Below are positions 1 through 64,000 of a stretch of DNA of 64,000 bases, one piece after another. The translations under genes and the position numbers were made by a program. This DNA is from Shigella phage ESh32. Location of the stretch: the sequence record ON528742. The stretch is one strand, 5' to 3'. The notes beneath the pieces were generated by a model. That model saw only the letters and a list, made by a program, of their open reading frames with translations, was not told where the DNA came from and ran no database searches. How positions within the stretch are numbered: position 1 is the stretch's first letter; every line of letters starts with the position of its first letter.

Positions 1-422
1 AGGATAAAGCAGAAGTTATCGAAAGATGCCGTATCGCTGTGTACGCAGAGTTTTTTGTGGCAGATTGGCTAAGCGGATATGTCAATAAAGGCCAAGAAAA
101 TGTCGATGATCCGTACACGTATGCATGGGATGTTTTAGCGCATCCAAAATATTGCGGGCTTCGTGTAGAAGTCAAAACACATCAAACTGACTCGCGTTGG
201 ATTTCGGTAACAACGGGATGCAGCGGAGAGTATCCATATGGTTCTGGAATAAATTTAGGGCCCATTCTAAATCATCAAGTCGCTGACTGTATAATTATAT
301 TCAACACTAAAGAAATTCATCCAGGTGTCATCCAGTACACTCCGAAGTTCATCGGTGACAGAGAAGACCTTCGTAAGGTTGTAAGAAAAAGCAACTACAA
401 CGGATGGTATCTTTCCATTTAA
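1..422 (+). CDS. hypothetical early protein, 5'-truncated at window edge (reading frame open from pos 3; stop at 420-422)
   Basis: Long ORF in AT-rich genome, frame open to window start; by T4 synteny lies on the ndd.x/denB side but identity not recognised. Confidence 0.45.
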   Translation, partial: DKAEVIERCRIAVYAEFFVADWLSGYVNKGQENVDDPYTYAWDVLAHPKYCGLRVEVKTHQTDSRWISVTTGCSGEYPYGSGINLGPILNHQVADCIIIFNTKEIHPGVIQYTPKFIGDREDLRKVVRKSNYNGWYLSI

Positions 423-438
423 AAATTTTCACAAAACG

Positions 439-468
439 GTTTACATACCACAAGGACTGTGGTAATAT
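439..468 (+). promoter_or_regulatory. T4-type early (sigma70) promoter: -35 GTTTAC 439-444, 18-bp spacer, -10 TAATAT 463-468
   Basis: Motif read directly; same GTTTAC-N18-TAnnnT architecture recurs upstream of many + strand early ORFs in this window. Confidence 0.5.
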
Positions 469-502
469 ACAACTATCAACTGATACGGATTTGGAGAATA
501 AA

Positions 503-709
503 ATGTTTACTACAGCTGAATTAAAACGAGCAAAAGCTAAGAAAGGGCAAGGAAAATATAAAGCTGAATTAGTTAAAGAACTTCAGTTTGCTGAGGCTGA
601 ATTGAATTCAATGATTATTCAAAATGCTCCAGAAACTGAAATTGCTCTTAAACGTATTGCGAATAAGTGTCTTCGTGATGCAATCGTCGATCTTTTAGCG
701 GATTATTGA
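503..709 (+). CDS. hypothetical small early protein (68 aa)
   Basis: ATG at 503 preceded by GGAGAA SD and promoter; ORF track 404..709 trimmed to first ATG downstream of promoter. Confidence 0.5.
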   Translation: MFTTAELKRAKAKKGQGKYKAELVKELQFAEAELNSMIIQNAPETEIALKRIANKCLRDAIVDLLADY

Positions 710-925
710 GTAAAATGAAAATCGTTGAGATTGAACTATGAGTTCATTATGGTGGTGTTTTGTTTGGTTAATTAGTATTCCATTAATTTGTTTAACATTT
801 ACTTTTGTGATGAGGTTATTATGAAAATTTTTAATTCTGTACTTATTGCTTGCGCGTGGTGGGTTGCGCAAGTTTCAGCGGTAGTAGTTGGTATTCACAT
901 TTATTACGAATATTTTTAAAAAGTG

Positions 926-955
926 GTTTACAAGACTGTTCCTCCGTGGTACTAT
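926..955 (+). promoter_or_regulatory. T4-type early promoter: -35 GTTTAC 926-931, -10 TACTAT 950-955
   Basis: Motif read directly; followed by SD GGAGGA and ATG at 984. Confidence 0.5.
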
Positions 956-983
956 TACCCTATCAACTACGGAGGAACAGAAA

Positions 984-1097
984 ATGAAAAAGATTATTAA
1001 AGCTATATGGAATGTAGTTATAATACTAATAGTTTTGAGTATATTCCCAATCGTTTTAATGATTGATGTATTAAACGTTTATTTTGGATTTATGTGA
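984..1097 (+). CDS. small hydrophobic peptide (37 aa), probable membrane protein
   Basis: ATG 984 with SD GGAGGAACAG; translation MKKIIKAIWNVVIILIVLSIFPIVLMIDVL is one TM helix; ORF track start 888 lies upstream of promoter. Confidence 0.4.
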   Translation: MKKIIKAIWNVVIILIVLSIFPIVLMIDVLNVYFGFM

Positions 1098-1104
1098 GGA
1101 AAAT

Positions 1105-1302
1105 ATGAAGCGTAAACGCAGTGCTTTTACATTTATTGAATGGTTTTTCGATAATATTTTTCCGGCTTTATTCATTTTCATGCTGATTTTTGCCTTAGGT
1201 TCAGTTGTAGTTGGAATCTATTTGATGGCGGTAGTCGGAATGGACATTCATCAAAATGGTTTAAAATCCGTAGTTGAAACAATTTGGAATGGTGTAAAAT
1301 GA
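1105..1302 (+). CDS. small membrane protein (65 aa)
   Basis: ATG 1105 after SD GAGGAAAA; hydrophobic core FPALFIFMLIFALGSVVVGIYLMAVVG; track start 1084 is a TTG. Confidence 0.45.
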   Translation: MKRKRSAFTFIEWFFDNIFPALFIFMLIFALGSVVVGIYLMAVVGMDIHQNGLKSVVETIWNGVK

Positions 1303-1409
1303 TGAATTTGCTGAGCGGTTGGTTTTATATTCTTATGTTTTACATTGGTGCAAATTTTCCATATTGGATGGGATGGTCAACAACTGCATTTGGGTTTTAT
1401 ACTCCCTGA
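1299..1409 (+). CDS. tiny hydrophobic peptide (36 aa), ATGA-coupled to preceding ORF
   Basis: ATG 1299 overlaps stop 1300-1302; MMNLLSGWFYILMFYIGANFPYWMGW...; below ORF-track size cutoff. Confidence 0.3.
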   Translation: MMNLLSGWFYILMFYIGANFPYWMGWSTTAFGFYTP

Positions 1410-1417
1410 GGTGAATT

Positions 1418-1633
1418 ATGAAAATTTTTAAAGATGTAAAAGTTGGCGAAATTTTTTGCTTGAATAGTGGTGATCAGTTAATTCGTATTTCACCTCTTAA
1501 GAGCACCAGCGAGAAAATGACAGTTAACGCTACTTTAGCAAATAACAGTAATGAACGTTTCTGTATTGAAAATGATACTGAAACTTATACCGTAGAAGAA
1601 TTCTGGGAATTGAGCGTCGACTGCGACGAGTAA
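1418..1633 (+). CDS. hypothetical early protein (71 aa)
   Basis: ORF track; SD TGAGGTGAA 8 nt upstream of ATG. Confidence 0.5.
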   Translation: MKIFKDVKVGEIFCLNSGDQLIRISPLKSTSEKMTVNATLANNSNERFCIENDTETYTVEEFWELSVDCDE

Positions 1634-1693
1634 TTTAATGGCCGTGTGTATTCATGCGGCCTTGGAGTAGAAAATAATTTAGAGGAAATTAAT

Positions 1694-2152
1694 ATGAAAT
1701 ACATGACTGTTACTGATCTGAATAATGCAGGCGCTACTGTTATTGGCACAATCAAGGGCGGTGAATGGTTTTTGGGAACTCCGCATAAAGACATTTTATC
1801 TAAACCTGGATTTTACTTTTTAGTAAGTAAATTAGATGGTCGTCCATTTAGTAATCCATGTGTGTCTGCACGATTTTATGTAGGTAATCAGCGTTCTAAG
1901 CAAGGATTCAGTGCAGTTCTAAGTCATATTCGTCAACGTCGGTCTCAGCTTGCACGTACTATTGCAAATAACAATGTTCCATACACAGTATTTTATCTGC
2001 CTGCTTCTAAGATGAAACCTCTGACGACGGGATTTGGAAAAGGACAGTTAGCTTTAGCGTTTACTCGTAATCATCATTCTGAGTATCAAACACTTGAAGA
2101 AATGAACCGTATGTTGGCTGATAATTTTAAATTCGTTTTGCAGGCATATTAA
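1694..2152 (+). CDS. ndd: nucleoid disruption protein Ndd (152 aa)
   Basis: Starts [18 protein letters not shown] after SD AGAGGAAA; length and position immediately upstream of stp/ac match T4 ndd (from memory). Confidence 0.65.
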
Positions 2153-2232
2153 TGAGTAATTTCCACAACGAACACGTGATGCAGTTCTATCGTAATAATC
2201 TTAAAACTAAAGGCGTCTTCGGACGCCAGTGA
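2152..2232 (+). CDS. stp: Stp peptide (26 aa), activator of host PrrC anticodon nuclease
   Basis: Translation [26 protein letters not shown] recognised as T4 Stp; TAATG overlap with ndd stop. Confidence 0.8.
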
Positions 2233-2239
2233 GGAAAAT

Positions 2240-2398
2240 ATGAATATCGCAAAATTATTAGGAGTTATTTCATTTATTTGTTGGATAGTAGCATGTGTTT
2301 TAACTATCTGTATCGATGCCAGCAGCGTGTTTTCGCAAGCTTTAGCCCAGGGTATGTGTGCATATTTAACATTTGTGTTGTTATCTACTAATGATTAA
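2240..2398 (+). CDS. ac: Ac-like small membrane protein (52 aa; acriflavine sensitivity)
   Basis: MNIAKLLGVISFICWIVACVLTICIDASSVFSQALAQGMCAYLTFVLLSTND; size/position between stp and 52 as in T4; SD GAGGAAAA. Confidence 0.55.
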   Translation: MNIAKLLGVISFICWIVACVLTICIDASSVFSQALAQGMCAYLTFVLLSTND

Positions 2399-2531
2399 GA
2401 AAATCTTGGGCTATTCATTAGCCCTTGCTACTTTATTGGTAGCACTATATTATGGAGTAATATTCGGATTAATTCAAGTCGTGCTTTTCATTTCTGATGT
2501 TATTATGGCACTACATTCACTAGTATGGTAA
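2391..2531 (+). CDS. small hydrophobic protein (46 aa), 52.1-like
   Basis: ATG 2391 overlapping ac 3' end; MIKKILGYSLALATLLVALYYGVIFGLIQVVLF; below track cutoff. Confidence 0.35.
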   Translation: MIKKILGYSLALATLLVALYYGVIFGLIQVVLFISDVIMALHSLVW

Positions 2532-2535
2532 ATTT

Positions 2536-3864
2536 ATGCAACTGAATAATCGCGATTTAAAAAGTATCATTGATAATGAAGCATTGGCTTATGCTATGTA
2601 CACGGTTGAAAATCGTGCTATCCCAAATATGATTGATGGATTTAAGCCAGTTCAACGATTTGTTATTGCTCGAGCTCTTGATTTGGCACGAGGAAATAAA
2701 GATAAGTTTCACAAACTCGCTTCTATCGCAGGTGGTGTAGCGGACCTTGGATATCATCATGGCGAAAACTCTGCACAAGACGCAGGTGCTTTGATGGCTA
2801 ACACTTGGAATAATAACTTTCCTCTGTTAGATGGTCAAGGAAACTTCGGTTCTCGTACCGTTCAAAAAGCAGCGGCAAGTCGTTATATTTTTGCTCGTGT
2901 AAGTAAAAATTTCTATAACGTATATAAAGATACTGAGTATGCTCCGGTACATCAAGATAAAGAACACATTCCGCCTGCTTTCTATTTGCCTATTATTCCT
3001 ACTGTTCTTCTTAATGGCGTTTCCGGTATTGCAACTGGTTATGCAACTTACATTCTTCCTCATAGCGTTTCTTCTGTTAAGAAAGCTGTATTACAAGCTC
3101 TTCAAGGAAAGAAAGTAACTAAACCGAAGGTAGAATTCCCAGAATTTCGTGGTGAAGTCGTTGAAATTGATGGGCAATATGAAATTCGTGGAACATATAA
3201 GTTTACTTCACGAACTCAAATGCATATCACTGAGATTCCGTATAAGTATGATCGTGAAACTTATGTGAGTAAAATCTTAGACCCACTTGAAGATAAAGGC
3301 TTCATTACATGGGATGATGCTTGTGGTGAGCACGGCTTCGGCTTTAAAGTTAAATTCCGTAAAGAATATTCTTTGAGCGATAACGAAGAAGAACGCCATG
3401 CAAAAATTATGAAAGACTTTGGGTTGATTGAGCGTCGTTCTCAGAATATTACCGTCATTAATGAGAAAGGAAAGCTACAAGTTTACGATAACGTAGTTGA
3501 TTTAATTAAAGATTTCGTTGAAGTTCGTAAAACTTATGTCCAAAAACGAATTGATAACAAAATTAAAGAAACTGAGTCAGCTTTTCGTTTAGCCTTTGCC
3601 AAGGCACATTTCATTAAGAAAGTAATTTCAGGTGAAATTGTTGTACAGGGTAAAACTCGTAAAGAACTGACCGAAGAACTTTCGAAAATCGATATGTATT
3701 CTTCTTATGTTGATAAATTAGTTGGAATGAATATTTTTCATATGACTTCCGACGAAGCAAAGAAACTTGCTGAAGAAGCTAAAGCTAAAAAAGAAGAAAA
3801 CGAATATTGGAAAACTACTGATGTAGTTACTGAATACACCAAAGATTTAGAGGAAATCAAATGA
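2536..3864 (+). CDS. 52: DNA topoisomerase II medium subunit gp52 (442 aa)
   Basis: MQLNNRDLKSIIDNEALAYAMYTVENRAIPNMIDGFKPVQR... is GyrA-like N-terminus with active-site region; matches T4 gp52. Confidence 0.95.
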   Translation: MQLNNRDLKSIIDNEALAYAMYTVENRAIPNMIDGFKPVQRFVIARALDLARGNKDKFHKLASIAGGVADLGYHHGENSAQDAGALMANTWNNNFPLLDGQGNFGSRTVQKAAASRYIFARVSKNFYNVYKDTEYAPVHQDKEHIPPAFYLPIIPTVLLNGVSGIATGYATYILPHSVSSVKKAVLQALQGKKVTKPKVEFPEFRGEVVEIDGQYEIRGTYKFTSRTQMHITEIPYKYDRETYVSKILDPLEDKGFITWDDACGEHGFGFKVKFRKEYSLSDNEEERHAKIMKDFGLIERRSQNITVINEKGKLQVYDNVVDLIKDFVEVRKTYVQKRIDNKIKETESAFRLAFAKAHFIKKVISGEIVVQGKTRKELTEELSKIDMYSSYVDKLVGMNIFHMTSDEAKKLAEEAKAKKEENEYWKTTDVVTEYTKDLEEIK

Positions 3865-4010
3865 GTCCATTCATTGGTATTACAAGCGCTGCATTAGTAT
3901 CTGGTAGCATTTTACTGGCGGGTTTAGGCGTTGTTCCAGCCGTAGCAGGAGGTCTTCTTGCGTTCGGAATTCAACGTGTTATCATGACAGTTATCACAGT
4001 CATGCAGTAA
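3861..4010 (+). CDS. small membrane protein (49 aa), ATGA-coupled to gene 52
   Basis: MSPFIGITSAALVSGSILLAGLGVVPAVAGGLLAFGIQRVIMTVITVMQ; followed directly by terminator. Confidence 0.4.
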   Translation: MSPFIGITSAALVSGSILLAGLGVVPAVAGGLLAFGIQRVIMTVITVMQ

Positions 4011-4015
4011 TTTTA

Positions 4016-4042
4016 GGGAGAGCCTCGGCTCTCCCTTTTTTA
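4016..4042 (+). terminator. rho-independent terminator (GGGAGAGCC-TCG-GGCTCTCCC + T6)
   Basis: Perfect 9-bp GC-rich stem, 3-nt loop, TTTTTT tail read directly. Confidence 0.65.
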
Positions 4043-4066
4043 TTTTAAAATTTTTTTCACAAAACG

Positions 4067-4096
4067 GTTTACAACCAAAGCATACTGTGGTACTAT
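4067..4096 (+). promoter_or_regulatory. T4-type early promoter for motA: -35 GTTTAC 4067-4072, -10 TACTAT 4091-4096
   Basis: Motif read directly; downstream leader TACAACTATCAACT shared with promoters at 439 and 21328. Confidence 0.55.
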
Positions 4097-4137
4097 ACAA
4101 CTATCAACTACTGATACAGAATTACGGAGATTAGAAA

Positions 4138-4773
4138 ATGTCTAAAGTAACTTACATCATCAAAGCTTCTAACGATGTTCTGAATGAAAAAACTGCTGCG
4201 ATTTTAATTACTATTGCTAAGAAAGATTTCATTACAGCTGCAGAAGTTCGTGAGGTGCATCCATATTTAGGTAACGCAGTAGTTAATAGTAATATTGGGG
4301 TATTGATTAAAAAAGGCCTGGTGGAGAAATCTGGTGATGGATTAATCATTACAGGTGAAGCTCAGGATATTATTTCAAATGCAGCAACTTTATACGCACA
4401 GGAAAATGCTCCGGAACTGCTGAAAAAACGAGCAACTCGTAAAGCTCGTGAGATTACTTCCGATATGGAAGAAGATAAAGACCTCATGTTAAAACTTTTA
4501 GATGAAAATGGATTTGTTCTTAAAAAGGTTGAAACTTACCGCAGTAACTATCTCGCTATTTTAGAAAAACGTACTCACGGAATTCGTAATTTTGAAATTA
4601 ACAACAATGGAAATATGCGAATTTTTGGATACAAAATGATGGAACATCATATTCAGAAATTTACTGATATCGGAATGTCATGTAAAATCGCTAAAAACGG
4701 TAATGTGTATCTTGACATTAAACGCTCGGCAGAAAACATTGAAGCTGTAATCACTGTAGCATCTGAACTGTGA
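4138..4773 (+). CDS. motA: middle-transcription activator MotA (211 aa)
   Basis: MSKVTYIIKASNDVLNEKTAAILITIAKKDF...; length 211 aa and position next to gene 52 match T4 MotA. Confidence 0.9.
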   Translation: MSKVTYIIKASNDVLNEKTAAILITIAKKDFITAAEVREVHPYLGNAVVNSNIGVLIKKGLVEKSGDGLIITGEAQDIISNAATLYAQENAPELLKKRATRKAREITSDMEEDKDLMLKLLDENGFVLKKVETYRSNYLAILEKRTHGIRNFEINNNGNMRIFGYKMMEHHIQKFTDIGMSCKIAKNGNVYLDIKRSAENIEAVITVASEL

Positions 4774-4783
4774 GGAATAAATA

Positions 4784-5113
4784 ATGAACAAGTTAGAAAT
4801 TGTTAATGAACTTCGTCGTTGCGCAGAACCTACTCAAGAGGGTTGGGATATTTGGTACCATGGAGCTTATCTTGGAACTATCGTAAAGATTAAGACTGGT
4901 AAATACATGATTATTCGTGAAAGTAAAGATGCTCCAGTAGGTATTCGCAATAATTTTATGGCAGCGATAAGTTCATTTACGGATGCAGCTTACGAAATTT
5001 ACCTTGCCGATTATAAAGAATTCCAGGAATCTCAACCAGTTATTCGTTCAATTGGTGTCAACAAAGCTCAGCAGAAAACTTTGTGGCAGCGTATTAAAGG
5101 ATGGTTTAAATGA
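4784..5113 (+). CDS. hypothetical early protein (109 aa; arn.4-position)
   Basis: ORF track; SD GAGGAATAAATA before ATG. Confidence 0.55.
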
Positions 5114-5571
5114 ACCCATTTATTAATCGTTTAAAAATGCTGAATGTGCCTTTATCTCGTGAGACTCCGGAGAGTCTTGTTCAAAAATTTAAAGCGCATG
5201 GTTATAAATGCACAGAAGAAGATATTCTGAAAGAAGTTCCTGAAATCTGTTGGCAGACTGCATACTGGGATGAAAATCAAAAGTATCAACGACGAATTGT
5301 CTGTGCAGCTAATCGTTTTAAATTAAAAGATGGACGAACTCTTATTATTCCAGGTGCTCGTCATTATTCTAAAGATATGGCAGAAGTTTTAGATGTAGTT
5401 AAACCTCAGTTAGTTACTCAACAAGTTTGTGATGATGACCAAGGGTTTATTGACCAATATAGTAATTATTGGACACGTGAAGAAGCAATGATTATTGCAA
5501 CTTATGCTGGGCAGGTGCGTATTGAACGTGGTGGTAGTGAAAAAGAACTTTACTCTGAGGACCTTTACTAA
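5110..5571 (+). CDS. hypothetical early protein (153 aa)
   Basis: ORF track; ATGA overlap with upstream ORF. Confidence 0.55.
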
Positions 5572-5867
5572 TGAATATTAAAAAGTTTCAAATTGATGGA
5601 ATTAAGAATCAAATCCAGGCGTTGGAATATGCCAATAAAATGATGTCAACTAATTGGGGAATTTATGCTAATGAGCCTGCATTTCAGTTTTGTGATATGG
5701 AATTAACTAAAAAGCTTGTAGGAAAAGATTATGTGTGTCCATTTAGTTCTCCAGTAAATGGAATGCTAAAACCTGCTTTACGCGATCTTTATATTGCGAT
5801 GAACGAAGAGATGATAAAAGAGATAAAACGTCAACTGAAGGTGATTCAATTTGGCCAGGGAAATTAA
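5571..5867 (+). CDS. hypothetical early protein (98 aa)
   Basis: ORF track; TAATG overlap with upstream ORF. Confidence 0.5.
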   Translation: MNIKKFQIDGIKNQIQALEYANKMMSTNWGIYANEPAFQFCDMELTKKLVGKDYVCPFSSPVNGMLKPALRDLYIAMNEEMIKEIKRQLKVIQFGQGN

Positions 5868-6069
5868 TTCAAAATCTGATTATTTTAATTCTCTCAATGA
5901 TAAAGATAAAAATCTAATACGGCATTTTATTGTTGAGATGGGATATACCGATACAAACGATTTAAGAGAACATATATTTGAATGTGGTGTAGCTAAAAAG
6001 TTTTCATTCACATGCAAATGTTTAAGAGAGGTAATTCAGCATTATGAACAATTTAGTCGCAAAACATAA
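5851..6069 (+). CDS. hypothetical small protein (72 aa if TTG start; in-frame ATG at 5938 gives 43 aa)
   Basis: Track ORF begins with TTG; true start uncertain. Confidence 0.35.
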   Translation: MAREINSKSDYFNSLNDKDKNLIRHFIVEMGYTDTNDLREHIFECGVAKKFSFTCKCLREVIQHYEQFSRKT

Positions 6070-6152
6070 TTTTAATAAAGCTTCTGTTCATAAGGATAAG
6101 AAGAAAGCGTTTAAAGAATCTAATCGCAAACAGAAACATAAGGGGAAGGTCT

Positions 6153-6431
6153 ATGATTATTGATTCTCAGTCCGTGGTTCAATACACAATCAAAATTGAT
6201 ATTCTAGAAAAGCTATATAAGTTTCTACCAAATTTATACCACTCAATTGTTAATGAATTAGTTGAAGAACTACATCTTGAGAATAATGATTTCTTGATTG
6301 GAACTTATAAAGACCTCTCAAAAGCAGGATATTTTTATGTAATTCCAGCTCCAGGAAAAAGTATTGATGATGTATTAAAAACTATAATGATTTACGTCCA
6401 TGATTACGAAATTGAAGATTATTTCGAATGA
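6153..6431 (+). CDS. arn: Arn, anti-restriction (anti-McrBC) DNA-mimic protein (92 aa)
   Basis: MIIDSQSVVQYTIKIDILEKLYKFLPNLYHS...; 92 aa, acidic; position upstream of asiA as in T4; SD AAGGGGAAGG. Confidence 0.75.
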   Translation: MIIDSQSVVQYTIKIDILEKLYKFLPNLYHSIVNELVEELHLENNDFLIGTYKDLSKAGYFYVIPAPGKSIDDVLKTIMIYVHDYEIEDYFE

Positions 6432-6589
6432 GTCATAATCTTGAAATGGTAATCGAGCATAATGTAGCTCAGGAACGTGAGTCGTTCAAGGAATTCGTAG
6501 AAAAAATTTTTGAAGAAAATAACACAGACCAGTTTACAAATCAAGCGTCTGATGATATTATAACAAAGTCAACTAATTGAGTGGTATAG
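6428..6589 (+). CDS. hypothetical small acidic protein (53 aa)
   Basis: ATG 6428 overlapping arn stop (ATGA); below track cutoff. Confidence 0.35.
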
Positions 6590-6592
6590 TTA

Positions 6593-6865
6593 ATGAATAA
6601 AAATATTGATACAGTTCGTGAAATTATTACTGTTGCGTCTATTTTGATTAAATTTTCCAGAGAAGATATTGTTGAGAATCGTGCTAATTTTATTGCATTT
6701 CTGAATGAGATTGGAGTAACGCATGAAGGTAGAAAATTAAATCAGAATTCATTCCGTAAAATTGTTTCTGAATTAACCCAAGAAGATAAGAAAACCCTCA
6801 TCGACGAATTCAACGAGGGTTTTGAGGGTGTATATCGATATCTAGAGATGTATACAAACAAATAA
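6593..6865 (+). CDS. asiA: anti-sigma70 factor AsiA (90 aa)
   Basis: MNKNIDTVREIITVASILIKFSREDIVENRANFIAFLNEIGV... recognised as T4 AsiA, 90 aa. Confidence 0.9.
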   Translation: MNKNIDTVREIITVASILIKFSREDIVENRANFIAFLNEIGVTHEGRKLNQNSFRKIVSELTQEDKKTLIDEFNEGFEGVYRYLEMYTNK

Positions 6866-7522
6866 TTATTTAGCCCTTCCTAATATTCTGGCCGCCTGAG
6901 AACATATTGATTCAAGGCGGTCATTACTTATATGATCATTTCTATACCAGTACATGGTTATTGTTCCAGCATAGATGTTATCCAAATTAAAATATGGACA
7001 ACTGTACATGTAGTTTATTTCGGGAGTAGGCTTTTTAGTTGGTAAAAAAGCAAATTTTGAGTTGGAATAATAATGACGTCCATTTAAATGAACTGTATAT
7101 TCATCCATAGTTTTATCAACAGGATATCCTCCAAGTGATTTTTCACTTATTGTTGAAGGTAATTTTCCTTCATATGCTATAATATCAACAAAATAGTTTA
7201 AGTTTTTAGGGCGGAAAGAATACACCGCACTAAAGTCTGCCTCAGATGATATGTGAACTATCTGGAGTTGTTCCAGGGCGACAGATTCAAAGCGTGCGTT
7301 TCTTTCCTTTTCAATAATTTCACTGTATGTTTCATACTTTGATTGCTTATAGTACTCAAAGAAACTATCTCCCCTATACCAAACAATCGCCATCATAAAT
7401 AAAAGAATTACGACAGCTACCCGGGAAGCAAGAACTTTCCCGGTAGCGTTATCTTTGAACAAGCGATCTAGAACACCAAATAGAATATCAGAGGGCGAAA
7501 ATGATATTCTAGGTGCTGCCAT
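6866..7522 (-). CDS. t: holin T (218 aa)
   Basis: 218 aa with N-terminal TM (VAVVILLFMMAIVWY) and large periplasmic domain; position 3' of gene 38, convergent with asiA as in T4. Confidence 0.9.
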   Translation of the reverse strand: MAAPRISFSPSDILFGVLDRLFKDNATGKVLASRVAVVILLFMMAIVWYRGDSFFEYYKQSKYETYSEIIEKERNARFESVALEQLQIVHISSEADFSAVYSFRPKNLNYFVDIIAYEGKLPSTISEKSLGGYPVDKTMDEYTVHLNGRHYYSNSKFAFLPTKKPTPEINYMYSCPYFNLDNIYAGTITMYWYRNDHISNDRLESICSQAARILGRAK

Positions 7523-7552
7523 AGACCCTCCTTTTAAGGATATTTATTCAAA

Positions 7553-8329
7553 TTATACTCTTGGACCATATATTGCTCCAACATTTATCCACGTTGGAGC
7601 AGACCCTATAACAGCATAACCAGCATCGCCGCCATTATATTCAGATCCTTGACCGCGAATATTGCATCTACCTCCCGCGGAACCTACTTCACCACCGTTT
7701 CCACCATTATAGATACCATTCACGGATCCTGAGCCAGGTGCAGAAATAGTACCGCCAGTCGCTCCTGATTGCATATCAATAGATCCGCCAGGTGCACCAA
7801 ACGGACGCCCACCGCCGCCGCCAAAGGTCAATCTCATTTGTGAAAAAGGAGAATAATATCCGCCGCCGCCGCCGCCACCGCCGCCTGCAATAGCTCCACC
7901 ATTATTAATTCTTAGTCTCCCACCAATATCGTTTTGAATACAATGACCTCCAGCTGAGCCAGGACTATTGCTACCGCCATTACCGCCACGACCATACATC
8001 GTTACGCCGTGTATATTCAACTGAACATATTCATTGGGTGTATCTCCATACATGAAGAATAAAGGAACATCTTTAGAATATGATACTAAATCTCCAGTGA
8101 TATTAAACACTATAGGTGCACTACCTGCCTCAAAACATCTATCTCGGAACCATTGACCATTGAAGTTATGGTCTGCTCCAAGCGTGTGAATTATTTCAAC
8201 AGATCGACCTATCATATTACTCATCCAAAACGGAATTCCCATTCTCAATCTCTGCGCGGCACCACCCATCCAATTTTGTCCTGTATTAACTACTGCAGAC
8301 GATCCTACCCACGGTCCTGTTACTGCCAT
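7553..8329 (-). CDS. 38: tail fiber adhesin gp38, T2-type (glycine-rich, ~258 aa)
   Basis: Start ATG at 8329 with GGAGG SD (track start 8341 is TTG); conserved N-term, poly-Gly tracts (GGGGGGGGG, GGGGG) flanking variable segments typical of T2/T6-type gp38. Confidence 0.85.
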
Positions 8330-8341
8330 ATAAACCTCCAA

Positions 8342-8355
8342 GGGGCCGAAGCCCC
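8342..8355 (-). promoter_or_regulatory. intergenic RNA hairpin between 37 and 38 (minus-strand GGGGC-UUCG-GCCCC)
   Basis: Perfect 5-bp GC stem with UUCG tetraloop immediately upstream of gp38 SD; no U-tract so not a canonical terminator. Confidence 0.35.
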
Positions 8356-8360
8356 TCTTA

Positions 8361-11300
8361 TTATTTTAACAATGATTTAACTAATGCTTTAAGTTCTTCA
8401 ATTTCTGATTTAAGTTCCGCAATTTCTGCAGTATGCTCATTGATTGCAGCTGTATTTAAACCAATTACACCGTTATAGTTCAAACGAAGTAAAGCTTCAC
8501 CATCCGGGTCGCCTTCAACTAATTCTGGTAAAATAGCTTGAACTTCTTGAGCAATTAACCCAGCGTTTGGTTCCCATTTCTGATTGCCTTCTTCGTCCGT
8601 TCCACGTTTCTGCATATAAGTGTAACCGTTAATTTTAGAAAGCTTCTGAGAAGCATTTTCAAATTTAACGAGGTCTTTTTTAACACGAATATCAGAACGG
8701 ACATAAACATCACGGACAAACGTTGAATAACTATCATTTGCCTGAACGAGATGCCCATGAGAAACGATAGCTCTTCCAACTTCTGTCCAAAAAGCACCGG
8801 TTGAATCCCAAAGCCCAGGATGAGATTGATAGCCTGCTCCCCAGTTTGCAATATGTATACCATTGGCAACCATATTGATTCGGCCGTCACCGCCATGAAC
8901 TAACCCAGTGTCATTATCACCAATAACAACGCATGCGCCTGTCCATGCAGGGTCACCTCCACCAGCTGATAATCTTACTCCAGCTTTAACCATGTCAGGA
9001 ACGTACATGTTTCCATTATGGTGGAATTCGAAGATAGCTTGCGGATCGCTAGCATTTTCCTGATTACCTACACGGATAATACCTTGTGCCCAGTTATTAG
9101 TAATGCGTCGCATACCGAAATCAACACCAGATACGTACCCTTCATTAGTAATAACAGATTTTCCTTTAATAATAGGATAATAGCAGTCATTGCCGACACT
9201 ACCAAAATCCACAAATATAGGAGCTTCTTGATGCCATTGGTTTCCCCAGTCACCAGCTTGATGCGCAGTCCATTGAGTCCCATTTATATGGAGACGATCG
9301 CGGTTAAAGTTAAATGTTGCAGCACCTTGTGGAATCAGCGCGATTTCACCAGTAGAGTTAATTTGCACAGCCCCATTGGTTTTATAGTTGTAGAATGATA
9401 CGGTATTATCAGCGCCGCCTTTACCAATATACCATTGATTTTCTCCACCGCCAGTAGAAAGAAGGTAGCTTGCATCAGTCGCTGAAGGCGCAGCTAAGTT
9501 AATAGCATCAGAATCTCTTCTAATAATCAACTTGCCGGTCATCGTGTCGCCTTCTTTCGAAACACGAGTCGCAATAGCATCGCGAATATTAGTTACGTCG
9601 CCAGCTGAAGTAAACGTTTTCCAGATATCAGACCAGATATTACCATTGCGAGCAATAGTAGCTTCACCGCCGCCGACAGCAACGTTATCTGGGAAGTTAA
9701 CAGTACCGTCTTGATTAAAACGAGACGTATGGCCTTGTGAACCATCTTCTTTCAGATGATGAATAACGAATGTACCCGAATTAATTTCAGTACCTAAAGA
9801 CCAAACGCATTTACCGTTTAAGAATTTCTGTTTAACAATAGGATAATATTTGCTTACAGCATCATCATCGATTTCCTGGAAAATAGGAGCCGCTTGAGCA
9901 TATTGAATGTCATAACCGCCGGCACCCGCTCCATGACCAACAAATTTAATATAACCGTTAGCAGCGAACGTATTGTAACTTGATTGTAAATCTGGAATAG
10001 TAACTTTACCAGTATCTAAAGCCATACTAAACGGGCGAAGTGGACCGATATCGCCGTGTTTACCTTCACCGTAAGCAGTTGGAATAATATGAAGACTACC
10101 TTCTGAACGTCTAAAAATGGCTCCATAATCTGCGTTCCAAATACGAAGCGCATTCACTGCTCCAGATGAAATTTCGCCTGTTGTGTGAACTCCTCTATTT
10201 CCAGCAGTAACACCAGATGATTCAAATGAACCGTTAACGTTCATTTCTACTTCACCTGTTGTAAGTCTTTGAATATAGCTCATCCAACTAGTTGCATCAG
10301 AAATTTCCATGACATTTTTACGATTACCTACGCTAGGATTAGTAAACGTATTGCCCCAAACGGAAATTGTCATATTATCAACTGAACTGCTACCAGTTGT
10401 GTTACCTCTAAACAACAGCGTAGAAGAATTATTTCTACCATCGATATTAACCGAACCACCAATAACGTCAATATTGCCTGGAGTAACTAACAAACCGCCA
10501 TGAGTATTAATGTTTGTGGTACCCTTACCGCGGAAATAGTGATGATAGTTACCGCCTTGATAATATCCTAAAAGAGTTTGACCGTCGCCGTATGCGTTAT
10601 TATCATGGTAAGTAACAACAGTGGCCAAAGCATAGTTTTCTGTCGGCGGCGTTGTCATAAGAATCCCGTCCGGAGAATAACCCATAACCATTTTTCTAAG
10701 GCTTTGTGTTTCCGCAGGGCCGTAGATGAAAGTTCTTGTTCCATTGTTTACTGTATGAAAATATCCGTCCTGATGCCATTTAAATCCGGTGTCATTATCA
10801 CCAAGAGCAATTGAGGCCGTTCCTAATTCAGAATATCCTTTAGAGCCACCCGGAAGACCTACAGAAATAGAATGACCGGCTTTCAATCCACCTGACCAGG
10901 TAAACGACCAAAGATATGCGTCAAGTCCATCTCCAGCATACCAAGTTATTCCATCATTATCTTTAACTTCATGGAAAATGCCAGAACCGACTGCATTACG
11001 CATAATACGGAGATGGTTAATAGCCGTTTCGCTTTCTGTCAATGGAGTGTTATTTGCTAATGAATAGATATCATAATCTCCTGTCTTCTTCCCATTTGTA
11101 ATAACTTTGTCGGTCAGAATTTGCGGAGACGAAATAGATTTCCATGCTGATACTTCGGGTGAAGTAAATAGGCCACTGCCTGAAAATGCATAAGTGCTTT
11201 CGCTACCAGCGGCGTAGTCTTGAACCCTGATATTAAGTACTTGTGTAGTTAAACCATCATTAGCCGGGGCATAAATGATTCCACGTTCGCGACTATTGCC

Positions 11301-11675
11301 ATCGAAAAAACGAACATGCGCTGTACCTGAGCTTTTTGTAATAAGTTCTCCGCCTTCAGTCATAATTTGCCCGGCGGCAATAATATCGCGAGTTACTCGA
11401 GCAATACCAGTTAAATTAAAATTACCTGTCTGAGTGAAGGTGCCATTTAAAGTATAATCGCCAGTTTGGTTATAATTACCTGTATGAATAACATTCCCGT
11501 CAATACTACCGCCTTTAGCAAAACCCAGATCAATAATATTTCCTTGGTCATCTTTAGTAAAAAGTACACGGTCTTTTAAGTTTATAGCCAATTCACCTTC
11601 GGCTAATACTGAAGCGGCAGGACGTGCTCCTGCAGTTTTGCTTCTTTTAAATTGTATTTGTTTTAAAGTAGCCAT
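8361..11675 (-). CDS. 37: long tail fiber distal subunit gp37 (1104 aa) with C-terminal intramolecular chaperone domain
   Basis: [39 protein letters not shown]... conserved gp37 N-terminus; C-terminal ~111 aa carry S74-like motifs (SDIRVKK...GLIAQEVQ...LPELV). Confidence 0.95.
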
Positions 11676-11683
11676 AAGTCCTC

Positions 11684-12340
11684 TTAATAATAGCCGAAAT
11701 CTTGAACAGAATCCTTAATAACAATTTGGTCAAATCGTGGAACATGTGAGGGTTGAGATGCAGGATTCTGTGAAAAAAGGTTTGGCGCAGTTAAATTTCC
11801 TGTCATAGTATCTCCAGAGCGTAATACCCTAGAGTTTGCGTTTGCTGTAACAATATTTATTGCTCCATCAACATAATCTTTCCGCGTAAGGTCATAATTA
11901 TTTACTGGTGATAACGAAGTTACACGGATTTGTGATGCTTCAATTACGCCCTTTGAGCTAATATCTCCATTTCGTGCGTTAATTACTACAGTTCTACCTG
12001 CTGTTCCTTGTGATGATTTAAAACCAATACCATACCACGAAACAATATCCATATTTGTAGTATCATACGTGGCACTATCACCAGGACCAGCAAAAATACC
12101 ATTATCACCTGACCCTGCGCCAGGAACAGTCATTCCTTTATTAAAAATTACTTTATTTAAATAAGTACCGCCATTAGCTTTAGAAACGAAATCGTTATCA
12201 GCAGCTTGTGGTTTATTATATTCTGAATATATTTTAAATGATTTATAGAGTACATCGTCACCGGCTGGATTCAATGGAAAATTTCCTTGATGCCAAATGA
12301 CAGAGCCTCCGGTTGTTGAACCTACTTTTAAATCAGCCAT
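11684..12340 (-). CDS. 36: long tail fiber distal connector gp36 (218 aa)
   Basis: MADLKVGSTTGGSVIWHQGNFPLNPAGDDVLYKSF...; size and synteny. Confidence 0.9.
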   Translation of the reverse strand: MADLKVGSTTGGSVIWHQGNFPLNPAGDDVLYKSFKIYSEYNKPQAADNDFVSKANGGTYLNKVIFNKGMTVPGAGSGDNGIFAGPGDSATYDTTNMDIVSWYGIGFKSSQGTAGRTVVINARNGDISSKGVIEASQIRVTSLSPVNNYDLTRKDYVDGAINIVTANANSRVLRSGDTMTGNLTAPNLFSQNPASQPSHVPRFDQIVIKDSVQDFGYY

Positions 12341-12363
12341 TGTATGCCCCTTTATTTTAATAG

Positions 12364-12371
12364 TATTTATA
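12364..12371 (-). promoter_or_regulatory. late promoter (TATAAATA on minus strand) upstream of gene 36
   Basis: Exact TATAAATA on minus strand about 24 nt upstream of gene 36 start. Confidence 0.6.
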
Positions 12372-12398
12372 AAGAAAAAGGGAACCCGAAGGCTCCCT
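12371..12398 (-). terminator. probable terminator after gene 35 (minus-strand GGGAGCC-UUCG-GGUUCCC + U-rich tail)
   Basis: 7-bp stem (one G-U pair on minus strand) with UUCG loop followed by CUUUUUCUUU. Confidence 0.5.
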
Positions 12399-12402
12399 CA
12401 AT

Positions 12403-13518
12403 TTAAACTTCTCTAAATTCTTGTCCAAACACTTTACCAGTTTTAGACGATGCTTGTGTAGGAAGTACCATTATATCTGGAGGTGAAGCAGATTCACAGA
12501 CATAATTAACTCGAATACCATTGACGCCAAATTCTGCAGGTTTTGAAATTCCGCCATTTCTTGATACTTCAGAAAAACTTAAATTCCTCATGCCACCTTG
12601 ACCTGCTTGGGCAGTTCTTTGTGCATATATCGTAAATCCCATGGCGTTTTCTGGAATAACTACATAATCTTCCTTTAATTCCCATGACTCAGCTTGTCCA
12701 GTAAACTCAGCATGTGTTGAAGAAATATATCCATTCGATTCGTCATAAAAACGGATAGATATATTTGTAGTTCCAAGCGCAAGTAAATCGGCATCGGCAT
12801 ATAACTGTGCTTTAAGATAAAGAACATCACCAGGAATTAAATTATAATCAGATAATTTACTTATCGCGGATGAAGTTGGTAGACGTGCAATTTCGTTATT
12901 AGTTCCACCAACCGCTGACATAAATTGCTCAACGCTTTCATACGTTCTTCTTGGAAACCCGGTAGCTCCAACGTCTTCTAAACTATCAAATACAACATCT
13001 AAAACAGTTTGATAATCATCTGTGCTTTTTCTATTACTTAGTTTAACATGTTCTAATGCAATAGCTCTTTTAGAAGAAGTATAAAAGGCAGCATATGATA
13101 CGTCAAATCTTGACAATATAGAATCAGATGGAAAAGCAGACGTTCCCGCGGCTCTTAGCCAAGATACTACCTCAGGAGGAAAATTAACCTTTCCGCTAGT
13201 TAATATAGCAACAAGTCTATTACTTGAAAAAGAATTCATGAAACTAACAAAGGCAGCTGATGTAGTATCATTTGAAGTCGAAAAAGCATATGACTTACTA
13301 TCAACTAATGCTCCGGTGGAAGGGTCAAAAACTCTTAAATGAAGGCCTGCGCTAAATGTTTGACTTCCAACAGGATTATCCTGAAATTTGACATATGGTC
13401 CTGCTGTAGAAAGCGGGCAAGAACCCGCTATACTTATTTTATATCTTACTGAATTACTTTCCGATAAAAATGGCGTTTGGACATATCCTTGTCCAAACTT
13501 TGCCATAAATTTTTCCAT
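12403..13518 (-). CDS. 35: long tail fiber hinge connector gp35 (371 aa)
   Basis: MEKFMAKFGQGYVQTPFLSESNSVRYKISIAGS...; size and synteny. Confidence 0.9.
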   Translation of the reverse strand: MEKFMAKFGQGYVQTPFLSESNSVRYKISIAGSCPLSTAGPYVKFQDNPVGSQTFSAGLHLRVFDPSTGALVDSKSYAFSTSNDTTSAAFVSFMNSFSSNRLVAILTSGKVNFPPEVVSWLRAAGTSAFPSDSILSRFDVSYAAFYTSSKRAIALEHVKLSNRKSTDDYQTVLDVVFDSLEDVGATGFPRRTYESVEQFMSAVGGTNNEIARLPTSSAISKLSDYNLIPGDVLYLKAQLYADADLLALGTTNISIRFYDESNGYISSTHAEFTGQAESWELKEDYVVIPENAMGFTIYAQRTAQAGQGGMRNLSFSEVSRNGGISKPAEFGVNGIRVNYVCESASPPDIMVLPTQASSKTGKVFGQEFREV

Positions 13519-13526
13519 AATACCTC

Positions 13527-16500
13527 TTATTCAACCCATTCAAATTTAACCGTTTTATTCACTGGGTCAGGAACAATGCGAACATTACCAATTCGTAAGA
13601 AATCACGAATAGTAAGATTACCCATTATAGCATTATCAGATGGTAAAGCACCAATATCAGACGGTTGAGGAGGGTTACCTCCGTCAAATACCTGAACAAA
13701 ACTTGACCAAGAGTTTTTGGTTTTCTGCCATGTGCGTGTCCAACGAGTGGTACGAGCTTCTGGGGTCGTTGGATAAGTAATCCAATCTTGGTAAAGCGAA
13801 TCAAGTGTATTACCAAACTGAGTCAATGTACCAGGAGATTTAACTTCTTCGCCACGTTCTAAGTATGGAAGTCCAGTCACTTCATTAGTTTTTTCAACCA
13901 TTTTAAAATAACCAGGGAATTGATTATAAGTGGCCGAATCGTTAATATCAATTGACCAGAATCCTACAGTATCAGATGTTGGTGCGCGGGTATATAAATC
14001 AGATGTTTTAGTGCCCTGAGAACGAATTCTCGAGTTAACAGTCAAACCACCTGAATTTATAGTAGCACCTTTGGCAATGATTAAGCTTTCACCAATCGTT
14101 ACTTGACCAGATGCATTATTAATAGCTAAAGGACGTAATCCATTAAATCCACCAGTCTGATCACCCGATGCAGTAAGCATAAAATAGGTGTTAGCAGCAT
14201 CATTACGAATAAAGAATCCATAATCACCGTTTATTGCTCTAAAAGCATTCGACGATTTACTGATAAATTCGCCATTAGCAGTAACTGAACTACCGAATGT
14301 TGCAACGCCGTTCGCATTCAAAGAACCTAAAGCATTCACATTTATTGGCATTACAGTACCATTAATGCTAAATGCTATATTACCATCTTTATCGCGTTGA
14401 GAATAAAAGTGATAAGATGTTTCATCACTAACTTCAAATACAGTAGAACGCGTTGCATCTGATTCACCACTAAATTGATTACCCCACACTCTAATAGTCA
14501 CCGTCTGTGCTTGGTTAGTTCCAGTTTGAGGTCCTTTCTCAAAAATCAGATGAGTTTCTGTTCCAGTATTAGAAATAGTTAGTACACTATTTGCCGAAAC
14601 TGAACCACCAAACGTAGCAGTACTAGATGATACAAGAGGGGCACTCAGATTCGTTTGTTGGGTTAAGGTTAGTGAACCATTAACTGTCTGTGCAATATCC
14701 CTACGAATGAACTGAGATGAATCTAGACCATCTAATAAATTACTATCTACCGCTTTTGCTTTTAACGGCAGATAATTTGCTAATACACGGTTTAATTCAT
14801 ATGGTGATACTGCATAGTTATTTTTCTCATACAGTTCTAAATCTTGGGTAGAACCGGCTGTATCATTACCAACGAATGTAATTGAACCAGACGAAGTTTT
14901 AACAAAACCTCTTACTAGGGTAGTAGCTGCCCAGGTAGGTTCACTCTGCACGATCCATTTTAAATTTTTTGGAGATACAGCAGTATTTGCCGATGTTCCA
15001 GCAACAGTTTCGGTTTGTGTTGCAACTTTAATAACACCTTCTTGTGCTTCAGTAGATTTAGTACCTAAAAGCTTTTTAGGAGTTATTAAAACATTATCTA
15101 ATGTTCCTGCAGCAGCTTCGACCTGTGTAGCTACACGAAGTGTACCACGTTGTGTCTCATTTGCTTCAAGAATATTAAGGGTATAATGGTCCCAGAGAGT
15201 TCCTGATTCAATTAATCCAGATAGAGCAACAACAGAAGTACGATCAGTACTATTAAATCTGGTTTTAATTTTTAATGGTGTAGAGATACGAGTATCGTCG
15301 ACGCCTGCGTCGAATTCAACTTGTGTCGCAATTTCAGCTATACCACTTAAACTTTCAGTTGCTCTACGGTCATTTAAAGTTTTAGGAGTGACTGCACGAG
15401 TATAATCAGTTCCTGTATTAACTTCACTTTGCGTAGCAATTTCAATTAATCCAATTCTTCCATCAGTTGATGTCTTTTTATGTAACGTTTCTGGTGTTAC
15501 AACCGCATTTGCCCATCCTTCTTGACTCTGTCCAGCAATTACTTCGCTTTCAACTGCTAAAATTACTGCACCTTGTTGCGTTGGAGTAGCTTTATATTGA
15601 TCTAAAGCTTTAGGTGAAACAACTAAATTATTAGTGTTTTTATTATAAACGTTTGTACCATTTAATTCACGACTAGAAGCTGGAGTAGCACCTGCAGTAG
15701 ATACAAAGGTTACAATACCAGATAATGATTCAGAACCTTGACGAGCTTGAAGCTTTTTAGGAGTGATGATTGTAGTATCATCGGTTCCTGCATTAGTTTC
15801 TTGCTGTGTAGCAATTTCAGCAACACCTCTGCGAGTTTCAGTAGCTGTTCTTTCATTCAGCTTTTTAGGAGTGATGATAATATCATCAGCAAAAGAGAAT
15901 GTAGTATCCTGGTTAACTTGAGCAGTAGTTGCTATTCTTGCGATACCTCTACGAGTTTCAGTAGCAGTACGGTTAGCTAACGTTTCTGGAGTAATTGCTA
16001 ATTCTTTTTGCGGAGAATTTTCTAAATCGACGTTAGCTTGAGCCTGTGTAGCTAAAGCAATTACGCCTAATCTTGCTCTAGTAGAATCATTTAAAGAATC
16101 TACTCTTTCTACGGTTGGAACATTTTGCTGTACAACCCAATATTTTCCATCAGAATCTTCAATATAAGCGAGCTGTAAAACTGGAACATAATTAGTTTCA
16201 CCATTAAAAACTAATTCTTGGACTGTAACCCATTCAGCTTCAGGCGGATATTCTGAGCGTTTTGGGAATTGCAGCAATTGAACTGAAGAAGCAATTTTAT
16301 CTTCACCTGCAGCTTTGATTTTAACCGTTTGTCCTTTTCTCATGTAATTCATGGAAATTTTGACAGTATCACCAACAGAAATATCAGTCGGAAGCTGAAG
16401 TTCAATTGTCTGAGCTGTTCCGTTATTCGCGCCAAATACCATGACTTCTTCATTTGGACGAATATTAGAATTAGTCGTTATAATGCGTAAACGTGCTTTA

Positions 16501-17396
16501 CTATCCCCGTCAAACAATCTCCACAATTTCTCATTATCATCAAACATTAAGAAACCATCAATAGATGTACGGCCTTCAATGGAATGAGTTCCAACTTCTT
16601 GTACTGAAGTTGTTTCATCATATGTAGTAACAATTGTGTGATAAAGAGGATTTAATTTATCCAAATCAACGAAATTAATAATATCGCCATGATTGGCAAA
16701 TCTTGGAAGTTTAATATTAATTGCTGAAGCAGAAGTAAATCTACGTACGATAAAATCGTTTGATTGCGCCTGATAGAGACTCGCAGGCGTTACAACTACA
16801 GCTTCTCTACTATAATCAGCGACATACATTTGCCACAGACGATTACTAAAAATTAAAACTATCTGTGATTTTGGATGAGTCATTAGTACTGAACGTACTT
16901 GCTGACCTCTAAAATTTACAATGCTTTGTACCGGAGCTGTAATTAAAACTTGATTAACTCCAGGTTTTCCTCCAATATCTTGGAGAACGATAGTATCACC
17001 GTCAATTGGGGTAGATGGTAAAGTAAATGTAATGTCATTACCAGCTGCAGTATCAACTGAAATTGATTCACCCGATTTTAATTGATAAGGTCCTGATGAA
17101 ACAGTTGTCCAGTTTGCATCAGTACGTAACGCTCTCCAGCGTACGCTATTAAAAGCTCCTGCTGGTTTTGGAATATCATTTATAGCAGCCCAAAAGCGGT
17201 TATCATAAATGATTACAAAATCTTTTAAATATCCACGAGTTGGATCGTATTGTTGAACTGTGTTTTCTTGAATTAAGTAATCAACGTTAACACCGTCAGT
17301 TCCTACGGCACGATCAGCTAAAGCTACGTTGATTATTTTATCACCACCTGCGTCCAGACCATCTTCTGCTCTGAACTTTCTTTTAATCTCGGCCAT
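13527..17396 (-). CDS. 34: long tail fiber proximal subunit gp34 (1289 aa)
   Basis: MAEIKRKFRAEDGLDAGGDKIINVALADRAVGTDGVNVDYL...; 1289 aa as in T4 gp34. Confidence 0.95.
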   Translation of the reverse strand: MAEIKRKFRAEDGLDAGGDKIINVALADRAVGTDGVNVDYLIQENTVQQYDPTRGYLKDFVIIYDNRFWAAINDIPKPAGAFNSVRWRALRTDANWTTVSSGPYQLKSGESISVDTAAGNDITFTLPSTPIDGDTIVLQDIGGKPGVNQVLITAPVQSIVNFRGQQVRSVLMTHPKSQIVLIFSNRLWQMYVADYSREAVVVTPASLYQAQSNDFIVRRFTSASAINIKLPRFANHGDIINFVDLDKLNPLYHTIVTTYDETTSVQEVGTHSIEGRTSIDGFLMFDDNEKLWRLFDGDSKARLRIITTNSNIRPNEEVMVFGANNGTAQTIELQLPTDISVGDTVKISMNYMRKGQTVKIKAAGEDKIASSVQLLQFPKRSEYPPEAEWVTVQELVFNGETNYVPVLQLAYIEDSDGKYWVVQQNVPTVERVDSLNDSTRARLGVIALATQAQANVDLENSPQKELAITPETLANRTATETRRGIARIATTAQVNQDTTFSFADDIIITPKKLNERTATETRRGVAEIATQQETNAGTDDTTIITPKKLQARQGSESLSGIVTFVSTAGATPASSRELNGTNVYNKNTNNLVVSPKALDQYKATPTQQGAVILAVESEVIAGQSQEGWANAVVTPETLHKKTSTDGRIGLIEIATQSEVNTGTDYTRAVTPKTLNDRRATESLSGIAEIATQVEFDAGVDDTRISTPLKIKTRFNSTDRTSVVALSGLIESGTLWDHYTLNILEANETQRGTLRVATQVEAAAGTLDNVLITPKKLLGTKSTEAQEGVIKVATQTETVAGTSANTAVSPKNLKWIVQSEPTWAATTLVRGFVKTSSGSITFVGNDTAGSTQDLELYEKNNYAVSPYELNRVLANYLPLKAKAVDSNLLDGLDSSQFIRRDIAQTVNGSLTLTQQTNLSAPLVSSSTATFGGSVSANSVLTISNTGTETHLIFEKGPQTGTNQAQTVTIRVWGNQFSGESDATRSTVFEVSDETSYHFYSQRDKDGNIAFSINGTVMPINVNALGSLNANGVATFGSSVTANGEFISKSSNAFRAINGDYGFFIRNDAANTYFMLTASGDQTGGFNGLRPLAINNASGQVTIGESLIIAKGATINSGGLTVNSRIRSQGTKTSDLYTRAPTSDTVGFWSIDINDSATYNQFPGYFKMVEKTNEVTGLPYLERGEEVKSPGTLTQFGNTLDSLYQDWITYPTTPEARTTRWTRTWQKTKNSWSSFVQVFDGGNPPQPSDIGALPSDNAIMGNLTIRDFLRIGNVRIVPDPVNKTVKFEWVE

Positions 17397-17430
17397 TCTC
17401 CCGGGCTCCTATTGTGTTTTCAATAATAAG

Positions 17431-17438
17431 TATTTATA
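17431..17438 (-). promoter_or_regulatory. late promoter (TATAAATA on minus strand) for gene 34
   Basis: Exact TATAAATA on minus strand about 35 nt upstream of gene 34 ATG. Confidence 0.65.
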
Positions 17439-17441
17439 CTT

Positions 17442-17471
17442 GTTTACTTTAAGATTTGGATGGTATATAAT
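17442..17471 (+). promoter_or_regulatory. early promoter for rnh: -35 GTTTAC 17442-17447, -10 TATAAT 17466-17471
   Basis: Motif read directly; divergent from the gene 34 late promoter. Confidence 0.55.
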
Positions 17472-17500
17472 AGAAATCTCACTAATTGAACGAGGTTCAT

Positions 17501-18418
17501 ATGGATTTAGAAATGATGCTGGATGAAGATTACAAAGAAGGAATTTGCTTTATTGACTTTAGTCAAATTGCGCTTTCAACTGCTTTAGTAAACTTCCCAG
17601 ATAAAGAAAAAATTAATTTATCAATGGTTCGTCATTTGATATTGAACTCAATTAAGTTTAATGTCAAAAAAGCAAAAACGCTTGGATACACTAAAATTGT
17701 ACTGTGTATTGATAACGCGAAATCTGGATACTGGCGTCGTGATTTCGCGTATTATTACAAGAAAAACCGTGGAAAAGCACGAGAAGAATCGACTTGGGAC
17801 TGGGAAGGTTATTTTGAATCCAGCCATAAAGTTATAGATGAATTGAAAGCTTATATGCCATACATTGTTATGGATATTGATAAGTATGAAGCAGATGACC
17901 ACATTGCTGTTCTTGTTAAAAAGTTCTCTTTGGAAGGACACAAGATTTTAATCATTTCATCGGATGGTGACTTCACTCAGCTTCACAAATATCCAAATGT
18001 TAAGCAATGGTCACCGATGCATAAGAAATGGGTTAAAATTAAAAGCGGTTCTGCTGAAATTGACTGTATGACTAAAATCCTTAAAGGCGACAAAAAGGAT
18101 AACGTTGCTTCAGTTAAAGTACGATCTGACTTTTGGTTTACCAAAGTTGAAGGTGAACGAACCCCTTCAATGAAAACTTCAATCGTTGAAGCTATTGCTA
18201 ATGACCGTGAGCAAGCTAAGGTGCTTCTCACAGAATCTGAATATAATCGTTATAAAGAAAATTTAGTTCTAATTGATTTTGATTATATTCCTGATAATAT
18301 TGCTTCAAACATTGTGAATTACTATAATTCATATAAATTACCACCGCGTGGCAAAATTTATTCATATTTTGTAAAAGCGGGTCTTTCTAAATTAACTAAT
18401 AGCATTAATGAATTTTGA
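17501..18418 (+). CDS. rnh: RNase H / 5'-3' exonuclease (305 aa)
   Basis: Start MDLEMMLDEDYKEGICFIDFSQ at ATG 17501 with SD GAGGT (track start is TTG); FEN-family acidic motifs; 305 aa as T4 RNase H. Confidence 0.9.
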   Translation: MDLEMMLDEDYKEGICFIDFSQIALSTALVNFPDKEKINLSMVRHLILNSIKFNVKKAKTLGYTKIVLCIDNAKSGYWRRDFAYYYKKNRGKAREESTWDWEGYFESSHKVIDELKAYMPYIVMDIDKYEADDHIAVLVKKFSLEGHKILIISSDGDFTQLHKYPNVKQWSPMHKKWVKIKSGSAEIDCMTKILKGDKKDNVASVKVRSDFWFTKVEGERTPSMKTSIVEAIANDREQAKVLLTESEYNRYKENLVLIDFDYIPDNIASNIVNYYNSYKLPPRGKIYSYFVKAGLSKLTNSINEF

Positions 18419-18426
18419 GGTGAATA

Positions 18427-18696
18427 ATGGCTAAAAAAGAAATGGTTGAATTTGATGAAGCTATCCATGGCGAAGACTTGGCTAAATTTATTAAAGAAGC
18501 ATCTGATCATAAACTGAAAATTTCCGGTTATAATGAATTGATTAAAGATATTCGAATTCGTGCCAAAGATGAACTTGGTGTTGATGGCAAGATGTTTAAT
18601 CGTCTTTTGGCTCTATATCATAAAGATAACCGTGATGTGTTTGAAGCTGAAACTGAAGAGGTAGTTGAACTTTATGACACAGTTTTCTCTAAATGA
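18427..18696 (+). CDS. dsbA: DsbA, dsDNA-binding late transcription enhancer (89 aa)
   Basis: MAKKEMVEFDEAIHGEDLAKFIKEASDHKLKISGYNEL...; 89 aa; synteny rnh-dsbA-33. Confidence 0.85.
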   Translation: MAKKEMVEFDEAIHGEDLAKFIKEASDHKLKISGYNELIKDIRIRAKDELGVDGKMFNRLLALYHKDNRDVFEAETEEVVELYDTVFSK

Positions 18697-19012
18697 TATT
18701 CGTCCGGTCGATGAGGCCGGGCTTTCAGAAAAAGAACTTTCAATTAAGAAAGAAAAGGATGAAATTGCAAAGCTTCTTGACCGCCAAGAAAATGGATTTA
18801 TTATTGAAAAAATGGTAGAAGAGTTTGGAATGAGTTATCTTGAAGCTACAACAGCATTCTTGGAAGAAAACTCTATTCCTGAAACTCAATTTGCTAAATT
18901 TATTCCTTCGGGTATAATTGAAAAAATTCAGTCAGAAGCTATTGACGAAAATCTTTTACGTCCTTCTGTTGTTCGTTGTGAAAAAACTAATACATTAGAT
19001 TTTCTACTATGA
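18674..19012 (+). CDS. 33: late transcription co-activator gp33 (112 aa)
   Basis: MTQFSLNDIRPVDEAGLSEKELSIKKEKDE... from ATG 18674; 112 aa; overlaps dsbA 3' end. Confidence 0.85.
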   Translation: MTQFSLNDIRPVDEAGLSEKELSIKKEKDEIAKLLDRQENGFIIEKMVEEFGMSYLEATTAFLEENSIPETQFAKFIPSGIIEKIQSEAIDENLLRPSVVRCEKTNTLDFLL

Positions 19013-19662
19013 TTAAACTCCGCATGCCTGCTGGTGGTGAAAGATACATTGATGGTAAATCAGTTTATAAATTATACTTAATGATAAAACAGCATATGAA
19101 TGGAAAGTATGATGTAATTAAGTATAATTGGTGCATGCGGGTGTCTGATGCCGCTTATCAAAAGCGAAGGGATAAGTATTTTTTTCAGAAGTTATCAGAA
19201 AAATATAAATTAAAGGAACTTGCTTTAATCTTTATAAGTAATTTGGTTGCTAACCAAGATGCTTGGATTGGTGACATCTCTGACGCTGATGCACTTGTGT
19301 TTTATCGTGAATATATCGGACGCTTAAAGCAAATTAAATTTAAGTTTGAAGAAGATATTCGCAACATTTATTATTTTAGTAAAAAAGTTGAAGTTTCTGC
19401 TTTTAAAGAAATTTTTGAATATAATCCAAAAGTTCAATCAAGTTATATTTTTAAACTACTTCAATCGAATATAATTTCGTTTGAGACGTTTATCTTGCTT
19501 GATTCGTTTTTAAATATAATTGATAAACATGATGAACAGACTGATAATTTAGTCTGGAATAATTATTCTATAAAGTTAAAGGCTTATAGAAAAATTTTAA
19601 ATATTGATTCACAGAAAGCCAAAAGTGTTTTCATTGAAACTGTGAAATCTTGTAAGTATTGA
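19009..19662 (+). CDS. 59: helicase loader gp59 (217 aa)
   Basis: MIKLRMPAGGERYIDGKSVYKLYLMIKQHMNGKYDV...; 217 aa; ATGA coupling to 33. Confidence 0.9.
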   Translation: MIKLRMPAGGERYIDGKSVYKLYLMIKQHMNGKYDVIKYNWCMRVSDAAYQKRRDKYFFQKLSEKYKLKELALIFISNLVANQDAWIGDISDADALVFYREYIGRLKQIKFKFEEDIRNIYYFSKKVEVSAFKEIFEYNPKVQSSYIFKLLQSNIISFETFILLDSFLNIIDKHDEQTDNLVWNNYSIKLKAYRKILNIDSQKAKSVFIETVKSCKY

Positions 19663-19663
19663 T

Positions 19664-20296
19664 ATGAATATAGTATATTGGTTTACATTTGAAGACCGTG
19701 TCAAAAATAAGACTCCGCCATACTACTATATCGGTAGTAAATTAAATTGCTCATTTGAGAACGGAATAATATATGACTCTTCCGGAAAGGAATACTGGAG
19801 CTCATGTAAACAAAAAAGATTTTTGAATGCGCTAATGCTTCAAAAACCGAGCGTTAAAATAATTCAAATTGATGATGACTTGGATGTTATTGAAGCAGAA
19901 CGAAAATACCAACTTGAAGTAAATGCCAGAGATAATCCAGACTATTTTAATCTGGTATATGCTGGTGGTGGATTTGGTGTGAGTGGTGAAACTCATCCAG
20001 CCAAAGACCCGGAAGTTAGAGAGCATATGAGATTGGCTAATTATATGAACCGTGACGATTTTAGACCTTGGAAAACATCACGAGCTAATATAGAGTCTTG
20101 GAAATTATCTCATATTGCTTACGAGAATTATGTGTTATTATTATCCTCTAATCTGTACGGTAAAACTCCCGGATGGCGAAGAGTTAAAGGTAATATAAAT
20201 ATAACTGATACAACTGCTAAATCGATGGTAAAGTATTTCAACTCAGGTTGGATACCTCTCGAAGACCCAGAGTATTGCGAATTATGCCAGCTATGA
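19664..20296 (+). CDS. segG: GIY-YIG homing endonuclease, SegG-like (210 aa)
   Basis: N-terminal IVYWFTFEDR...PPYYYIGSK GIY-YIG-type motif; located between 59 and 32 where T4 carries segG. Confidence 0.65.
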   Translation: MNIVYWFTFEDRVKNKTPPYYYIGSKLNCSFENGIIYDSSGKEYWSSCKQKRFLNALMLQKPSVKIIQIDDDLDVIEAERKYQLEVNARDNPDYFNLVYAGGGFGVSGETHPAKDPEVREHMRLANYMNRDDFRPWKTSRANIESWKLSHIAYENYVLLLSSNLYGKTPGWRRVKGNINITDTTAKSMVKYFNSGWIPLEDPEYCELCQL

Positions 20297-20353
20297 GGTA
20301 AAGTGTCATAGCACCAACTGTTAATTAAATTAAATTAAAAAGGAAATAAAATG
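20297..20353 (+). promoter_or_regulatory. gene 32 autoregulatory translational operator (pseudoknot region + AU-rich unstructured leader through start codon)
   Basis: GGTAAAGTGTCATAGCACCAACTG followed by TTAATTAAATTAAATTAAAAAGGAAATAAAATG, the classic gp32 binding leader. Confidence 0.6.
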
Positions 20354-21256
20354 TTTAAACGTAAATCTACTGCTGAACTTGCTGCACAAATGGCTAAACT
20401 GAATGGCAATAAAGGTTTTTCTTCTGAAGATAAAGGCGAGTGGAAACTGAAACTCGATAATGCGGGTAACGGTCAAGCAGTAATTCGTTTTCTTCCGTCT
20501 AAAAATGATGAACAAGCACCATTCGCAATTCTTGTAAATCACGGTTTCAAGAAAAATGGTAAATGGTATATTGAAACATGTTCATCTACCCATGGTGATT
20601 ACGATTCTTGCCCAGTATGTCAGTACATCAGTAAAAATGATTTGTACAACACTGACAATAAAGAGTACGGTCTTGTTAAACGTAAAACTTCTTACTGGGC
20701 TAACATTCTTGTTGTAAAAGACCCAGCTGCTCCAGAAAATGAAGGTAAAGTATTTAAATATCGTTTCGGTAAGAAAATCTGGGATAAAATCAACGCAATG
20801 ATTGCAGTTGATGTTGAAATGGGTGAAACTCCGGTTGATGTAACTTGTCCGTGGGAAGGTGCTAACTTTGTACTGAAAGTTAAACAAGTTTCTGGATTTA
20901 GTAACTACGACGAATCTAAATTCCTGAATCAATCTGCGATTCCAAACATTGACGATGAATCTTTCCAGAAAGAACTGTTCGAACAAATGGTTGACCTTTC
21001 TGAAATGACTTCTAAAGATAAATTCAAATCGTTTGAAGAACTGAATACTAAATTCGGTCAAGTTATGGGAACTGCTGTGATGGGCGGTGCCGCTGCAACT
21101 GCTGCTAAGAAAGCTGATAAAGTTGCTGATGATTTGGATGCATTCAATGTTGATGACTTCAATACAAAAACTGAAGATGATTTTATGAGCTCAAGCTCTG
21201 GTAGTTCATCTAGTGCTGATGACACGGACCTGGATGACCTTTTGAATGACCTTTAA
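20351..21256 (+). CDS. 32: single-stranded DNA-binding protein gp32 (301 aa)
   Basis: [49 protein letters not shown]...; Zn-binding [10 protein letters not shown]; acidic C-terminus; 301 aa. Confidence 0.95.
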
Positions 21257-21278
21257 CAGATTATATTACTAATTAATT

Positions 21279-21304
21279 GGGGACCTCTAGGGTCCCCTTT
21301 TTTA
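21279..21304 (+). terminator. rho-independent terminator after gene 32 (GGGGACC-loop-GGTCCCC + T7)
   Basis: 7-bp GC stem plus T-run read directly. Confidence 0.65.
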
Positions 21305-21327
21305 TTTCAAAAATTTTTCACAAAACA

Positions 21328-21357
21328 GTTTACATCCTTGTCCTTCCATGGTACTAT
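21328..21357 (+). promoter_or_regulatory. T4-type early promoter: -35 GTTTAC 21328-21333, -10 TACTAT 21352-21357
   Basis: Motif read directly; leader TACAACTATC shared with promoter at 4067. Confidence 0.55.
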
Positions 21358-21400
21358 ACAACTATCGGCAATACTGCTGATGATTAAAGAGGAAAATAAT

Positions 21401-21631
21401 ATGGCTAAAGTTGATATTGACATCATTGATTTTGAATATATTGAAGAGATTATTCGTAATCGTTATCCTGAACTTAGTATCACAAGTATTCATGATGATC
21501 CCAATTATTGCAATTTTTCTATTGTCATTGAAGGTCCTCTTGAAGACCTTACCCGCTTTATGGCTAATGAATATTGCGATGGCATGGATTCTGAAGACGC
21601 AGAATTTTACATGGGACTGATTGAACAATAA
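21401..21631 (+). CDS. hypothetical acidic protein (76 aa)
   Basis: ATG 21401 with SD AAGAGGAAAA; track ORF 21338 starts upstream of the promoter -10. Confidence 0.5.
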
Positions 21632-21677
21632 TTATCAAGGGGCTATTTGATAGCCCCGTTAAAATGAGGAAATCAAA

Positions 21678-22064
21678 GTGGAAGTTGGAAAAACTTATAT
21701 CATTAACCCTTTATTTAAAAATGACTTTGCTAACGAGTGCCGTTGCAATGTAATGATGCTAAATTTAATAGAGAAGCACGGACCTAGTTTTGTTGTAGAT
21801 GAAATGGAAAGTGATGATTGTGCTGGTGACTGTGTGGTACGTGTAACTATGGAAGACGGCACTGAATACATGGCGGGTGGCCCACTTGAGACGTATTTTG
21901 AGATTTACTCTGAAGAATTCAAATACTTTACTGAGGTAACTTTAGAAAAGCCTCAATCCGCTAATGAAGGTATAGTTTCTGGCGTAACAAAAATTCACTG
22001 CATTGTTGACGAAAACAATGTAGATGAAATCATTGAACTTTTGCGAAAAACTTTTAAGGCCTAA
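21678..22064 (+). CDS. hypothetical protein (128 aa, GTG start)
   Basis: ORF track; GTG at 21678 with SD GAGGAAA 7 nt upstream; Cys-rich (CRC...CAGDC). Confidence 0.5.
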   Translation: MEVGKTYIINPLFKNDFANECRCNVMMLNLIEKHGPSFVVDEMESDDCAGDCVVRVTMEDGTEYMAGGPLETYFEIYSEEFKYFTEVTLEKPQSANEGIVSGVTKIHCIVDENNVDEIIELLRKTFKA

Positions 22065-22065
22065 T

Positions 22066-22326
22066 ATGACTAAAGATGATTTCCTGGATGCGGTAGAAAA
22101 AGCTAGTGAGAAATTTGAAGTGATGGGTGTACGGGTCCATAAAGACAGAAATTACGGACTCGATATTCAAACGTATTCATTATGGCTTGTGGGTGAACAC
22201 AGTCTTGTAACCAGTTTAGTTATGGGTGTCGATACCTATCCTCTATTGGTTAAGTTCAGAAATATGGAAAAGGCTACTAAAGAAATGATTAAGCTTGGTA
22301 AGTGGCTCGATAAAATTCAAAAATAA
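22066..22326 (+). CDS. hypothetical protein (86 aa)
   Basis: ATG 22066 two nt after upstream stop; track ORF 22024 begins earlier in the same frame. Confidence 0.45.
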   Translation: MTKDDFLDAVEKASEKFEVMGVRVHKDRNYGLDIQTYSLWLVGEHSLVTSLVMGVDTYPLLVKFRNMEKATKEMIKLGKWLDKIQK

Positions 22327-22328
22327 TT

Positions 22329-22358
22329 GTTTACAACAGGGTAGTAGTGTGATACTAT
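22329..22358 (+). promoter_or_regulatory. T4-type early promoter: -35 GTTTAC 22329-22334, -10 TACTAT 22353-22358
   Basis: Motif read directly; leader TACCCTATCAACTAC shared with promoter at 926. Confidence 0.55.
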
Positions 22359-22386
22359 TACCCTATCAACTACTGAGGAGAATAAA

Positions 22387-22629
22387 ATGAGATTACAACG
22401 CCAAAGCATCAAAGATTCAGAAGTTAGAGGTAAATGGTATTTTAATATCATCGGTAAAGATTCTGAACTTATTGAAAAAGCTGAACATCTTTTACGTGAT
22501 ATGGGATGGGAAGATGAATGCGATGGATGTCCTCTTTATGAAGACGGAGAAAGCGCAGGATTCTGGATTTACCATTCTGATGTTGATCAGTTTAAAGCTG
22601 ATTGGAAAATTGTGAAAAAGTCTATTTGA
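22387..22629 (+). CDS. hypothetical protein (80 aa)
   Basis: ORF track; SD GAGGAGAA. Confidence 0.55.
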   Translation: MRLQRQSIKDSEVRGKWYFNIIGKDSELIEKAEHLLRDMGWEDECDGCPLYEDGESAGFWIYHSDVDQFKADWKIVKKSI

Positions 22630-22639
22630 GGAAAATATT

Positions 22640-22995
22640 ATGTCTGACATTCATGTAGCTGGAATTGCTCGAGTAAGTATTCGTTGCCAACTTAAAACTG
22701 CGCCTGGGACGGCTTATATTAATTTATCACACGACCTATGTTCTAGTGAAAGACCATTAACTGGTGTAATTACGTTTTACGCTGGAGTTGGCGGAAACGA
22801 ATTTACTGTAGGCGAATTTGTTGGCTGTAAATTAAAAGTTCAGAAAAATGTGTTAGAACTTTTTAGCGATCTTTATGGTGATAGTGATGAAGTTTTTGAT
22901 GAAATCGCGCAAGCAGTTAACAGAGGAATGGTAATTTTAGTTAAAATGATTAAAGATAGCGGATTTGCTTCTGGCCCCTTTCAGTGGGAGGTAAT

Positions 22996-22999
<4 letters not shown>
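22640..22999 (+). CDS. hypothetical protein (119 aa)
   Basis: ORF track; SD TGAGGAAAA. Confidence 0.55.
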
Positions 23000-23825
<826 letters not shown>

Positions 23826-23845
23826 AATAACGCGTGGCGGAAAAT

Positions 23846-24193
23846 ATGAACTTTAATTATTACCCTATTCTATTAGAAAAAGACGCGAAACAACCAAAAT
23901 GGCAGGGTCCTCAGTTTATTAAAGGCGTCTATCAATTAGTAGTTCCTAAAGACAAGATTTATAGTAGTTGTTTCACTGAATCCGCTTGCAGTATTTTCGG
24001 TAATAGTTCTCCGTATTGGAATTTTGATATAAAACTGGATAGAAATATCGATATTTGGTTGAAAGCCATGGATATTGGCAATATTACGTTTGATGAGAAT
24101 AATTATCATATTATTGGTCGCTTTTCTAAACGCGGTAAAGAATTATATTTCACTCCTGAAATCGAAAGAAAATTTGATGCTAAACCGTATTGA
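23846..24193 (+). CDS. hypothetical protein (115 aa) lying between frd and td
   Basis: ATG 23846 (track start 23834 is GTG); no recognisable motif; occupies a junction where T4 frd and td overlap. Confidence 0.5.
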   Translation: MNFNYYPILLEKDAKQPKWQGPQFIKGVYQLVVPKDKIYSSCFTESACSIFGNSSPYWNFDIKLDRNIDIWLKAMDIGNITFDENNYHIIGRFSKRGKELYFTPEIERKFDAKPY

Positions 24194-24219
24194 TTATTTA
24201 GCTTCATAAAATGTATTAT
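24190..24219 (+). promoter_or_regulatory. possible sigma70-type promoter upstream of td (-35 TTGATT, 18 bp, -10 TATTAT)
   Basis: Motif read directly; weak call. Confidence 0.3.
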
Positions 24220-24238
24220 AATTTATATAAGGTACTAA

Positions 24239-24787
24239 ATGAAACAATACCAAGATTTAATTAAAGACATTTTTGAAAATGGCTATGAAACCGATGACCG
24301 AACAGGCACAGGAACAATTGCTTTGTTCGGTACTAAATTGCGCTGGGATTTAACTAAAGGTTTTCCTGCGGTAACAACTAAGAAGCTCGCCTGGAAAGCT
24401 TGCATTGCTGAGCTAATATGGTTTTTATCAGGAAGCACAAATGTCAATGATTTACGATTAATTCAGCATGATTCGTTAATCCAAGGCAAAACAGTCTGGG
24501 ATGAAAATTACGAAAATCAAGCAAAAGATTTAGGATACCATAGCGGTGAACTTGGTCCAATTTATGGAAAACAGTGGCGTGATTTTGGCGGTGTAGATCA
24601 AATTATAGAAGTTATTGATCGTATTAAAAAACTGCCAAATGATAGGCGTCAAATTGTTTCTGCGTGGAATCCAGCTGAACTTAAATATATGGCATTACCG
24701 CCTTGTCATATGTTCTATCAGTTTAATGTGCGTAATGGCTATTTGGATTTGCAGTGGTATCAGCGATCAGTAGATGTTTTCTTGGGT
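24239..24787 (+). CDS. td: thymidylate synthase, exon 1 (183 codons)
   Basis: MKQYQDLIKDIFENGYETDDRTGTGTIALFG... TS fold; exon ends ...CTTGGGT at the group I 5' splice site. Confidence 0.9.
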
Positions 24788-25803
24788 TAATTGAGGCCTG
24801 AGTATAAGGTGACTTATACTTGTAATCTATCTAAACGGGGAACCTCTCTAGTAGACAATCCCGTGCTAAATTGTAGGACTGCCCTTTAATAAATACTTCT
24901 ATATTTAAAGAGGTATTTATGAAAAGCGGAATTTATCAGATTAAAAATACTTTAAACAATAAAGTATATGTAGGAAGTGCTAAAGATTTTGAAAAGAGAT
25001 GGAAGAGGCATTTTAAAGATTTAGAAAAAGGATGCCATTCTTCTATAAAACTTCAGAGGTCTTTTAACAAACATGGTAATGTGTTTGAATGTTCTATTTT
25101 GGAAGAAATTCCATATGAGAAAGATTTGATTATTGAACGAGAAAATTTTTGGATTAAAGAGCTTAATTCTAAAATTAATGGATACAATATTGCTGATGCA
25201 ACGTTTGGTGATACATGTTCTACGCATCCATTAAAAGAAGAAATTATTAAAAAACGTTCTGAAACTGTTAAAGCTAAGATGCTTAAACTTGGACCTGATG
25301 GTCGGAAAGCTCTTTACAGTAAACCCGGAAGTAAAAACGGGCGTTGGAATCCAGAAACCCATAAGTTTTGTAAGTGCGGTGTTCGCATACAAACTTCTGC
25401 TTATACTTGTAGTAAATGCAGAAATCGTTCAGGTGAAAATAATTCATTCTTTAATCATAAGCATTCAGACATAACTAAATCTAAAATATCAGAAAAGATG
25501 AAAGGTAAAAAGCCTAGTAATATTAAAAAGATTTCATGTGATGGGGTTATTTTTGATTGTGCAGCAGATGCAGCTAGACATTTTAAAATTTCGTCTGGAT
25601 TAGTTACTTATCGTGTAAAATCTGATAAATGGAATTGGTTCTACATAAATGCCTAACGACTATCCCTTTGGGGAGTAGGGTCAAGTGACTCGAAACGATA
25701 GACAACTTGCTTTAACAAGTTGGAGATATAGTCTGATCTGCATGGTGACATGCAGCTGGATATAATTCCGGGGTAAGATTAACGACCTTATCTGAACATA
25801 ATG
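24788..25803 (+). mobile_element. group I self-splicing intron of td (1016 bp) carrying the I-TevI ORF
   Basis: Intron begins TAATTGAGGCCTGAGTATAAGGTGACTTATAC and ends ...ATCTGAACATAATG; splicing restores ...DVFLG/LPFNIASYA... giving a 286-aa TS. Confidence 0.85.
24919..25656 (+). CDS. I-TevI: intron-encoded GIY-YIG homing endonuclease I-TevI (245 aa)
   Basis: MKSGIYQIKNTLNNKVYVGSAKDFEKRWKRH... GIY-YIG motifs, Zn finger (CKCG...CSKC), C-terminal DNA-binding region; 245 aa. Confidence 0.9.
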   Translation: MKSGIYQIKNTLNNKVYVGSAKDFEKRWKRHFKDLEKGCHSSIKLQRSFNKHGNVFECSILEEIPYEKDLIIERENFWIKELNSKINGYNIADATFGDTCSTHPLKEEIIKKRSETVKAKMLKLGPDGRKALYSKPGSKNGRWNPETHKFCKCGVRIQTSAYTCSKCRNRSGENNSFFNHKHSDITKSKISEKMKGKKPSNIKKISCDGVIFDCAADAARHFKISSGLVTYRVKSDKWNWFYINA

Positions 25804-26115
25804 CTTCCATTTAATATTGCATCATATGCTGCGTTAGTTCATATTGTAGCTAAGATGTGTAATCTTATTCCTGGAGATTTGATATTTTCTGGCGGTAATA
25901 CTCATATCTATATGAATCACGTAGAACAATGTAAAGAAATTTTACGTCGTGAACCTAAAGAGCTTTGTGAACTGGTAATAGGCGGATTGCCTTATAAATT
26001 CCGTTATCTTTCTACTAAAGAACAATTGGAATACATTCTTAAACTCAGGCCTAAAGATTTCGTTCTCAAAGATTATCAGTCCCACGGTGTCTTGAAAGGA
26101 AAAATGGCGGTATAA
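25804..26115 (+). CDS. td: thymidylate synthase, exon 2 (103 codons)
   Basis: LPFNIASYAALVHIVAKM... continues TS frame; track ORF start 25801 is the intron-terminal ATG. Confidence 0.9.
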   Translation, partial: LPFNIASYAALVHIVAKMCNLIPGDLIFSGGNTHIYMNHVEQCKEILRREPKELCELVIGGLPYKFRYLSTKEQLEYILKLRPKDFVLKDYQSHGVLKGKMAV

Positions 26116-26138
26116 TTTTAATTTAATTGCGAGGATAT

Positions 26139-26402
26139 ATGATTTTACGATTTAAAGATACTTCTGGTGTCGTTCTTTTTACACTTCCTAATCCAAGTGA
26201 GTTAGAAGTTCCAGGACCAAATCAGCCTATTATCATTTATGGCAAAAAATATTATACTCATAAAATGACCCGTGAGTATTTTGATAATAAAATTTCTACA
26301 GTTAAAACTTCTTCAGATTGTTACTATGATATTACTGTTTTAACGGAAAAACAATATGACGAATTATCACCGCGCGGGCCGTCTATGCCAGGTAGTGAAT
26401 AA
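26139..26402 (+). CDS. hypothetical protein (87 aa)
   Basis: ATG 26139 with SD GAGGATATAT; track ORF 26127 starts 12 nt upstream. Confidence 0.5.
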
Positions 26403-26682
26403 ATATAAATCTGACTTTGATGTTAATATTCACCGCGGTACATTTTGGGGAAATTACGTCGGTAAAGATGCTGGCAGCCGGGAGGCTGCCATTGAATTAT
26501 TCAAAAAAGATTTTATACGTCGAATTAAATCCGGAGAAATAACTAAAGCACATTTAGAGCCTTTACGTGGAATGAGGCTAGGATGCACATGTAAACCAAA
26601 GCCGTGTCATGGTGATATAATAGCTCATATAGTTAACCGATTGTTTAAAGACGATTTTCAAGTTGAGGACTTATGCAATTAA
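26356..26682 (+). CDS. hypothetical Cys/His-containing protein (108 aa)
   Basis: ORF track; 47-nt overlap with upstream ORF so start uncertain; ends 10 nt into nrdA. Confidence 0.45.
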
Positions 26683-28937
26683 TTAATGTTATCAAAAGTA
26701 GTGGTGTTTCTCAGAGCTTTGACCCGCAAAAAATTATTAAAGTTTTATCTTGGGCAGCTGAAGGAACATCTGTAGATCCTTATGAATTATATGAAAATAT
26801 TAAATCATATCTCCGTGATGGAATGACCACTGATGACATTCAAACCATTGTAATTAAGGCTGCTGCGAATTCTATTTCAGTTGAAGAGCCTGATTATCAA
26901 TACGTAGCTGCACGCTGTTTAATGTTTGCTCTTCGTAAGCATGTTTACGGACAATATGAACCGCGTTCATTTATTGACCATATTTCTTACTGCGTAAATG
27001 AAGGTAAATACGACCCTGAATTATTGTCAAAATATTCAGCAGAAGAAATTACATTTTTAGAATCAAAAATTAAGCACGAGCGGGATATGGAATTTACTTA
27101 TTCCGGGGCGATGCAATTAAAAGAAAAATATCTAGTTAAAGATAAAACCACTGGTCAAATTTATGAAACTCCACAGTTTGCATTTATGACTATTGGAATG
27201 GCATTGCATCAAGATGAACCTGTTGATAGATTAAAACATGTTATCCGTTTTTATGAAGCGGTATCTACTCGACAGATTTCATTGCCAACTCCTATTATGG
27301 CTGGTTGCCGTACTCCAACCCGGCAGTTTAGTTCATGCGTTGTTATTGAGGCAGGTGATTCATTAAAGTCTATCAATAAGGCTTCCGCTTCAATTGTTGA
27401 ATATATCTCTAAACGCGCTGGAATTGGTATTAACGTTGGTATGATTCGTGCTGAAGGTTCTAAGATTGGCATGGGTGAAGTACGCCATACTGGTGTTATT
27501 CCTTTTTGGAAACATTTTCAGACTGCTGTTAAATCATGCTCACAGGGTGGAATTCGTGGCGGCGCTGCTACTGCTTATTATCCTATTTGGCATTTGGAAG
27601 TTGAAAATCTTCTTGTTTTGAAAAATAACAAAGGCGTAGAAGAAAACCGCATTCGTCATATGGATTATGGTGTTCAACTGAATGATTTGATGATGGAACG
27701 TTTTGGAAAGAACGATTACATTACTTTGTTTAGTCCCCATGAAATGGGCGGAGAGCTTTATTATTCTTATTTTAAAGACCAAGACCGTTTCCGTGAATTA
27801 TACGAAGCAGCAGAAAAAGACCCTAATATTCGTAAAAAGCGTATTAAAGCTCGTGAACTATTTGAATTGCTCATGACTGAACGCTCAGGAACAGCAAGGA
27901 TTTATGTACAGTTCATTGATAATACGAATAACTATACTCCGTTTATTCGTGAAAAGGCACCTATTCGTCAGAGTAACTTGTGCTGTGAAATTGCTATTCC
28001 AACAAATGATGTGAATAGTCCTGATGCTGAAATTGGATTGTGTACTCTCTCTGCATTCGTACTGGATAATTTTGACTGGCAAGACCAAGATAAAATTAAT
28101 GAATTGGCAGAAGTCCAGGTTCGTGCTCTTGATAATCTTTTGGATTACCAAGGATATCCAGTTCCTGAAGCAGAAAAAGCTAAAAAGCGTCGTAACCTCG
28201 GTGTAGGTGTTACTAACTATGCAGCTTGGTTGGCAAGTAACTTTGCTTCTTATGAAGATGCTAACGATTTAACACATGAACTATTTGAGAGATTACAGTA
28301 TGGACTCATTAAAGCATCCATTAAACTCGCCAAAGAAAAAGGACCTTGTGAATATTATTCAGACACTCGTTGGTCTCGAGGCGAATTACCTATCGACTGG
28401 TACAATAAAAAGATTGACCAAATCGCAGCTCCAAAATACGTTTGTGACTGGTCGTCGCTGCGGGAAGACCTTAAGCTCTTTGGCATCCGTAATAGCACAC
28501 TATCAGCACTTATGCCATGTGAGTCATCTTCCCAAGTTTCTAACAGTACAAACGGTATCGAGCCTCCACGTGGACCAGTCTCTGTTAAAGAATCAAAAGA
28601 GGGTTCCTTTAATCAAGTCGTGCCCAATATTGAACATAACATAGACCTATATGATTATACATGGAAATTAGCTAAGAAAGGTAATAAACCTTATCTTACG
28701 CAGGTAGCTATTATGCTGAAATGGGTGTGTCAATCAGCTTCAGCGAATACATATTATGACCCACAGATTTTTCCAAAAGGAAAGGTTCCAATGTCAATAA
28801 TGATTGATGACCTTTTGTATTTTTGGTATTTTGGCGGAAAAAATTTCTATTATCATAATACCCGTGATGGTTCTGGTACTGATGATTATGAAATAGAAAC
28901 TCCAAAAGCTGAAGATTGTTCATCCTGTAAATTATGA
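26673..28937 (+). CDS. nrdA: aerobic ribonucleotide reductase large subunit NrdA (754 aa)
   Basis: ATP-cone N-terminus, catalytic NLCCEI and C-terminal CSSCKL tail; 754 aa. Confidence 0.95.
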   Translation: MQLINVIKSSGVSQSFDPQKIIKVLSWAAEGTSVDPYELYENIKSYLRDGMTTDDIQTIVIKAAANSISVEEPDYQYVAARCLMFALRKHVYGQYEPRSFIDHISYCVNEGKYDPELLSKYSAEEITFLESKIKHERDMEFTYSGAMQLKEKYLVKDKTTGQIYETPQFAFMTIGMALHQDEPVDRLKHVIRFYEAVSTRQISLPTPIMAGCRTPTRQFSSCVVIEAGDSLKSINKASASIVEYISKRAGIGINVGMIRAEGSKIGMGEVRHTGVIPFWKHFQTAVKSCSQGGIRGGAATAYYPIWHLEVENLLVLKNNKGVEENRIRHMDYGVQLNDLMMERFGKNDYITLFSPHEMGGELYYSYFKDQDRFRELYEAAEKDPNIRKKRIKARELFELLMTERSGTARIYVQFIDNTNNYTPFIREKAPIRQSNLCCEIAIPTNDVNSPDAEIGLCTLSAFVLDNFDWQDQDKINELAEVQVRALDNLLDYQGYPVPEAEKAKKRRNLGVGVTNYAAWLASNFASYEDANDLTHELFERLQYGLIKASIKLAKEKGPCEYYSDTRWSRGELPIDWYNKKIDQIAAPKYVCDWSSLREDLKLFGIRNSTLSALMPCESSSQVSNSTNGIEPPRGPVSVKESKEGSFNQVVPNIEHNIDLYDYTWKLAKKGNKPYLTQVAIMLKWVCQSASANTYYDPQIFPKGKVPMSIMIDDLLYFWYFGGKNFYYHNTRDGSGTDDYEIETPKAEDCSSCKL

Positions 28938-28988
28938 TATAATTTGACTCACGGACGAGTCACCAACTATTAACTAAGCGGAAAATTT

Positions 28989-30167
28989 ATGAGCACAGTT
29001 TTTAATACAAATCCAGTTGATGTTTTAAAAGAACCTATGTTTTTTGGTTCAGGTCTTGGTATTGCGCGTTATGATATTCAACGTCATAAAGTTTTTGAAG
29101 ATTTAACCGAAAAGCAGTTGTCATTTTTCTGGCGTCCTGAAGAAGTAAACTTAATGATGGATGCTGCACAGTTTAATAAGCTTCCTCAATATCAGCAGAA
29201 TATTTTTACTAATAATCTGAAGTATCAATCACTTCTAGATAGCATTCAGGGTCGTGCACCGTCTGCTGTACTTATGTCATTGATTTCAGACCCAAGCCTT
29301 GATACATGGGTTGCTACATGGACTTTTAGTGAAACCATTCACAGTCGTTCATACACTCATATTATGCGAAATCTTTATACTGATCCGTCAAAGGTATTTG
29401 ATGAGATTGTATTAGATAAAGCTATCATGAAACGTGCTGAATCTATTGGTCGTTATTATGATGATGTTCTGGACAAGACACGTATTTGGGAAAACGCCAA
29501 AGAAAACTTTAGTTATTTTGCTGAAAATGAATATGATTTAGAAGCATATTCAAACAGTCTCACTCATTTGGAAGAATGTAAACGAGACCTGATGAAGTCG
29601 CTTTATCTCTGTCTGCACGTTATCAATGCTCTGGAAGCTATTCGTTTTTATGTATCTTTCGCATGTACCTTTAACTTCCATAAGAACATGGAAATCATGG
29701 AAGGTAATGCCAAGATTATGAAGTTCATTGCACGTGATGAGCAGCTTCATCTTAAAGGTACACAATATATTATTCGTCAACTTCAATCTGGTACTGATGG
29801 CGATGAATGGGTTAAAATTGCTCAAGAGTGTGAACAAGAAGCAGTTGATATTTTCATGGAAGTTAACCGCCAAGAAAAAGATTGGGCAGTTCATTTATTT
29901 AAAGATGGCGATGTTCCTGGATTAAATACAAATAGCATGTGGAGCTTTATTGATTACTTAACTGTATCTCGTATGAAACAGTGTGGTCTTCCATGCCCAA
30001 TTACCGATGCTCCGGTTAAACATCCGTATCCTTGGATTCGTGAATACCTTAATTCTGATAATGTTCAATCCGCGCCGCAAGAAGTAGAATTGTCATCTTA
30101 TCTTGTTGCACAGATTGATAATGATGTTGATGATAAAGTTATGATGAGTTTTAAAAAATACTTTTAA
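28989..30167 (+). CDS. nrdB: ribonucleotide reductase small subunit NrdB (392 aa), uninterrupted
   Basis: Di-iron/tyrosyl radical protein fold (…WTFSETIHSRSYTHI…); continuous ORF, no intron. Confidence 0.9.
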   Translation: MSTVFNTNPVDVLKEPMFFGSGLGIARYDIQRHKVFEDLTEKQLSFFWRPEEVNLMMDAAQFNKLPQYQQNIFTNNLKYQSLLDSIQGRAPSAVLMSLISDPSLDTWVATWTFSETIHSRSYTHIMRNLYTDPSKVFDEIVLDKAIMKRAESIGRYYDDVLDKTRIWENAKENFSYFAENEYDLEAYSNSLTHLEECKRDLMKSLYLCLHVINALEAIRFYVSFACTFNFHKNMEIMEGNAKIMKFIARDEQLHLKGTQYIIRQLQSGTDGDEWVKIAQECEQEAVDIFMEVNRQEKDWAVHLFKDGDVPGLNTNSMWSFIDYLTVSRMKQCGLPCPITDAPVKHPYPWIREYLNSDNVQSAPQEVELSSYLVAQIDNDVDDKVMMSFKKYF

Positions 30168-30172
30168 GGAGT

Positions 30173-30194
30173 GGGCCGCAAGGCCCATTTTATT
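30173..30194 (+). promoter_or_regulatory. GNRA-tetraloop hairpin (GGGCC-GCAA-GGCCC) + U-tract between nrdB stop and denA start; candidate attenuator / split-RBS element
   Basis: Hairpin lies between the only SD-like AAGGAG (30163-30168) and the denA ATG at 30195. Confidence 0.4.
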
Positions 30195-31782
<1,588 letters not shown>

Positions 31783-31785
31783 GCT

Positions 31786-31815
31786 GTTTACAAGTCCCTC
31801 GTGTTGTGTTATAGT
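31786..31815 (+). promoter_or_regulatory. T4-type early promoter for alc: -35 GTTTAC 31786-31791, -10 TATAGT 31810-31815
   Basis: Motif read directly. Confidence 0.55.
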
Positions 31816-31839
31816 AGTCTTACTGACATAACATGAGGA
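31786..31839 (+). repeat. 54-bp promoter/leader cassette, copy A (identical to 47109-47162)
   Basis: Exact 54-nt identity GTTTACAAGTCCCTCGTGTTGTGTTATAGTAGTCTTACTGACATAACATGAGGA found at both loci. Confidence 0.8.
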
Positions 31840-31846
31840 CTTTATG

Positions 31847-32350
31847 ATGGATTTGCAGCTTATTACTACTGAAATGGTCGTTGAAGCATACGGTGATACT
31901 ACAGATGGGATTTCTGTATTCAAAGGAAATCGTCGAGTTGGATATATCACCGATCTTAAGAAAGATTTAGCTAAGCAAGTCAAGCGGAAAACGACCATTA
32001 AAGAATATCGAAATCGTCGTCTTGAGCAAGCCCGTGATATGCTTCCTGATGCGGTTGAGGAGATGAAAGTCTTTTTAGAAAATCAACTCGCTAAGTATGA
32101 TTGTGAAGTGTTTATTAATCAGACTCAACCTAATGTTCATATCAATAGTTGTAAATGCTACATTATTGTTAATCCTTTGACAGGAAAACACCGCCTTGGG
32201 ATTAGTAATCCAAATCGTAGTGCATCGGATATGGCAGAAGATGTTGAGGCATGCTTTAAAATTTCTAAATCTCCAGCTGAACATCATATTTTAATTAACG
32301 GTCTTTCTCAAGACGATATTATAGAGGTTATTAAAACTTTATGCATGTAA
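31847..32350 (+). CDS. alc: Alc, host transcription elongation terminator (167 aa)
   Basis: MDLQLITTEMVVEAYGDTTDGISVFKGNRRVGY...; synteny after rnlA; alternative ATG at 31844. Confidence 0.8.
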   Translation: MDLQLITTEMVVEAYGDTTDGISVFKGNRRVGYITDLKKDLAKQVKRKTTIKEYRNRRLEQARDMLPDAVEEMKVFLENQLAKYDCEVFINQTQPNVHINSCKCYIIVNPLTGKHRLGISNPNRSASDMAEDVEACFKISKSPAEHHILINGLSQDDIIEVIKTLCM

Positions 32351-32694
32351 GTAATTTTACAGCTGGATTGCTATTACTTGTAATAGCATTTGGCGGAACA
32401 TCTATTATTTTAAAAAATAAGGTAGAAAGATTAGAAACGTCTGTTGTAGAAATTACAAAAACGGCCAATGAAAACGCCTTAGCATTAAATAATTTGCGAA
32501 TTCAGTATAATTATATTGATGCGATGAATAATAAAAATCGTGAGGCGATTGCTGCTATTGAGCGTGAAAATGAAAAACTGCGCAAAGATGCAAAGAAGGC
32601 GGATGTGGTGGCTCGTAAGCCAGGATTGGTTGAAAAACAAATCAACAACTCCTTCAACAAGTTCGCAGAAGACATCCAGGACCTTTCTAAATGA
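32341..32694 (+). CDS. i-spanin (inner-membrane spanin subunit; PseT.3-like, 117 aa)
   Basis: N-terminal TM FTAGLLLLVIAFGGTSIIL followed by coiled-coil-like periplasmic domain; immediately upstream of a lipoprotein gene. Confidence 0.6.
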   Translation: MHVSNFTAGLLLLVIAFGGTSIILKNKVERLETSVVEITKTANENALALNNLRIQYNYIDAMNNKNREAIAAIERENEKLRKDAKKADVVARKPGLVEKQINNSFNKFAEDIQDLSK

Positions 32695-32990
32695 TTAAAT
32701 TATCTGCAGTAATATTATCTATTGGTCTTCTAGTTGGTTGTTCGACAAAGCCTCTAGAAGTAAAGAAAGAAACAGTTCATCCTAATTGGCCTGTGCAAAT
32801 AAAGTCATATGACGAAGCTAAACTATCTTGGCAAGTTAAAGTTATTGATGGTAAAGCTTGGGTAGGTATGCCATTTGAAGATTCTCAGGAATTTCGTATT
32901 TGGCTTAATGATGTAAAACGATATGTACATGACCAGAAAACTATGATATGTTATTATCGTCAAGAGCTAAAAGAGGATAAATGTAAATGA
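32691..32990 (+). CDS. o-spanin lipoprotein (PseT.2-like, 99 aa)
   Basis: Signal peptide with lipobox MIKLSAVILSIGLLVGC; C-terminal Cys; ATGA-coupled to the i-spanin. Confidence 0.65.
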   Translation: MIKLSAVILSIGLLVGCSTKPLEVKKETVHPNWPVQIKSYDEAKLSWQVKVIDGKAWVGMPFEDSQEFRIWLNDVKRYVHDQKTMICYYRQELKEDKCK

Positions 32991-33213
32991 TTTCATGGTA
33001 TCAATTTGAACATCTAAAAGGATTAATTTATGAATCCGAGATGGCTGCAATGATTTATGGACGACAGATTCAACGATTAGAATCTTTACCTCCAACTAAT
33101 GATGTTTTATTAGCTCAATCACGCGCTAATCTCAAAAATGAATATCAAAATAAGTGGGGTAAAGCATCTAAAGACCTGCATGATTATATTCAATCATTGG
33201 TTGAGAAAAATAA

Positions 33214-33217
<4 letters not shown>
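32987..33217 (+). CDS. hypothetical protein (76 aa)
   Basis: ORF track; ATGA coupling. Confidence 0.5.
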
Positions 33218-34417
<1,200 letters not shown>

Positions 34418-34418
<1 letters not shown>

Positions 34419-34615
34419 TGGCGTGGCATCATGAAACTTGGGCTATTATTATTGTAAATAGTGGTTTAGTCGGTACTAGTAATGGGCAATTTTGTGTATT
34501 CACTAGTGAAATCAGAGCTTGGGAGGAATGCCTTAAATTAAGAGAAAAGAATCCTGATGTTGAACTAACAGTAAAGAAAACTAAACTGCCTTTACCATGG
34601 AAAACTTATGAATAA
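34418..34615 (+). CDS. hypothetical protein (65 aa)
   Basis: ORF track; TAATG coupling. Confidence 0.45.
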
Positions 34616-34808
34616 CATAGAAAAGATTTATCGTCTTTGTGATAAAATTGAAAAAGAAAAGAAATATCTATTTTGTTTATGGCCTATTGTTGATGGAAGA
34701 GTAGGTTTAGATGTTCTTGATTATGAAACAGAAGACAAAGTAGATGGTTCAACTTTTGATAATGCGTTGGATGTTATTGATTGGCTCGAAGAAAATTATG
34801 TGAGGTAA
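34608..34808 (+). CDS. hypothetical protein (66 aa)
   Basis: ORF track. Confidence 0.45.
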   Translation: MNNIEKIYRLCDKIEKEKKYLFCLWPIVDGRVGLDVLDYETEDKVDGSTFDNALDVIDWLEENYVR

Positions 34809-34810
34809 AT

Positions 34811-35086
34811 ATGTTTCCGACTTATTCTAAAATTGTAGAAGTAGTGTTTAGTCAAATTATCGCTAATAATATGTTTGAAAAGCTTGATAACGCAGCCGAG
34901 CTTCGAATTCATGCTCAAGTGACTCATGTATTGAACACTTTGCTTCCAGACCAGGTGGATTCTGTTGCCATTACGCTGTATCCAGGTTCCGCGCATATCA
35001 TTGTCGTATTCGGTCTTGATGCTGAGTTAGTTATTAAAGGCGATATTCGTTTTGAATCGCAGACAGCAGAATTCAAAGCAATTTAA
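34811..35086 (+). CDS. hypothetical protein (91 aa)
   Basis: ATG 34811 with SD TGAGG; track ORF 34781 starts upstream in frame. Confidence 0.45.
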   Translation: MFPTYSKIVEVVFSQIIANNMFEKLDNAAELRIHAQVTHVLNTLLPDQVDSVAITLYPGSAHIIVVFGLDAELVIKGDIRFESQTAEFKAI

Positions 35087-35088
35087 TA

Positions 35089-35118
35089 GTTTACTTTACG
35101 GTAGAGTTGTGATATTAT
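35089..35118 (+). promoter_or_regulatory. T4-type early promoter: -35 GTTTAC 35089-35094, -10 TATTAT 35113-35118
   Basis: Motif read directly. Confidence 0.5.
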
Positions 35119-35147
35119 AGCTCTACCAAACAAATGAGGAAAACAAA

Positions 35148-35387
35148 ATGCTGCTAAGTGAAAAACCGATTACTGTTAAAGAATTCCAAGAAAAAGTTAA
35201 GCTATTTGCACAGGAATTGGTAAATAAGGTTTCTGAACGATTTCCTGAAACATCGGTTCGTGTTATTACTGAAACTCCTCGTTCAGTATTAGTAATTGTG
35301 AATCCAGGTGATGGCGATCAAATATCGCATCTTAAATTAGATTTTGATGGATTAGTTGAAGCACAAAGGGTGTATGGCGTACTATGA
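35148..35387 (+). CDS. hypothetical protein (79 aa)
   Basis: ORF track; SD TGAGGAAAA. Confidence 0.5.
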   Translation: MLLSEKPITVKEFQEKVKLFAQELVNKVSERFPETSVRVITETPRSVLVIVNPGDGDQISHLKLDFDGLVEAQRVYGVL

Positions 35388-35722
35388 TGAATTTAACTGA
35401 TATAATTGATAATTGTCTTGAAAATGATACTGGCGATCATAGAGCGCTTGACTCTGAAACAGCACAGTTCATTAGAATAACTTTAATGAATGACACTCTA
35501 GTAAATAGTATTCATCCTTCCGTATATGATGCTATTATTGTGACGAAGTATCCAGTTGAGCTTCACAAAAAGATGGTTGGCGCAATTTTTATTGATAAGA
35601 AAAACCGCTTTAAAGATGGGCAGAATATAATTAGTTCTGTTATTAAAAGTATAACTAAACTTCGTCACGAAATTTATCGTGTTGAAACTGCTAAATCTGC
35701 TTATCTGGTGATTATGAAATGA
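35384..35722 (+). CDS. hypothetical protein (112 aa)
   Basis: ORF track; ATGA coupling. Confidence 0.5.
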   Translation: MMNLTDIIDNCLENDTGDHRALDSETAQFIRITLMNDTLVNSIHPSVYDAIIVTKYPVELHKKMVGAIFIDKKNRFKDGQNIISSVIKSITKLRHEIYRVETAKSAYLVIMK

Positions 35723-36300
35723 AAGCGAGTACAGTACTTCAAATTGCATATTTAGTATCGCAGGAATCAAAATGTTGCTCCTGGAAGGTAGGAGCAGTAA
35801 TTGAAAAGAATGGACGTATTATTTCTACCGGATATAATGGTTCACCTGCTGGTGGTGTGAACTGTTGTGATTATGCTGCTGAGCAAGGTTGGTTGCTGAA
35901 TAAGCCTAAACATACTATCATCCAAGGTCATAAGCCCGAATGTGTATCATTTGGTTCAACTGATCGTTTTGTCTTGGCAAAAGAACACCGGAGCGCTCAC
36001 TCTGAATGGTCGTCTAAAAATGAAATTCATGCTGAACTAAATGCAATTTTGTTTGCTGCACGAAATGGTTCTTCTATTGAAGGTGCTACTATGTATGTAA
36101 CACTTTCTCCTTGTCCAGATTGTGCAAAAGCGATAGCTCAATCTGGTATTAAAAAACTGGTTTATTGCGAAACATACGATAAAAATAAACCTGGCTGGGA
36201 TGATATTCTGCGAAATGCAGGTATTGAAGTGTTTAATGTTCCTAAGAAAAACTTGAATAAGTTAAACTGGGAAAATATCAACGAATTCTGTGGTGAATAA
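35719..36300 (+). CDS. cd: dCMP deaminase (193 aa)
   Basis: Zn-dependent deaminase motifs HAE...PCPDC; 193 aa as T4 Cd. Confidence 0.9.
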   Translation: MKASTVLQIAYLVSQESKCCSWKVGAVIEKNGRIISTGYNGSPAGGVNCCDYAAEQGWLLNKPKHTIIQGHKPECVSFGSTDRFVLAKEHRSAHSEWSSKNEIHAELNAILFAARNGSSIEGATMYVTLSPCPDCAKAIAQSGIKKLVYCETYDKNKPGWDDILRNAGIEVFNVPKKNLNKLNWENINEFCGE

Positions 36301-36536
36301 TGAAATTTCGTTTGGTAAAGCTTACAGCAATTAGTTCTTATTCTAACGAGAACATCTCGTTTGCTGTAGAGTATAAGAAATATTTTTTCTCTAAATGGAA
36401 GCAGTATTATAAAACTGATTGGACTAGTATAGATAGACCATATAGTTGGAAATCTGATTTAGAAAAATGCCAAAAATTGCTTTCCACTCTTAAAGAACGT
36501 GGAACAACTCATATTAAAACTGTGATAGGTAAATAA
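36300..36536 (+). CDS. hypothetical protein (78 aa)
   Basis: ORF track; TAATG coupling. Confidence 0.5.
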   Translation: MKFRLVKLTAISSYSNENISFAVEYKKYFFSKWKQYYKTDWTSIDRPYSWKSDLEKCQKLLSTLKERGTTHIKTVIGK

Positions 36537-36845
36537 ATGAAACTGACGACTGAACAAAAAGTAGCAATTCGTGAAATTTTGAAAACTAAACTGTCCATGG
36601 GTGTTTCAAACGTAGTTTTTGAAAAGTCTGATGGTACTATTCGTACTATGAAAGGTACTCGTGACGCAGACTTTATGCCAACCATGCAAACTGGTAAATT
36701 GACTGAATCGACTCGGAAAGAATCTACTGATATGATTCCAGTATTTGATGTTGAGCTTGGCGAGTGGCGAGGTTTTTCTATTGACAAATTGATTTCTGTT
36801 AATGGTATGAAAGTTGAGCATTTACTCCAATTTATTGGTAAATAA
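36537..36845 (+). CDS. hypothetical protein (102 aa)
   Basis: ORF track. Confidence 0.5.
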   Translation: MKLTTEQKVAIREILKTKLSMGVSNVVFEKSDGTIRTMKGTRDADFMPTMQTGKLTESTRKESTDMIPVFDVELGEWRGFSIDKLISVNGMKVEHLLQFIGK

Positions 36846-36872
36846 ATGCTTTAAGAATTATTTGTTATTATT
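36844..36872 (+). promoter_or_regulatory. MotA-dependent middle promoter for gene 31 (MotA box AAATGCTTTA 36844-36853, -10 TATTAT 36867-36872)
   Basis: Near-consensus MotA box with the correct spacing to a -10 element. Confidence 0.5.
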
Positions 36873-36901
36873 AATTCATCTGTTAACAAAAAGGAAAAAC
36901 G

Positions 36902-37237
36902 ATGTCTGAAGTACAACAGCTACCAATTCGTGCTGTCGGTGAATATGTTATTTTAGTTTCTGAACCTGCACAAGCCGGTGATGAAGAAGTTACAGAATCA
37001 GGACTTATTATCGGTAAACGTGTTCAAGGTGAAGTTCCTGAACTATGTGTAGTTCACTCTGTCGGTCCTGATGTTCCTGAAGGTTTCTGCGAAGTTGGTG
37101 ATTTGACTTCTCTTCCAGTTGGTCAAATTCGAAACGTTCCGCATCCTTTTGTAGCTCTGGGTCTTAAGCAGCCAAAAGAAATTAAACAAAAATTCGTCAC
37201 CTGTCACTATAAAGCTATTCCGTGTCTTTATAAGTGA
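36902..37237 (+). CDS. 31: co-chaperonin gp31 (GroES analogue, 111 aa)
   Basis: [40 protein letters not shown]...; 111 aa. Confidence 0.9.
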
Positions 37238-37245
37238 TATAAATA
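37238..37245 (+). promoter_or_regulatory. late-promoter consensus TATAAATA directly after gene 31 stop (possible late promoter for rIII)
   Basis: Exact octamer on + strand; function inferred. Confidence 0.4.
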
Positions 37246-37384
37246 ATAATATGAATTGGGTGTCGGAATAATAAGTTAACCGAACAATTCTATGTGGTAG
37301 TCTACAACTGAGAGATCTGTCGAAAGAAGATGAAATTCAGAAGAACGTGACTACCGAGTTTTAATCTCTAACGAGAATTTTTAA

Positions 37385-37633
37385 ATGATTAAACAATTAC
37401 AACACGCTCTTGAACTGCAACGAAACGCATGGAATAATGGTCACGAAAACTATGGCGCATCTATTGATGTTGAAGCCGAAGCTCTTGAAATCCTGCGTTA
37501 TTTCAAACATCTGAATCCTGCTCAAACTGCATTAGCTGCTGAGCTTCAGGAAAAAGATGAACTTAAGTATGCTAAGCCTCTGGCTTCTGCTGCACGAAAA
37601 GCAGTTCGTCACTTTGTGGTAACACTGAAGTAA
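37385..37633 (+). CDS. rIII: rIII lysis-inhibition accessory protein (82 aa)
   Basis: MIKQLQHALELQRNAWNNGHENYGASIDVEAEALEILRYF...; 82 aa, downstream of gene 31. Confidence 0.85.
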   Translation: MIKQLQHALELQRNAWNNGHENYGASIDVEAEALEILRYFKHLNPAQTALAAELQEKDELKYAKPLASAARKAVRHFVVTLK

Positions 37634-37701
37634 TTTATTGGAGATTCACTGCCTTAGTGTGAGCTAAAATCGAGGAGCCGTCGAACTGTCTGATTAATGA
37701 T

Positions 37702-37890
37702 TTGCGAATCATTATAGTTTTAAGACCCCGGCAGTTTTACGGTGTACCTCTTGAATGTTACTATCATGCGTCAGAAAAGTGTTATCTGTGTAAGTCTTGG
37801 TGGTATGTTGACGAGGTTTATGGTTATCCTGTCGGTAAATATACAAAACCTATGTTCCCCCTTGAGGGCTTGCGCAGGCAATGCCAATAA
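37702..37890 (+). CDS. doubtful ORF (62 aa, TTG start) in a GC-rich segment
   Basis: Track ORF starts at TTG inside an inverted repeat; alternative ATG-initiated ORF from 37766 in another frame; coding status unresolved. Confidence 0.2.
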   Translation: MRIIIVLRPRQFYGVPLECYYHASEKCYLCKSWWYVDEVYGYPVGKYTKPMFPLEGLRRQCQ

Positions 37891-37922
37891 GTCCTGCATT
37901 TTCATTTAAAAGAGAATTTATA

Positions 37923-38099
37923 ATGGCAAAACAAGTTAAAGCAAAGAAAGCAGTTGAAAAGAAAGTTGGTGATTCTAAACGCGCTGGTTACAAGCGTGGG
38001 TCGAACTCTCGTATCAATCAAACTGTTGAGAAGATCATGCGCCGAGCACGTGCGGTTCTTCGAGATGATGCTTCTCGTTTTGGTAAGCAGAAAGCATAA
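37923..38099 (+). CDS. small highly basic protein (58 aa)
   Basis: MAKQVKAKKAVEKKVGDSKRAGYKRGSNSRINQTVEKIMRRARAVLRDDASRFGKQKA from ATG 37923; followed by terminator. Confidence 0.5.
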   Translation: MAKQVKAKKAVEKKVGDSKRAGYKRGSNSRINQTVEKIMRRARAVLRDDASRFGKQKA

Positions 38100-38104
38100 G
38101 TTGA

Positions 38105-38128
38105 GGACTCCTTCGGGAGTCCTTTTTT
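38105..38128 (+). terminator. rho-independent terminator (GGACTCC-UUCG-GGAGUCC + T6)
   Basis: Perfect stem and T-run read directly. Confidence 0.65.
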
Positions 38129-38152
38129 ATTTTCCAAAGATTGCACAAAGTT

Positions 38153-38182
38153 GTTTACAGTATGGTTCCTTTGTGATAGTAT
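38153..38182 (+). promoter_or_regulatory. T4-type early promoter: -35 GTTTAC 38153-38158, -10 TAGTAT 38177-38182
   Basis: Motif read directly. Confidence 0.5.
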
Positions 38183-38209
38183 TATCTTACACAAACAAAG
38201 GAGAATAAA

Positions 38210-38542
38210 ATGAAAACGATTAATCTGAACGCTGCAGTTAAGACTAAATGCTTCAATGGTAAATATGATGAAACTATGTGGTTCTTAATGGCAGTTGAAG
38301 GTGATATTATTGAAGTAGAAACAACAGAAGGTATGGGAACAGATTTCACCTTTACAATTCAAGTTCATAATTTCTTTACTGGTTGGATTTATGAATTGAA
38401 TACAGTAATCGTTGGAAAAATTGAACAAAATGAATTAGGCGAATGGTATTATGTTACAGCTCGCCAACGTGCCGAACGTTTGATTGAGAAGATGAAAAAA
38501 GTTGGTAAACTTGACATGAAGCACTGGAAAGTAGTAAAATAA
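38210..38542 (+). CDS. hypothetical protein (110 aa)
   Basis: ORF track; SD AAGGAGAA. Confidence 0.55.
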   Translation: MKTINLNAAVKTKCFNGKYDETMWFLMAVEGDIIEVETTEGMGTDFTFTIQVHNFFTGWIYELNTVIVGKIEQNELGEWYYVTARQRAERLIEKMKKVGKLDMKHWKVVK

Positions 38543-38544
38543 TT

Positions 38545-38573
38545 GTTTACTTTGGTACAGGATATGATATTAT
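38545..38573 (+). promoter_or_regulatory. T4-type early promoter: -35 GTTTAC 38545-38550, -10 TATTAT 38568-38573
   Basis: Motif read directly. Confidence 0.5.
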
Positions 38574-38610
38574 ATACCTGTACCGCAATTAAACATCTCG
38601 GAGAATAAAA

Positions 38611-38976
38611 ATGAACTACATCAACTTTGAACGTAAATATGTTTCTAATGGTATTGCAGGTTCTATTGATACTATCTTCCTTTGGAAACATCAAAATGGA
38701 TCAGTATGCGAAATTGAACAGTATATGACTCCTAACTACGTTTATATGCGATTTGAAAATGGCATCACGGTTTCAATCACAATGGAAGGTTCAAACTTCA
38801 AAATCGCTCTGGATGATGATTTTCGTCAACGCGATTTAGGGACTCATCCTTGCTGGAATGGTGATAATCGCAAGCTTTTGGTTAAAACTTGGATTCGTCA
38901 TATTCTGAGTAACAGAGCTAAACCTGAGCATCTTGAAGCAATCTTTGATGTAGTTCTTAACGAATTTGATATTTAA
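38611..38976 (+). CDS. hypothetical protein (121 aa)
   Basis: ORF track; SD CGGAGAA. Confidence 0.55.
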   Translation: MNYINFERKYVSNGIAGSIDTIFLWKHQNGSVCEIEQYMTPNYVYMRFENGITVSITMEGSNFKIALDDDFRQRDLGTHPCWNGDNRKLLVKTWIRHILSNRAKPEHLEAIFDVVLNEFDI

Positions 38977-39016
38977 AATAAAACAGGGGCTTCGGCCCCT
39001 TACTGAGGAAAATACT

Positions 39017-39304
39017 ATGTTTATGACTACTTATTTTGATACCCGCAAAAATTTCTGTGAAGTTGTTTTCTCTAAGGCGCCTAAAGACCTTCCTGCTCAT
39101 TTGCAACCTACCAGTGAATCGATTAAAAATTATGTTGATGTGGTTTGTCCTTTAGAATTCCGTACAGTAAATGGGCGTGATACTTTAGCTATCGCTAAAC
39201 TTAATCGTGAAATTGACATTGACCCTTCAATTGCGCGTGAAATTAATATTTCTGATATTGGCGGCGGTAATGTTAAATCACACGGCTTTCAGATGAGGTT
39301 CTGA
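39017..39304 (+). CDS. hypothetical protein (95 aa)
   Basis: ATG 39017 with SD TGAGGAAAA, preceded by GGGGC-TTCG-GCCCC hairpin; track ORF 38966 starts inside the hairpin. Confidence 0.5.
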   Translation: MFMTTYFDTRKNFCEVVFSKAPKDLPAHLQPTSESIKNYVDVVCPLEFRTVNGRDTLAIAKLNREIDIDPSIAREINISDIGGGNVKSHGFQMRF

Positions 39305-39501
39305 TGAAATTCTTTTTAGGTCAAACTGTTGAATTAAAGGGAGTTGGTATACCTGGATTAATTTCTAAGGTTCTACCTCCATTTAAATGGAGTGGTGTTC
39401 AAATAAAAGAGGCTTATATTGTTTCCTGGGTAGATGGAAATGAAGACCTTCATATGGGTGATGAATTATCTCCTATTTACGGATTAAAGGAATTAGTATG
39501 A
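39304..39501 (+). CDS. hypothetical protein (65 aa)
   Basis: ORF track; ATGA coupling. Confidence 0.5.
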   Translation: MKFFLGQTVELKGVGIPGLISKVLPPFKWSGVQIKEAYIVSWVDGNEDLHMGDELSPIYGLKELV

Positions 39502-39704
39502 ATATAATTAATAAGATTTTTGGAATTCAGTACATTAAGGTCACATATAAAGTAACAGATAAAAATCCATATACTGATGAACATGAAGAACCACAAGTTA
39601 AGTCTATTATATTAGAAAAGGACCCTAACTGGCCAGTTGAATTTCGTCTTCCTTGCTATGGTCATTGGGCTGATGTTGAAATTATAAGTATTGAAAATGC
39701 CTGA
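39498..39704 (+). CDS. hypothetical protein (68 aa)
   Basis: ORF track; ATGA coupling. Confidence 0.45.
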   Translation: MNIINKIFGIQYIKVTYKVTDKNPYTDEHEEPQVKSIILEKDPNWPVEFRLPCYGHWADVEIISIENA

Positions 39705-40155
39705 GTTAGAGATTAGAAGCAATTTTAGATGGCCATCGTGTGCATTAAGTAATTTCGCCCAATGGCCTTTTGTTATGAATGGTATCCAATTTGGAGGTCT
39801 TGAAGGATTTCTCCAAGGGTGCAAGGTGAAAAATGTTGAGCAGCAAAGACGTATATTTGGGTTATCCGGACTTGCCGCCCAACAAGCTGGAAGGTCTTAT
39901 GCAAGAGCTCAGGACCGTGGGACCCTCTTCTGGCTTGGAGTTCCGTTTTCAAGATACTCACCAGCGTGGAAAGAGTTGTACACAAATGCATATTTTGAAG
40001 CAGCGATTCAAAACAAGGGCTTTCGTGATGCATTACTAGCCTCGAAAGGAAAAGTTTTGAAGCATAGCATGGCTAGTGGTCTAACAAAAGATGATACAAT
40101 ACTAACCGAAGCTGAATTTATTGATGTGTTAAACCTATTAAGAGACTCTCTATGA
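39691..40155 (+). CDS. NADAR-domain (YbiA/DUF1768-like) protein, 154 aa
   Basis: Motif ALSNFAQWPF...GIQFGGLEGFLQGCK resembles the YbiA/NADAR signature (SNF...W...E..FQ..K); locally GC-rich. Confidence 0.55.
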   Translation: MKMPELEIRSNFRWPSCALSNFAQWPFVMNGIQFGGLEGFLQGCKVKNVEQQRRIFGLSGLAAQQAGRSYARAQDRGTLFWLGVPFSRYSPAWKELYTNAYFEAAIQNKGFRDALLASKGKVLKHSMASGLTKDDTILTEAEFIDVLNLLRDSL

Positions 40156-40988
40156 AGCCTACTATTTTGACTGATATTGACGGGGTGTGTTTAAGCTGGC
40201 AATCGGGCCTTCCTTATTTTGCCCAAAAATATAATCTTCCGTTGGAACATATTTTAAAAATGATTCAGGACGAAAAATTTATTTCTCCTGGTAAGCTCTT
40301 TAATTGCGATGAAGAACTTGGTGTTAAATTAATCGAAAAGTATAATCGTTCAGATTTTATTCGTTACTTGTCTCCGTATAAAGATGCCCTGTGTGTAATT
40401 AACAAATTAAAAGAAGATTATAATTTTGTAGCTGTTACAGCATTGGGTGATTCTATTGACGCTCTGCTAAATCGTCAATTTAATTTGAATGCTCTTTTTC
40501 CTGGTGCCTTCTCAGAAGTATTGATGTGTGGTCATGATTCTTCAAAAGAAGAGTTGTTCAAAAAGGCAAAAGAGAAATATAACGTAATTTGTTATATTGA
40601 CGATCTCGCTCACCACTGCGATCACGCGAGTGAAATATTAAATGTTCCTGTTTATTGGATGGCTCGAGGGGAGCGTGACAGTATTCCAAAAACTGCGCAG
40701 CGAGTTTATACATGGAATGATGTAGAGAATAAGCTTTTTCCATCGAAGGAAAATAAAGAAAGTTTTGATAGTGAAAAAGCTATAAAAGATGTAATTGAAA
40801 AGATGATTAAAAACGATTCTTTTCCTTGGAACACTACCTGGAGAACTCCTGGATTTAATCCTTATAATCTATATCATCCATATCAGACGCATCCGTTTCA
40901 GACATGGAACTATATTAAACCCGGTGGCATAGAGTATTTGTATAATAGACCTACTAGTGGTGATAATATTTTCCAAGGAGCATTCTAA
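40152..40988 (+). CDS. HAD-superfamily hydrolase-like protein (278 aa)
   Basis: N-terminal ILTDIDGV (DxDG motif I of HAD phosphatases); ATGA-coupled to the NADAR ORF. Confidence 0.5.
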   Translation: MKPTILTDIDGVCLSWQSGLPYFAQKYNLPLEHILKMIQDEKFISPGKLFNCDEELGVKLIEKYNRSDFIRYLSPYKDALCVINKLKEDYNFVAVTALGDSIDALLNRQFNLNALFPGAFSEVLMCGHDSSKEELFKKAKEKYNVICYIDDLAHHCDHASEILNVPVYWMARGERDSIPKTAQRVYTWNDVENKLFPSKENKESFDSEKAIKDVIEKMIKNDSFPWNTTWRTPGFNPYNLYHPYQTHPFQTWNYIKPGGIEYLYNRPTSGDNIFQGAF

Positions 40989-41257
40989 TGTTTGTTGTTC
41001 ATACTATTTATGAAAATGAAGGTAATACTACACGTGATTACGGTCACGTAAATCAATTTTTTAGATGCAATCCAGAATTCCGAGCTCAAAAAGACGAACG
41101 AATTTTTAAAAAATGTGTAGAGCAAGGTTTCATTTACGTCAAGCACTGGATGCAAGGAAATAAAGTTAGAACCACGTACCACAAGTCTTTGACTGAGCTT
41201 AATGATGAATTGATTTATAATAGAGCTGTAAACCAAACTCTAAAGGATGAACAATGA
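40988..41257 (+). CDS. hypothetical protein (89 aa)
   Basis: ORF track; TAATG coupling. Confidence 0.5.
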   Translation: MFVVHTIYENEGNTTRDYGHVNQFFRCNPEFRAQKDERIFKKCVEQGFIYVKHWMQGNKVRTTYHKSLTELNDELIYNRAVNQTLKDEQ

Positions 41258-42717
41258 TTCTTAAAATTCTGAACGAAATAGCATCTATTGGTTCAACTAA
41301 GCAGAAGCAAGCAATTCTTGAAAAGAATAAAGATAATGAATTGCTTAAACGAGTATATCGTCTGACTTATTCTCGTGGGTTACAGTATTATATCAAGAAA
41401 TGGCCTAAACCTGGTATTGCTACCCAGAGTTTTGGAATGTTGACTCTTACCGATATGCTTGACTTCATTGAATTCACGTTAGCTACTCGGAAATTGACCG
41501 GAAATGCGGCAATTGAGGAATTAACTGGATATATTGCTGACGGTAAAAAAGATGATGTTGAAGTTTTGCGTCGGGTGATGATGCGAGACCTTGAATGCGG
41601 TGCTTCAGTATCTATTGCAAACAAAGTTTGGCCAGGTTTAATTCCTGAACAACCTCAAATGCTGGCAAGTTCTTATGATGAAAAGGGCATTAGTAAGAAT
41701 ATCAAATTTCCAGCCTTTGCACAGTTAAAAGCAGATGGAGCCCGGTGTTTTGCTGAAGTTAGAGGCGATGAATTAGATGATGTTCGTCTTTTATCACGAG
41801 CTGGTAATGAATATCTAGGATTAGATCTTCTTAAGGAAGAATTAATCAAAATGACTGCTGAAGCCCGCCAGATTCATCCAGAAGGTGTGTTAATTGATGG
41901 CGAATTGGTATACCATGAGCAAGTTGAAAAGGAACCAGAAGGCCTAGATTTTCTTTTTGATGCTTATCCTGAAATTAGTAAAGCTAAAGAATTCGCCGAA
42001 GTAGCTGAATCACGTACTACTTCTAATGGAATCGCTAATAAATCTTTAAAGGGAACCATTTCTGAAAAAGAAGCTCAATGCATGAAGTTTCAGGTCTGGG
42101 ATTATGTCCCGTTGGTAGAAATATACGGTCTTCCTGCATTTCGTTTGAAATATGATGTACGTTTTTCTAAACTAGAACAAATGACATCAGGTTATGATAA
42201 AGTAATTTTAATTGAAAACCAGGTAGTAAATAACCTAGATGAAGCTAAGGTAATTTATAAAAAGTATATTGACCAAGGTCTTGAAGGTATTATTCTCAAA
42301 AATATCGATGGATTATGGGAAAATGCTCGTTCAAAAAATCTTTATAAATTTAAAGAAGTAATTGATGTTGATTTAAAAATTGTAGGAATTTATCCTCACC
42401 GTAAAGACCCTACTAAAGCGGGTGGATTTATTCTTGAGTCAGAGTGTGGAAAAATTAAAGTAAATGCTGGTTCAGGCTTAAAAGATAAAGCTGGTGTAAA
42501 ATCGCATGAACTTGACCGTACTCGCATTATGGAAAACCAAAATTATTATATTGGAAAAATTCTAGAGTGCGAATGCAACGGTTGGTTAAAATCTGATGGC
42601 CGCACTGATTACGTTAAATTATTTCTTCCGATTGCGATTCGTTTACGTGAAGATAAAACTAAAGCTAATACATTCGAGGATGTATTTGGCGATTTTCATG
42701 AGGTAACTGGTTTATGA
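41254..42717 (+). CDS. 30: ATP-dependent DNA ligase gp30 (487 aa)
   Basis: MILKILNEIASIGSTKQKQAILEKNKDNELLKRVYRL...; adenylation motif KADGAR; 487 aa as T4 ligase. Confidence 0.95.
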   Translation: MILKILNEIASIGSTKQKQAILEKNKDNELLKRVYRLTYSRGLQYYIKKWPKPGIATQSFGMLTLTDMLDFIEFTLATRKLTGNAAIEELTGYIADGKKDDVEVLRRVMMRDLECGASVSIANKVWPGLIPEQPQMLASSYDEKGISKNIKFPAFAQLKADGARCFAEVRGDELDDVRLLSRAGNEYLGLDLLKEELIKMTAEARQIHPEGVLIDGELVYHEQVEKEPEGLDFLFDAYPEISKAKEFAEVAESRTTSNGIANKSLKGTISEKEAQCMKFQVWDYVPLVEIYGLPAFRLKYDVRFSKLEQMTSGYDKVILIENQVVNNLDEAKVIYKKYIDQGLEGIILKNIDGLWENARSKNLYKFKEVIDVDLKIVGIYPHRKDPTKAGGFILESECGKIKVNAGSGLKDKAGVKSHELDRTRIMENQNYYIGKILECECNGWLKSDGRTDYVKLFLPIAIRLREDKTKANTFEDVFGDFHEVTGL

Positions 42718-42902
42718 AAGCTTACTTAGAAACAATTGTCATTGCTCAAAAAGAAGGTGGAGATGTTTCTACTTCTGTATCACAAGTCATTCTCGAATTT
42801 GTAGATGCATATGCTTACAATAAATTTACAGAAACATTTGATGCCTATGAAAAAGGACCAAAGTTTGAAATATATCGTACTCTCTTACCACTAGATTACT
42901 AA
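42714..42902 (+). CDS. hypothetical protein (62 aa)
   Basis: ORF track; ATGA coupling to ligase. Confidence 0.45.
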   Translation: MKAYLETIVIAQKEGGDVSTSVSQVILEFVDAYAYNKFTETFDAYEKGPKFEIYRTLLPLDY

Positions 42903-42924
42903 AGGCCTTCGGGCCTTTAATTTT
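42901..42924 (+). terminator. possible terminator (AAAGGCC-UUCG-GGCCUUU + A/U-rich tail)
   Basis: 7-bp stem, UUCG loop; tail AATTTTA is not a clean U-run. Confidence 0.45.
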
Positions 42925-42954
42925 ATAAATAGAATAAACACTAGAGAGGCTATG

Positions 42955-45048
42955 ATGGAACTTATTACAGAATTATTTGACGAAGATACTACTCTTCCGA
43001 TTACAAACTTAAATCCAAAGAAGAAAATACCACAAATTTTTTCAGTTCATGTTGATGATGCAATTGAACAACCAGGCTTTCGTTTATGTACATATACATC
43101 TGGAGGTGATACTAATCGCGATTTAAAAATGGGCGACAAAATGATGCACATTGTTCCTTTTACATTAACTGCTAAAGGTTCAATTGCTAAATTAAAAGGT
43201 CTTGGTCCAAGCCCAATTAATTATATCAATTCAGTTTTTACTGTTGCAATGCAAACAATGCGTCAATATAAAATTGATGCTTGTATGCTTCGTATTCTTA
43301 AGTCTAAAACTGCTGGCCAAGCTCGACAAATTCAAGTTATTGCTGATAGACTTATCCGTAGTCGTTCAGGTGGCAGATACGTCCTTCTTAAGGAACTCTG
43401 GGATTACGATAAAAAGTATGCATATATTCTTATACATCGTAAAAATGTATCACTAGAAGACATTCCAGGAGTTCCAGAAATTAGCACCGAGCTCTTTACT
43501 AAAGTTGAATCGAAGGTCGGTGATGTTTATATCAATAAAGATACTGGAGCTCAAGTAACCAAAAATGAGGCAATTGCTGCATCTATTGCACAAGAAAATG
43601 ATAAACGTTCTGACCAAGCCGTAATCATTAAAGTTAAAATTTCCCGTAGAGCAATTGCACAAAGTCAGTCATTGGAATCTTCTAGATTTGAAAGTGAATT
43701 ATTCCAGAAGTATGAATCTACAGCAGCTAATTTTAATAAACCAGCTACTGCACCTTTAATTCCCGAAGCAGAAGAAATGAAAATTGGAATTAATTCATTA
43801 GCTTCTAAAACAAAGGCAGCAAAAATTATTGCTGAAGGAACGGCAGATGAACTTCACTATGATTATAAATTCTTTCCAATGAGTCAAGTCGGTGAAGTTT
43901 CAGAAAAAATTAAAGAAGTAATTTTTAATGCAATTAAAAATGAACCAACTACTTCAATAAAATGTTTAGAGAAATACGCAGCAGCTGTAAATCAATTCTT
44001 TGAAGATTATAAAGATAAATGGCTTGCTAATCATAATAAAAATCGTAAAGGACAACCAGATGAAGTCTGGGAAGAAATAACTAAAAATTCCTGGAACGCA
44101 GCAAAAACTAAATTCCTCAAACGAATGATTTACAGTTTTTCTGGAATTGGTGCTGGTCCAATGATTGATATTACTATTGCCCGCGATGGTTCTAAATATA
44201 CTCCATCACAAAAGCGTGGCATTAGAGAATATTGCGGTTCAGGATATACTGACATCAATAATCTTCTTTTAGGTCGTTACAATCCAGAACGATATGATGT
44301 AATGAGTGAAAAAGAAATTGAATCTGCTATAAATAACTTAGATTCAGCTTTTGAAAATGGTGACCGCATACCGGAAGGCATCACAGTTTATCGTGCTCAA
44401 AGTATGACTGCTCCTATATATGAAGCGTTAGTTAAAAATAAAGTGTTCTACTTCAGAAATTTTGTATCTACTTCTTTAACTCCTATCATTTTTGGACGTT
44501 TTGGAATCACACATGCTGGTATTGGTCTTTTAGAACCAGAAGCTCGCAATGAATTAACAGTTGATAAAAATGAAGAAGGAATAACTATTAATCCAAACGA
44601 AATAAGAGCGTATAAAGAAAATCCTGAATACGTTAAAGTTCAAATAGGATGGGCAATTGATGGAGCTCATAAAGTTAATGTTGTATATCCAGGAAGTCTC
44701 GGAATAGCAACAGAAGCTGAAGTTATTCTACCACGCGGATTGATGGTCAAAGTTAATAAAATAACTGATGCTTCTAATAATGACGGAACAACATCTAATA
44801 ATACAAAACTCATTCAAGCTGAAGTTATGACCACGGAAGAGCTCACCGAATCGGTAATCTATGACGGAGACCATTTAATGGAAACTGGTGAATTGGTTGC
44901 AATGACAGGTGATATTGAAATAGAAGACAGAGTTGACTTTGCATCATTTGTTTCATCAAATGTTAAACAGAAAGTAGAATCATCTCTTGGAATTATTGCG
45001 TCTTGCATAGATATTACAAACATGCCTTACAAGTTCGTTCAAGGATAA
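42955..45048 (+). CDS. alt: Alt-family ADP-ribosyltransferase, paralog 1 (697 aa), with N-terminal capsid-targeting sequence
   Basis: N-terminus MELITELFD...NLNPKKKIPQIF; C-terminal ART motifs Y-R (VYRAQ), STS (FVSTSL), ExE (EAEVILPRG); SD GAGAGG. Confidence 0.8.
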   Translation: MELITELFDEDTTLPITNLNPKKKIPQIFSVHVDDAIEQPGFRLCTYTSGGDTNRDLKMGDKMMHIVPFTLTAKGSIAKLKGLGPSPINYINSVFTVAMQTMRQYKIDACMLRILKSKTAGQARQIQVIADRLIRSRSGGRYVLLKELWDYDKKYAYILIHRKNVSLEDIPGVPEISTELFTKVESKVGDVYINKDTGAQVTKNEAIAASIAQENDKRSDQAVIIKVKISRRAIAQSQSLESSRFESELFQKYESTAANFNKPATAPLIPEAEEMKIGINSLASKTKAAKIIAEGTADELHYDYKFFPMSQVGEVSEKIKEVIFNAIKNEPTTSIKCLEKYAAAVNQFFEDYKDKWLANHNKNRKGQPDEVWEEITKNSWNAAKTKFLKRMIYSFSGIGAGPMIDITIARDGSKYTPSQKRGIREYCGSGYTDINNLLLGRYNPERYDVMSEKEIESAINNLDSAFENGDRIPEGITVYRAQSMTAPIYEALVKNKVFYFRNFVSTSLTPIIFGRFGITHAGIGLLEPEARNELTVDKNEEGITINPNEIRAYKENPEYVKVQIGWAIDGAHKVNVVYPGSLGIATEAEVILPRGLMVKVNKITDASNNDGTTSNNTKLIQAEVMTTEELTESVIYDGDHLMETGELVAMTGDIEIEDRVDFASFVSSNVKQKVESSLGIIASCIDITNMPYKFVQG

Positions 45049-45051
45049 ATC

Positions 45052-47109
45052 ATGGAACTTATTACAGAATTATTTGACGGCGCTTCGGCGCCGGTTGTTA
45101 ACTTAAATCCTAAGCATAAAATACCACAAATTTTTGCTATTCAAGCCGGTGAAGAAAGCGTGCTTCCTGGATTTAGATTTTGTACATACACCTCTGGCGG
45201 TGATACGAATAAAAACGTTAAGCCAGGCGACAAAATGATGCATATCGTAATGATAGGCGTCAACGAGAAATTATCGTTAGTTAAGCTTAAAAACTTGGGT
45301 GGAAATCCAATTGGCGTCATTAATGCGGTTTTTGATACTGCTCTTCAAACAATGAAACAGTATAAAATTGATGCATGCCTATTCCGCGTACTAAAAAGTA
45401 AAACAAACGGCGCTGCTCGTCAAATGCAAGTTATTGCTGACCGTTTAGTACGTACTAAAGGAGCAGGTCGATATGTTCTTTTAAAGGAAATCTGGGACTA
45501 TGATAAGAAATATGCATATATTATGGTTTACCGTAAAAATGCCAATTTAGAAGACATTCCAGGTGTACCTCCTATTTCAACTGAGTTATTCACAAAAGTT
45601 GAATCAAAGGTTGGTGATGTTTATGTAGACGTTAAAACAGGTAATGCTGTTCCTAAAGCTGTCGCAGTTGCTGCTTCTATTGCTTTAGAAAATGATAAGC
45701 GTACGGATCAAGCTGTTATTCAGAAAACTAAAATTAGCCGTCGATTAGCAGCACAAGCTCAATATTCTACTGTTGATGCTTCACTTCAGGGTGATAGCTT
45801 CGCTGCTAAGAAATATCAAGAGTTTGAATCTAAAGTTCCGGTATATAAAGCAGAAGGACCAATGAACTCTGGCGTTATTCAGATTGGTTCAAACTTCAGC
45901 AAAGGAGCTATCGGTGGTATGAGAAGTGCTTCTCGTTTTAAATCTAACGATTATGAACTAGAAAGCTTCCGAAATCATATTGCATTAGCCCATGCACGTT
46001 TACGTGATCCGTCTATCAGACTGCAGAGCGATATAACACATCAAGGTTCTCAAGAATATTTAAAGAATAAAGAATTCTTTGATTATAAAACCGATAAAAT
46101 TTTGAGCGATCTCGCTGACATTAATATTTCTAATAGCTTTGATGTTATTAAGAAAATTATCAATGATTTAGTTAAAGGTTCTAAAGCCGCACCAGACGAA
46201 AAGGTAGCTATTATTCAATTTGTCATGAATGGCATTTATAAATTGATTAATGAATCTGCTGCTCAGGCATATGAATACGCAAGCACCGAAGTAACTCCAA
46301 AAGGATTAACTCAGGCTGAGTCTGATGTAATTGAAGATTATTGTGCAGATTCATATGTTGAAATGAACTCGTTCCTTTTAGGTAAACCGGATTCTACCCG
46401 TGAAGAATACATGGAACGAGCTATTAAACACATCGAGACAATGGATTCTGCATTCGCCAAAGGATCAGTTCTTCCTCCGGGAACTACGCTTTATCGTGGT
46501 CAAGAAGTTACTTTTAAAACTTTACGCCATAATATTGAAAATAAAATGTTCTATTTCAAGAACTTCGTATCAACATCGCTTAAACCAAATATCTTCGGTG
46601 AGCATGGTAAAAACTATATGGCTCTAGATGATTCCGGTGCAGTATTTTCTGGTGAAGGAGAAGGTTCCGTTGATGCCGAAGATTTAATGCATATGGGTAG
46701 TCATTCTGCATATGCTAATGAAGATGCTGAAACTAGTGTAGGTATGGTAATTAAAGGGGCTGAGCGAATCAAAGTTATCGTTCCAGGTCATTTATCAGGA
46801 TTTCCATCAGAAGCTGAAGTTATTCTACCGCGTGGAATTTTGTTGAAGATTAATAAAGTAAGCACGTACATGATGAAAGAAACTGCTTATAACAAGTATC
46901 TAATCGAAGGCACAATCGTTCCTCCTTCTGAACAATTAGAAGAATCGGTATATGATGGCGACCATCTAATGGAAACTGGTGAAGTTCGTCCAATGGCTGG
47001 GTTTAATCAATTCCTTGTAGAAGAATCAAAAGAAGAGGAAAACGAAGTTTCTCAAATCTTGGCTTCTTTGGTTAACATCAACGGAATGTCTAAAAAGTTC
47101 AAGATGTAG
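45052..47109 (+). CDS. Alt-family ADP-ribosyltransferase, paralog 2 (685 aa)
   Basis: Same N-terminal targeting sequence and first ~230 aa closely similar to paralog 1; ART motifs LYRGQ, FVSTSL, EAEVILPRG intact; central/C-terminal regions diverged. Confidence 0.75.
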   Translation: MELITELFDGASAPVVNLNPKHKIPQIFAIQAGEESVLPGFRFCTYTSGGDTNKNVKPGDKMMHIVMIGVNEKLSLVKLKNLGGNPIGVINAVFDTALQTMKQYKIDACLFRVLKSKTNGAARQMQVIADRLVRTKGAGRYVLLKEIWDYDKKYAYIMVYRKNANLEDIPGVPPISTELFTKVESKVGDVYVDVKTGNAVPKAVAVAASIALENDKRTDQAVIQKTKISRRLAAQAQYSTVDASLQGDSFAAKKYQEFESKVPVYKAEGPMNSGVIQIGSNFSKGAIGGMRSASRFKSNDYELESFRNHIALAHARLRDPSIRLQSDITHQGSQEYLKNKEFFDYKTDKILSDLADINISNSFDVIKKIINDLVKGSKAAPDEKVAIIQFVMNGIYKLINESAAQAYEYASTEVTPKGLTQAESDVIEDYCADSYVEMNSFLLGKPDSTREEYMERAIKHIETMDSAFAKGSVLPPGTTLYRGQEVTFKTLRHNIENKMFYFKNFVSTSLKPNIFGEHGKNYMALDDSGAVFSGEGEGSVDAEDLMHMGSHSAYANEDAETSVGMVIKGAERIKVIVPGHLSGFPSEAEVILPRGILLKINKVSTYMMKETAYNKYLIEGTIVPPSEQLEESVYDGDHLMETGEVRPMAGFNQFLVEESKEEENEVSQILASLVNINGMSKKFKM

Positions 47110-47138
47110 TTTACAAGTCCCTCGTGTTGTGTTATAGT
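47109..47138 (+). promoter_or_regulatory. T4-type early promoter: -35 GTTTAC 47109-47114, -10 TATAGT 47133-47138
   Basis: Motif read directly; identical to alc promoter. Confidence 0.55.
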
Positions 47139-47162
47139 AGTCTTACTGACATAACATGAGGA
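47109..47162 (+). repeat. 54-bp promoter/leader cassette, copy B (identical to 31786-31839)
   Basis: Exact 54-nt identity with copy A, including -35 GTTTAC and -10 TATAGT and SD GAGGA. Confidence 0.8.
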
Positions 47163-47169
47163 ACGCAAA

Positions 47170-47460
47170 ATGAAATCTTCTTTACGCTTTTTAGGTCAAG
47201 AACTTGTAGTTGAAGGCGTTATTCCTGCTGATAACGCTTTTAATGAAGCAGTTTACGATGAATTTATCAAAATTTTTGGAACAGATAAAAAGTTCGGAAT
47301 TTTTCCTTCTGAAAATTTTTCAAAGCCAGAGCAGACTGAAAGCATTTTCCAAGGTGTAGTAACAGGTAAATTTGAGTCAGAAGCTCCGGTAAAAATTGAA
47401 GTTTATATTGAAGACAGTTTAGTTGCTTCAGTTGCTGCTTTTATTTCATTCCGTAAATAA
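47170..47460 (+). CDS. hypothetical protein (96 aa)
   Basis: ORF track; driven by duplicated promoter cassette. Confidence 0.5.
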   Translation: MKSSLRFLGQELVVEGVIPADNAFNEAVYDEFIKIFGTDKKFGIFPSENFSKPEQTESIFQGVVTGKFESEAPVKIEVYIEDSLVASVAAFISFRK

Positions 47461-47466
47461 AAATAT

Positions 47467-47484
47467 GGGGACCTTTCGGTCCCC
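47467..47484. terminator. hairpin/terminator between convergent genes (GGGGACC-UUUC-GGUCCCC)
   Basis: Perfect 7-bp stem located between the + strand 96-aa ORF and minus-strand gene 54. Confidence 0.5.
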
Positions 47485-47488
47485 ATTG

Positions 47489-48454
47489 TTATATTGCTCC
47501 TAATATTTTACTTTGCGAATTGACAATTCCCGTCATAGTATTAATGTTTGAAATGCTTCCAGCAGTTCCACCTAATCTACTAAGTCGTGAAAGCGAATTA
47601 GATAATCCAGTAACACCTCCACTATTTCCGAGAACGCTTTGAATGCCATTTATAGCAGCAGATTCAAGCCACTCAAGCGCAGCTTGTCTATCAACTGCTC
47701 CAGCCTGCATGACTCTATACGCAAAAGTAACATCAAACGTAGTTATTTGGTTATCTCCATCATATGATAACTCAGGAGCGCTCACTGACATTGGAATGCA
47801 TCCGGTGAACATCACTGCAGTATGAGGTAATCCATTACGAGCATGAAGATTAACCTGAATATCTGCCTCGACATCTTGTGGCAAAGCACGCAGTCCAGTT
47901 ACTGGGTCTTGAACAGCGTTAACCCAGTCTTGCATTGCACGATAGTTACAAGCTTCTGAATCCATTCTAAATGAAATAACCAAAGGGTCTAATTCTCTCC
48001 CAGTTATACGAATATTAGGAGAGTTATAGTTCCAGTCAGTTTCATAGGATAATCTATTCTCTGGCATTTTTACAGAATATATCATCAATCCAGATGAGTT
48101 ATATGCCATGTTAAAGAAGTCAATTAAATATGTACCAACTGTAAATGAACCTAATAAACTTTGAACTGTGCGTTGACTCATTGCACCAATAAGATATTTA
48201 CTAACCCCTGATTTTCTTATCAGTTTTTGTGTACCAGCAGTAATTAGCGTGGTAATTCCCTGATTAATATCGCCTTGAGTCAATCCTAACCAGTCTGAAT
48301 TTAGCCCCAAGTTGTTATAAGCAAAGTTACTAATTGAGCTTATTAATGATGAGCTTTTAGTTGATGGAGTAGTGGCAAAAACGCAGCTAAACATATTATT
48401 ACGTTGGAAGTCTGCGTTTATTGCTTGGTTATTAAATTCCTCTAAAGAATACAT
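47489..48454 (-). CDS. 54: baseplate tail-tube initiator gp54 (321 aa)
   Basis: MYSLEEFNNQAINADFQRNNMFSCVFATTPSTKSS...; size and synteny 54-48-29. Confidence 0.9.
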   Translation of the reverse strand: MYSLEEFNNQAINADFQRNNMFSCVFATTPSTKSSSLISSISNFAYNNLGLNSDWLGLTQGDINQGITTLITAGTQKLIRKSGVSKYLIGAMSQRTVQSLLGSFTVGTYLIDFFNMAYNSSGLMIYSVKMPENRLSYETDWNYNSPNIRITGRELDPLVISFRMDSEACNYRAMQDWVNAVQDPVTGLRALPQDVEADIQVNLHARNGLPHTAVMFTGCIPMSVSAPELSYDGDNQITTFDVTFAYRVMQAGAVDRQAALEWLESAAINGIQSVLGNSGGVTGLSNSLSRLSRLGGTAGSISNINTMTGIVNSQSKILGAI

Positions 48455-49548
48455 TAGAAAGTCCCCGTATATAAAGAAGCACGGTTTAACGTGATAATCT
48501 CTCTCATAGTAATCTCGAGTGTAAAAGAACTTGGAAGGTTAGGAGCAATAGCTAATCCGTTAAAATTACCATTCGGAGTTTTATCAAATCTAATACTTTG
48601 AATTTGACACGGTCCAAACACTTCTGTTTTTCCGTCAAATTTAGAAGTTGCGCCAAAGTTTTTAACCATCCAAATTGTCGGGTTTGAAACTACAAGAACG
48701 TTAGTTAAACTCGATGTCATTTTCTCAAATAACGTCTTATTTTTAACTGCATCTTCTGGAGTTAATGGCTCAATAAAAGTAGAGCGATACCACTCATCTA
48801 GATATCCTTTTATTTCAGCAGCATATTGAGATTTACCCGTTTCACCATAAGAAAAATAGTTAAAATATTGATAGATATTAATAATAGCCATTAAATCTTC
48901 CGTTGAACGCGGAGTCAAATCCCAAGTGAACACTTTAGTTCTATTCTCAGCACCACCATACATACTTCTGGCTGTCGTATAAATCTGTTCATTATTATCA
49001 GCCATTATACCTTGTGTTATACTTTCCAGTGCTCCAAATACTGCAGTTGAAGCCATATTGCTTAACACACCAGTAGCAGTACCTCCACCTTTTGTAATAA
49101 GACTATCTTGAACATCGTTAAATCTATGTGATGATGTATCAACATCGGATTTAGATCTCGGTAAAAGAATATTTGCAACAGGAACTTTACTTATTGTTCC
49201 TGAATTATTATCTGATATTAATCCATTTGACAGTTTTGATACTGTATTACTGATAGTGTTTCTGGCTGTACGTAAAATACTAGAAGATGAAGAAGAGTAG
49301 TTAGATCTCATCGTTCTGAGACTTCCAGAATCCCTAGATGACATATTGTATGCAGTAAATAATAATCCATTCTTATATAGATCTGTTACCTGGAAGTCCC
49401 CTGTAGTGTCATTTCCACTAGCACGCCCAGTTGGAAACTGGGCTGTGTATGTTTTAGTTCCTACTTCTGATTTAGTACTCTGTCCAGCTGAAATTGTCTC
49501 GCCAGACTTTTTAATTAAATCAGCAGTTATTTCTTTAACAATTGCCAT
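48454..49548 (-). CDS. 48: baseplate tail-tube junction protein gp48 (364 aa)
   Basis: MAIVKEITADLIKKSGETISAGQSTKSEVGTKTYTAQF...; 364 aa. Confidence 0.9.
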   Translation of the reverse strand: MAIVKEITADLIKKSGETISAGQSTKSEVGTKTYTAQFPTGRASGNDTTGDFQVTDLYKNGLLFTAYNMSSRDSGSLRTMRSNYSSSSSSILRTARNTISNTVSKLSNGLISDNNSGTISKVPVANILLPRSKSDVDTSSHRFNDVQDSLITKGGGTATGVLSNMASTAVFGALESITQGIMADNNEQIYTTARSMYGGAENRTKVFTWDLTPRSTEDLMAIINIYQYFNYFSYGETGKSQYAAEIKGYLDEWYRSTFIEPLTPEDAVKNKTLFEKMTSSLTNVLVVSNPTIWMVKNFGATSKFDGKTEVFGPCQIQSIRFDKTPNGNFNGLAIAPNLPSSFTLEITMREIITLNRASLYTGTF

Positions 49549-49556
49549 ATTATTCC

Positions 49557-51329
49557 TTAATTAACTCCAGTCGCGCCAAATACACCAGGAGCAGTTGTAC
49601 TCGTAACAGGTGTCATATTATGAACGACAGTATTTTTCTTAATAACATTATTAGTATTATTGATTGAAGGAGATGCTTGTTGAACAGGAGCTTGTTGCGC
49701 TTTGTTCTTTTCTATTACCTGGACTTGTTTTGCTTCTGGCGATTTAGCAGAAGTTTCAGGTTTGGCCTCAGGTTGATTTTTCTTAAGCTCTTGATAAGTA
49801 GCATCAATTTTAGCAAATCTAGAAGCAAGCTCCTTTTTAACTGCAGGTGAATTATTTAAATCCGGGTCATTCATCCGTTTTTTAAGGTCTTCATGAGCGG
49901 CTTCAATTGATTTAACTGTTGAGTCTTTACTCATATCAGCTGAATCGGCATATTTTTCAAAACGAATCATCGCAGCACGAGCTTCATTAGCCTTCATTAA
50001 AGCGTTTTTTCTTTCTTCTGGTGAAAGTTGCTTTAATTTTTCTTCTTCTGCTGCGCGTTCTTCATCGGTTGTCAATGCTTCTTTATTATCAACACCACGA
50101 ATCCAGTTAGATGCACGGGTTTTCCAATTAGCAATTTTATCTAATCCTTTTGCTATTGGACCAAGATCGTCATTCATTCGTTTATCTTGATAATTTGCTA
50201 CTTTTTCTTGGTCTTCTTTATTGAGAGATGCTCCAGTAGAATTTTGGAAATTTTCTAATGCTCTTCCTTCTACTTCATCAGCGGTATCCTTCATACCAGG
50301 AATAACTCGAAGAATTGCTGCTGATAATTTAGCCATTCCAAGTTGAATAAGTTCTCCTAAATTATAAAGAACACTTCCAAGTCCTTCCACAATAGCTACT
50401 GTCAATCCACCCCAGTCTCCAGCTTCCCAGAACTTTTTAATTTCATCAATAGATTCAAAGATGCTCTGTAATAAAGGACCCCAAGTTCCGGTTTCGCTTG
50501 AAAAAGTTTTAAAATCAGTGCTAAACAAATCCCAGGCTTTTGAAAATTTATCTGACCAATATTTAAAATGAACCATCAGTAGGTCTATTCCAATAACAAC
50601 AGCCATTATTAATGCAACCATTTTAGCAGCTTCAATAGCAGCACTGACAGTATACTTAAATAGCATGCTTGATATTTTATCAGTAATTGAAATAGATTTC
50701 TTAAATCCGAAATCAACTGTCTTTGTTAATTTATCTAAAGCATTAGATATTTTTAAGTTAAATGCGTCTCTTTTTTGCTTCTCTTCTGGAGACTCTTGTT
50801 TTGGTTCAATTGGCTGAGGAGTAGGGAAAAAATCAGCATCAGGATCATTATTAACTGCTTCAGGAGCCGGTAATAAAGGACCCACAGATTCAGCTGTATC
50901 ATCCTCGACGACTTTAACAGGAATAGCATTTTCGACTACTGCTAAACTCGTTCCAGTTTGCTGAATTCCAGCTGTCTGAATTTTTTGTTCCAGTAAACTT
51001 GTTAATTTATCTAATTTGCTTCCGAGCGATTCACCGATTTCTTTATTAATATTGTTTCCAATTTCAACAGTTTCAGCAATTAACTCAGAACCGGCAGTAG
51101 TATCACTTACTGCGCTTTCTACATTGTCAATTGCTCCAATTATTTCATTCGATTTTTCTTCGACAGTTTGAGCAATTAATTCAGAAGCAGCTTGAGCATC
51201 ATCCAATTTCGTAGATATATCGTTAAGTCCAGATAAAGTATTGGAAGCGGATTTAGCCGCTTCCTGAACTGGTTTATTATCTGAAATAACTTTTCTACGC
51301 ATCGTTTGCATTTCTTGTGGCTTTTTCAT
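49557..51329 (-). CDS. 29: tail tape-measure / baseplate hub protein gp29 (590 aa)
   Basis: 590 aa, low-complexity coiled regions; synteny. Confidence 0.9.
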   Translation of the reverse strand: MKKPQEMQTMRRKVISDNKPVQEAAKSASNTLSGLNDISTKLDDAQAASELIAQTVEEKSNEIIGAIDNVESAVSDTTAGSELIAETVEIGNNINKEIGESLGSKLDKLTSLLEQKIQTAGIQQTGTSLAVVENAIPVKVVEDDTAESVGPLLPAPEAVNNDPDADFFPTPQPIEPKQESPEEKQKRDAFNLKISNALDKLTKTVDFGFKKSISITDKISSMLFKYTVSAAIEAAKMVALIMAVVIGIDLLMVHFKYWSDKFSKAWDLFSTDFKTFSSETGTWGPLLQSIFESIDEIKKFWEAGDWGGLTVAIVEGLGSVLYNLGELIQLGMAKLSAAILRVIPGMKDTADEVEGRALENFQNSTGASLNKEDQEKVANYQDKRMNDDLGPIAKGLDKIANWKTRASNWIRGVDNKEALTTDEERAAEEEKLKQLSPEERKNALMKANEARAAMIRFEKYADSADMSKDSTVKSIEAAHEDLKKRMNDPDLNNSPAVKKELASRFAKIDATYQELKKNQPEAKPETSAKSPEAKQVQVIEKNKAQQAPVQQASPSINNTNNVIKKNTVVHNMTPVTSTTAPGVFGATGVN

Positions 51330-51859
51330 TCAAATAATCCAATAATATTGCCAATTCCAGTTATTGAACCATTAGGGCCAGGAATTGCTAAAGTTGTAGA
51401 AATATCATTTGCCCATTTTAATACAAATGCTGGCATCTCAAGAAAATTAATTTCTTTAACTTCATCATTGACCTTAAGCAAGCATTTGGATAACATATCG
51501 CTTACAGTTAAAAATTGTTCAAATTTTCCAGGAGGTCTAAAATAAAATGTATTTCCTTGGTATTGAAATTCCAATCTTTGGCATACATAAACGTCATTAA
51601 TATCATAAGTATAACCATCTATTTCTTTACGAGATTTAATCTTTCCATTAAATTCTAGCAAATGAATAGAAACGAAATCAACTTCTGCCGGTGATAAATT
51701 TGGACAAATAGAATCAATAAGAAGCTTTAAATTTTCATCAGGACCTTTAACATCTTTTAAAATGTTATAATGTTTAAGACCCATCTTAGGAATAGAAACT
51801 TCTTTATTACTTATCGGAAGAACTACTTTCTTCAGTGGTAGTATCAGTTTTAAATTCAT
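51326..51859 (-). CDS. 28: baseplate hub distal subunit gp28 (177 aa)
   Basis: Start taken at [11 protein letters not shown] (ATG at 51857-51859, 177 aa) rather than track M1; overlaps 3' end of gene 27 by 53 nt. Confidence 0.75.
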
Positions 51860-52979
51860 TTTTAACCTTAACTGGGTCGATTGTTTCCAGTTTCGTTGCA
51901 TTAGTGAACATATAAAGATGAGTTACGGAATTATTATTTGATAATTCGTGAATAACTTCATCAACGTAAAATTCTGTTTTAAATTGGTTTTTACTATCAT
52001 TAAAAATAATTTTAACGCCAGGAGTCAAGTTAAAATTACCGACAGTAGAACATTTAGCGTAACCATCATACTGCGCCATAGTCTGAAGACGAATAGCTTC
52101 TTCATAGCCATTCCTATAAGTCATTTCAGAATAAGCACCTGATCTGGACACTACAATAGAGTTTTCACCCTTTCCTGTAGTAATCATTGGCAATGAAGAA
52201 TCCAAAAACGAATGCGCATAGATAGTAGCATTTTTCATTGGATCGCGTTTGTGAGGATTCGATTTAGTCAACCAAACGAAATCATATGCTAATGGATATT
52301 TTAATTCTTGGACAAATTGACCTATTAAAGTTGGCTCACCGACAATCATTGGATATGGTTCTTGATTTATCATCATATCATAGTCCATCATGTTAACTCC
52401 CATGATGTCTTGCCATACAAATACGAACTTATCGCTTCCTACCGCTAGAGCAACTTCTCTTACATATGACAAATAGTTTTCAAATGTGCTAGTCCATGGA
52501 ATATCAGGAACATAAGCATTAATAGCATTTATCGCTGGAGTTAATAATGTACGATCTTGATAAATTACGCCAAGCATTTCCTTTATAGATTCACCGGCAT
52601 CAGGGAAAAATGGTCTACCAAATTTAAGATTTTCTATAGAATGAATAGTTCCTAATTCAATAGCAATGATGTTATCGCCTTTTGAATCTACTGACACGGA
52701 AAAATGCTTGCACCCATAAATTCGGGTTTTAACATTATTAATATCGTTTGCATTAGCTACAGAAATCTGAATTATTTCATTTCCATCCATTTTTGTATGA
52801 ATGTTTTTAGAATCATAAAATTGTAGCATTCCTTCATTTCGACCATAAAGAGAGTCACGCATAGTTAATGTGGTAATAGTAGCAGCTAATTCAACAAATC
52901 TATTATTACTCCAAGCGTCATAACTCTCAAATAATTTAACGCTGAGATTTGGATATCCAGGACGTTGTAACATACTCAT
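51807..52979 (-). CDS. 27: baseplate hub subunit gp27 (390 aa)
   Basis: [38 protein letters not shown]...; size and synteny. Confidence 0.9.
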
Positions 52980-53728
52980 TGATGTTTATCCTTCTCAATC
53001 AGTTTTAATACGAATCCGCGCTCGGCAGGAATCATTTTCATTATTGAATTTAAGCTATAATTACTTTTTACAAGCGTGTGATTAATTTGATAAAAAGTAA
53101 ATATCTCATCTGGATTAACTAATAGCTTAAACACATCTACTATATCAGTGTATTTTTTTACATACTTATTACAACATGACATATGTAATGTTAAATTAAT
53201 AGGATTCATTGCATCGAGAATTTTTTCTAATGTTTCTATCTCGATGGCATCAACAAGTTCTATTTGACTTGATTCGCTAATTTCCTTCCAATCATACCAT
53301 ATTTCATCTACTTGAACGGAATGAATATTTTCAGTAATCATCTTTGCTTTATTTTCATAAAACTCAGAAGGAAAATTTAATTTAATTTTAACATTAGCTA
53401 CATCAAAAATAGGTTCCTTTAATTCTTTTTGATATATTTCAAATGGAACTGTCTTTTCTTTTTTACATTTTGGACATATGAATGTGACTGGTACTTTAGT
53501 TTTACCTATTGAACCTACAAATACCTGCAAAAATATAAACGGTTGCCAAGTCTTTGGATAGTCTCCAAAATAATCAGCAATTAAATCAGCAATTACTTCT
53601 TTTTGTTCTTGTGGTGACCGATGTTCTATATCGTTTCGAACTAACAAAAAATCTCGATAATCTTCTACCGTAAATGGTTTAAAACGATGAACACCATCTG
53701 GTAATTTACAACGAATAATGTTTGCCAT
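52976..53728 (-). CDS. 51: baseplate hub assembly catalyst gp51 (250 aa)
   Basis: [36 protein letters not shown]...; Cys cluster CPKC...; synteny. Confidence 0.85.
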
Positions 53729-53746
53729 AGATGCTCCTTTTATTCT

Positions 53747-53757
53747 ATTTATAAATA
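53747..53757. promoter_or_regulatory. divergent late promoters in palindromic TATTTATAAATA (TATAAATA on minus for gene 51, on plus for gene 26)
   Basis: Overlapping exact late -10 consensus on both strands in the 50-bp 51/26 intergenic region. Confidence 0.6.
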
Positions 53758-53778
53758 TGATAAATAAAGGAGCTAAAT

Positions 53779-54405
53779 ATGTATGAATACAAATTTGACG
53801 TGAGAGTTGGTTCTAAAATAATCAACTGTCGCGCATTTACTCTTAAAGAATATCTAGAACTTATTACTGCTAAAAAGAACGGTTCAGTAGAAGAGATCGT
53901 TAAAAAGCTAATTAAAGACTGCACAAATGCAAAAGATTTAAACCGCCAAGAATCAGAACTACTGCTGATTCATTTATGGGCACATTCTCTTGGAGAAGTT
54001 AATCACGAAAACTCCTGGAAGTGCACCTGTGGAACTGAAATACCAACTCATATAAATCTATTACATACACAAATAGATGCACCAGAAGACCTCTGGTATA
54101 CACTGGGTGACATTAAAATTAAGTTCCATTACCCTAAAATTTTTGATGATAAAAATATAGCCCACATGATAGTATCATGTATAGAAACGATTCATGCTAA
54201 TGGGGAAAGCATTCCAGTTGAAGACTTAAATGAAAAAGAACTGGAAGATTTATATTCTATCATCACAGAGTCAGATATTGTAGCTATAAAAGATATGCTT
54301 TTAAAGCCTACTGTTTATTTGGCTGTTCCAATTAAGTGTCCAGAGTGTGGAAAAACTCACGCTCATGTAATAAGAGGACTCAAAGAATTCTTTGAGCTAT
54401 TGTAA
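53779..54405 (+). CDS. 26: baseplate hub subunit gp26 (208 aa)
   Basis: [35 protein letters not shown]...; 208 aa; SD AAGGAGC. Confidence 0.85.
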
Positions 54406-54803
54406 TGGCAAATATTAATAAGCTTTATTCTGACATTGACCCAGAAATGAAAATGGATTGGGACAAAGATGTTTCAAGATCTCTTGGATTAAGGTCAATT
54501 AAAAATAGCCTTTTAGGAATTATTACAACCAGGAAAGGGTCAAGGCCATTTGACCCAGAATTTGGATGCGATTTATCTGACCAGCTTTTTGAGAATATGA
54601 CTCCTCTTACTGCTGATACTGTTGAGCGTAACATTGAAAGCGCAGTAAGAAACTACGAGCCACGTATTGATAAATTAGCAGTTAATGTAATACCGGTTTA
54701 TGATGATTATACTCTGATAGTAGAAATACGCTTTTCAGTCATCGATAACCCTGATGATATTGAGCAGATAAAACTACAACTGGCTTCCAGTAACAGAGTA
54801 TAA
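54405..54803 (+). CDS. 25: baseplate wedge protein gp25 (132 aa)
   Basis: [54 protein letters not shown]...; gpW/gp25 fold; 132 aa. Confidence 0.9.
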   Translation: MANINKLYSDIDPEMKMDWDKDVSRSLGLRSIKNSLLGIITTRKGSRPFDPEFGCDLSDQLFENMTPLTADTVERNIESAVRNYEPRIDKLAVNVIPVYDDYTLIVEIRFSVIDNPDDIEQIKLQLASSNRV

Positions 54804-54829
54804 TGCTTCACGTATAAACGTGGTATAAT
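54803..54829 (+). promoter_or_regulatory. MotA-dependent middle promoter for uvsY (MotA box ATGCTTCA 54803-54810, -10 TATAAT 54824-54829)
   Basis: TGCTT core 15 nt upstream of TATAAT; uvsY is a classic T4 middle gene. Confidence 0.6.
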
Positions 54830-54869
54830 GAATCTAAGTCCATCCAATAACAATTGAATAGAGAACAAT

Positions 54870-55283
54870 ATGAGATTAGAAGATCTTCAAGAAGAATTGA
54901 AGAAAGATGTGTTTATAGATTCGACTAAATTGCAGTATGAAGCAGCTAATAATGTGATGTTATATAGTAAATGGCTTAATAAGCATTCAAGTATTAAAAA
55001 GGAAATGCTTAGAATTGACGCACAGAAAAAAGTTGCTCTTAAAGCTAAATTAGACTACTACTCGGGACGAGGAGATGGTGATGAATTTAGTATGGACCGT
55101 TATGAGAAATCAGAAATGAAGACAGTTCTATCAGCTGATAAGGATGTTTTAAAGGTTGATACCTCGTTACAGTATTGGGGGATTTTATTGGATTTCTGTA
55201 GCGGAGCTCTTGATGCTATCAAATCACGCGGATTTGCTATTAAGCATATTCAAGACATGCGAGCATTTGAGGCTGGAAAATAA
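54870..55283 (+). CDS. uvsY: recombination mediator UvsY (137 aa)
   Basis: MRLEDLQEELKKDVFIDSTKLQYEAANNVMLYSKWLNK...; 137 aa. Confidence 0.9.
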   Translation: MRLEDLQEELKKDVFIDSTKLQYEAANNVMLYSKWLNKHSSIKKEMLRIDAQKKVALKAKLDYYSGRGDGDEFSMDRYEKSEMKTVLSADKDVLKVDTSLQYWGILLDFCSGALDAIKSRGFAIKHIQDMRAFEAGK

Positions 55284-55507
55284 TGAAATATAGCATTGAT
55301 GATGCTTTTAATTATGAAGAAGAATTCGAAACGGAAATTCAATTCTTAATGAAAAAGTATAATCTTAAGCGTCAGGATATTCGTATCCTGGCTGACCACC
55401 CATGTGGTGAAGATGTACTTTATGTTAAAGGAAAATTTGCTGGATATCTTGATGAATATTTTTATTCTAAAGATATGGGCATTGATATGCATATGAGAGT
55501 TATATAA
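55283..55507 (+). CDS. hypothetical protein (74 aa; uvsY.-1 position)
   Basis: ORF track; TAATG coupling to uvsY. Confidence 0.5.
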   Translation: MKYSIDDAFNYEEEFETEIQFLMKKYNLKRQDIRILADHPCGEDVLYVKGKFAGYLDEYFYSKDMGIDMHMRVI

Positions 55508-55510
55508 ATA
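55503..55510 (+). promoter_or_regulatory. late-promoter consensus TATAAATA upstream of small Zn-ribbon ORF
   Basis: Exact octamer about 26 nt upstream of ATG 55536. Confidence 0.45.
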
Positions 55511-55535
55511 GATATATAATTTAGAGGAGACAATC

Positions 55536-55703
55536 ATGTCAGATAAGATTTGTGTTGTCTGTAAAACTCCAATCGATTCTGCATTGGTTGTTGAAACAGA
55601 CAAAGGTCCTGTACATCCTGGGCCTTGTTATAATTACATTAAAGAACTACCAGTTTCAGAAAGTTCGGAAGAACAATTAAATGAAACACAACTTTTGCTA
55701 TAG
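55536..55703 (+). CDS. small Cys-containing (zinc-ribbon-like) protein, 55 aa (uvsY.-2 position)
   Basis: MSDKICVVCKTPIDSALVVETDKGPVHPGPCYNY...; SD GAGGAGA; below track cutoff. Confidence 0.4.
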   Translation: MSDKICVVCKTPIDSALVVETDKGPVHPGPCYNYIKELPVSESSEEQLNETQLLL

Positions 55704-55758
55704 TGTGACCTTTAGTCTATAGTTTTGGCCCTTCCTTTTTGGTTGGGCCTTTTTTAAT

Positions 55759-55989
55759 TTAAAAGCTTTCTTCTACTTCATCGTCTGAATCTTCTAATTC
55801 AGCTCTTTTTCCTGCCAAAGCATCTCTGACTGAGATGTCATCAGTATCTTTTAATTCAGTTTCTTTAACTCTTTTCTTATAATAAGCTTCAAGTTCTTCT
55901 AGACCTTCTATCGTTTGACAAGAGGCAATTTTACCCATAAATTCATCAATAGAAGCTTCATAAAGAAATTGTTTAAATTCTAGTAACAT
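55759..55989 (-). CDS. uvsW.1: UvsW.1 small acidic protein (76 aa)
   Basis: Start MLLEFKQFLYEASIDEF at ATG 55987-55989 with GGAG SD; 76 aa as T4 UvsW.1. Confidence 0.6.
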   Translation of the reverse strand: MLLEFKQFLYEASIDEFMGKIASCQTIEGLEELEAYYKKRVKETELKDTDDISVRDALAGKRAELEDSDDEVEESF

Positions 55990-56014
55990 CTTTTTCTCCA
56001 AAGGGCCGAAGCCC

Positions 56015-57523
56015 TTATAAATTAACTGTTTTCATTACGTAATTAAATTTTTCATCTGCGTAGCGCTGAATACGATCAATGCCGTGTTTTAAAAGATAGT
56101 TCAAATGAACGTATTTCTTTTTCGTATTAGCAGATTTTGGCTTAACACCACAATCATCTATGAGGTCCCAGACTGTTGCTATTGTCTTAGAACCATGCTT
56201 ACGTAATACACGACCGATTGTTTGTAATACAATGATTTTTGATTTAACACCGTGCGCTAAAACAACGTGATGCAGATTTTTAACTGAAATACCAGTAGAA
56301 AATACACCATAACTAGCTACTATAATTATTCCTTTACCATTTTCAGCTAAGGTTTTCATTATATTGCGGGTTTCGGTATCAACTTCCCCTGATACGTAAT
56401 AAACTTTATCGTATTCATTTTTAATTAAATCGAAAATAGCTTTACCATGTGATACATGTTTAAACATGACAAAAGCGTTTTCATCTTTTTGCGCAAGCTT
56501 AATAGCTAATTTAGCGATCCATTTATTTCTTTTACTAAGCCCCGTAATAATTTTTATTTCTTCTTGATAAGTTTTTCCCTTTAATTTAGTAGTGAACTCA
56601 TCGGGATAGCGAAGAAAAATACTATTAATTTTTAGCTCAGTTACTTGTCCATCTTCCATTAACTTAGAAGTCGTTACTGGCTTAAATATTTCACCAAACA
56701 TTCCAACATACTGCATGATATTGGCTTTGCCATCACGTAATGAACCAGATAGACCAAATTTGAACATGCAGTTATTTAAACCTGATATGATAGATGAAAT
56801 ACTTTTTCCTGTAGCAAGATGACATTCATCATTCATCATCATTCCAAACTGTGAGAACCATTCTTTTGGTTGTTTAACTACAGTTTGCCATGTACCAACA
56901 ACGACTGGTGCATCATTTTTATATTTATCATCTTTTGATGCTCCGCCACCAATTTTCTTTATCATTGCATGACTGAATAAACGATAGTCAACGAAGTCAT
57001 CAGCCATCTGAGTTGTTAGAGCAGTTGTTGGAACAATGATAAGAATTTTACCTTCGTAATTTTCCAAATAATACCGAGCGAGCAGAGCCTGAATTAAAGA
57101 TTTACCAGCGGATGTTGGAAGATTAAGAATTCTACGACGATTAACTAATCCTTCGAACACTGCATCTTTTTGATACCAGTGTGGTTCAATTCTTTTATTT
57201 CCTGAATAGATTTCTAATTTAGAAAGCCATTCATCAAAATCTTTTCTTGATAATTCTTCTTTTTCGTTAATTTGTGGGTCAATCCAGGCTTTATAGCCAA
57301 AGTTATCACAGAACTTTTTAATTTGCCCGACTAAGCCGAATGGAAGAAGACGATTATAATCTAAAAGACGGATTCGTCCATCCCAGTTGCCATATCTGAA
57401 GCGAGGGTTAAATCTATATCCATCGGCCTCAAACGAAAAGAAATCTCTTAATTCGTGGAACGTGCTCTCTTCACAATCGATGCGTACATGACTGAAGTCG
57501 TGAAAATGTACTTTAATATCCAT
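56015..57523 (-). CDS. uvsW: UvsW SF2 DNA helicase / branch-migration protein (502 aa)
   Basis: Walker A-like LPTSAGKS, DECH box (MMMNDECH), helicase C-terminal motifs; 502 aa. Confidence 0.9.
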   Translation of the reverse strand: MDIKVHFHDFSHVRIDCEESTFHELRDFFSFEADGYRFNPRFRYGNWDGRIRLLDYNRLLPFGLVGQIKKFCDNFGYKAWIDPQINEKEELSRKDFDEWLSKLEIYSGNKRIEPHWYQKDAVFEGLVNRRRILNLPTSAGKSLIQALLARYYLENYEGKILIIVPTTALTTQMADDFVDYRLFSHAMIKKIGGGASKDDKYKNDAPVVVGTWQTVVKQPKEWFSQFGMMMNDECHLATGKSISSIISGLNNCMFKFGLSGSLRDGKANIMQYVGMFGEIFKPVTTSKLMEDGQVTELKINSIFLRYPDEFTTKLKGKTYQEEIKIITGLSKRNKWIAKLAIKLAQKDENAFVMFKHVSHGKAIFDLIKNEYDKVYYVSGEVDTETRNIMKTLAENGKGIIIVASYGVFSTGISVKNLHHVVLAHGVKSKIIVLQTIGRVLRKHGSKTIATVWDLIDDCGVKPKSANTKKKYVHLNYLLKHGIDRIQRYADEKFNYVMKTVNL

Positions 57524-57525
57524 AA

Positions 57526-58143
57526 TTATGCCTTACTAAATTTGCCTTTAGAATCTCTTTTCATGAGACGACCTTTAATAAATCCGTCGGGAATAATACC
57601 GTCTGGCTGTATTAATTTATTTATTGCACCATTATTGACCCAAAAAGTTCCTGTGGTAGTCGGTTTGACTTTACATCCTTTTCTGGACTTTCTATTAGGA
57701 TGAACCATCCCTTTTACAAATCCTTCTGGAACAAGTTCTCCAGGTTTAATAAAAATATTTTTAGTTCCATTAGTGTAACAAGTTGTACCTAATACCGTGC
57801 CCGGTGAGTTTTCAAATCTCTTAGCGGAAGATTCTTTCATCTTTGCTATAACCTCTGTAGTCATAACAATTCCACCAATTCCACCGGGTTTCATATTATA
57901 ATAATTTTTGCTTTTTATTATTTCAGGAGTTATAATTTCTTCTTCATACATGTACGCTTCTTCGGAAGTTTTAAACTCTTTTAGTATTGTTCTAGAGAAA
58001 TTGTTTTCACCATATTTCTTTATAGCCTGCTGAATTGCCTTACCGGAACCAAGGTAACCATCATTCAAGTCATCAGTAGAGTGTTTTCCTATATACTTTT
58101 TACCATTTATTAGATTTGTTGTTTCATATACAAAGTGGTACAT
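57526..58143 (-). CDS. segD: GIY-YIG homing endonuclease, SegD-like (205 aa)
   Basis: N-terminal YHFVYETTNLINGKKYIGKH GIY-YIG motif; located between uvsW and inh/hoc. Confidence 0.6.
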   Translation of the reverse strand: MYHFVYETTNLINGKKYIGKHSTDDLNDGYLGSGKAIQQAIKKYGENNFSRTILKEFKTSEEAYMYEEEIITPEIIKSKNYYNMKPGGIGGIVMTTEVIAKMKESSAKRFENSPGTVLGTTCYTNGTKNIFIKPGELVPEGFVKGMVHPNRKSRKGCKVKPTTTGTFWVNNGAINKLIQPDGIIPDGFIKGRLMKRDSKGKFSKA

Positions 58144-58171
58144 ACTATTTTCCGAGTAATAAATATATCTA

Positions 58172-58179
58172 TATTTATA
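58172..58179 (-). promoter_or_regulatory. late-promoter consensus (TATAAATA on minus strand) upstream of the SegD-like gene
   Basis: Exact octamer about 29 nt upstream of the seg start codon. Confidence 0.4.
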
Positions 58180-58192
58180 CTGAGGAAATATT

Positions 58193-58873
58193 ATGATAGA
58201 TAAAGATTATATTGCAGAGCTGAAGGCTCTTGATGATAATAAAGAAGCTAAAGCTAAATTAGCTGAATACGCTGAACAGTTTGGTATAAAGGTCAAAAAG
58301 AATAAATCTTTTGATAATATCGTTGTTGATATTGAAGAAGCCCTCCAGAAGCTCGCTAGTGAACCTATGCCAGAGACTGATGGGTTATCTATTAAAGACT
58401 TAATTGATGCTGCTGATGCTGCAGAGGGATTAAAATATGACGATGAAGAAGTTAATCCAGAAGCAGCACTTCTGATTGATTCTCCAGTTAAATCTGATAT
58501 TAAAATTGAAGTGGTAGAAACGGATAAAATTCCTGAAAATACTGATGTTTTGATTGAAGACACTCCTTTTGTTGAAGAAAAGTTTGAACAAGCTGTAGAT
58601 AAGATTATTGAATCTGAAAAGCCGTCTGTATTTACTCTTCCGGAAAACTTTAGCCCGAATCTTCAGCTGATTGGAAAAAATCCAGGATTCTGCACTGTTC
58701 CTTGGTGGATTTACCAATGGATTGCTGAAACTCCAGATTGGAAATCTCGCCCAACCAGTTTTGAACATGCGTCTGCGCATCAAACTTTGTTTAGCTTAAT
58801 TTACTACATTAATCGTGACGGATCAGTTCTAATTCGTGAAACACGCAATTCTTCTTTCGTAACATTAAAATAA
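58193..58873 (+). CDS. inh: Inh-like acidic protein (inhibitor of prohead protease), 226 aa
   Basis: Acidic low-complexity protein immediately upstream of hoc, as for T4 inh; SD GAGGAAATA. Confidence 0.55.
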   Translation: MIDKDYIAELKALDDNKEAKAKLAEYAEQFGIKVKKNKSFDNIVVDIEEALQKLASEPMPETDGLSIKDLIDAADAAEGLKYDDEEVNPEAALLIDSPVKSDIKIEVVETDKIPENTDVLIEDTPFVEEKFEQAVDKIIESEKPSVFTLPENFSPNLQLIGKNPGFCTVPWWIYQWIAETPDWKSRPTSFEHASAHQTLFSLIYYINRDGSVLIRETRNSSFVTLK

Positions 58874-58882
58874 GGATAACTT

Positions 58883-60307
58883 ATGACTTTTACAGTTGAT
58901 ATAACTCCTAAAACCCCAACAGGAGTTATTGATGAAACCAAGCAGTTTACTGCTGCACCCAGTGGTCAAACTGAAGGTGGAACTATTACCTATGCTTGGA
59001 GTGTAGATAATGTTCCACAGGATGGAGCTGAAGCAACTTTTAGTTATGTACTAAAAGGACCTGCCGGTCAAAAGACTATTAAAGTAGTTGCAACAAATAC
59101 AGTTCCAGAATCTGAATCTGAACCTGAAACAGCAGAAGCTACGACAACTATCACAGTTCAAAATAAGACACAGACTACTACAATAACAGTAACTCCTGAT
59201 AGTCCTTCGGAAGGAGTAATCGGAACAGCTGTTCAATTTACCGCTGCCTTAGATTCACAGCCGCCAGGTGCATCTGCTACGTATCAATGGCACGTCGACG
59301 GTTCTCCTGTGGGAGAAGCAACTGACGCTACATTTAACTATACTCCTGCCACAAGCGGAGTTAAAAAAATTAAGTGTGTAGCTCAAGTAACTGCGACAGA
59401 TTATGATACAAAGACCGTTACTTCTGACGAAGTGTCGCTGACTGTTAACAAGAAAACCCAAGCGACTACTTTAGTTGTAACTCCTAATAGTCCTTCAGCT
59501 GGAGTAATTGGAACTCCAGTTCAATTTACTGCTGCCTTAGCTTCTCAACCTGATGGAGCGTCTGCTACATATAAGTGGTATGTAGATGATTCTCAAATTG
59601 GTGGAGAAACTAACTCTACATTTAACTATACTCCAACTACAAGTGGAGTAAAAAGAATTAAATGTGTAGCGCAAGTAACTGCTGAAAATTACAATGAAAA
59701 GGAAGTTACTTCCAATGAAGTATCATTAACGGTTAATAAGAAGACAATGAATCCACAGGTTACATTGACTCCTCCTTCTATTAACGTTCAGCAAGATGCT
59801 TCGGCTACATTTACTGCTAATGTCACTGATGCTCCAGAAGAAGCGCAAATTACTTATTCATGGAAGAAAGATTCTTCTCCTGTAGAAGGGTCAACTAATG
59901 TATACACCGTTGATACCTCATCTATTGGAAGTCAAACTATTGAAGTTACTGCTGTCGTTACAGCAACCGACTATGATAGTAAAACAGTTAAAACAACAGG
60001 TCAAGTTCAGGTAACTGATAAAGTTGCTCCGGAACCAGAAGGTGAATTGCCTTATGTTCATCCTCTTCCACACCGTAGCTCAGCTTACATCTGGTGCGGT
60101 TGGTGGGTTATGGATGAAATTCAAAAAATGACTGAAGAAGGTAAAGATTGGAAAACTGAAGACCCAGATAGTAAATACTACCTGCATCGTTACACTCTTC
60201 AGAAGATGATGAAAGACTATCCAGAAGTTGATGTCCAAGAATCACGTAATGGATACATCATTCATAAAACTGCTTTAGAAACTGGTATCATCTATACCTA
60301 TCCATAA
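58883..60307 (+). CDS. hoc: highly immunogenic outer capsid protein Hoc with four Ig-like domains (474 aa)
   Basis: MTFTVDITPKTPTGVIDETKQFTAAPSGQT...; tandem ~98-aa Ig-like repeats; conserved capsid-binding C-terminus ...YVHPLPHRSSAYIWCGWWVMDEIQ. Confidence 0.85.
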   Translation: MTFTVDITPKTPTGVIDETKQFTAAPSGQTEGGTITYAWSVDNVPQDGAEATFSYVLKGPAGQKTIKVVATNTVPESESEPETAEATTTITVQNKTQTTTITVTPDSPSEGVIGTAVQFTAALDSQPPGASATYQWHVDGSPVGEATDATFNYTPATSGVKKIKCVAQVTATDYDTKTVTSDEVSLTVNKKTQATTLVVTPNSPSAGVIGTPVQFTAALASQPDGASATYKWYVDDSQIGGETNSTFNYTPTTSGVKRIKCVAQVTAENYNEKEVTSNEVSLTVNKKTMNPQVTLTPPSINVQQDASATFTANVTDAPEEAQITYSWKKDSSPVEGSTNVYTVDTSSIGSQTIEVTAVVTATDYDSKTVKTTGQVQVTDKVAPEPEGELPYVHPLPHRSSAYIWCGWWVMDEIQKMTEEGKDWKTEDPDSKYYLHRYTLQKMMKDYPEVDVQESRNGYIIHKTALETGIIYTYP

Positions 60308-60311
60308 TCAT

Positions 60312-60334
60312 AAGGGGCTTCGGCCCCTTTCTTC
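60312..60334 (+). terminator. terminator after hoc (GGGGC-UUCG-GCCCC + U-rich tail)
   Basis: GC stem with UUCG loop followed by TTTCTTCATTTT. Confidence 0.55.
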
Positions 60335-60396
60335 ATTTTGAAAGCACACAAAACACAATCAGAAAATGATGTATATAATGGCAACAACTCGATAAC

Positions 60397-60612
60397 ATGA
60401 GATTGATTATGAGAACTGAGGTTGTGGCGTTTACACTTCATGAGTCTGGAAAGTCATTCATTGAAATTGCTCGTGAATTAAACTTACAGGCGAAAGAAGT
60501 GGCTGTATTATGGGCTCGAGCTATGACTGCTAAGAATAAATTTGAAACTCGAGAAAAAGTTGTCTATAGAAAAAGACATATCAATAAAAAGGTGAAAAAT
60601 GGAACAGTATGA
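60397..60612 (+). CDS. hypothetical small basic protein (71 aa)
   Basis: ORF track; no clear SD; alternative ATG at 60409. Confidence 0.4.
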   Translation: MRLIMRTEVVAFTLHESGKSFIEIARELNLQAKEVAVLWARAMTAKNKFETREKVVYRKRHINKKVKNGTV

Positions 60613-60877
60613 TCTTTATGAAAATGAATCTTTTGCTAATCAATTACGCGAAAAAGCATTAAAAAGTAAACAGTTTAAGCTAGAGTGTTTTATTAAAGAT
60701 TTTTCAGAACTTGCTAATAAAGCAGCTGAACAAGGTAAAACATATTTTAGTTATTATTGTACTGCTCGCGATAAATTGATTACTGAAGAAATTGGTGATT
60801 GGTTGAGAAAAGAAGGATTCAGCTTTAAAGTTAATAGTGATCAGCGTGATGGTGATTGGTTAGAAATTACATTTTGA
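60599..60877 (+). CDS. hypothetical protein (92 aa)
   Basis: ORF track; overlaps upstream ORF by 14 nt. Confidence 0.5.
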   Translation: MEQYDLYENESFANQLREKALKSKQFKLECFIKDFSELANKAAEQGKTYFSYYCTARDKLITEEIGDWLRKEGFSFKVNSDQRDGDWLEITF

Positions 60878-60886
60878 GGATTAATT

Positions 60887-61894
60887 ATGTTTAAAAAGTA
60901 TAGCAGTCTTGAAAATCATTATAACTCTAAATTTATTGAAAAACTTTATAGCTTGGGATTGACTGGTGGGGAGTGGGTAGCTCGTGAAAAGATTCATGGT
61001 ACAAATTTCTCATTGATTATTGAGCGTGATAAAGTAACTTGCGCTAAACGTACTGGCCCTATTCTTCCAGCAGAAGATTTTTATGGCTATGAAATAGTAC
61101 TCAAAAAGTATGATAAAGCTATTAAAGGCGTTCAAGAAGTCATGGACAGTATTTCAACTTCAGTGCCGGTGACATATCAAGTCTTTGGTGAATTCGCTGG
61201 TGGTGGAATTCAGAAAGGTGTTGACTACGGTGAAAAAGATTTCTATGTATTCGATATCATCATAAACACGGAAAGCGGTGATACTTATTACATGAGTGAT
61301 TACGAAATGCAAGATTTCTGTAATACGTTTGGTTTTAAAATGGCACCAATGCTTGGACGTGGAACATTTGATGCTCTTATCATGATTCCAAACGACCTTG
61401 ATTCCGTCTTAGCCGCTTATAACGTTACGGCATCGGAAGACCTTGTCGAAGCAAATAATTGTGTATTTGATGCTAATGTTATTGGTGATAATACTGCAGA
61501 AGGTTATGTTCTGAAGCCTTGTTTCCCTAAATGGCTGCCAAACGGTGCTCGTGTAGCGATTAAATGCAAGAACTCTAAATTTAGTGAAAAGAAAAAGTCT
61601 GATAAGCCTATTAAAGCTAAAGTTGAGCTATCAGAAGCTGATAACAAATTGGTTGGAATTTTAGCTTGTTACGTTACACTAAACCGCGTAAATAACGTTA
61701 TTTCTAAAATTGGCGAAATTGGTCCAAAGGATTTTGGAAAGGTGATGGGGCTAACTGTTCAAGATATTTTGGAAGAAACTTCTCGTGAAGGTATTACTCT
61801 AACTCAAGCAGATAATCCTTCTTTGATTAAAAAGGAATTAGTTAAAATGGTACAAGATGTACTTCGTCCAGCTTGGATTGAGTTGGTGAGCTAA
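60887..61894 (+). CDS. rnlB: RNA ligase 2 (335 aa)
   Basis: [43 protein letters not shown]... with nucleotidyltransferase KxHG motif; SD GAGGATTAA. Confidence 0.85.
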
Positions 61895-61896
61895 AT

Positions 61897-61925
61897 AAAA
61901 AGGGACCTTTCGGTCCCTTTGTTTT
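61897..61925. terminator. bidirectional terminator between convergent rnlB and gene 24 (AAAAGGGACC-UUUC-GGUCCCUUU)
   Basis: Stem flanked by A-run upstream and T-run downstream, so it is U-tailed on both strands. Confidence 0.6.
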
Positions 61926-63207
61926 ATTCATCAATAATAATTTTTGGTAATTTAACACCTAATAAAACAGACAAATCTGAACGACCCGCCATTTTATCCA
62001 TGTCTCCACCGTCAATTATTCTTGCTTCTTTTTCATCTTTTGCTACGGTATAAGGATTTGCTGATAAAGCATATCTAACTAATAAACCGATAGACGGTTG
62101 TAAGCTTTCTGGATCAACAACAACTTTAAATGCACCTACATGTTCAGGGTCATCTAAGTCAAGACCTTCTGTATACGGAGCATAGAAAATTGATCCAACA
62201 ATTTCTTTTTCACCGATATTTTCTACTACGCCAACGATTACATAATCTAATGGGCTGTTAGTATCGCAATAAAGCGGTAAACCATTAGCTAAGAACCCGT
62301 AGGCATTTTGTGAAAGATATTTGTCATCTTCTGGTTTATGTTTTAACCAACCTGATGCAGCAAGAATCGCAGCGGCACGAGCAGAAGCAACACAGAACGT
62401 TGCTGTATAAGTTGATTCTTTTTGGATATGCGAAACCATTTCACATACCATTCGGTATAATGAACGACCAGCTTCAGGAGCAGATGCATAACTCAAATCG
62501 ATGAATCCAGTATCAGTAATTCCTGTAACTTTATAGCGTTTTGACACTGTAATCAAAGACTGCAGAATATCTTTATTGATTTCATCCGCCATTTCAGTTG
62601 CAAGCAAATCTTCCAAGAAATTAGGAGCATCGAATCCGTTTGCTTCTAAATCTTGTGCTAATTCAACTGTGATGCCAGTTTTAAGTTTACGAGATTTAAC
62701 TGCGGTTTGCCATTTATTAATCTGGAATCTAGCATCCGCAATTTCGCTATCAGAGTTTTCAAATTTGCTTGTTACTGCAGCATCAGAAAATAGACGAACC
62801 TTTAAAAGAACGATTGCAATCTGAAGAGCTAATTCTAAATCGCTTTCTTCAATATCAGCAAATGGTGTATCTTCTAATACTTTATAAACGATATTATTAT
62901 ATTTGAATAAATCGCCTTTATTGAGAGTTAATTTAGACTCTTCTGTTAATTCTGTGATTTGTTCTCGGTCTACATATCCAGCTTCGCCAGCGTAAGTAGC
63001 ACCAGTTTTAAATGTAAATTCATTGTCTGGGTTAAGATATTTGATACCATAAAAAGCAGCAACAGGTTGATTAGTTCTTTGCGTTGCTACAATGTCAGAA
63101 TATATTAATTTAGTGGTAGCGCGAGTCAAAGCAACGAGATTTGGGCGACCGATTGAGTTGCTATTCGTTGTGGTTGATTCGCGCAGAAGTTCGTTGATTT
63201 TAGCCAT
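61924..63207 (-). CDS. 24: head vertex protein gp24 (427 aa)
   Basis: MAKINELLRESTTTNSNSIGRPNLVALTRATTKLIYSDIVATQRTNQPVAAF...; major-capsid fold paralog; 427 aa. Confidence 0.9.
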   Translation of the reverse strand: MAKINELLRESTTTNSNSIGRPNLVALTRATTKLIYSDIVATQRTNQPVAAFYGIKYLNPDNEFTFKTGATYAGEAGYVDREQITELTEESKLTLNKGDLFKYNNIVYKVLEDTPFADIEESDLELALQIAIVLLKVRLFSDAAVTSKFENSDSEIADARFQINKWQTAVKSRKLKTGITVELAQDLEANGFDAPNFLEDLLATEMADEINKDILQSLITVSKRYKVTGITDTGFIDLSYASAPEAGRSLYRMVCEMVSHIQKESTYTATFCVASARAAAILAASGWLKHKPEDDKYLSQNAYGFLANGLPLYCDTNSPLDYVIVGVVENIGEKEIVGSIFYAPYTEGLDLDDPEHVGAFKVVVDPESLQPSIGLLVRYALSANPYTVAKDEKEARIIDGGDMDKMAGRSDLSVLLGVKLPKIIIDE

Positions 63208-63234
63208 TGCGCTTTCCTTTTGGTTTATATGATT

Positions 63235-63242
63235 TATTTATA
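63235..63242 (-). promoter_or_regulatory. late promoter (TATAAATA on minus strand) for gene 24
   Basis: Exact octamer about 28 nt upstream of gene 24 ATG. Confidence 0.6.
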
Positions 63243-63257
63243 CCATAAAAACAACTA

Positions 63258-63276
63258 AAGGGACCCGAAGGTCCCT
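63258..63276 (-). terminator. hairpin / partial terminator between genes 23 and 24 (minus-strand GGGACC-UUCG-GGUCCC)
   Basis: Perfect 6-bp stem with UUCG loop downstream of gene 23 stop; U-rich tail imperfect. Confidence 0.45.
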
Positions 63277-63290
63277 TAAATCGTCAAAGA

Positions 63291-64000
63291 TTAGATACCT
63301 TTAACATATACACGTCTAAAGTAAGCGTTTTTACCAAGGCTATTCAGAATAGAAGGCATACCGCTCTGGATGCGAGAAGCCGGAGCCTGAGCAGCGGATT
63401 CTGCAAATGGGTTGATACCGATACCGTAACGAGTTTTGAATCCCATTACCGGTTGGAAGTTCTTCGGATCGGAACCACGCAGCGGAGTCAGAGCTACATA
63501 TGGAGCATAGTAAATACCAGCATCCATTTCGTTCGGACCTTTATAACCTACAGTGAAATAATCCTGCTTAGCATACTGGTCGATATATACACGGTATTTA
63601 CCACCCAGAACACCAGCAAATACTGACTTGGTAGTATCAGTGTTAAAGCCGGTAGCCAGACCCTGTGCAGCATAAGAAATGCCGGTATCAACTGAAGCCA
63701 GAACGTTAACTACGTTACGGGAAGCGATAATGAAGTTACCTTCACCACGACCGGTCTGACGAGCAATTTCAACTGCTTCTTTATCAATCTGGAACAACAG
63801 AGCTTTAAAGGATTCACCTGCCCAGCGAGCACCACGAATATCGATTGGGTCTTGGAAGTCAAATACACCAGCTTTAGAACCCGGAGTCAGGGTCATACCA
63901 GATTTACCAACCTGAGCTGAGTAGTTAATCCAATCAACAACTTCACGGTTAATTTCCAGCATAATTTCTGTAGCCAGAATACCAGACAGTTCAGCATCAG
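63291..64000 (-). CDS. 23: major capsid protein gp23, C-terminal part (gene continues beyond window end)
   Basis: C-terminal sequence ...QPVMGFKTRYGIGINPFAESAAQAPASRIQSGMPSILNSLGKNAYFRRVYVKGI; ORF open to window edge. Confidence 0.9.
   Translation of the reverse strand, partial: DAELSGILATEIMLEINREVVDWINYSAQVGKSGMTLTPGSKAGVFDFQDPIDIRGARWAGESFKALLFQIDKEAVEIARQTGRGEGNFIIASRNVVNVLASVDTGISYAAQGLATGFNTDTTKSVFAGVLGGKYRVYIDQYAKQDYFTVGYKGPNEMDAGIYYAPYVALTPLRGSDPKNFQPVMGFKTRYGIGINPFAESAAQAPASRIQSGMPSILNSLGKNAYFRRVYVKGI

Follow-up and report, generated by a model that had tools for sequence, protein, structure and literature searches.

The long-tail-fiber locus of Shigella phage ESh32 raises the question of where the distal fiber protein, gp37, ends once it is mature, and of how its tip becomes available to the gp38 protein encoded next to it. 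The window analyzed here is the whole 64,000-nucleotide (64 kb) stretch of record ON528742, and all coordinates are positions in that window. Four neighboring genes on the minus strand frame the question:

6866..7522, minus strand: holin gene t, a same-strand neighbor of gene 37
7553..8329, minus strand: gene 38, an adhesin of the T2/S16 type, 258 aa (PF05268, 240 bits; PF21721, Gp38_N, 76.6 bits), with its N-terminal attachment domain at ~8210-8329
8361..11675, minus strand: gene 37, the long tail fiber distal subunit, an ORF of 1104 aa with the TAA stop at 8361-8363
11684..12340, minus strand: gene 36 (PF03903)

This g36-g37-g38-t neighborhood is the canonical long-tail-fiber locus of the T-even phages, and the phage is an RB27-like Tequatrovirus. 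The g37-g38 DNA, which is matched by 648 phage records, is 100% identical to that of Shigella phage ESh34 (ON528744.1) and 91.9% identical to that of RB27, the closest annotated relative, in which CDSs of equal length are annotated as long tail fiber distal subunit (37) and tail fiber/host specificity protein (38). The ESh34 record, a Tequatrovirus genome, is flagged as UNVERIFIED and comes without gene annotation. For gene 38, the program-called ORF opens at TTG 8341 (262 aa), 12 nt too far upstream; the Gp38_N profile does not start until its residue 5, and gp38 of RB27 is annotated with 258 aa, so that the true start is the ATG at 8329 (8327-8329), ahead of which a GGAGG Shine-Dalgarno sequence is found at 8335-8339 (minus strand).

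The original prediction placed a chaperone domain of the S74 type in the last ~111 residues of gp37, and this placement was borne out. Translation of 8361..8696 (minus strand) gives S994-K1104 (111 residues, beginning SDIRVKKDL) followed by the TAA stop, and all three peptides quoted in the prediction are present. The domain and its parts are as follows:

8364..8696, minus strand: C-terminal intramolecular chaperone (IMC, Peptidase_S74), S994-K1104, 111 aa, with release by autoproteolysis predicted (Pfam PF13884, PDB 6F45, Foldseek 7dc3 and 3gw6)
8517..8696, minus strand: core S74 profile match, residues 994-1053 (profile positions 1-57 of 58)
8367..8477, minus strand: long C-terminal helix of the IMC, residues ~1067-1103, presumed to be a trimerizing coiled coil (AF2 helix)

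The HMM search that had been proposed as a check recovered PF13884 (Peptidase_S74, "Chaperone of endosialidase") at 47.8 bits (E = 1.8e-12) with the whole of gp37 and at 52.7 bits (E = 5.2e-14) with the C-terminus alone, where the match begins exactly at S994; the curated cut-off of this family is 22 bits. In RB27 gp37, the S74 match occupies the identical position (994-1053). The domain sits C-terminal to a Gp34_trimer-like segment (residues 450-550, 33.8 bits), to a gp37_trimer-like segment (residues 725-774, sub-threshold) and to a tip homologous to the trimeric β-helix of S16.

Among solved structures, the gp37 C-terminus is best matched by the gp37 chain (chain A) of the gp37-gp38 tip complex from Salmonella phage S16 (PDB 6F45; residues 953-1104, E = 4.8e-39, phmmer against PDB sequences). 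Apart from 6F45 and a weak match to 7dc3, this single-sequence search returned no others, and it missed endoNF (3GW6), T5 pb1 (4UW8), and GA-1 gp12 (3GUD). A profile built from 18 homologues retrieved 6F45, the ICA domain of MyRF (7dc3; E = 1.8e-6) and the phage tail fiber 8jov (E = 1.1e-5), and it, too, missed those three proteins; the founding S74 members were reached only via Pfam and the fold search, the latter through 3gw6. The IMC alignment is shallow because the homologue search with the 111-aa IMC retrieved just 23 proteins, for the most part prophage fragments that are short or incomplete, and five of the alignment members are without the cleavage site (being truncated or chimeric).

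The fold was assessed with an AlphaFold2 (AF2) model of residues 981-1104 (a 124-aa query; mean pLDDT 79.4), built as a single chain although the domain functions as three intertwined chains. The model has strands at 37-60 and then a C-terminal helix at 87-123 (37 residues, pLDDT 86-96), in keeping with the fold characteristic of the family, in which β-hairpin "tentacle" or donut elements precede a long helix that builds a trimeric coiled coil. In a Foldseek search, its best fold match is the MyRF ICA domain (7dc3; E = 9e-7, TM 0.65), in which the equivalent coiled coil drives trimerization (PMC8326128), and the endoNF "Intramolecular Chaperone" 3gw6 is matched with a probability of 0.99, at ~12% identity in the structural alignment. 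The last ~35 residues of gp37 are a heptad-like helix, a type of sequence prone to spurious matches (e.g., to DivIC, sub-threshold), and the S74 resemblance could on that ground be taken for a chance, low-complexity match at the end of a plain structural fiber. The Pfam match (994-1053), however, is located ahead of the coiled coil, with a score more than double the cut-off of the family; this score, the match to 6F45 and the fold match, which is independent evidence, refute such an artifact, and we consider its likelihood negligible. We conclude that gp37 ends in an intramolecular chaperone of the S74 type (residues 994-1104), for which four of five defining features were found (the profile, the Ser-Lys dyad, the fold, and the extreme C-terminal position).

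Whether this domain is released depends on the residues at its first few positions, for which two further features are listed:

8694..8699, minus strand: predicted scissile bond R993|S994, with S994 (codon 8694-8696) as the nucleophile (6F45 alignment and the S16 site, PMC7917993)
8679..8681, minus strand: K999, predicted to act as general base in the Ser-Lys dyad, with the spacing S-x4-K (aligned with MyRF K592 in 7dc3)

A conserved Ser in an SD-R-K context had been anticipated here, and it is found as S994-D-I-R-V-K999, aligned with the proven dyad of MyRF. The gp37 sequence SDIRVKKDL falls opposite SDRRIKKDI of S16, and in the 18-homologue profile the Ser and Lys positions share columns across 6F45, 7dc3, and 8jov; 7dc3 has an Ala opposite S994 because the crystal construct is the S587A mutant. 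In MyRF, both S587A and K592A abolish cleavage, and the equivalent residues of endoNF are S911 and K916, a Ser-Lys dyad (PMC8326128). Among the alignment homologues that span the site, S-D-x-R-x-K is kept in all (12/12).

In S16, according to the account of Dunne et al. (2018) given in PMC7917993, the last 113 residues are the IMC, which is autocleaved between two serines (DLNVS^SDRRIKK), and this autocleavage exposes the docking surface for gp38 (PMC7917993). The fPS Tequatroviruses have DVYIR^SDGRLKI at the junction, where cleavage was predicted by the authors (PMC7917993). As gp37 of this phage has DVYVR^SDIRVKK, R993|S994 is the predicted scissile bond, and mature gp37 is therefore predicted to have 993 residues. 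Autocatalytic release after trimerization, together with a need for the domain in fiber folding, is known for S16 (PMC7917993), T2/T6 (PMC3157838), and MyRF/endoNF (PMC8326128), and by homology gp37 of this phage would likewise cleave itself.

A genuine S74 fold might nevertheless not be self-cleaving, the IMC then staying attached or being removed by a protease of the host or the phage. At P1, this gp37 has Arg (R993, in DVYVR^S) in place of the Ser of S16 (DLNVS^S; PMC7917993), and the 1986 work on T2, as it is cited in PMC3157838, established that processing occurs and not that it is autocatalytic. The R^S junction, however, matches that of the fPS phages with their predicted cleavage (PMC7917993); S994 and K999, at S-x4-K spacing, are aligned with positions at which mutations stop cleavage in homologous proteins (PMC8326128); S-D-x-R-x-K is kept in all full-length homologues; and an IMC that stayed attached would occupy the surface needed by gp38. 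Given the conservation of the entire junction motif along with S994 and K999, we regard a genuine S74 domain that does not cleave itself, or that is cut by another protease, as improbable.

Removal of the IMC would leave the following segment at the end of the fiber:

8697..8819, minus strand: mature distal gp37 tip, residues 953-993, ending in DVYVR (homologous to the interdigitated domain of S16 that docks gp38)

These 41 residues align with residues 54-93 of 6F45 chain A, the identity within the stretch being modest. The role of the gp37 tip in gp38 docking is described in PMC6851490 and PMC7917993, of which the former (the CASP13 paper) does not mention the IMC. The partner is likewise of the S16 type: gp38 matches S16 gp38 (6F45 chain D) over its full length (E = 7e-53), and its residues W7, W20, and W34 align with the three docking tryptophans of S16 gp38.

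That gp38 is an adhesin here, unlike the chaperone of T4, had also been part of the original prediction, and it agrees with the GP38 and Gp38_N domains and the three Trp of this protein. The T4 tail fiber locus has the same gene order, but gp37 is a mosaic relative to T4 gp37, with homology over residues 1-680 only (35% identity; the first 60 aa are nearly identical). A profile scan of T4 gp37 (NC_000866) found no S74 domain, with Collar and Phage_fiber (His-x-His needle) domains instead, and the profile scan of gp37 from this phage found neither Collar nor Phage_fiber. T4 gp37 has gp38 and gp57A as its chaperones. T4 gp38 is unrelated to the adhesin gp38 and has a weak resemblance to lambda Tfa-type tail fiber assembly proteins; it acts as a chaperone and is not part of the virion (PMC9608196, PMC6851490). 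A fiber of the T4 type, in which gp37 is the adhesin and gp38 the chaperone, was rejected for this phage on the adhesin-type gp38 and the gp37 without Collar or Phage_fiber, the T4 proteins showing the opposite. The T2/S16 arrangement is the commoner of the two (PMC6851490, PMC3157838, PMC9608196).

Residues 37-136 of gp38 are almost identical to those of the OmpC-binding gp38 of PP01 (PDB 9v85), and the glycine-rich, hypervariable half (~residues 150-240) is strongly divergent from it. Given this divergent half, the receptor may differ from that of PP01. Adhesins of the RB27 type are T6-like and use Tsx (PMC3157838).

This analysis shows the S74 domain with its fold and its two dyad residues, together with a tip homologous to that of S16 and gp38 as its partner. 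We consider it very probable (roughly 93%) that the gp37 IMC cleaves itself after trimerization and bares the tip for gp38 docking, a reading in which self-cleavage and the sequence of steps are both drawn from homology. After translation, the IMC would use its body and the coiled coil at its C-terminus to align three gp37 chains in register, and this would nucleate the folding of the upstream trimeric β-helical fiber. Once the trimer has formed, S994, activated by K999, would attack the R993-S994 bond, and the 111-residue IMC would leave each chain. Mature gp37 (1-993) would then end in the DVYVR strand and present a flat triangular tip, on which one gp38 would dock by its N-terminal helical bundle, through the three conserved tryptophans found there. 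The host receptor would be recognized by gp38, through its receptor-binding loops, and not by gp37. That the released IMC trimer, a stable coiled-coil particle made at three copies per fiber, has a second role in the infected cell, such as timing the loading of gp38, being detected by a host defense system or interfering with one, strikes us as very improbable, although the IMC subtypes of the T-even phages might reflect such a role, beyond lock-and-key matching with gp38.

Among the known systems, the S16 fiber resembles this one in its β-helical tip, S-D-x-R-x-K-K-D junction, IMC body, coiled coil, and downstream polyglycine gp38 adhesin. The IMC has 111 aa here and 113 aa in S16 (PMC7917993), and it is ~60% identical to the IMCs of S16-like phages, whereas the upstream fiber shaft, the gp38 hypervariable loops, and the hosts (Shigella/E. 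coli versus Salmonella) are different. T2 and T6 belong to the same genus and have the same g36-g37-g38-t gene order; their gp37 C-terminus is removed proteolytically and the protein is then capped by a ~260-aa gp38 adhesin (PMC3157838). For T2, gp37 processing and gp38 capping are attributed in PMC3157838 to Drexler, Riede and Henning (1986, J Mol Biol 191:267), and this T2/T6 work was done before the S74/IMC family had been recognized.

Among the T-even phages, both the gp37 C-terminus and the gp38 N-terminus come in different sequence subtypes (PMC3157838). A tblastn search with the IMC matched 1168 phage records, of which 178 have at least 95% identity, ~40 have 60-80%, and 948 fall below 60%. 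This spread fits a report in which the gp37 C-terminus falls into discrete subtypes that co-vary with those of the gp38 N-terminus (PMC3157838).

Outside the long fibers, the comparison extends to one phage protein and one eukaryotic protein. The IMC of endoNF, the endosialidase of phage K1F, is the founding Peptidase_S74 member (PDB 3GW6, Schulz et al., 2010). It resembles the gp37 domain in Pfam family, fold, S-x4-K dyad (S911/K916), and the trimerization needed before cleavage, which for gp37 is predicted; it differs in that its cargo is a tailspike sialidase and not a long fiber, and no adhesin docks on the exposed end. An Arg of the upstream β-helix of endoNF (R897) also contributes to cleavage, and no counterpart to it was identified in gp37. 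MyRF offers the best fold match, with its Ser and Lys in register, but it is a eukaryotic membrane-bound transcription factor, from which a DNA-binding trimer is freed by cleavage; there is hardly any contact between its stalk and the ICA domain (PMC8326128).

The model proposed for gp37 is already known from Drexler 1986 (T2) and Dunne et al. 2018 (S16; PDB 6F45; Structure 26:1573), and the IMC reading is routinely applied to new Tequatroviruses (PMC7917993). The feature is a correct re-identification of the tip maturation published for most T-even phages (T2, T6, S16, RB27-like). Since ON528744.1 is unannotated, the predicted mature end of gp37 (R993) and the start of gp38 (ATG 8329) can now be annotated. 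For host-range engineering or the production of recombinant fibers, the IMC should be kept in the construct, and a mature gp37 of 993 residues, capped by gp38, would be expected.

Searches for RNA features found no tRNA genes (ARAGORN) and no Rfam families at the gathering threshold within the 64 kb window. Two hairpins with a UUCG loop were noted:

8340..8357, minus strand: intercistronic hairpin GAGGGGC-UUCG-GCCCCUU with a UUCG tetraloop, between the g37 stop and the g38 Shine-Dalgarno sequence
12378-12399, minus strand: second UUCG hairpin, GAGGGAGCC-UUCG-GGUUCCCUU, with a U-rich run after it, a short way upstream of g36

The g37-g38 hairpin begins 3 nt past the g37 stop and abuts the g38 Shine-Dalgarno sequence (-17.8 kcal/mol, z = -2.66), and it is also listed as terminator-like on the opposite strand. 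Stable intercistronic hairpins with CUUCGG were first described in T4, and the g37-g38 hairpin resembles them; it may serve in transcript stabilization or in modulation of g38 translation. The hairpin at 12378-12399 (minus strand) resembles a terminator that would separate g35 from g36.

Follow-up and report, generated by a model that had tools for sequence, protein, structure and literature searches.

The open reading frame that separates frd from td in Shigella phage ESh32, here termed X1, is a genuine, strongly conserved protein-coding gene, and comparison with related phages suggests that it is an old resident of the frd–td interval of T4-like phages, lost from T4, and not a new insertion. 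On the same comparison the T4 frd/td junction, where the two flanking genes meet directly, appears to be a minority, derived state. The explanation that best accounts for the observations overall, to which we give a probability of about 0.6, is that X1 is real, that T4 lost it by deletion and that its product has an accessory role exerted by binding a partner.

The window, i.e. the whole 64,000-nucleotide stretch of sequence record ON528742 that was analysed, is a Tequatrovirus (T4-like) segment with ~95–96% identity over 20 kb to phages such as ECP52, ECO4 and PST, none of which it matches exactly; the top coverage match to its positions 15000–35000 is labelled 'Pseudomonas phage vB_PSGBLB0006' (host P. 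aeruginosa), an odd label for a Tequatrovirus-like sequence. The ORF list and the sequence agree in placing 413 bp between frd and td, and this gap holds a 115-codon ORF at the place originally described for it, in a gap then put at about 410 bp (Table 1). An alternative in-frame start, GTG at 23834, would give a product of 119 residues. The expectation that X1 has its own Shine–Dalgarno sequence holds in part, in that a GGA/GGCGGA element precedes the ATG, but the element is weaker than had been claimed; it is kept in five allele-A (X1-type) phages, and the SV76 record annotates a 3-nt ribosome-binding site at the matching place.

Of the flanking genes, frd is annotated as such in RB27 and T2 relatives, and td and I-TevI are annotated in T4. 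The window Frd has 85.6% amino acid identity to T4 Frd, and the product of td exon 1 has 99.5% to T4 Td. Over 23241–26115 the identities are mosaic, with Frd only ~86% identical to its counterparts in both RB27 and T4, X1 100% identical to that of RB27 and Td 99% identical to both, which points to a recombination boundary within or just past frd. Upstream of frd, three ORFs at 22024–22326 (100 aa, no Pfam match), 22640–22999 (119 aa, DUF7247) and 22984–23241 (85 aa, no Pfam match) have no counterpart in the syntenic gene 32–nrdB region of T4; all three are present in RB27 and only one in T2/SV76. An Rfam scan of 23000–26600 gave no match at the gathering threshold, not even a group I intron despite the presence of the td intron (24786–25800), a miss that is likely due to the endonuclease ORF splitting the model.

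Table 1. Features of the frd–td region, in positions of the window.
Feature	Position	Strand	Remarks
frd (dihydrofolate reductase), 194 aa	23241–23825	+	Stop TGA 23823–23825; from ORF list and sequence
9-bp direct repeat TAAATGAAA, left copy	23819–23827	+	Includes the frd stop codon; read from sequence
Weak X1 ribosome-binding site GGCGGA	23836–23841	+	GGA 4 nt 5' of the ATG; from sequence
X1, 115-aa ORF	23846–24193	+	ATG 23846, stop TGA 24191–24193; PHROG 1928
X1–td spacer, 45 bp	24194–24238	+	Sigma-70-like match; td ribosome-binding site AAGGT 24229–24233
9-bp direct repeat TAAATGAAA, right copy	24236–24244	+	Includes the td start codon 24239–24241; from sequence
td (thymidylate synthase)	24239–26115	+	Split by a group I intron with I-TevI 24919–25656; from ORF list

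The pattern of substitution in X1 is that of a protein under constraint. Compared with the copy in Escherichia phage JQD51, the most diverged Tequatrovirus-like copy available (84% DNA identity), 34 differences are synonymous and 10 non-synonymous, giving dS 0.92, dN 0.037 and a dN/dS of 0.04, which argues for strong purifying selection on the protein. The exact protein is present on 341 contigs in a public collection, and a CDS of the same length is annotated in RB27, SV76/T2 and AugustSocin as well as in many other records. In JQD51 (L010:239–1193) the frd stop codon is lost, so that the frd frame extends into the start region of X1 by 13 codons.

The stretch between X1 and td had been credited with a promoter-like element. 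A sigma-70-like match is indeed present (TTGATT at 24190–24195, an 18-bp gap and TATTAT at 24214–24219; nine of 12 positions), but it is no better than chance, since the same scan yielded 8 sites over 2 kb where shuffled sequence gives 8.0, and the 32-bp piece of spacer in which it lies varies in RB27 and is absent from JQD51. With the match at chance level and not conserved, a promoter before td is not claimed. A MotA-box-like AGCTTCA (24200–24206) was also considered and set aside, as it departs from the TGCTT core and reads AGCTCCA in RB27. The predicted RNA fold of the spacer is unremarkable, with no unusual structure (z −0.97).

The distribution of X1 is broad and its position fixed. By tblastn the protein is found in 554 phage records, with one copy per genome in each, and 362 of these carry it at 90% amino acid identity or more, including T2, T6, RB6, RB14 (whose record names it RB32ORF229c), RB27 and RB68. 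The other 192, from phages of Klebsiella, Enterobacter, Kosakonia, Erwinia and Citrobacter, have a homologue at 30–46% identity. Besides Tequatrovirus, at least five Tevenvirinae genera, among them Kanagawavirus, Jiaodavirus, Roskildevirus, Moonvirus and Karamvirus-type phages, have such a homologue in the frd–td interval, frequently with a tandem paralogue next to it. All of the distant loci that were inspected have the homologue in this interval, as frd–X1–td or frd–X1–X2–td (X2 being the paralogue); they are those of Kosakonia phage 305 (Kanagawavirus), Mineola (Jiaodavirus), Cronus (Roskildevirus) and CF1 (Moonvirus), of two metagenome contigs and of MF036690/MZ348424. The location between frd and td thus recurs in the window and in every related locus inspected, and an HMM of the X family found no paralogue elsewhere among all six-frame ORFs of the window. 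Overlap of the X1 or X2 frame with one or both of the flanking genes is seen in Kosakonia 305, Mineola, Cronus, CF1, phi1_146055 and loci L011–L014. Between genera, X1 identity is 32–46%, compared with 45–49% for frd and 73–78% for td; X1 and frd have thus diverged to a broadly similar extent, as expected under vertical descent.

Annotation of the gene in public genomes is uneven. X1 is mislabelled 'dihydrofolate reductase' in several of them, and three BASEL phages list it wrongly as a 'putative homing endonuclease', the records with such errors including JLBYU31, APTC-EC-2A, IsaacDaniel, AugustSocin, WilhelmHis and KarlGJung.

Three alternatives to the X1-only state of the interval can be recognised. 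The statement that in T4 the frd stop overlaps the td start as ATGA is borne out by NC_000866, in which the two genes share 4 nt, frd running to 145109 and td beginning at 145112. Using a 100-bp probe across this junction, at an E-value threshold too strict for anything but a contiguous match, the direct T4-type junction was found in only 35 records, comprising, T4 entries aside, T4T, RB55, RB59, vB_EcoM_112, G28, F1, FN, HY03, SG1, G2133, JEP6, FL12, FL18, ECO07P1/P3 and CJY920. ECO07P1 has the precise T4-type junction and yet a td 5' end only 80.5% identical to that of T4, and in CJY920 likewise the figure is only ~80%, so that the gene-less state occurs in at least two td backgrounds, by way of either recurrence or recombination.

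A second state is seen in many Tequatrovirus records that match only the flanks of an 851-bp query, spanning ~624 bp, and carry in place of X1 a 68-aa ORF unrelated to it, here termed gene B (PHROG 9550, annotated as of unknown function). Gene B begins at the ATG within the frd AAATGA, and its other end, TAATGA, lies on the td start. The ATG within AAATGA serves in T4 as the td start, and in X1-type phages it opens a two-codon mini-ORF (ATG AAA TAA; 23823–23831 in the window). At 90% identity or more, gene B is present in ~135 records of Tequatrovirus and Dhakavirus, including Dhakavirus JS98; it is also seen in some Klebsiella phages (79% identity) and in Phapecoctavirus (40–43%), and loci with the gene include those of Yersinia phage fPS-65 (L008:807–1013) and Klebsiella phage phi1_146055 (L015:1801–2007) as well as L009 and L016. 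Since Phapecoctavirus belongs to another phage family, it may be gene B that is horizontally mobile.

The third state involves X2, which is paralogous to X1, lies in tandem with it and contains an insertion, PTIEQYKRNPxKY. The relationship is supported by hhalign (probability 97.6–97.7%, E ~2e-12) and by matches of X2 to an HMM built from X1 sequences only (E 1e-11 to 1e-19); X2 and a 144-aa ORF of Cronus both match PHROG 1928. A complete frd–X1–X2–B–td array, with frames overlapping or abutting, is present in phi1_146055 (L015:541–2867), and one metagenome contig (L014) also has the complete array. The frd–td interval is thus shown to be the home of the X family, holding from none to three small genes (X1, X2 and B) according to lineage: most Tequatrovirus phages, including that of the window, T2 and T6, keep X1 only, about a quarter have B only, and T4 and its closest kin have none of the three. 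Differential loss from a multi-gene interval is the simplest reading of this variety.

The sequence at the edges of the gap suggests how the T4 state may have arisen. The 9-bp repeat TAAATGAAA is conserved in RB27, SV76/T2 and AugustSocin, i.e. together with the window in four allele-A phages, and removal of one copy with the intervening DNA (417 bp) leaves GTATATAAATGAAACAATACC, which is the exact T4 junction. It is likely that a 417-bp deletion between the two copies, which lie over the frd stop and the td start, produced the T4 state; such an event would join frd to td in the classic ATGA overlap. A B-type allele could equally be the source of the T4 junction, since deletion between its AATGA repeats would yield an identical product. 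The flanks of T4 point in different directions, the td 5' end being 95–96.5% identical to X1-type phages versus 91% to B-type, and the frd 3' end 95.5–96.5% identical to X1-type and 96–98% to B-type phages. As td is nearer to the X1-type and frd as near or nearer to the B-type, the flanks do not settle the parental allele.

X1 encodes a protein of 13.6 kDa (pI 8.5, GRAVY −0.55) that belongs to a small Tevenvirinae-restricted family, PHROG 1928, annotated as of unknown function. The match to the PHROG 1928 profile (E 8.4e-36) covers residues 4–111 of X1 and positions 2–125 of 126 in the profile, and the protein is 100% identical to those of T2, T6, RB14 and RB27. A phmmer search of 1.84 billion representatives returned only 17 clusters, of ~100–119 aa, together with one 838-aa noise match, and a profile search of a 5.8-billion-sequence set brought in nothing further except hypothetical proteins of the X2 type on T4-like contigs. 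Across the family Q16, W19, G27, G91, K95 and G97 are invariant and N79, F93 and F102 nearly so, the most conserved element being a C-terminal hairpin, IIGRFxKxGxxxxF. The statement that X1 has no recognisable motif is borne out by Pfam, NCBIfam and PADLOC, none of which gave a match for X1, X2 or B.

An AlphaFold2 model of X1, built on a 19-sequence alignment, is confident (pLDDT 90.9, pTM 0.84) and has eight strands and one helix (residues 68–76), but among structures solved up to April 2026 it has no significant analogue, the best Foldseek E being 0.31 with TM ≤0.36. A conspicuous share of the weak matches are OB-fold nucleic-acid binders (SSB, RPA, S1, HIN, Teb1 and the RuvA N-domain), a leaning of the predicted model that may serve as a lead only. 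In BFVD the matches were all uncharacterised proteins of T4-like phages, relatives of X1 and X2. A borderline match of the family profile to a dynein heavy-chain hairpin among PDB sequences (E 0.015, per-domain 2.2) was judged to be due to chance.

Against this background three other accounts of the ORF need to be weighed. That X1 is a chance open frame in an AT-rich spacer, the spacer mattering only as the promoter region of td, is suggested by the sigma-70-like and MotA-box-like matches directly upstream of td, but the first of these is at chance level and not conserved, and the account is already refuted by the substitution pattern; the existence of a protein-level family of 17 clusters at 50% identity and the confident fold prediction also speak against it, leaving it a negligible probability. 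A free-standing homing endonuclease, or the remnant of one, is scarcely more probable. It would fit the 'putative homing endonuclease' annotation in AugustSocin, WilhelmHis and KarlGJung (BASEL), the presence/absence polymorphism of the locus and the proximity of I-TevI, 0.7 kb downstream; however, there is no match to GIY-YIG, HNH, LAGLIDADG or other nuclease families (at a Pfam E ≤ 1 the window protein gave none, and 23 family members gave only scattered single-member noise), nor is there a nuclease among the structural matches. The sporadic distribution of homing-endonuclease genes is likewise absent, each genome having a single X1, invariably in the frd–td interval, across six genera or more; this fixed position and the strong purifying selection are unlike what is seen with the sporadic seg/mob genes.

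The original prediction, that X1 is a recent accessory cassette with an anti-defence or host-takeover role, inserted at a conserved, overlapping frd/td junction, has more in its favour, although it too is now very improbable. T4 does have the overlap and no gene there, the 9-bp direct repeats flanking X1 could be read as a target-site duplication, the junction is polymorphic and can hold an unrelated gene, B, with relatives in Phapecoctavirus, and X1 has a GC content of 32% compared with 37–39% in the flanking genes. Comparison with the other T-even phages confirms the contrast for T4, but an identical protein is present at the same place in T2, T6, RB14, RB27 and RB32; the ORF thus occurs at this position in T4-type references, none of which gives it a known function. 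Diverged homologues occupy this interval in five or more further genera, with divergence tracking that of frd, the gene-bearing state outnumbers the T4 state by 362 to 35 records, and no mobility gene or motif is present. A target-site duplication is not credible, because the repeats consist of the functional frd-stop and td-start contexts, which X1-type, B-type and T4-type phages all have. Nor is this the most insertion-like locus of the window, as had been supposed: the syntenic T4 region also lacks three further ORFs that lie up to 2.2 kb upstream, so that X1, as one of four such ORFs, is not specially insertion-like. The polarity proposed for a recent insertion is thus largely refuted, and loss from T4 is the reading that we prefer.

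As to function, X1 is dispensable, since T4 and ~170 relatives are without the gene, and in this sense its description as an accessory gene stands. PADLOC gave 0 matches for X1, and no likeness in sequence or structure to characterised anti-defence or defence proteins was found; a new anti-defence function may be compatible with this lack of matches to known ones. The frd–td–nrd transcripts of T4 are pre-replicative and, T4 itself having no X1, we infer the timing of X1 by analogy with them: it would be co-transcribed with frd and td in a pre-replicative (early/middle) nucleotide-metabolism unit. Being small, basic and β-rich, and without catalytic motifs, the protein would most likely bind a partner, whether a nucleic acid or another protein, and so work as an accessory factor that is dispensable on laboratory hosts and selected for in nature, a proposal of low confidence. 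Our best guess, likewise of low confidence, is that X1 is a dispensable, non-enzymatic binding protein made prior to replication.

More specific roles are possible for such a protein, and we guess that a host-directed or nucleic-acid-binding accessory role should be ranked first and one in a Frd/Td dNTP complex second. The adjacency to frd and td could mean that X1 has a role in nucleotide metabolism, e.g. X1 and X2 could be auxiliary subunits or regulators of the thymidylate/folate branch of dNTP synthesis, bridging or modulating Frd and Td, which T4 has dispensed with. This proposal, which seems to us unlikely, is favoured by the occurrence of the X family only between frd and td in every lineage examined and never elsewhere, by the lack of a paralogue in the rest of the window, and by the overlap of frames with frd and/or td, which is compatible with translational coupling. 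However, T4 makes dTMP and replicates normally without X1, ~170 relatives also do without it, and the protein has no nucleotide- or folate-binding motif; moreover, T4-like genomes are generally collinear, so adjacency is weak evidence. Somewhat less likely again, in the detailed form that follows, is that X1 and X2 constitute a structurally new family acting as a host-directed factor, for instance in counter-defence or as a nucleic-acid binder, whose loss in T4 affects host range or sensitivity to defence. If this were so, loss of X1 in T4, and not in T2 or T6, would contribute to the known host-range and defence-sensitivity differences among T-even phages. The general form of the proposal, an accessory protein that binds a partner, is the one retained here.

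The ATGA overlap of frd and td in T4 is often cited as an example of translational coupling between two enzymes of the same pathway. The present comparison suggests a different reading of its origin, in that the overlap appears to be derived, a scar of deletion, as opposed to ancestral; in most T-even relatives the junction is occupied by one to three small genes. X1, strongly constrained and yet dispensable in the laboratory, and with no significant analogue among solved structures, is a clean target for gain- and loss-of-gene work comparing T2/T6 with T4.

Comparison with known systems places X1 as follows. Databases already list the gene, as PHROG 1928 and in hundreds of records as a hypothetical protein, and a literature search found nothing on it; the members of PHROG 1928 (RB32ORF229c, RB27_228, CPTSV76_041 of T2/SV76, and those of T6 and RB14) are the same gene at the same frd–td position and show no difference from X1 of the window, all of these sources listing a hypothetical protein. 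The GoF/MotB.1/Frd.2 proteins are small, non-essential early proteins of Tevenvirinae with a predicted LSm-like β-barrel (Kim et al. 2025, PMC12152347), and X1 resembles them in being small, non-essential and Tevenvirinae-restricted. Frd.2 itself sits 1.8 kb upstream in the same transcription unit; kinship of X1 to its LSm-like family was considered and rejected, hhalign of the X-family profile with the window Frd.2 giving a probability of 0.2% (E 0.34). The seg/mob genes of T-even phages are like X1 in that their presence or absence at an intergenic junction is polymorphic between close genomes. X1 differs from them in having neither a nuclease motif nor a nuclease fold, in keeping its position across genera and in that its absence from some phages is better explained by deletion.

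Follow-up and report, generated by a model that had tools for sequence, protein, structure and literature searches.

The overlapping reading frames at issue in Shigella phage ESh32 (ON528742) are, from their sequences, the T4-type phage genes 30.3 and 30.2. As a whole, the locus is very probably best explained as AdfN, encoded by 30.3, together with a HAD-fold phosphohydrolase, encoded by 30.2, in an operon of overlapping frames. By orthology with T4, 30.3 is assigned as adfN, whose product would be a guanine-ADP-ribose-removing, anti-DarTG1 enzyme; we extend this function to the present allele because the T4 protein is 97% identical and the catalytic residues are intact. When the pair was initially annotated as an ADP-ribose processing or anti-toxin module, the antitoxin-type NADAR was correctly recognised, in agreement with what is published for its T4 orthologue, whereas the evidence that the pair forms one unit is only suggestive. 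In what follows, the window is the whole 64,000-nt stretch of DNA that was analysed.

Locus, operon layout and composition

At the DNA level, the window, which is of Tequatrovirus type, is 99.8% identical to phage wV7 and 97-98% identical to RB51, RB14 and related phages. Its gene order is 30.4-30.3-30.2-30.1-30-alt.1-alt (Table 1). The ATGA overlap, by which the initial annotation had described 30.3 and 30.2 as a coupled pair, is real, but it is not special to them: overlaps of 1, 4 or 8 nt occur at seven successive junctions from 30.6 through 30.5, 30.4, 30.3, 30.2, 30.1 and 30 to alt.1. Reading the sequence upstream of the 30.3 start, we found no canonical Shine-Dalgarno; weak ones precede 30.3 and 30.2, whereas 30.1, 30 and 30.4 have good ones. 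Because neither 30.3 nor 30.2 has a good ribosome-binding site, each is probably translated by coupling to its upstream gene. Both appear to lie inside a tightly packed early-region operon that would run from 30.7 to alt.1, with successive frames overlapping. A sigma-70-like match upstream of 30.7 is a possible start for this transcription unit, including 30.3 and 30.2; the promoter and terminator calls are consensus matches at background frequency, and promoter-like sites in total are not above shuffled expectation.

Table 1. Coordinates of the features discussed, with the basis for each call.
Feature	Position	Strand	Basis
Candidate sigma-70-like promoter upstream of 30.7 (best match, 11/12 positions)	38511..38540	+	consensus match
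ORF pair (30.3 and 30.2)	39691/39697..40155 and 40152..40988	both +	ORF list
Gene 30.3, adfN (anti-DarT factor NADAR), 152 aa	39697..40155	+	PF08010, T4 orthology, AF2 model
Overlap of 30.3 start and 30.4 stop, ATGCCTGA, 8 nt	39697..39704	+	sequence read
Catalytic motif E-G-F-L-Q-G-C-K, codons E36 (39802-39804) to K43 (39823-39825)	39802..39825	+	alignment
Codon H123, replacing the last-strand Glu/Asp in phage (gp30.3-type) NADARs	40063..40065	+	alignment
Overlap of 30.2 start and 30.3 stop, ATGA, 4 nt	40152-40155	+	sequence read
Gene 30.2, 278 aa; residues 1-195 form a predicted HAD-fold phosphatase-like core with helical C1 cap	40152..40988	+	
HAD motif I, D8-I-D10-G11 (nucleophile and acid/base aspartates)	40173..40184	+	D8, D10 and G11 invariant in 36 homologues
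HAD motif II, T96	40437..40439	+	at least 90% of homologues, Ser in the rest
HAD motif III, K132	40545..40547	+	invariant in homologues
HAD motif IV, D150-D151	40599..40604	+	at least 90% of homologues
Terminator-like GC hairpin and T-run between alt.1 and first alt gene	42900..42919	+	consensus match
Two ADP-ribosyltransferase genes	42952..45048 and 45052..47109		PF03496, E 1e-37 and 4e-20

The pair had also been placed in a GC-elevated patch with both strands open, which was taken to suggest horizontal origin. In a GC profile, the elevation holds for 30.3 only (0.420 versus 0.360 for the window; z = 1.9, within the top 4.7% of equal-sized windows), not for 30.2 (0.350) or for the pair together (z = 0.68). 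Genes 31, rIII and 30.9 are about as rich as 30.3 (0.40-0.41), and we judge GC to be weak evidence for a recent horizontal origin, given that within the pair it is raised in 30.3 alone and that these three genes are similar. The alternative frames are indeed open, with 5.8 stops for every 100 codons across the other five, compared with 7-9 in most neighbours, but this is a by-product of composition. The literature argues for an ancient co-option of phage NADAR from DarG1-like antitoxins. The internal ORF 30.3' (39833..40039), which is annotated in T4, was likewise considered as a gene and rejected: all 12 differences between the window and T4 in this region are non-synonymous in its frame, 11/12 of the same differences are synonymous in the 30.3 frame, and the position of its stop differs between the two phages.

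Gene 30.3 and the NADAR family

The start of 30.3 is almost certainly ATG 39697 (152 aa) rather than TTG 39691 (154 aa), since RB51 and T4 are so annotated and the published E36/K43 numbering fits only the ATG. The signature by which the first frame had been called a 154-aa NADAR-like protein (ALSNFAQWPF...LEGFLQGCK) is present, and it is the length that needs correction. The NADAR assignment itself is borne out by HMM search, with a PF08010 match at E = 8e-70 (233.5 bits against a cut-off of 36), by the retention of the catalytic residues and by fold searches that return only NADAR/YbiA folds. PF08719, the general NADAR Pfam model, leaves the window gp30.3 unmatched at E <= 0.1; some homologues reach E = 1e-3 with this model, and 2/56 reach about 1e-6. 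Its placement in the NADAR superfamily is based on fold and motif, on the literature and on the match to the sister family PF08010.

The AF2 model of gp30.3 (pLDDT 81, pTM 0.81) includes a C-terminal helix at residues 138-151. Its top three fold matches in the PDB are YbiA (2b3w) and the NADARs 8bat and 8bau, each with a probability of at least 0.97, and no other PDB entry matches at E < 3. Direct PDB sequence searches with gp30.3 or gp30.2 gave only noise or matches at E = 1, so that profiles and fold search were needed; with the gp30.3 family profile, the best sequence match is again YbiA, aligned via the catalytic motif to SEHYFQAQK. Within this E-x3-Q-x2-K motif, E36 and K43 do not vary among 10 homologues or among 56 more distant ones. 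H123, which sits in LKHSM, is invariant in the 10 and nearly invariant in the 56, and a histidine in the last strand is clade-defining for gp30.3-type NADARs (PMC11125620).

When compared to T4 gp30.3, the window protein is of equal length and identical at 148/152 positions (97%), the genes differing by 18 synonymous and 4 non-synonymous changes. T4 AdfN (Johannesman et al. 2025, PMC11825919; Cihlova et al. 2024, PMC11125620) is orthologous to the window protein, is encoded in the same gene order and shares with it E36, K43, H123 and an intact C-terminal helix; the two differ by four substitutions relative to T4 (P2S, N27D, L114Q and M124I), all of them conservative, and the function of the window allele is assigned by orthology. 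The T4 protein is a NADAR guanine-ADP-ribose glycohydrolase (PMC11825919, PMC11125620, PMC11833690) that in vitro strips ADP-ribose from guanine in DNA and RNA and does not remove it from thymidine or phosphate ends (PMC11125620, PMC11833690). T4 and T2 need it to form plaques on DarTG1 hosts, and it is enough to rescue RB69; E36A and K43A impair it, and no binding to DarT1 was detected; the deletion phenotype is specific to DarTG1 hosts (PMC11825919). AdfN(T4) is effective only in T-even infections, for which its discoverers postulate an additional T4 factor (PMC11825919); adfN by itself does not rescue T5 or Bas25 on DarTG1 cells. AdfN(Bas32/60) are independent of such a factor. The RB69 allele is inactive and has lost the C-terminal helix.

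By this precedent, the DarT1 toxin of the host would ADP-ribosylate guanines in the phage DNA and block replication, and AdfN would cut the N-glycosidic bond between guanine and ADP-ribose using E36, K43 and the clade-specific H123, freeing ADP-ribose and restoring replicable DNA without binding the toxin. The proposal that the NADAR reverses guanine ADP-ribosylation as an anti-toxin-type counter-defence thus agrees with what has been published for the 97% identical T4 orthologue (PMC11825919, PMC11125620, PMC11833690); it is a correct reading of 30.3, but one already known from work of 2024-2025.

Two further NADARs delimit the family. DarG1, the antitoxin of DarTG1 (G. lovleyi NADAR, PDB 8bat), has a fold in common with gp30.3 (Foldseek probability 0.97), and DarG1 and AdfN share the same guanine-ADP-ribose chemistry and the same non-binding, type IV-style neutralisation (PMC11825919). 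Unlike DarG1, gp30.3 has no N-terminal extension and carries His instead of Asp in the last strand, and AdfN cannot replace DarG1 in uninfected cells. The neighbours of 30.3, genes 30.4 and 30.2, have no ART or DarT Pfam match, and because it thus lacks an adjacent DarT toxin, we regard 30.3 as an orphan antitoxin homologue. E. coli YbiA is the best structural match to gp30.3 (E = 5e-5, TM 0.57) and shares the SNF...E-x3-Q-x2-K motif at an identity of only 19%; unlike in gp30.3, its last strand carries Glu, and its role is a housekeeping one that concerns riboflavin intermediates.

Gene 30.2 as a HAD-fold protein

The second frame had been described as a DxDG-motif HAD hydrolase. The motif is found as DIDG at residues 8-11, and the predicted structure has the features of the HAD superfamily, namely a Rossmannoid core with a cap and all four motifs (Table 1), followed by a variable and poorly predicted C-terminal tail (residues about 200-278). 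No curated HAD profile recognises gp30.2. A Pfam search with the window gp30.2 gave no match at E <= 0.1, and 36 homologues gave only sub-threshold matches (Hydrolase in 9/36, NT5C in 5/36 and HAD_2 in 4/36). No NCBIfam model scores above threshold; a match there to thiamine diphosphokinase and a weak PHROG match to a polynucleotide kinase/phosphatase family (E = 0.004) both lie far below it.

More sensitive comparisons point tentatively to nucleotidases. The best PDB match of the gp30.2 profile is the deoxyribonucleotidase cdN (E = 0.019), and hhalign relates the gp30.2 family to the NT5C domain with a probability of 86% (E = 5e-6), although the alignment covers just the N-terminal half; an NT5C-domain profile used in hmmsearch misses gp30.2. 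The cdN/mdN and NT5C (PF06941) structures (2jao, 2i7d, 3bwv) share the HAD core and helical cap with gp30.2 and give the best target-normalised TM scores against it (0.63-0.70), at an identity of only 17-20%. NT5C and gp30.2 also have in common an extended motif I, D-x-D-G-V-L-x-x-[FW]-[EQ]-S-G-L, and differ in the extra variable tail of about 80 residues in gp30.2. From sequence and model together, we predict with confidence that gp30.2 is a catalytically complete HAD-fold phosphatase with nucleotidase-like features. It would act as a Mg-dependent phosphohydrolase, and because its nearest relatives are 5'(3')-deoxyribonucleotidases, we infer a nucleotide-like phosphomonoester as the most likely substrate. 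Our literature searches found no gp30.2 function, nucleotidase assay or described NADAR-NT5C link.

NADARs of the same clade as gp30.3 are fused to NT5C domains, with or without KptA/Tpt1, in gut Bacteroidales-associated viral contigs (L033:3478-4440 and P0183, for example), and these Phage_30_3-NT5C proteins are the fused counterpart of the NADAR-then-HAD gene order. Their HAD part is canonical NT5C, only remotely related to gp30.2 by the N-terminal alignment above, and the fusion genes sit in large ADP-ribose and RNA-repair islands, not beside a DNA ligase. Across 56 multi-domain representatives of the NADAR clade, we also observe LRR, ASCH, lipase, LGT and other partner domains, which are scattered and may include gene-calling fusions.

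Relation of AdfN to the Alt enzymes and to gp30.2

The pair does lie about 2 kb upstream of two ADP-ribosyltransferase genes, as initially annotated, the first of them beginning 1,964 bases after the end of the pair. This closeness of 30.3 to the alt genes is a point in favour of a NADAR that regulates or reverses ADP-ribosylation by the phage's own Alt enzymes, a reading that we consider highly improbable. A terminator-like hairpin separates alt.1 from alt, Apostate, CZ01 and Ah1 carry alt on the other strand, and phi-pp2 and KPV15 have their NADAR well away from the ligase/alt region. Alt modifies protein residues. The NADARs so far assayed, T4's included, act on guanine bases only and not on phosphate ends (PMC11125620, PMC11833690), and the adfN deletion phenotype is confined to DarTG1 hosts (PMC11825919). 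Enzyme specificity, the hairpin, and the non-conserved strand and position lead us to reject a functional tie to the Alt genes. For gp30.2, we lean towards a role independent of AdfN, in ligase-linked DNA or nucleotide metabolism, with the adjacency to 30.3 reflecting inherited gene order. It could then be a (deoxy)nucleoside-monophosphate phosphatase by which the pool of dNMPs is shaped or cleaned, or a phosphatase of nucleic-acid ends that readies nicks for ligation. In accord with such a role, gp30.2 is next to or near ligase in Tequatrovirus, Apostate, Ah1 and CZ01, even with NADAR elsewhere; deoxyribonucleotidases are closest to it in both structure and sequence, the weak PHROG match is to a polynucleotide kinase/phosphatase family, there is phage precedent in an NT5C-like dTMP phosphatase, and the whole region consists of overlapping genes of unrelated functions. 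Against it, T4 already has PseT as a 3'-phosphatase, and the recurrent adjacency and fusion of NADAR and NT5C elsewhere are left unexplained.

That recurrence is part of the case for a different reading, in which gp30.2 is the partner of AdfN, either as the T-even potentiating factor or as an enzyme that acts afterwards, taking phosphate off the breakdown products of ADP-ribose or off mononucleotides that are damaged or ADP-ribosylated, so that the pair would form a two-enzyme ADP-ribose module. We think this unlikely. AdfN(T4) acts only in T-even infections, and a T4 factor has been postulated (PMC11825919), but some 100 further T4 genes that are uncharacterised could just as well supply it, AdfN by itself is active in vitro (PMC11125620, PMC11825919), and ADP-ribose has no phosphomonoester for direct attack by a HAD phosphatase. 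The genomic record is similarly divided. Tequatrovirus and Mosigvirus-like loci have the two genes overlapping, Acinetobacter phage Apostate has them side by side, as does a Morganella-phage-like contig, and in Aeromonas phage Ah1 and in L030 they are within 1 kb of each other; in the vibriophage phi-pp2 (KVP40-type), the NADAR is in another genome region and is followed after 5 nt by a genuine NT5C HAD nucleotidase (PF06941, E = 4e-11). By contrast, a long distance separates NADAR from gp30.2 in Jiaodavirus, and among the matches listed, Tulanevirus, a Ralstonia jumbo phage and seven IMG/VR loci have no gp30.2 within 5 kb of the NADAR. In GEC-3S (Krischvirus), the NADAR is directly upstream of ligase and the whole genome has no gp30.2-family or NT5C ORF at E <= 10, which makes an obligate partnership less likely. 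In KVP40-type phages, a separate gp30.2 orthologue appears to be retained beside ligase (in the related vibriophage CZ01) while their NADAR pairs with a different HAD (phi-pp2); if so, as pieced together from these two phages, the two HADs are not equivalent. Gut-metagenome viral contigs fuse the NADAR clade to NT5C, both PF08010 and PF06941 being present in 120/120 best hits (from 1,831 clusters at E <= 1e-3, with domain content taken from the best 120), yet NT5C occurs in just 1/56 of the multi-domain NADAR-clade representatives. The fusions keep both active sites, lie in ADP-ribose-processing islands and in some cases add KptA/Tpt1; the gp30.2 family is remotely related to the fused NT5C domain, as described above, and general proposals in the literature link ADP-ribose hydrolases with phosphatases, HAD 5'-nucleotidases among them. 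Stated most specifically, gp30.2 would be the missing T-even factor for AdfN, and His-type NADARs with an NT5C-like HAD would be a two-enzyme unit, which may take the form of translationally coupled genes in T4, of neighbouring genes in KVP40-type phages and of a single fused gene in gut viral elements, and in which the phosphatase may potentiate the NADAR or remove phosphate-bearing products of de-ADP-ribosylation. This version is a shade less probable still, and the partner idea as a whole is weak.

With the independent role of gp30.2 preferred, the firmer consequences concern each gene separately. AdfN is the first reported lytic-phage antitoxin homologue to serve as an enzymatic counter-defence, and the window holds another allele of it. 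One of the roughly 100 T4 genes without known function, 30.2, is now placed as a predicted HAD phosphatase. If the partnership were true, it would define a two-component unit for ADP-ribose reversal, for which the recurrence of NADAR with NT5C names a direct candidate.

Genes 30.3 and 30.2 in a run of overlapping early genes

Over the 1.9 kb spanning the pair, identity is 99.8% to Escherichia phage wV7 and 97-98% to RB51, RB14, RB18 and relatives, and 668 phage records, nearly all Tequatrovirus-like, match this region. Because the annotated RB51 and T4 records read 30.4, 30.3, 30.2, 30.1, 30 (DNA ligase), alt.1 and alt over the corresponding stretch, the two ORFs are T4 genes 30.3 and 30.2. 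Both ORFs, the ALSNFAQWPF...LEGFLQGCK signature and the DxDG motif (here DIDG) named in the initial annotation were found in the window. The start of 30.3 should almost certainly be moved from TTG 39691, the beginning of the mechanical ORF, to ATG 39697, which RB51 and T4 annotate two codons downstream (152 aa); only this start reproduces the published numbering of E36 and K43.

The ATGA overlap is present at 40152-40155 but is not peculiar to the pair; all seven successive junctions between 30.6 and alt.1 show overlaps, each of 1, 4 or 8 nt. Since good Shine-Dalgarno sequences are absent before 30.3 and 30.2 but present as AAGGAG-, AAGGA- or GAGG-type sites before 30.1, 30, 30.4 and 30.5, and the junctions overlap, translational coupling from 30.4 to 30.3 and from 30.3 to 30.2 is plausible. 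Upstream, GC-rich hairpins with T-runs occur at 38103..38124 and 38985..39000, one on the + strand after 30.9 and an identical palindrome between 30.7 and 30.6 (GGGGCTTCGGCCCC) scored on the - strand; these may divide the early region into sub-operons.

The GC-rich patch proposed for the pair reduces to 30.3, whose GC of 0.420 exceeds the 0.360 of the window (z = 1.9) and ranks among the top 4.7% of windows of equal size, and whose GC3 is the highest of the neighbouring genes. Gene 30.2 lies at background (0.350); genes 31, rIII and 30.9 likewise have a GC of 0.40-0.41. Alternative frames are indeed open on both strands, but this is explained by composition. The best such ORF, inside 30.3, corresponds to T4's historical, annotated gene 30.3'. 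Between the window and T4, all 12 nucleotide differences in this segment are non-synonymous in the 30.3' frame and 11 of the 12 are synonymous in that of 30.3, while the 30.3' stop is shifted (68 aa in the window versus 75 aa). By these substitutions and the shifted stop, 30.3' is probably not a gene, and its removal from the T4 annotation may be deserved.

Features of the ESh32 window and of compared phage and viral-contig loci
Feature	Coordinates	Strand	Remark
Gene 30.3 (adfN)	39697..40155	+	
ORF 30.3'	39833..40039	+	inside 30.3
Gene 30.2	40152..40988	+	
gp30.2 tail	40750..40988		residues about 200-278
Terminator-like hairpin	42900-42919		between operon and alt, separating both
Tandem Alt-like ADP-ribosyltransferase genes	42952..45048, 45052..47109	+	3 nt apart
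NADAR-NT5C fusion examples	L033:3478-4440, L032:4926-5969		proteins P0123-P0242
Dense ADP-ribose/NAD processing islands	L037:3054-11332, L039:2936-12355		NMNAT-like + NADAR, up to four ADP-ribosylglycohydrolase genes
NADAR directly upstream of ligase	L006:3992-5954, L027:4908-6756		Krischvirus GEC-3S; IMG/VR contig
gp30.3 homologue, Aeromonas phage Ah1	L009:2997-3515		no annotated CDS in GenBank record
nudE, Acinetobacter phage Apostate	L003:1921-2445		putative ADP-ribose pyrophosphatase

Gene 30.3 encodes AdfN

Profile searches had been expected to recognize NADAR and HAD domains in the two products. For gp30.3 this held with Pfam PF08010 (Phage_30_3; E = 8e-70) but not with the general NADAR model PF08719, which gave no match at E <= 0.1 in the Pfam search, and no Pfam or NCBIfam model claims gp30.2. 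In the gp30.3 family profile, FSNFAAWPI and SEHYFQAQK of YbiA, its best PDB sequence match, align with LSNFAxWPF and LEGFLQGxK, and thus the earlier recognition of a NADAR signature was sound. Three PDB matches of the AlphaFold model (pLDDT 81, pTM 0.81), and no others, are meaningful: E. coli YbiA, the Geobacter lovleyi NADAR (a DarG1) and a Phytophthora NADAR with bound ADP-ribose. E36, K43 and H123 are invariant in a ten-sequence alignment, and these positions are also conserved in 56 distant multi-domain homologues.

The proposed role in reversing guanine ADP-ribosylation as an anti-toxin is published for the T4 orthologue, which is identical to the window protein at 148/152 residues (of the nucleotide differences, 18 are synonymous and 4 non-synonymous). 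The gene was renamed adfN by Johannesman et al. (PMC11825919), who reported that T4 and T2 lose plaquing on DarTG1 hosts when it is deleted, that its expression rescues RB69, a phage with a frameshifted allele missing the final 15 residues, that E36A and K43A impair AdfN, and that the purified protein takes ADP-ribose off DarT1-modified DNA, binding to DarT1 being undetectable. Guanine-linked ADP-ribose on DNA and RNA is hydrolysed by the T4 enzyme and the thymidine- and phosphate-linked forms are not, and the phage NADAR clade is defined by a histidine in the last strand (Cihlova et al., PMC11125620; a later NAR paper, PMC11833690). Given this known function, a full-length window allele and an intact C-terminal helix (residues 138-151), we file the gene as AdfN with high confidence. 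The assignment, biochemical activity and biological role are all already published and the window allele is near-identical, making the finding correct but known. A Pfam search of the neighbours found no DarT-like gene adjoining 30.3, and this AdfN is therefore an orphan.

The two ADP-ribosyltransferase genes of the initial annotation are Alt-like (PF03496) and begin 1,964 bases past the end of the pair. They are only 41% identical to each other; against the N-terminal half of T4 Alt, the first has 80% and the second 64% identity. The duplication is shared by RB51. A functional tie between AdfN and Alt is not supported: the NADARs tested so far are guanine-specific, a terminator-like hairpin parts alt from the operon, alt is encoded by the other strand in Apostate, CZ01 and Ah1, and in several genera the NADAR gene is elsewhere in the genome.

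The HAD-fold product of gene 30.2

The family of gp30.2 is phrog_420 (function unknown), and the Pfam matches of its members, to Hydrolase, NT5C and HAD_2, all stay below threshold. At least 100 homologues, in T4-like phages of Enterobacteria, Acinetobacter, Aeromonas, Serratia, Vibrio and Shewanella, share a core of ~195 residues followed by a variable tail, and the structural model has pLDDT > 90 over residues 1-195 and is poor beyond. Among 36 homologues, D8, D10, G11 and K132 show no variation, and T96, D150 and D151 are at least 90% conserved, together the complete HAD motif set I-IV. We conclude that gp30.2 is a HAD phosphohydrolase with a complete catalytic motif set, probably with a nucleotide-like substrate. 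It is divergently related to the NT5C family but not a demonstrated member of it. Scattered database names include 'HAD-superfamily hydrolase', 'putative phosphatase' and '5'(3')-deoxyribonucleotidase'; no study of gp30.2 was found in the searched literature. The tail, rich in Pro, Tyr, Trp and Asn and highly variable in length, is predicted to be disordered; a short G-(I/T)-E-Y-x(3-4)-P-T motif near the C-terminus, common to many homologues, could be a docking peptide.

Association of NADAR with HAD and NT5C proteins

Among loci fetched from GenBank phages and IMG/VR, 30.3 and 30.2 adjoin or overlap each other in every close relative, in Apostate and in a Morganella-phage-like contig, and lie within about 1 kb of each other in Ah1 and one IMG/VR contig. 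They are unlinked in Klebsiella Jiaodavirus, where NADAR lies among tRNA genes (in a second such phage the matches are ~100 kb apart), Aeromonas phiAS4, a Ralstonia jumbo phage and seven IMG/VR loci. In GEC-3S and one contig, NADAR overlaps the ligase start with no 30.2 between, and gp30.2 tends to remain by ligase even with NADAR elsewhere. NADAR is linked to ligase at least as widely as it is to HAD genes. The gp30.3 homologue of Ah1 is clear (E = 5e-44) and ~0.5 kb upstream of the annotated gp30.2. In Apostate, nudE precedes the 30.3-30.2-ligase cluster by ~2.5 kb in the same orientation, thus clustering three ADP-ribose-related activities in that genus.

Two findings argue that the NADAR-HAD association is real. 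In the KVP40-type vibriophage phi-pp2, NADAR is elsewhere, between gp55 and gp47, with a bona fide NT5C (PF06941, E = 4e-11) 5 nt downstream, and in gut-metagenome viral contigs a gp30.3-clade NADAR is fused to an NT5C domain with both active sites intact. A search with one fusion gave 1,831 clusters (90% identity) at E <= 1e-3, of which the best 120 all contain PF08010 and PF06941 and 16 of these 120 an additional N-terminal KptA/Tpt1 (RNA 2'-phosphotransferase) domain; no description of the NADAR-NT5C(-KptA/Tpt1) architecture was found in the searched literature. Gut metagenomes contain such fusions in great abundance, and some of them carry Bacteroidaceae or Prevotellaceae MAG labels. The islands in which their genes lie also encode NMNAT-NADAR, a second NADAR, Nudix/NrtR, several ADP-ribosylglycohydrolases, DSP phosphatases and RNA-repair proteins. 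The two tabulated islands adjoin RNA ligase, HD-kinase and metallophosphatase genes on contigs of up to 317 kb, with one 495 kb contig listed.

Whether gp30.2 is itself a partner of AdfN bears on the published limits of the T4 protein outside T-even infection: AdfN(T4) cannot neutralise DarT1 unless cells are infected, and its rescue of non-T-even phages is only weak. DNA hypermodification is not the reason, and the authors of the AdfN study postulate 'an as-yet unknown T4 factor'. The gp30.2 family is also remotely related to the fused NT5C domain (86% probability and E about 5e-6 in hhalign, confined to the N-terminal half). However, GEC-3S encodes NADAR, and a search of its entire genome up to E <= 10 found no ORF of the gp30.2 family or of NT5C; the profiles used recover the genes of the window with E values near 1e-101 and 1e-83. 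KVP40-type phages appear to hold both a NADAR-adjacent NT5C (seen in phi-pp2) and a separate gp30.2 orthologue (seen in CZ01), and NT5C occurs in only 1 of the 56 multi-domain NADAR-clade representatives. Moreover, AdfN alone is active in vitro, and ADP-ribose has no phosphomonoester. It is therefore unlikely that gp30.2 is the partner or missing T4 factor of AdfN; as a testable candidate for that factor, it is the only forward-looking element of the locus.

Follow-up and report, generated by a model that had tools for sequence, protein, structure and literature searches.

A 64,000-nt stretch of Shigella phage ESh32 (ON528742), hereafter the window, carries two Alt-family open reading frames in tandem, designated copy 1 and copy 2 (Table 1). 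The ORF lister placed the start of copy 1 at the ATG at 42952 (698 aa). This was set aside for the second ATG at 42955, because the resulting 697-aa protein begins with MELITE..., fits T4 Alt, and its start codon lies 5 nt after a GAGAGG Shine-Dalgarno motif. Copy 2 starts 3 nt past the copy 1 stop codon and its AAGGA Shine-Dalgarno motif is located within the end of copy 1. Our scan detected no terminator between the two genes; the next one is at 47465. A conserved terminator upstream of alt has been described (Nolan 2006, PMC1524935), and alt of T4 is expressed late (PMC9697503). Because the count of TATAAATA across the window does not exceed chance (12 against 9.5 expected), the call of a late promoter ahead of copy 1 rests on its position and on the T4 precedent. 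The promoter sequence of alt.-3 is also kept in T4, directly beyond a deletion junction described below. The pair is preceded by gene 30/alt.1 and followed by alt.-3/gene 54, an order common to the window, L003, MN04, JS10, T2 and T6. Copy 1 and copy 2 are best explained as the late-transcribed two-gene cassette altA-altB of Tequatrovirus phages of the T2/T6/wV7 type.

Table 1. Features of the alt locus, in positions of the window.
Feature	Position	Strand	Remarks
Terminator-like hairpin	42900..42919	+	AAAGGCC-TTCG-GGCCTTT, then T-run; closes early gene 30/alt.1 unit
Candidate T4-type late promoter box, TATAAATA	42924..42931	+	24 nt 5' of copy 1 start codon
Copy 1, alt (altA-type), 697 aa	42955..45048	+	Occupies slot of T4 alt; allele as in T2/T6/wV7
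Copy 1 N-terminal module, aa 1-238	42955..43668	+	Holds putative gp21 site I-T-E6
Copy 1 variable cassette, helical linker and ART domain	43675..44744	+	40-70% nt identity to T4 alt; flanks 96-99%
Copy 1 island like JS10 alta	44149..44868	+	82-97% nt identity versus 61-66% background
Copy 1 catalytic motifs	44389..44739	+	Y479-R480, F-V-S505-T-S507-L, E587-A-E589-VILPRG
Copy 1 putative C-terminal gp21 site, L-T-E632/S, with YDGDHLMETGE block	44842..44892	+	Aligned to T4 Alt site
Copy 2, altB-type Alt paralogue, 685 aa	45052..47109	+	Intact form of T4 pseudogenes alt.-1/alt.-2
Copy 2 N-terminal module, aa 1-238	45052..45765	+	Alpha/beta domain; holds putative gp21 site I-T-E6
9-bp direct repeat CTAAAAAGT, first copy	45391..45399	+	Left end of T4 deletion
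Copy 2 catalytic motifs	46492..46836	+	Y481-R482, F-V-S507-T-S509-L, E587-A-E589-VILPRG
Copy 2 putative C-terminal gp21-type site, L-E-E631/S, with YDGDHLMETGE block	46936..46983	+	By alignment
9-bp direct repeat CTAAAAAGT, second copy	47090..47098	+	Right end of 1,699-bp T4 deletion
Sigma-70/T4-early-like promoter	47110..47138	+	TTTACA-17-TATAGT, TG-extended; precedes alt.-3
alt.-3 homologue, DUF5498, 96 aa	47170..47460	+	Downstream neighbour; final gene of cluster
Bidirectional terminator hairpin	47465..47486	.	Separates alt.-3 from convergent gene 54

Both proteins matched the PF03496 profile (ADPrib_exo_Tox) far above its gathering score of 23.4 bits, copy 1 over aa 378-627 (E 9.8e-38) and copy 2 over aa 416-620 (E 3.7e-20). 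The 674-position profile phrog_802 matched them end to end (copy 1, 1-696, E 6e-273; copy 2, 1-685, E 1e-255), and PF26846 (Tevenvirinae_ADPRT) and PF03496 are precomputed on close homologues of both copies. Each displays the full-length architecture of Tevenvirinae Alt, i.e. N-module, linker, ART domain and C-tail. The catalytic Arg and the ExE motif of copy 1 aligned in sequence with those of CdtA/iota toxin; a sequence-level search of PDB chains with copy 2 gave no match. The AF2 model of copy 2 had a pLDDT of 80.6, and in a Foldseek search against the PDB its C-terminal domain matched Vis, C3bot, Certhrax, CDTa and VIP2 (E 1e-6 to 1e-4, target TM 0.6-0.67). The model supports a C3/VIP2-like fold of the copy 2 ART domain. 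The N-module gave structural matches as well, though weak ones, to large, effector-like proteins encoded by unrelated myoviruses. No MuF or other known head-association domain was found fused to the effector in the Alt pair.

The two proteins could be aligned end to end with 41% identity (E 5e-158), which confirmed at the level of sequence that they are tandem paralogues. An earlier note on this DNA had described two ORFs of 697 and 685 aa with closely similar first 230 or so residues. This held: aa 1-238 are about 68% identical. Identity is 35% in the ART domain and about 46% in the C-tail, and the central region (aa ~240-424) is essentially unalignable at 12-20%. The claim that centre and C-terminus have diverged was correct for the centre; at the C-terminus both copies conserve the block L-x-E/SV(I)YDGDHLMETGE (slash, cut), which includes the C-terminal gp21 site known from T4 Alt. 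In a family alignment of 60 members, drawn from 1.84 billion representative proteins, the columns of the catalytic Arg, STS and ExE were conserved in at least 58. Both copies possess them all, as the note had read from the Y-R, STS and ExE motifs (R480 in copy 1 and R482 in copy 2, S505-T506-S507 and S507-T508-S509, respectively, and E587/E589 in both), and on alignment neither copy lacks a catalytic residue. The sequences support both genes as Alt-family R-S-E ADP-ribosyltransferases with complete motifs, and the E-x-E in both copies predicts arginine specificity. A variable insert modelled with low confidence is located between STS and ExE in copy 2 (aa 519-553). E6 and E631 are conserved in 57 and 59 of the 60 family members, respectively, and both gp21-site residues are present in both copies. 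Putative gp21 cleavage motifs are found at both ends of both copies, and by analogy both would be processed. The N-terminus had been called capsid-targeting, a role that is at most putative for the 238-aa module: mass spectrometry located the gp21 cuts in T4 Alt to ITE-6 and LTE-619 (PMC5694885), the known N-terminal propeptide is just the first 6 residues, and the C-terminal propeptide is also shared.

Which copy corresponds to T4 alt had been left open. By slot and flanks it is copy 1. Overall, copy 1 and T4 Alt (NP_049811) are 70.7% identical. The N-module agrees with that of T4 alt at 96-99% nt and 99% aa and the last ~80 aa at 93-97%, whereas the linker and ART cassette of ~1.1 kb is at 14-72% aa. 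These values mark copy 1 as a mosaic allele rather than a plain orthologue of T4 alt; copy 2, at 42% aa identity, is no strict orthologue either, and the pair does not consist of exact orthologues of characterised T4 genes. Because the linker and ART cassette is so diverged, T4 target data may not transfer to copy 1. The ART domain of copy 1 is 64% identical to that of T4 Alt, that of copy 2 37%.

Over its first ~350 nt, copy 2 agrees at about 96% with the alt.-1/alt.-2 segment of T4 (NP_049810, NP_049809). At the T4 junction one copy of CTAAAAAGT is left. The comparison identified T4 alt.-1/alt.-2 as a relic of copy 2, generated by the 1,699-bp loss between the CTAAAAAGT repeats and a 1-nt frameshift. 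The 61- and 67-position profiles phrog_23015 and phrog_15247, which we equate with the families of the alt.-1/alt.-2 ORFs, matched copy 2 at 2e-40 and 3e-38, far better than copy 1. According to the T4 record, alt.-1/alt.-2 go back to an old duplication that covered just the 5' part of alt; this was rejected, since an intact full-length gene and a repeat-bounded deletion were found. Similarly, the 'insertion in alt.-2' of the T6 record was rejected, the T4 state being a deletion. T4 alt is non-essential (PMC9026906). Because T4 lives without copy 2 and with a dispensable alt, any function of copy 2 would be conditional.

The Alt pair is not new. Alt duplications have been on record since 2006, and the pair is already widely annotated; it is carried by about 400 Tequatrovirus records including T2 and T6. 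The stretch of copy 2 missing from T4 is present at 90-99% nt identity in 401 records, again including T2 and T6. The copy 2 protein was found in 396 records at a minimum of 95% aa identity, and the sampled rows had an intact 685-aa ORF (97.8-99.9% aa). It is absent from T4 and from about a quarter of the Tequatrovirus records, and in Krischvirus PHB13 the second copy is truncated to 274 aa. The copy 1 cassette type occurs in 330 phage records. Copy 1 is 99.9% identical to its wV7 counterpart and 97.4% to T2 and T6 Alt; copy 2 is 98% identical to the T2 and T6 proteins.

New, but incremental, are the grouping of ART domains by slot versus that of N-modules by genome, and the transfer of the copy 1 cassette between genera. 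In the window, L003 and Dhakavirus MN04 the ART domains are 52-59% identical within the same slot versus 34-37% across slots (bootstrap 1.00), and the linkers likewise cluster by slot; ligase and gp54 of these lineages are 61-69% identical. The N-modules cluster by genome, with 65-78% identity within a genome versus 46-63% in the same slot between genomes (bootstrap 1.00). For the Gaprivervirus and Biquartavirus pairs slot-wise ART grouping was not resolved. Because the catalytic domains cluster by slot in three lineages, the duplication appears to be old. The copy 1 island shared with JS10 alta (Table 1) shows transfer of the ART cassette between genera. Copy 2 is at background identity to JS10 altb over its whole length, as vertical descent would give. 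Of the proposed duplication with subsequent diversification, the paralogy stands; the duplication is old, and diversification also proceeded by cassette exchange between genera and gene loss in T4.

Possibly, alt was duplicated recently and independently in each lineage, and A- and B-type linker/ART cassettes were then recombined from a shared pool; a single ancient duplication with concerted N-module evolution would be dispensable. The closeness of the N-modules within a genome would be accounted for, and cassette transfer is directly evidenced in the upstream slot. Also, long identical DNA tracts as a mark of recent gene conversion were not found, the longest runs being 23-29 nt. However, the order is constant in the window, L003, MN04 and JS10, with the A-type in the upstream and the B-type in the downstream slot, and neither the slot-wise clustering of the linkers nor the uniform background identity of copy 2 to altb fits. 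Moreover, the paralogous N-modules within a genome are just 63-71% identical at the nt level, hence no duplication was recent. Independent duplications therefore appear rather unlikely.

We propose that copy 1 and copy 2 constitute a late altA-altB pair and are probably packaged, gp21-trimmed and injected arginine ADP-ribosyltransferases, most likely with different sets of host targets. By analogy to T4 Alt, both proteins would be made late and incorporated in the prohead core, where the prohead protease gp21 would trim them at both ends, cutting behind I-T-E6 and, near residue 631, behind L-x-E. The trimmed proteins would stay in the filled head and leave with the DNA at ejection. At the onset of infection both enzymes would ADP-ribosylate arginines of host proteins using host NAD+. 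Different target sets are most likely because the ART domains are 35% identical, the linkers cannot be aligned, and each type has been retained in its slot in three lineages; that the targets are distinct we infer from divergence alone. To our knowledge, ADP-ribosylation of Arg265 of RNA polymerase alpha ('alteration') is known for T4 Alt only. In the literature searched no functional study of copy 2 was found, and neither that literature nor the present analysis contained direct evidence of its translation, packaging, cleavage, injection or enzyme activity.

Alternatively, the two genes could be a redundant pair in which copy 2 has essentially the targets of copy 1, RNA polymerase alpha and others, and serves dose or backup. 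Domain architecture, ExE motif class and processing sites are alike in both copies, and a single gene suffices for T4 viability. This is distinctly unlikely considering the low identity of the ART domains and linkers, and the conservation of each ART type in its slot in three lineages with ligase and gp54 at 61-69% fits long-term retention of two functions. Further, the stretch from STS to ExE is the most variable segment. Its equivalent in C3-like toxins takes part in recognising the substrate. T4 Alt reportedly modifies many host proteins (Depping 2005, cited in PMC5512222), which makes an overlap in targets plausible. That copy 2 is decaying or not packaged, i.e. a late enzyme confined to the cell or a pseudo-enzyme heading for the T4 state, would agree with its absence from T4 and other records, the truncation in PHB13 and a literature search that found no proteomic evidence, yet is highly improbable in view of the intact ORF in the sampled rows, the 396 records at 95% aa identity or above, the retention of every catalytic and both processing-site residues, the late transcription unit shared with copy 1 and a confidently folded AF2 model.

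Knowledge of injected phage ADP-ribosyltransferases comes almost entirely from T4, and T4 is atypical at the alt locus: alt carries another catalytic cassette and the second gene is just a remnant. A tentative reading of a late pair with different targets is that most T-even phages, T2 and T6 included, might inject two different arginine ADP-ribosyltransferases on one delivery chassis. Copy 2 would act on host targets of its own or serve in counter-defence, and the upstream slot would be a catalytic cassette exchangeable between genera in the style of polymorphic toxins. The altB enzyme would then have been overlooked by T4-centred work because T4 deleted the gene, and the weak structural matches of the N-module would suggest a broader, unrecognised head-delivery domain. 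If copy 2 has its own targets, it would be an uncharacterised effector in the earliest host takeover by most T-even phages, many therapeutic candidates included. Cassette exchange suggests selection on target range, as for a host-conflict gene. Because T2 and T6 have both genes at 97-98% identity, the question is directly testable in standard laboratory phages.

Among known systems, T2, T6 and wV7 have the identical layout with both genes at 97-99.9% aa and are essentially not different from the window; in RB32 the second Alt gene is labelled alt.-2. T4 Alt shares with copy 1 the slot (alt.1, alt, ..., alt.-3, 54), the motifs and the gp21 sites. Compared with copy 2 it has a like architecture at 42% aa identity, and T4 has no intact copy 2 counterpart. 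Dhakavirus JS10 has the two-slot arrangement of the window, with genes named alta and altb, and differs by background divergence except for the copy 1 ART island. The C3-like, VIP2, iota-Ia and CDTa toxins (PF03496) have the catalytic fold and the R / S-T-S / E-x-E triad in common with the phage enzymes. The latter, however, carry a phage-specific N-module (PF26846), predicted gp21 propeptide sites instead of secretion signals or binary-toxin adaptors, and a long variable insert from STS to ExE. MuF-fused ARTs and polyvalent head-packaged effectors follow a like concept, an effector that travels with the DNA by way of an attached head-association module (Iyer et al. 2017, PMC5512222; PMC9503650).

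The two tandem ORFs, copy 1 upstream (altA type) and copy 2 downstream (altB type), are clear paralogues which aligned end to end with 41% identity (E 5e-158). An ORF listing agreed with the positions and lengths reported for both in the earlier note. The ORF lister also offered an ATG for copy 1 located 3 bases upstream; the start at 42955 (MELITE) agrees with the Shine-Dalgarno spacing and with T4 Alt. The surrounding DNA is a Tequatrovirus segment: 42700-47500 was 98.1% identical to phage wV7, and the stretch was matched by 541 phage records.

Features of the tandem Alt locus of Shigella phage ESh32 (ON528742), with the similarity of copy 1 segments to T4 alt
Feature	Position	Strand	Remarks
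DNA ligase, gene 30	41254-42717		
alt.1 (PF24647)	42714-42902	+	
Terminator-like hairpin	42900-42919		closes the early ligase/alt.1 unit
T4 late-promoter box TATAAATA	42924-42931		directly after the hairpin, 24 nt 5' of copy 1
Copy 1, 697-aa ORF	42955-45048		
Copy 1, 5' segment	42955-43674		96-99% nt to T4 alt; 99% aa in N-module
Copy 1, central segment	43675-44744		40-70% nt to T4 alt; 43762-44190 without detectable DNA match
Copy 1, 3' segment	44745-45048		81-99% nt to T4 alt
Copy 2, 685-aa ORF	45052-47109		
Sigma-70-like promoter of alt.-3	47110-47138		
alt.-3 (DUF5498, 96 aa)	47170-47460	+	
Bidirectional terminator	47465-47486		next strong hairpin after copy 2
Genes 54, 48, 29	from 47489 onward		convergent

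The assignment of both ORFs to the Alt-family ADP-ribosyltransferases was borne out. Pfam PF03496 (ADPrib_exo_Tox) matched copy 1 (1e-37) and copy 2 (4e-20), phrog_802 ('Alt-like RNA polymerase ADP-ribosyltransferase') matched both over the whole length, and close homologues of both have precomputed Pfam assignments to PF26846 (Tevenvirinae_ADPRT) and PF03496. NCBIfam had no model for either copy. No PDB chain matched copy 2 by sequence at E up to 1, and the fold was instead assigned from an AF2 model and Foldseek. In this AlphaFold model (pLDDT 80.6) the C-terminal domain matched Vis, C3, Certhrax, CDTa and VIP2. A search of 1.84 billion representative proteins with aa 1-240 of copy 2 retrieved only 69 relatives, nearly all of 600-712 aa; 58 of the 60 long relatives scanned had an ADP-ribosyltransferase (ART) domain. 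In an alignment of these 60 sequences the catalytic R482, S507/S509, E587/E589, Glu6 and Glu631 (copy 2 numbering) were each conserved in at least 57 sequences, and both copies have all of these positions. In copy 1, Arg and ExE aligned with CdtA/iota toxin. From these alignments and the copy 2 model it follows that neither copy lacks the catalytic residues; the set is complete in each, as the earlier note had said of the motifs. The E-x-E form of the motif in R-S-E toxins predicts arginine specificity.

On the question raised in the earlier note, which of the two is orthologous to T4 alt, the answer for alt is copy 1. Copy 2 is an intact version of alt.-1/alt.-2, the two short ORFs which in T4 come after the alt gene of the upstream slot. 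Copy 1 is the positional counterpart of T4 alt, but a mosaic one. Over its whole length it was 71% identical to T4 Alt, copy 2 only 42%. The first ~350 nt of copy 2, in turn, were about 96% identical to T4 alt.-1/alt.-2. The 9-bp sequence CTAAAAAGT is present twice in the intact copy 2, at 45391 and 47090. T4 has a single CTAAAAAGT exactly at the junction, and the intervening 1,699 bp are absent; the T4 remnant of the second gene also has a 1-nt frameshift. Because the repeat occurs twice in the intact gene and once at the T4 junction, we conclude that T4 lost most of a complete second Alt gene via deletion between short direct repeats. This refines the annotation in the T4 record, which derives alt.-1/alt.-2 from an old duplication of the beginning of alt. 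In GenBank the intact second gene is a 'hypothetical protein' in T6 (MH550421, locus L009, 3302-5359; 'apparent insertion in alt.-2') and in T2 (MH751506, locus L010, 2744-4801; 'alt.-1'). The repeat at the junction identifies T4 as the phage with the deletion, so these record notes reverse the polarity.

How old the pair is was approached with the pairs of the window, of L003, a divergent metagenomic relative, and of Dhakavirus MN04. The L003 ligase was 68% identical at the amino acid level to that of the window, and nearest to L003 are Salmonella phage KM16 and Citrobacter phages. The ART domains grouped by slot, i.e. by upstream or downstream position (same-slot identity 52-59%, cross-slot 34-37%; bootstrap 1.00), and so did the linkers. 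The N-modules (aa 1-238) grouped by genome (within-genome 65-78%, same-slot 46-63%; bootstrap 1.00). The simplest reading is that the duplication predates the window, L003 and MN04 lineages, that two enzyme types were maintained and that the N-modules evolve in concert. Recent gene conversion between paralogues was not demonstrated, because long identical DNA tracts between their N-modules were absent in five genomes (longest 23-29 nt). Repeated duplication combined with import of linker and ART cassettes is a live alternative to one ancient duplication. On DNA comparison cassette import certainly occurs: 44149-44868 in copy 1 was 82-97% identical to alta of Dhakavirus JS10, with flanks at the background level of 61-66% nt (ligase, gp54, alt.-3), and copy 2 was at 45-68% to JS10 altb throughout. 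Slot-wise orthology could not be traced into the pairs of Gaprivervirus P896 and Biquartavirus SW69-9, in which identities were about 30-44% in all comparisons.

The prohead protease gp21 processes Alt in T4 (reviewed in PMC9026906): mass spectrometry showed the loss of 6 residues at ITE-6 and of 63 at LTE-619 (PMC5694885). Both copies have I-T-E at residues 4-6. The aligned C-terminal site is L-T-E632 in copy 1 and L-E-E631 in copy 2, directly followed in both by a conserved SV(I)YDGDHLMETGE block. The first 27 nt are identical in the window pair; in the L003 paralogues (2873-4969 and 5001-7100) the first 25 residues are identical and the first 60 nt 90% identical. Such likeness points to the extreme 5' end, which encodes the gp21 propeptide, as a site of constraint or of short conversion tracts. 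At the sequence level, a general role of the N-module as delivery adaptor on other effector domains was ruled out by the size and ART content of its 69 relatives. When aa 1-240 of copy 2 (45052-45771) were compared by Foldseek with predicted viral structures (BFVD), weak non-Alt matches were obtained (E 1e-7 to 1e-4, query TM 0.4-0.55, 9-16% identity). The targets were large uncharacterised proteins of six unrelated myoviruses (Erwinia phiEa2809, Dickeya RC-2014, Vibrio VP-1 and Kuja, Shigella MK-13, Agrobacterium Atu_ph07), and part of them have an annotated zeta-toxin, deaminase or ParB domain. These model-based matches may indicate that the fold is that of a more widespread delivery module.

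In T4, alt belongs to the late genes (PMC9697503). Only 3 nt separate the copy 1 stop codon from the copy 2 start, with neither promoter nor terminator between, and the layout suggests that both copies are co-transcribed from the late promoter. Copy 1 contains a further exact TATAAATA at 44328-44335 (+), just 5' of the ART-coding part. It may be an internal late promoter or a chance occurrence (9.5 sites are expected in the window and 12 were counted). The alt.1 homologue matched Pfam PF24647 'Phage blade protein' (E 2e-29). Its reading frame overlaps the stop codon of the ligase gene, and the terminator and late-promoter pair lie directly 3' of it. At the other end of the locus, C-terminal extension mutants of T4 Alt.-3 evade the mRNA-ADP-ribosylating defence CmdTAC (PMC11618068).

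By analogy with T4 Alt we consider it quite probable that both copies are late-made, gp21-processed, head-packaged and injected arginine ADP-ribosyltransferases, and the balance tips towards different host targets. Beyond sequence, fold and evolutionary pattern, all that is said here about both copies is carried over from T4 Alt. For T4 Alt itself, modification of the toxin-antitoxin system MazEF is reported. Literature searches for the second paralogue found no relevant functional or proteomic study.

The copy 2 stretch absent from T4 occurred in 401 phage records, with 90-99% nt identity. The window-type copy 1 cassette occurred in 330 records and the T4-like cassette in about 212 (60-80% band). 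All four combinations of cassette and copy 2 exist: SHFML-26 has a T4-type alt with copy 2, while in FJ1 the alt is wV7-type and an intact copy 2 is missing. Tandem pairs are annotated in Dhakavirus (MN04; JS10 as alta/altb), Gaprivervirus and Biquartavirus; in SW69-9 an extra 319-aa hypothetical ORF lies just 5' of the pair (locus L007, 558-1517). Krischvirus PHB13 has one full alt gene and, downstream, a truncated Alt-annotated ORF of 274 aa (locus L006, 5541-6365), an indication that a second copy decayed independently. Given these many records, the annotated pairs and the alt duplications described in T4-like phages (Nolan et al., 2006; PMC1524935), the tandem Alt locus is not new. It is still of interest in that T4 is the atypical member and the second enzyme uncharacterised; T2 and T6 have both genes (amino acid identity to the window 97.4% for copy 1 and 98% for copy 2), which makes the second enzyme easy to test.
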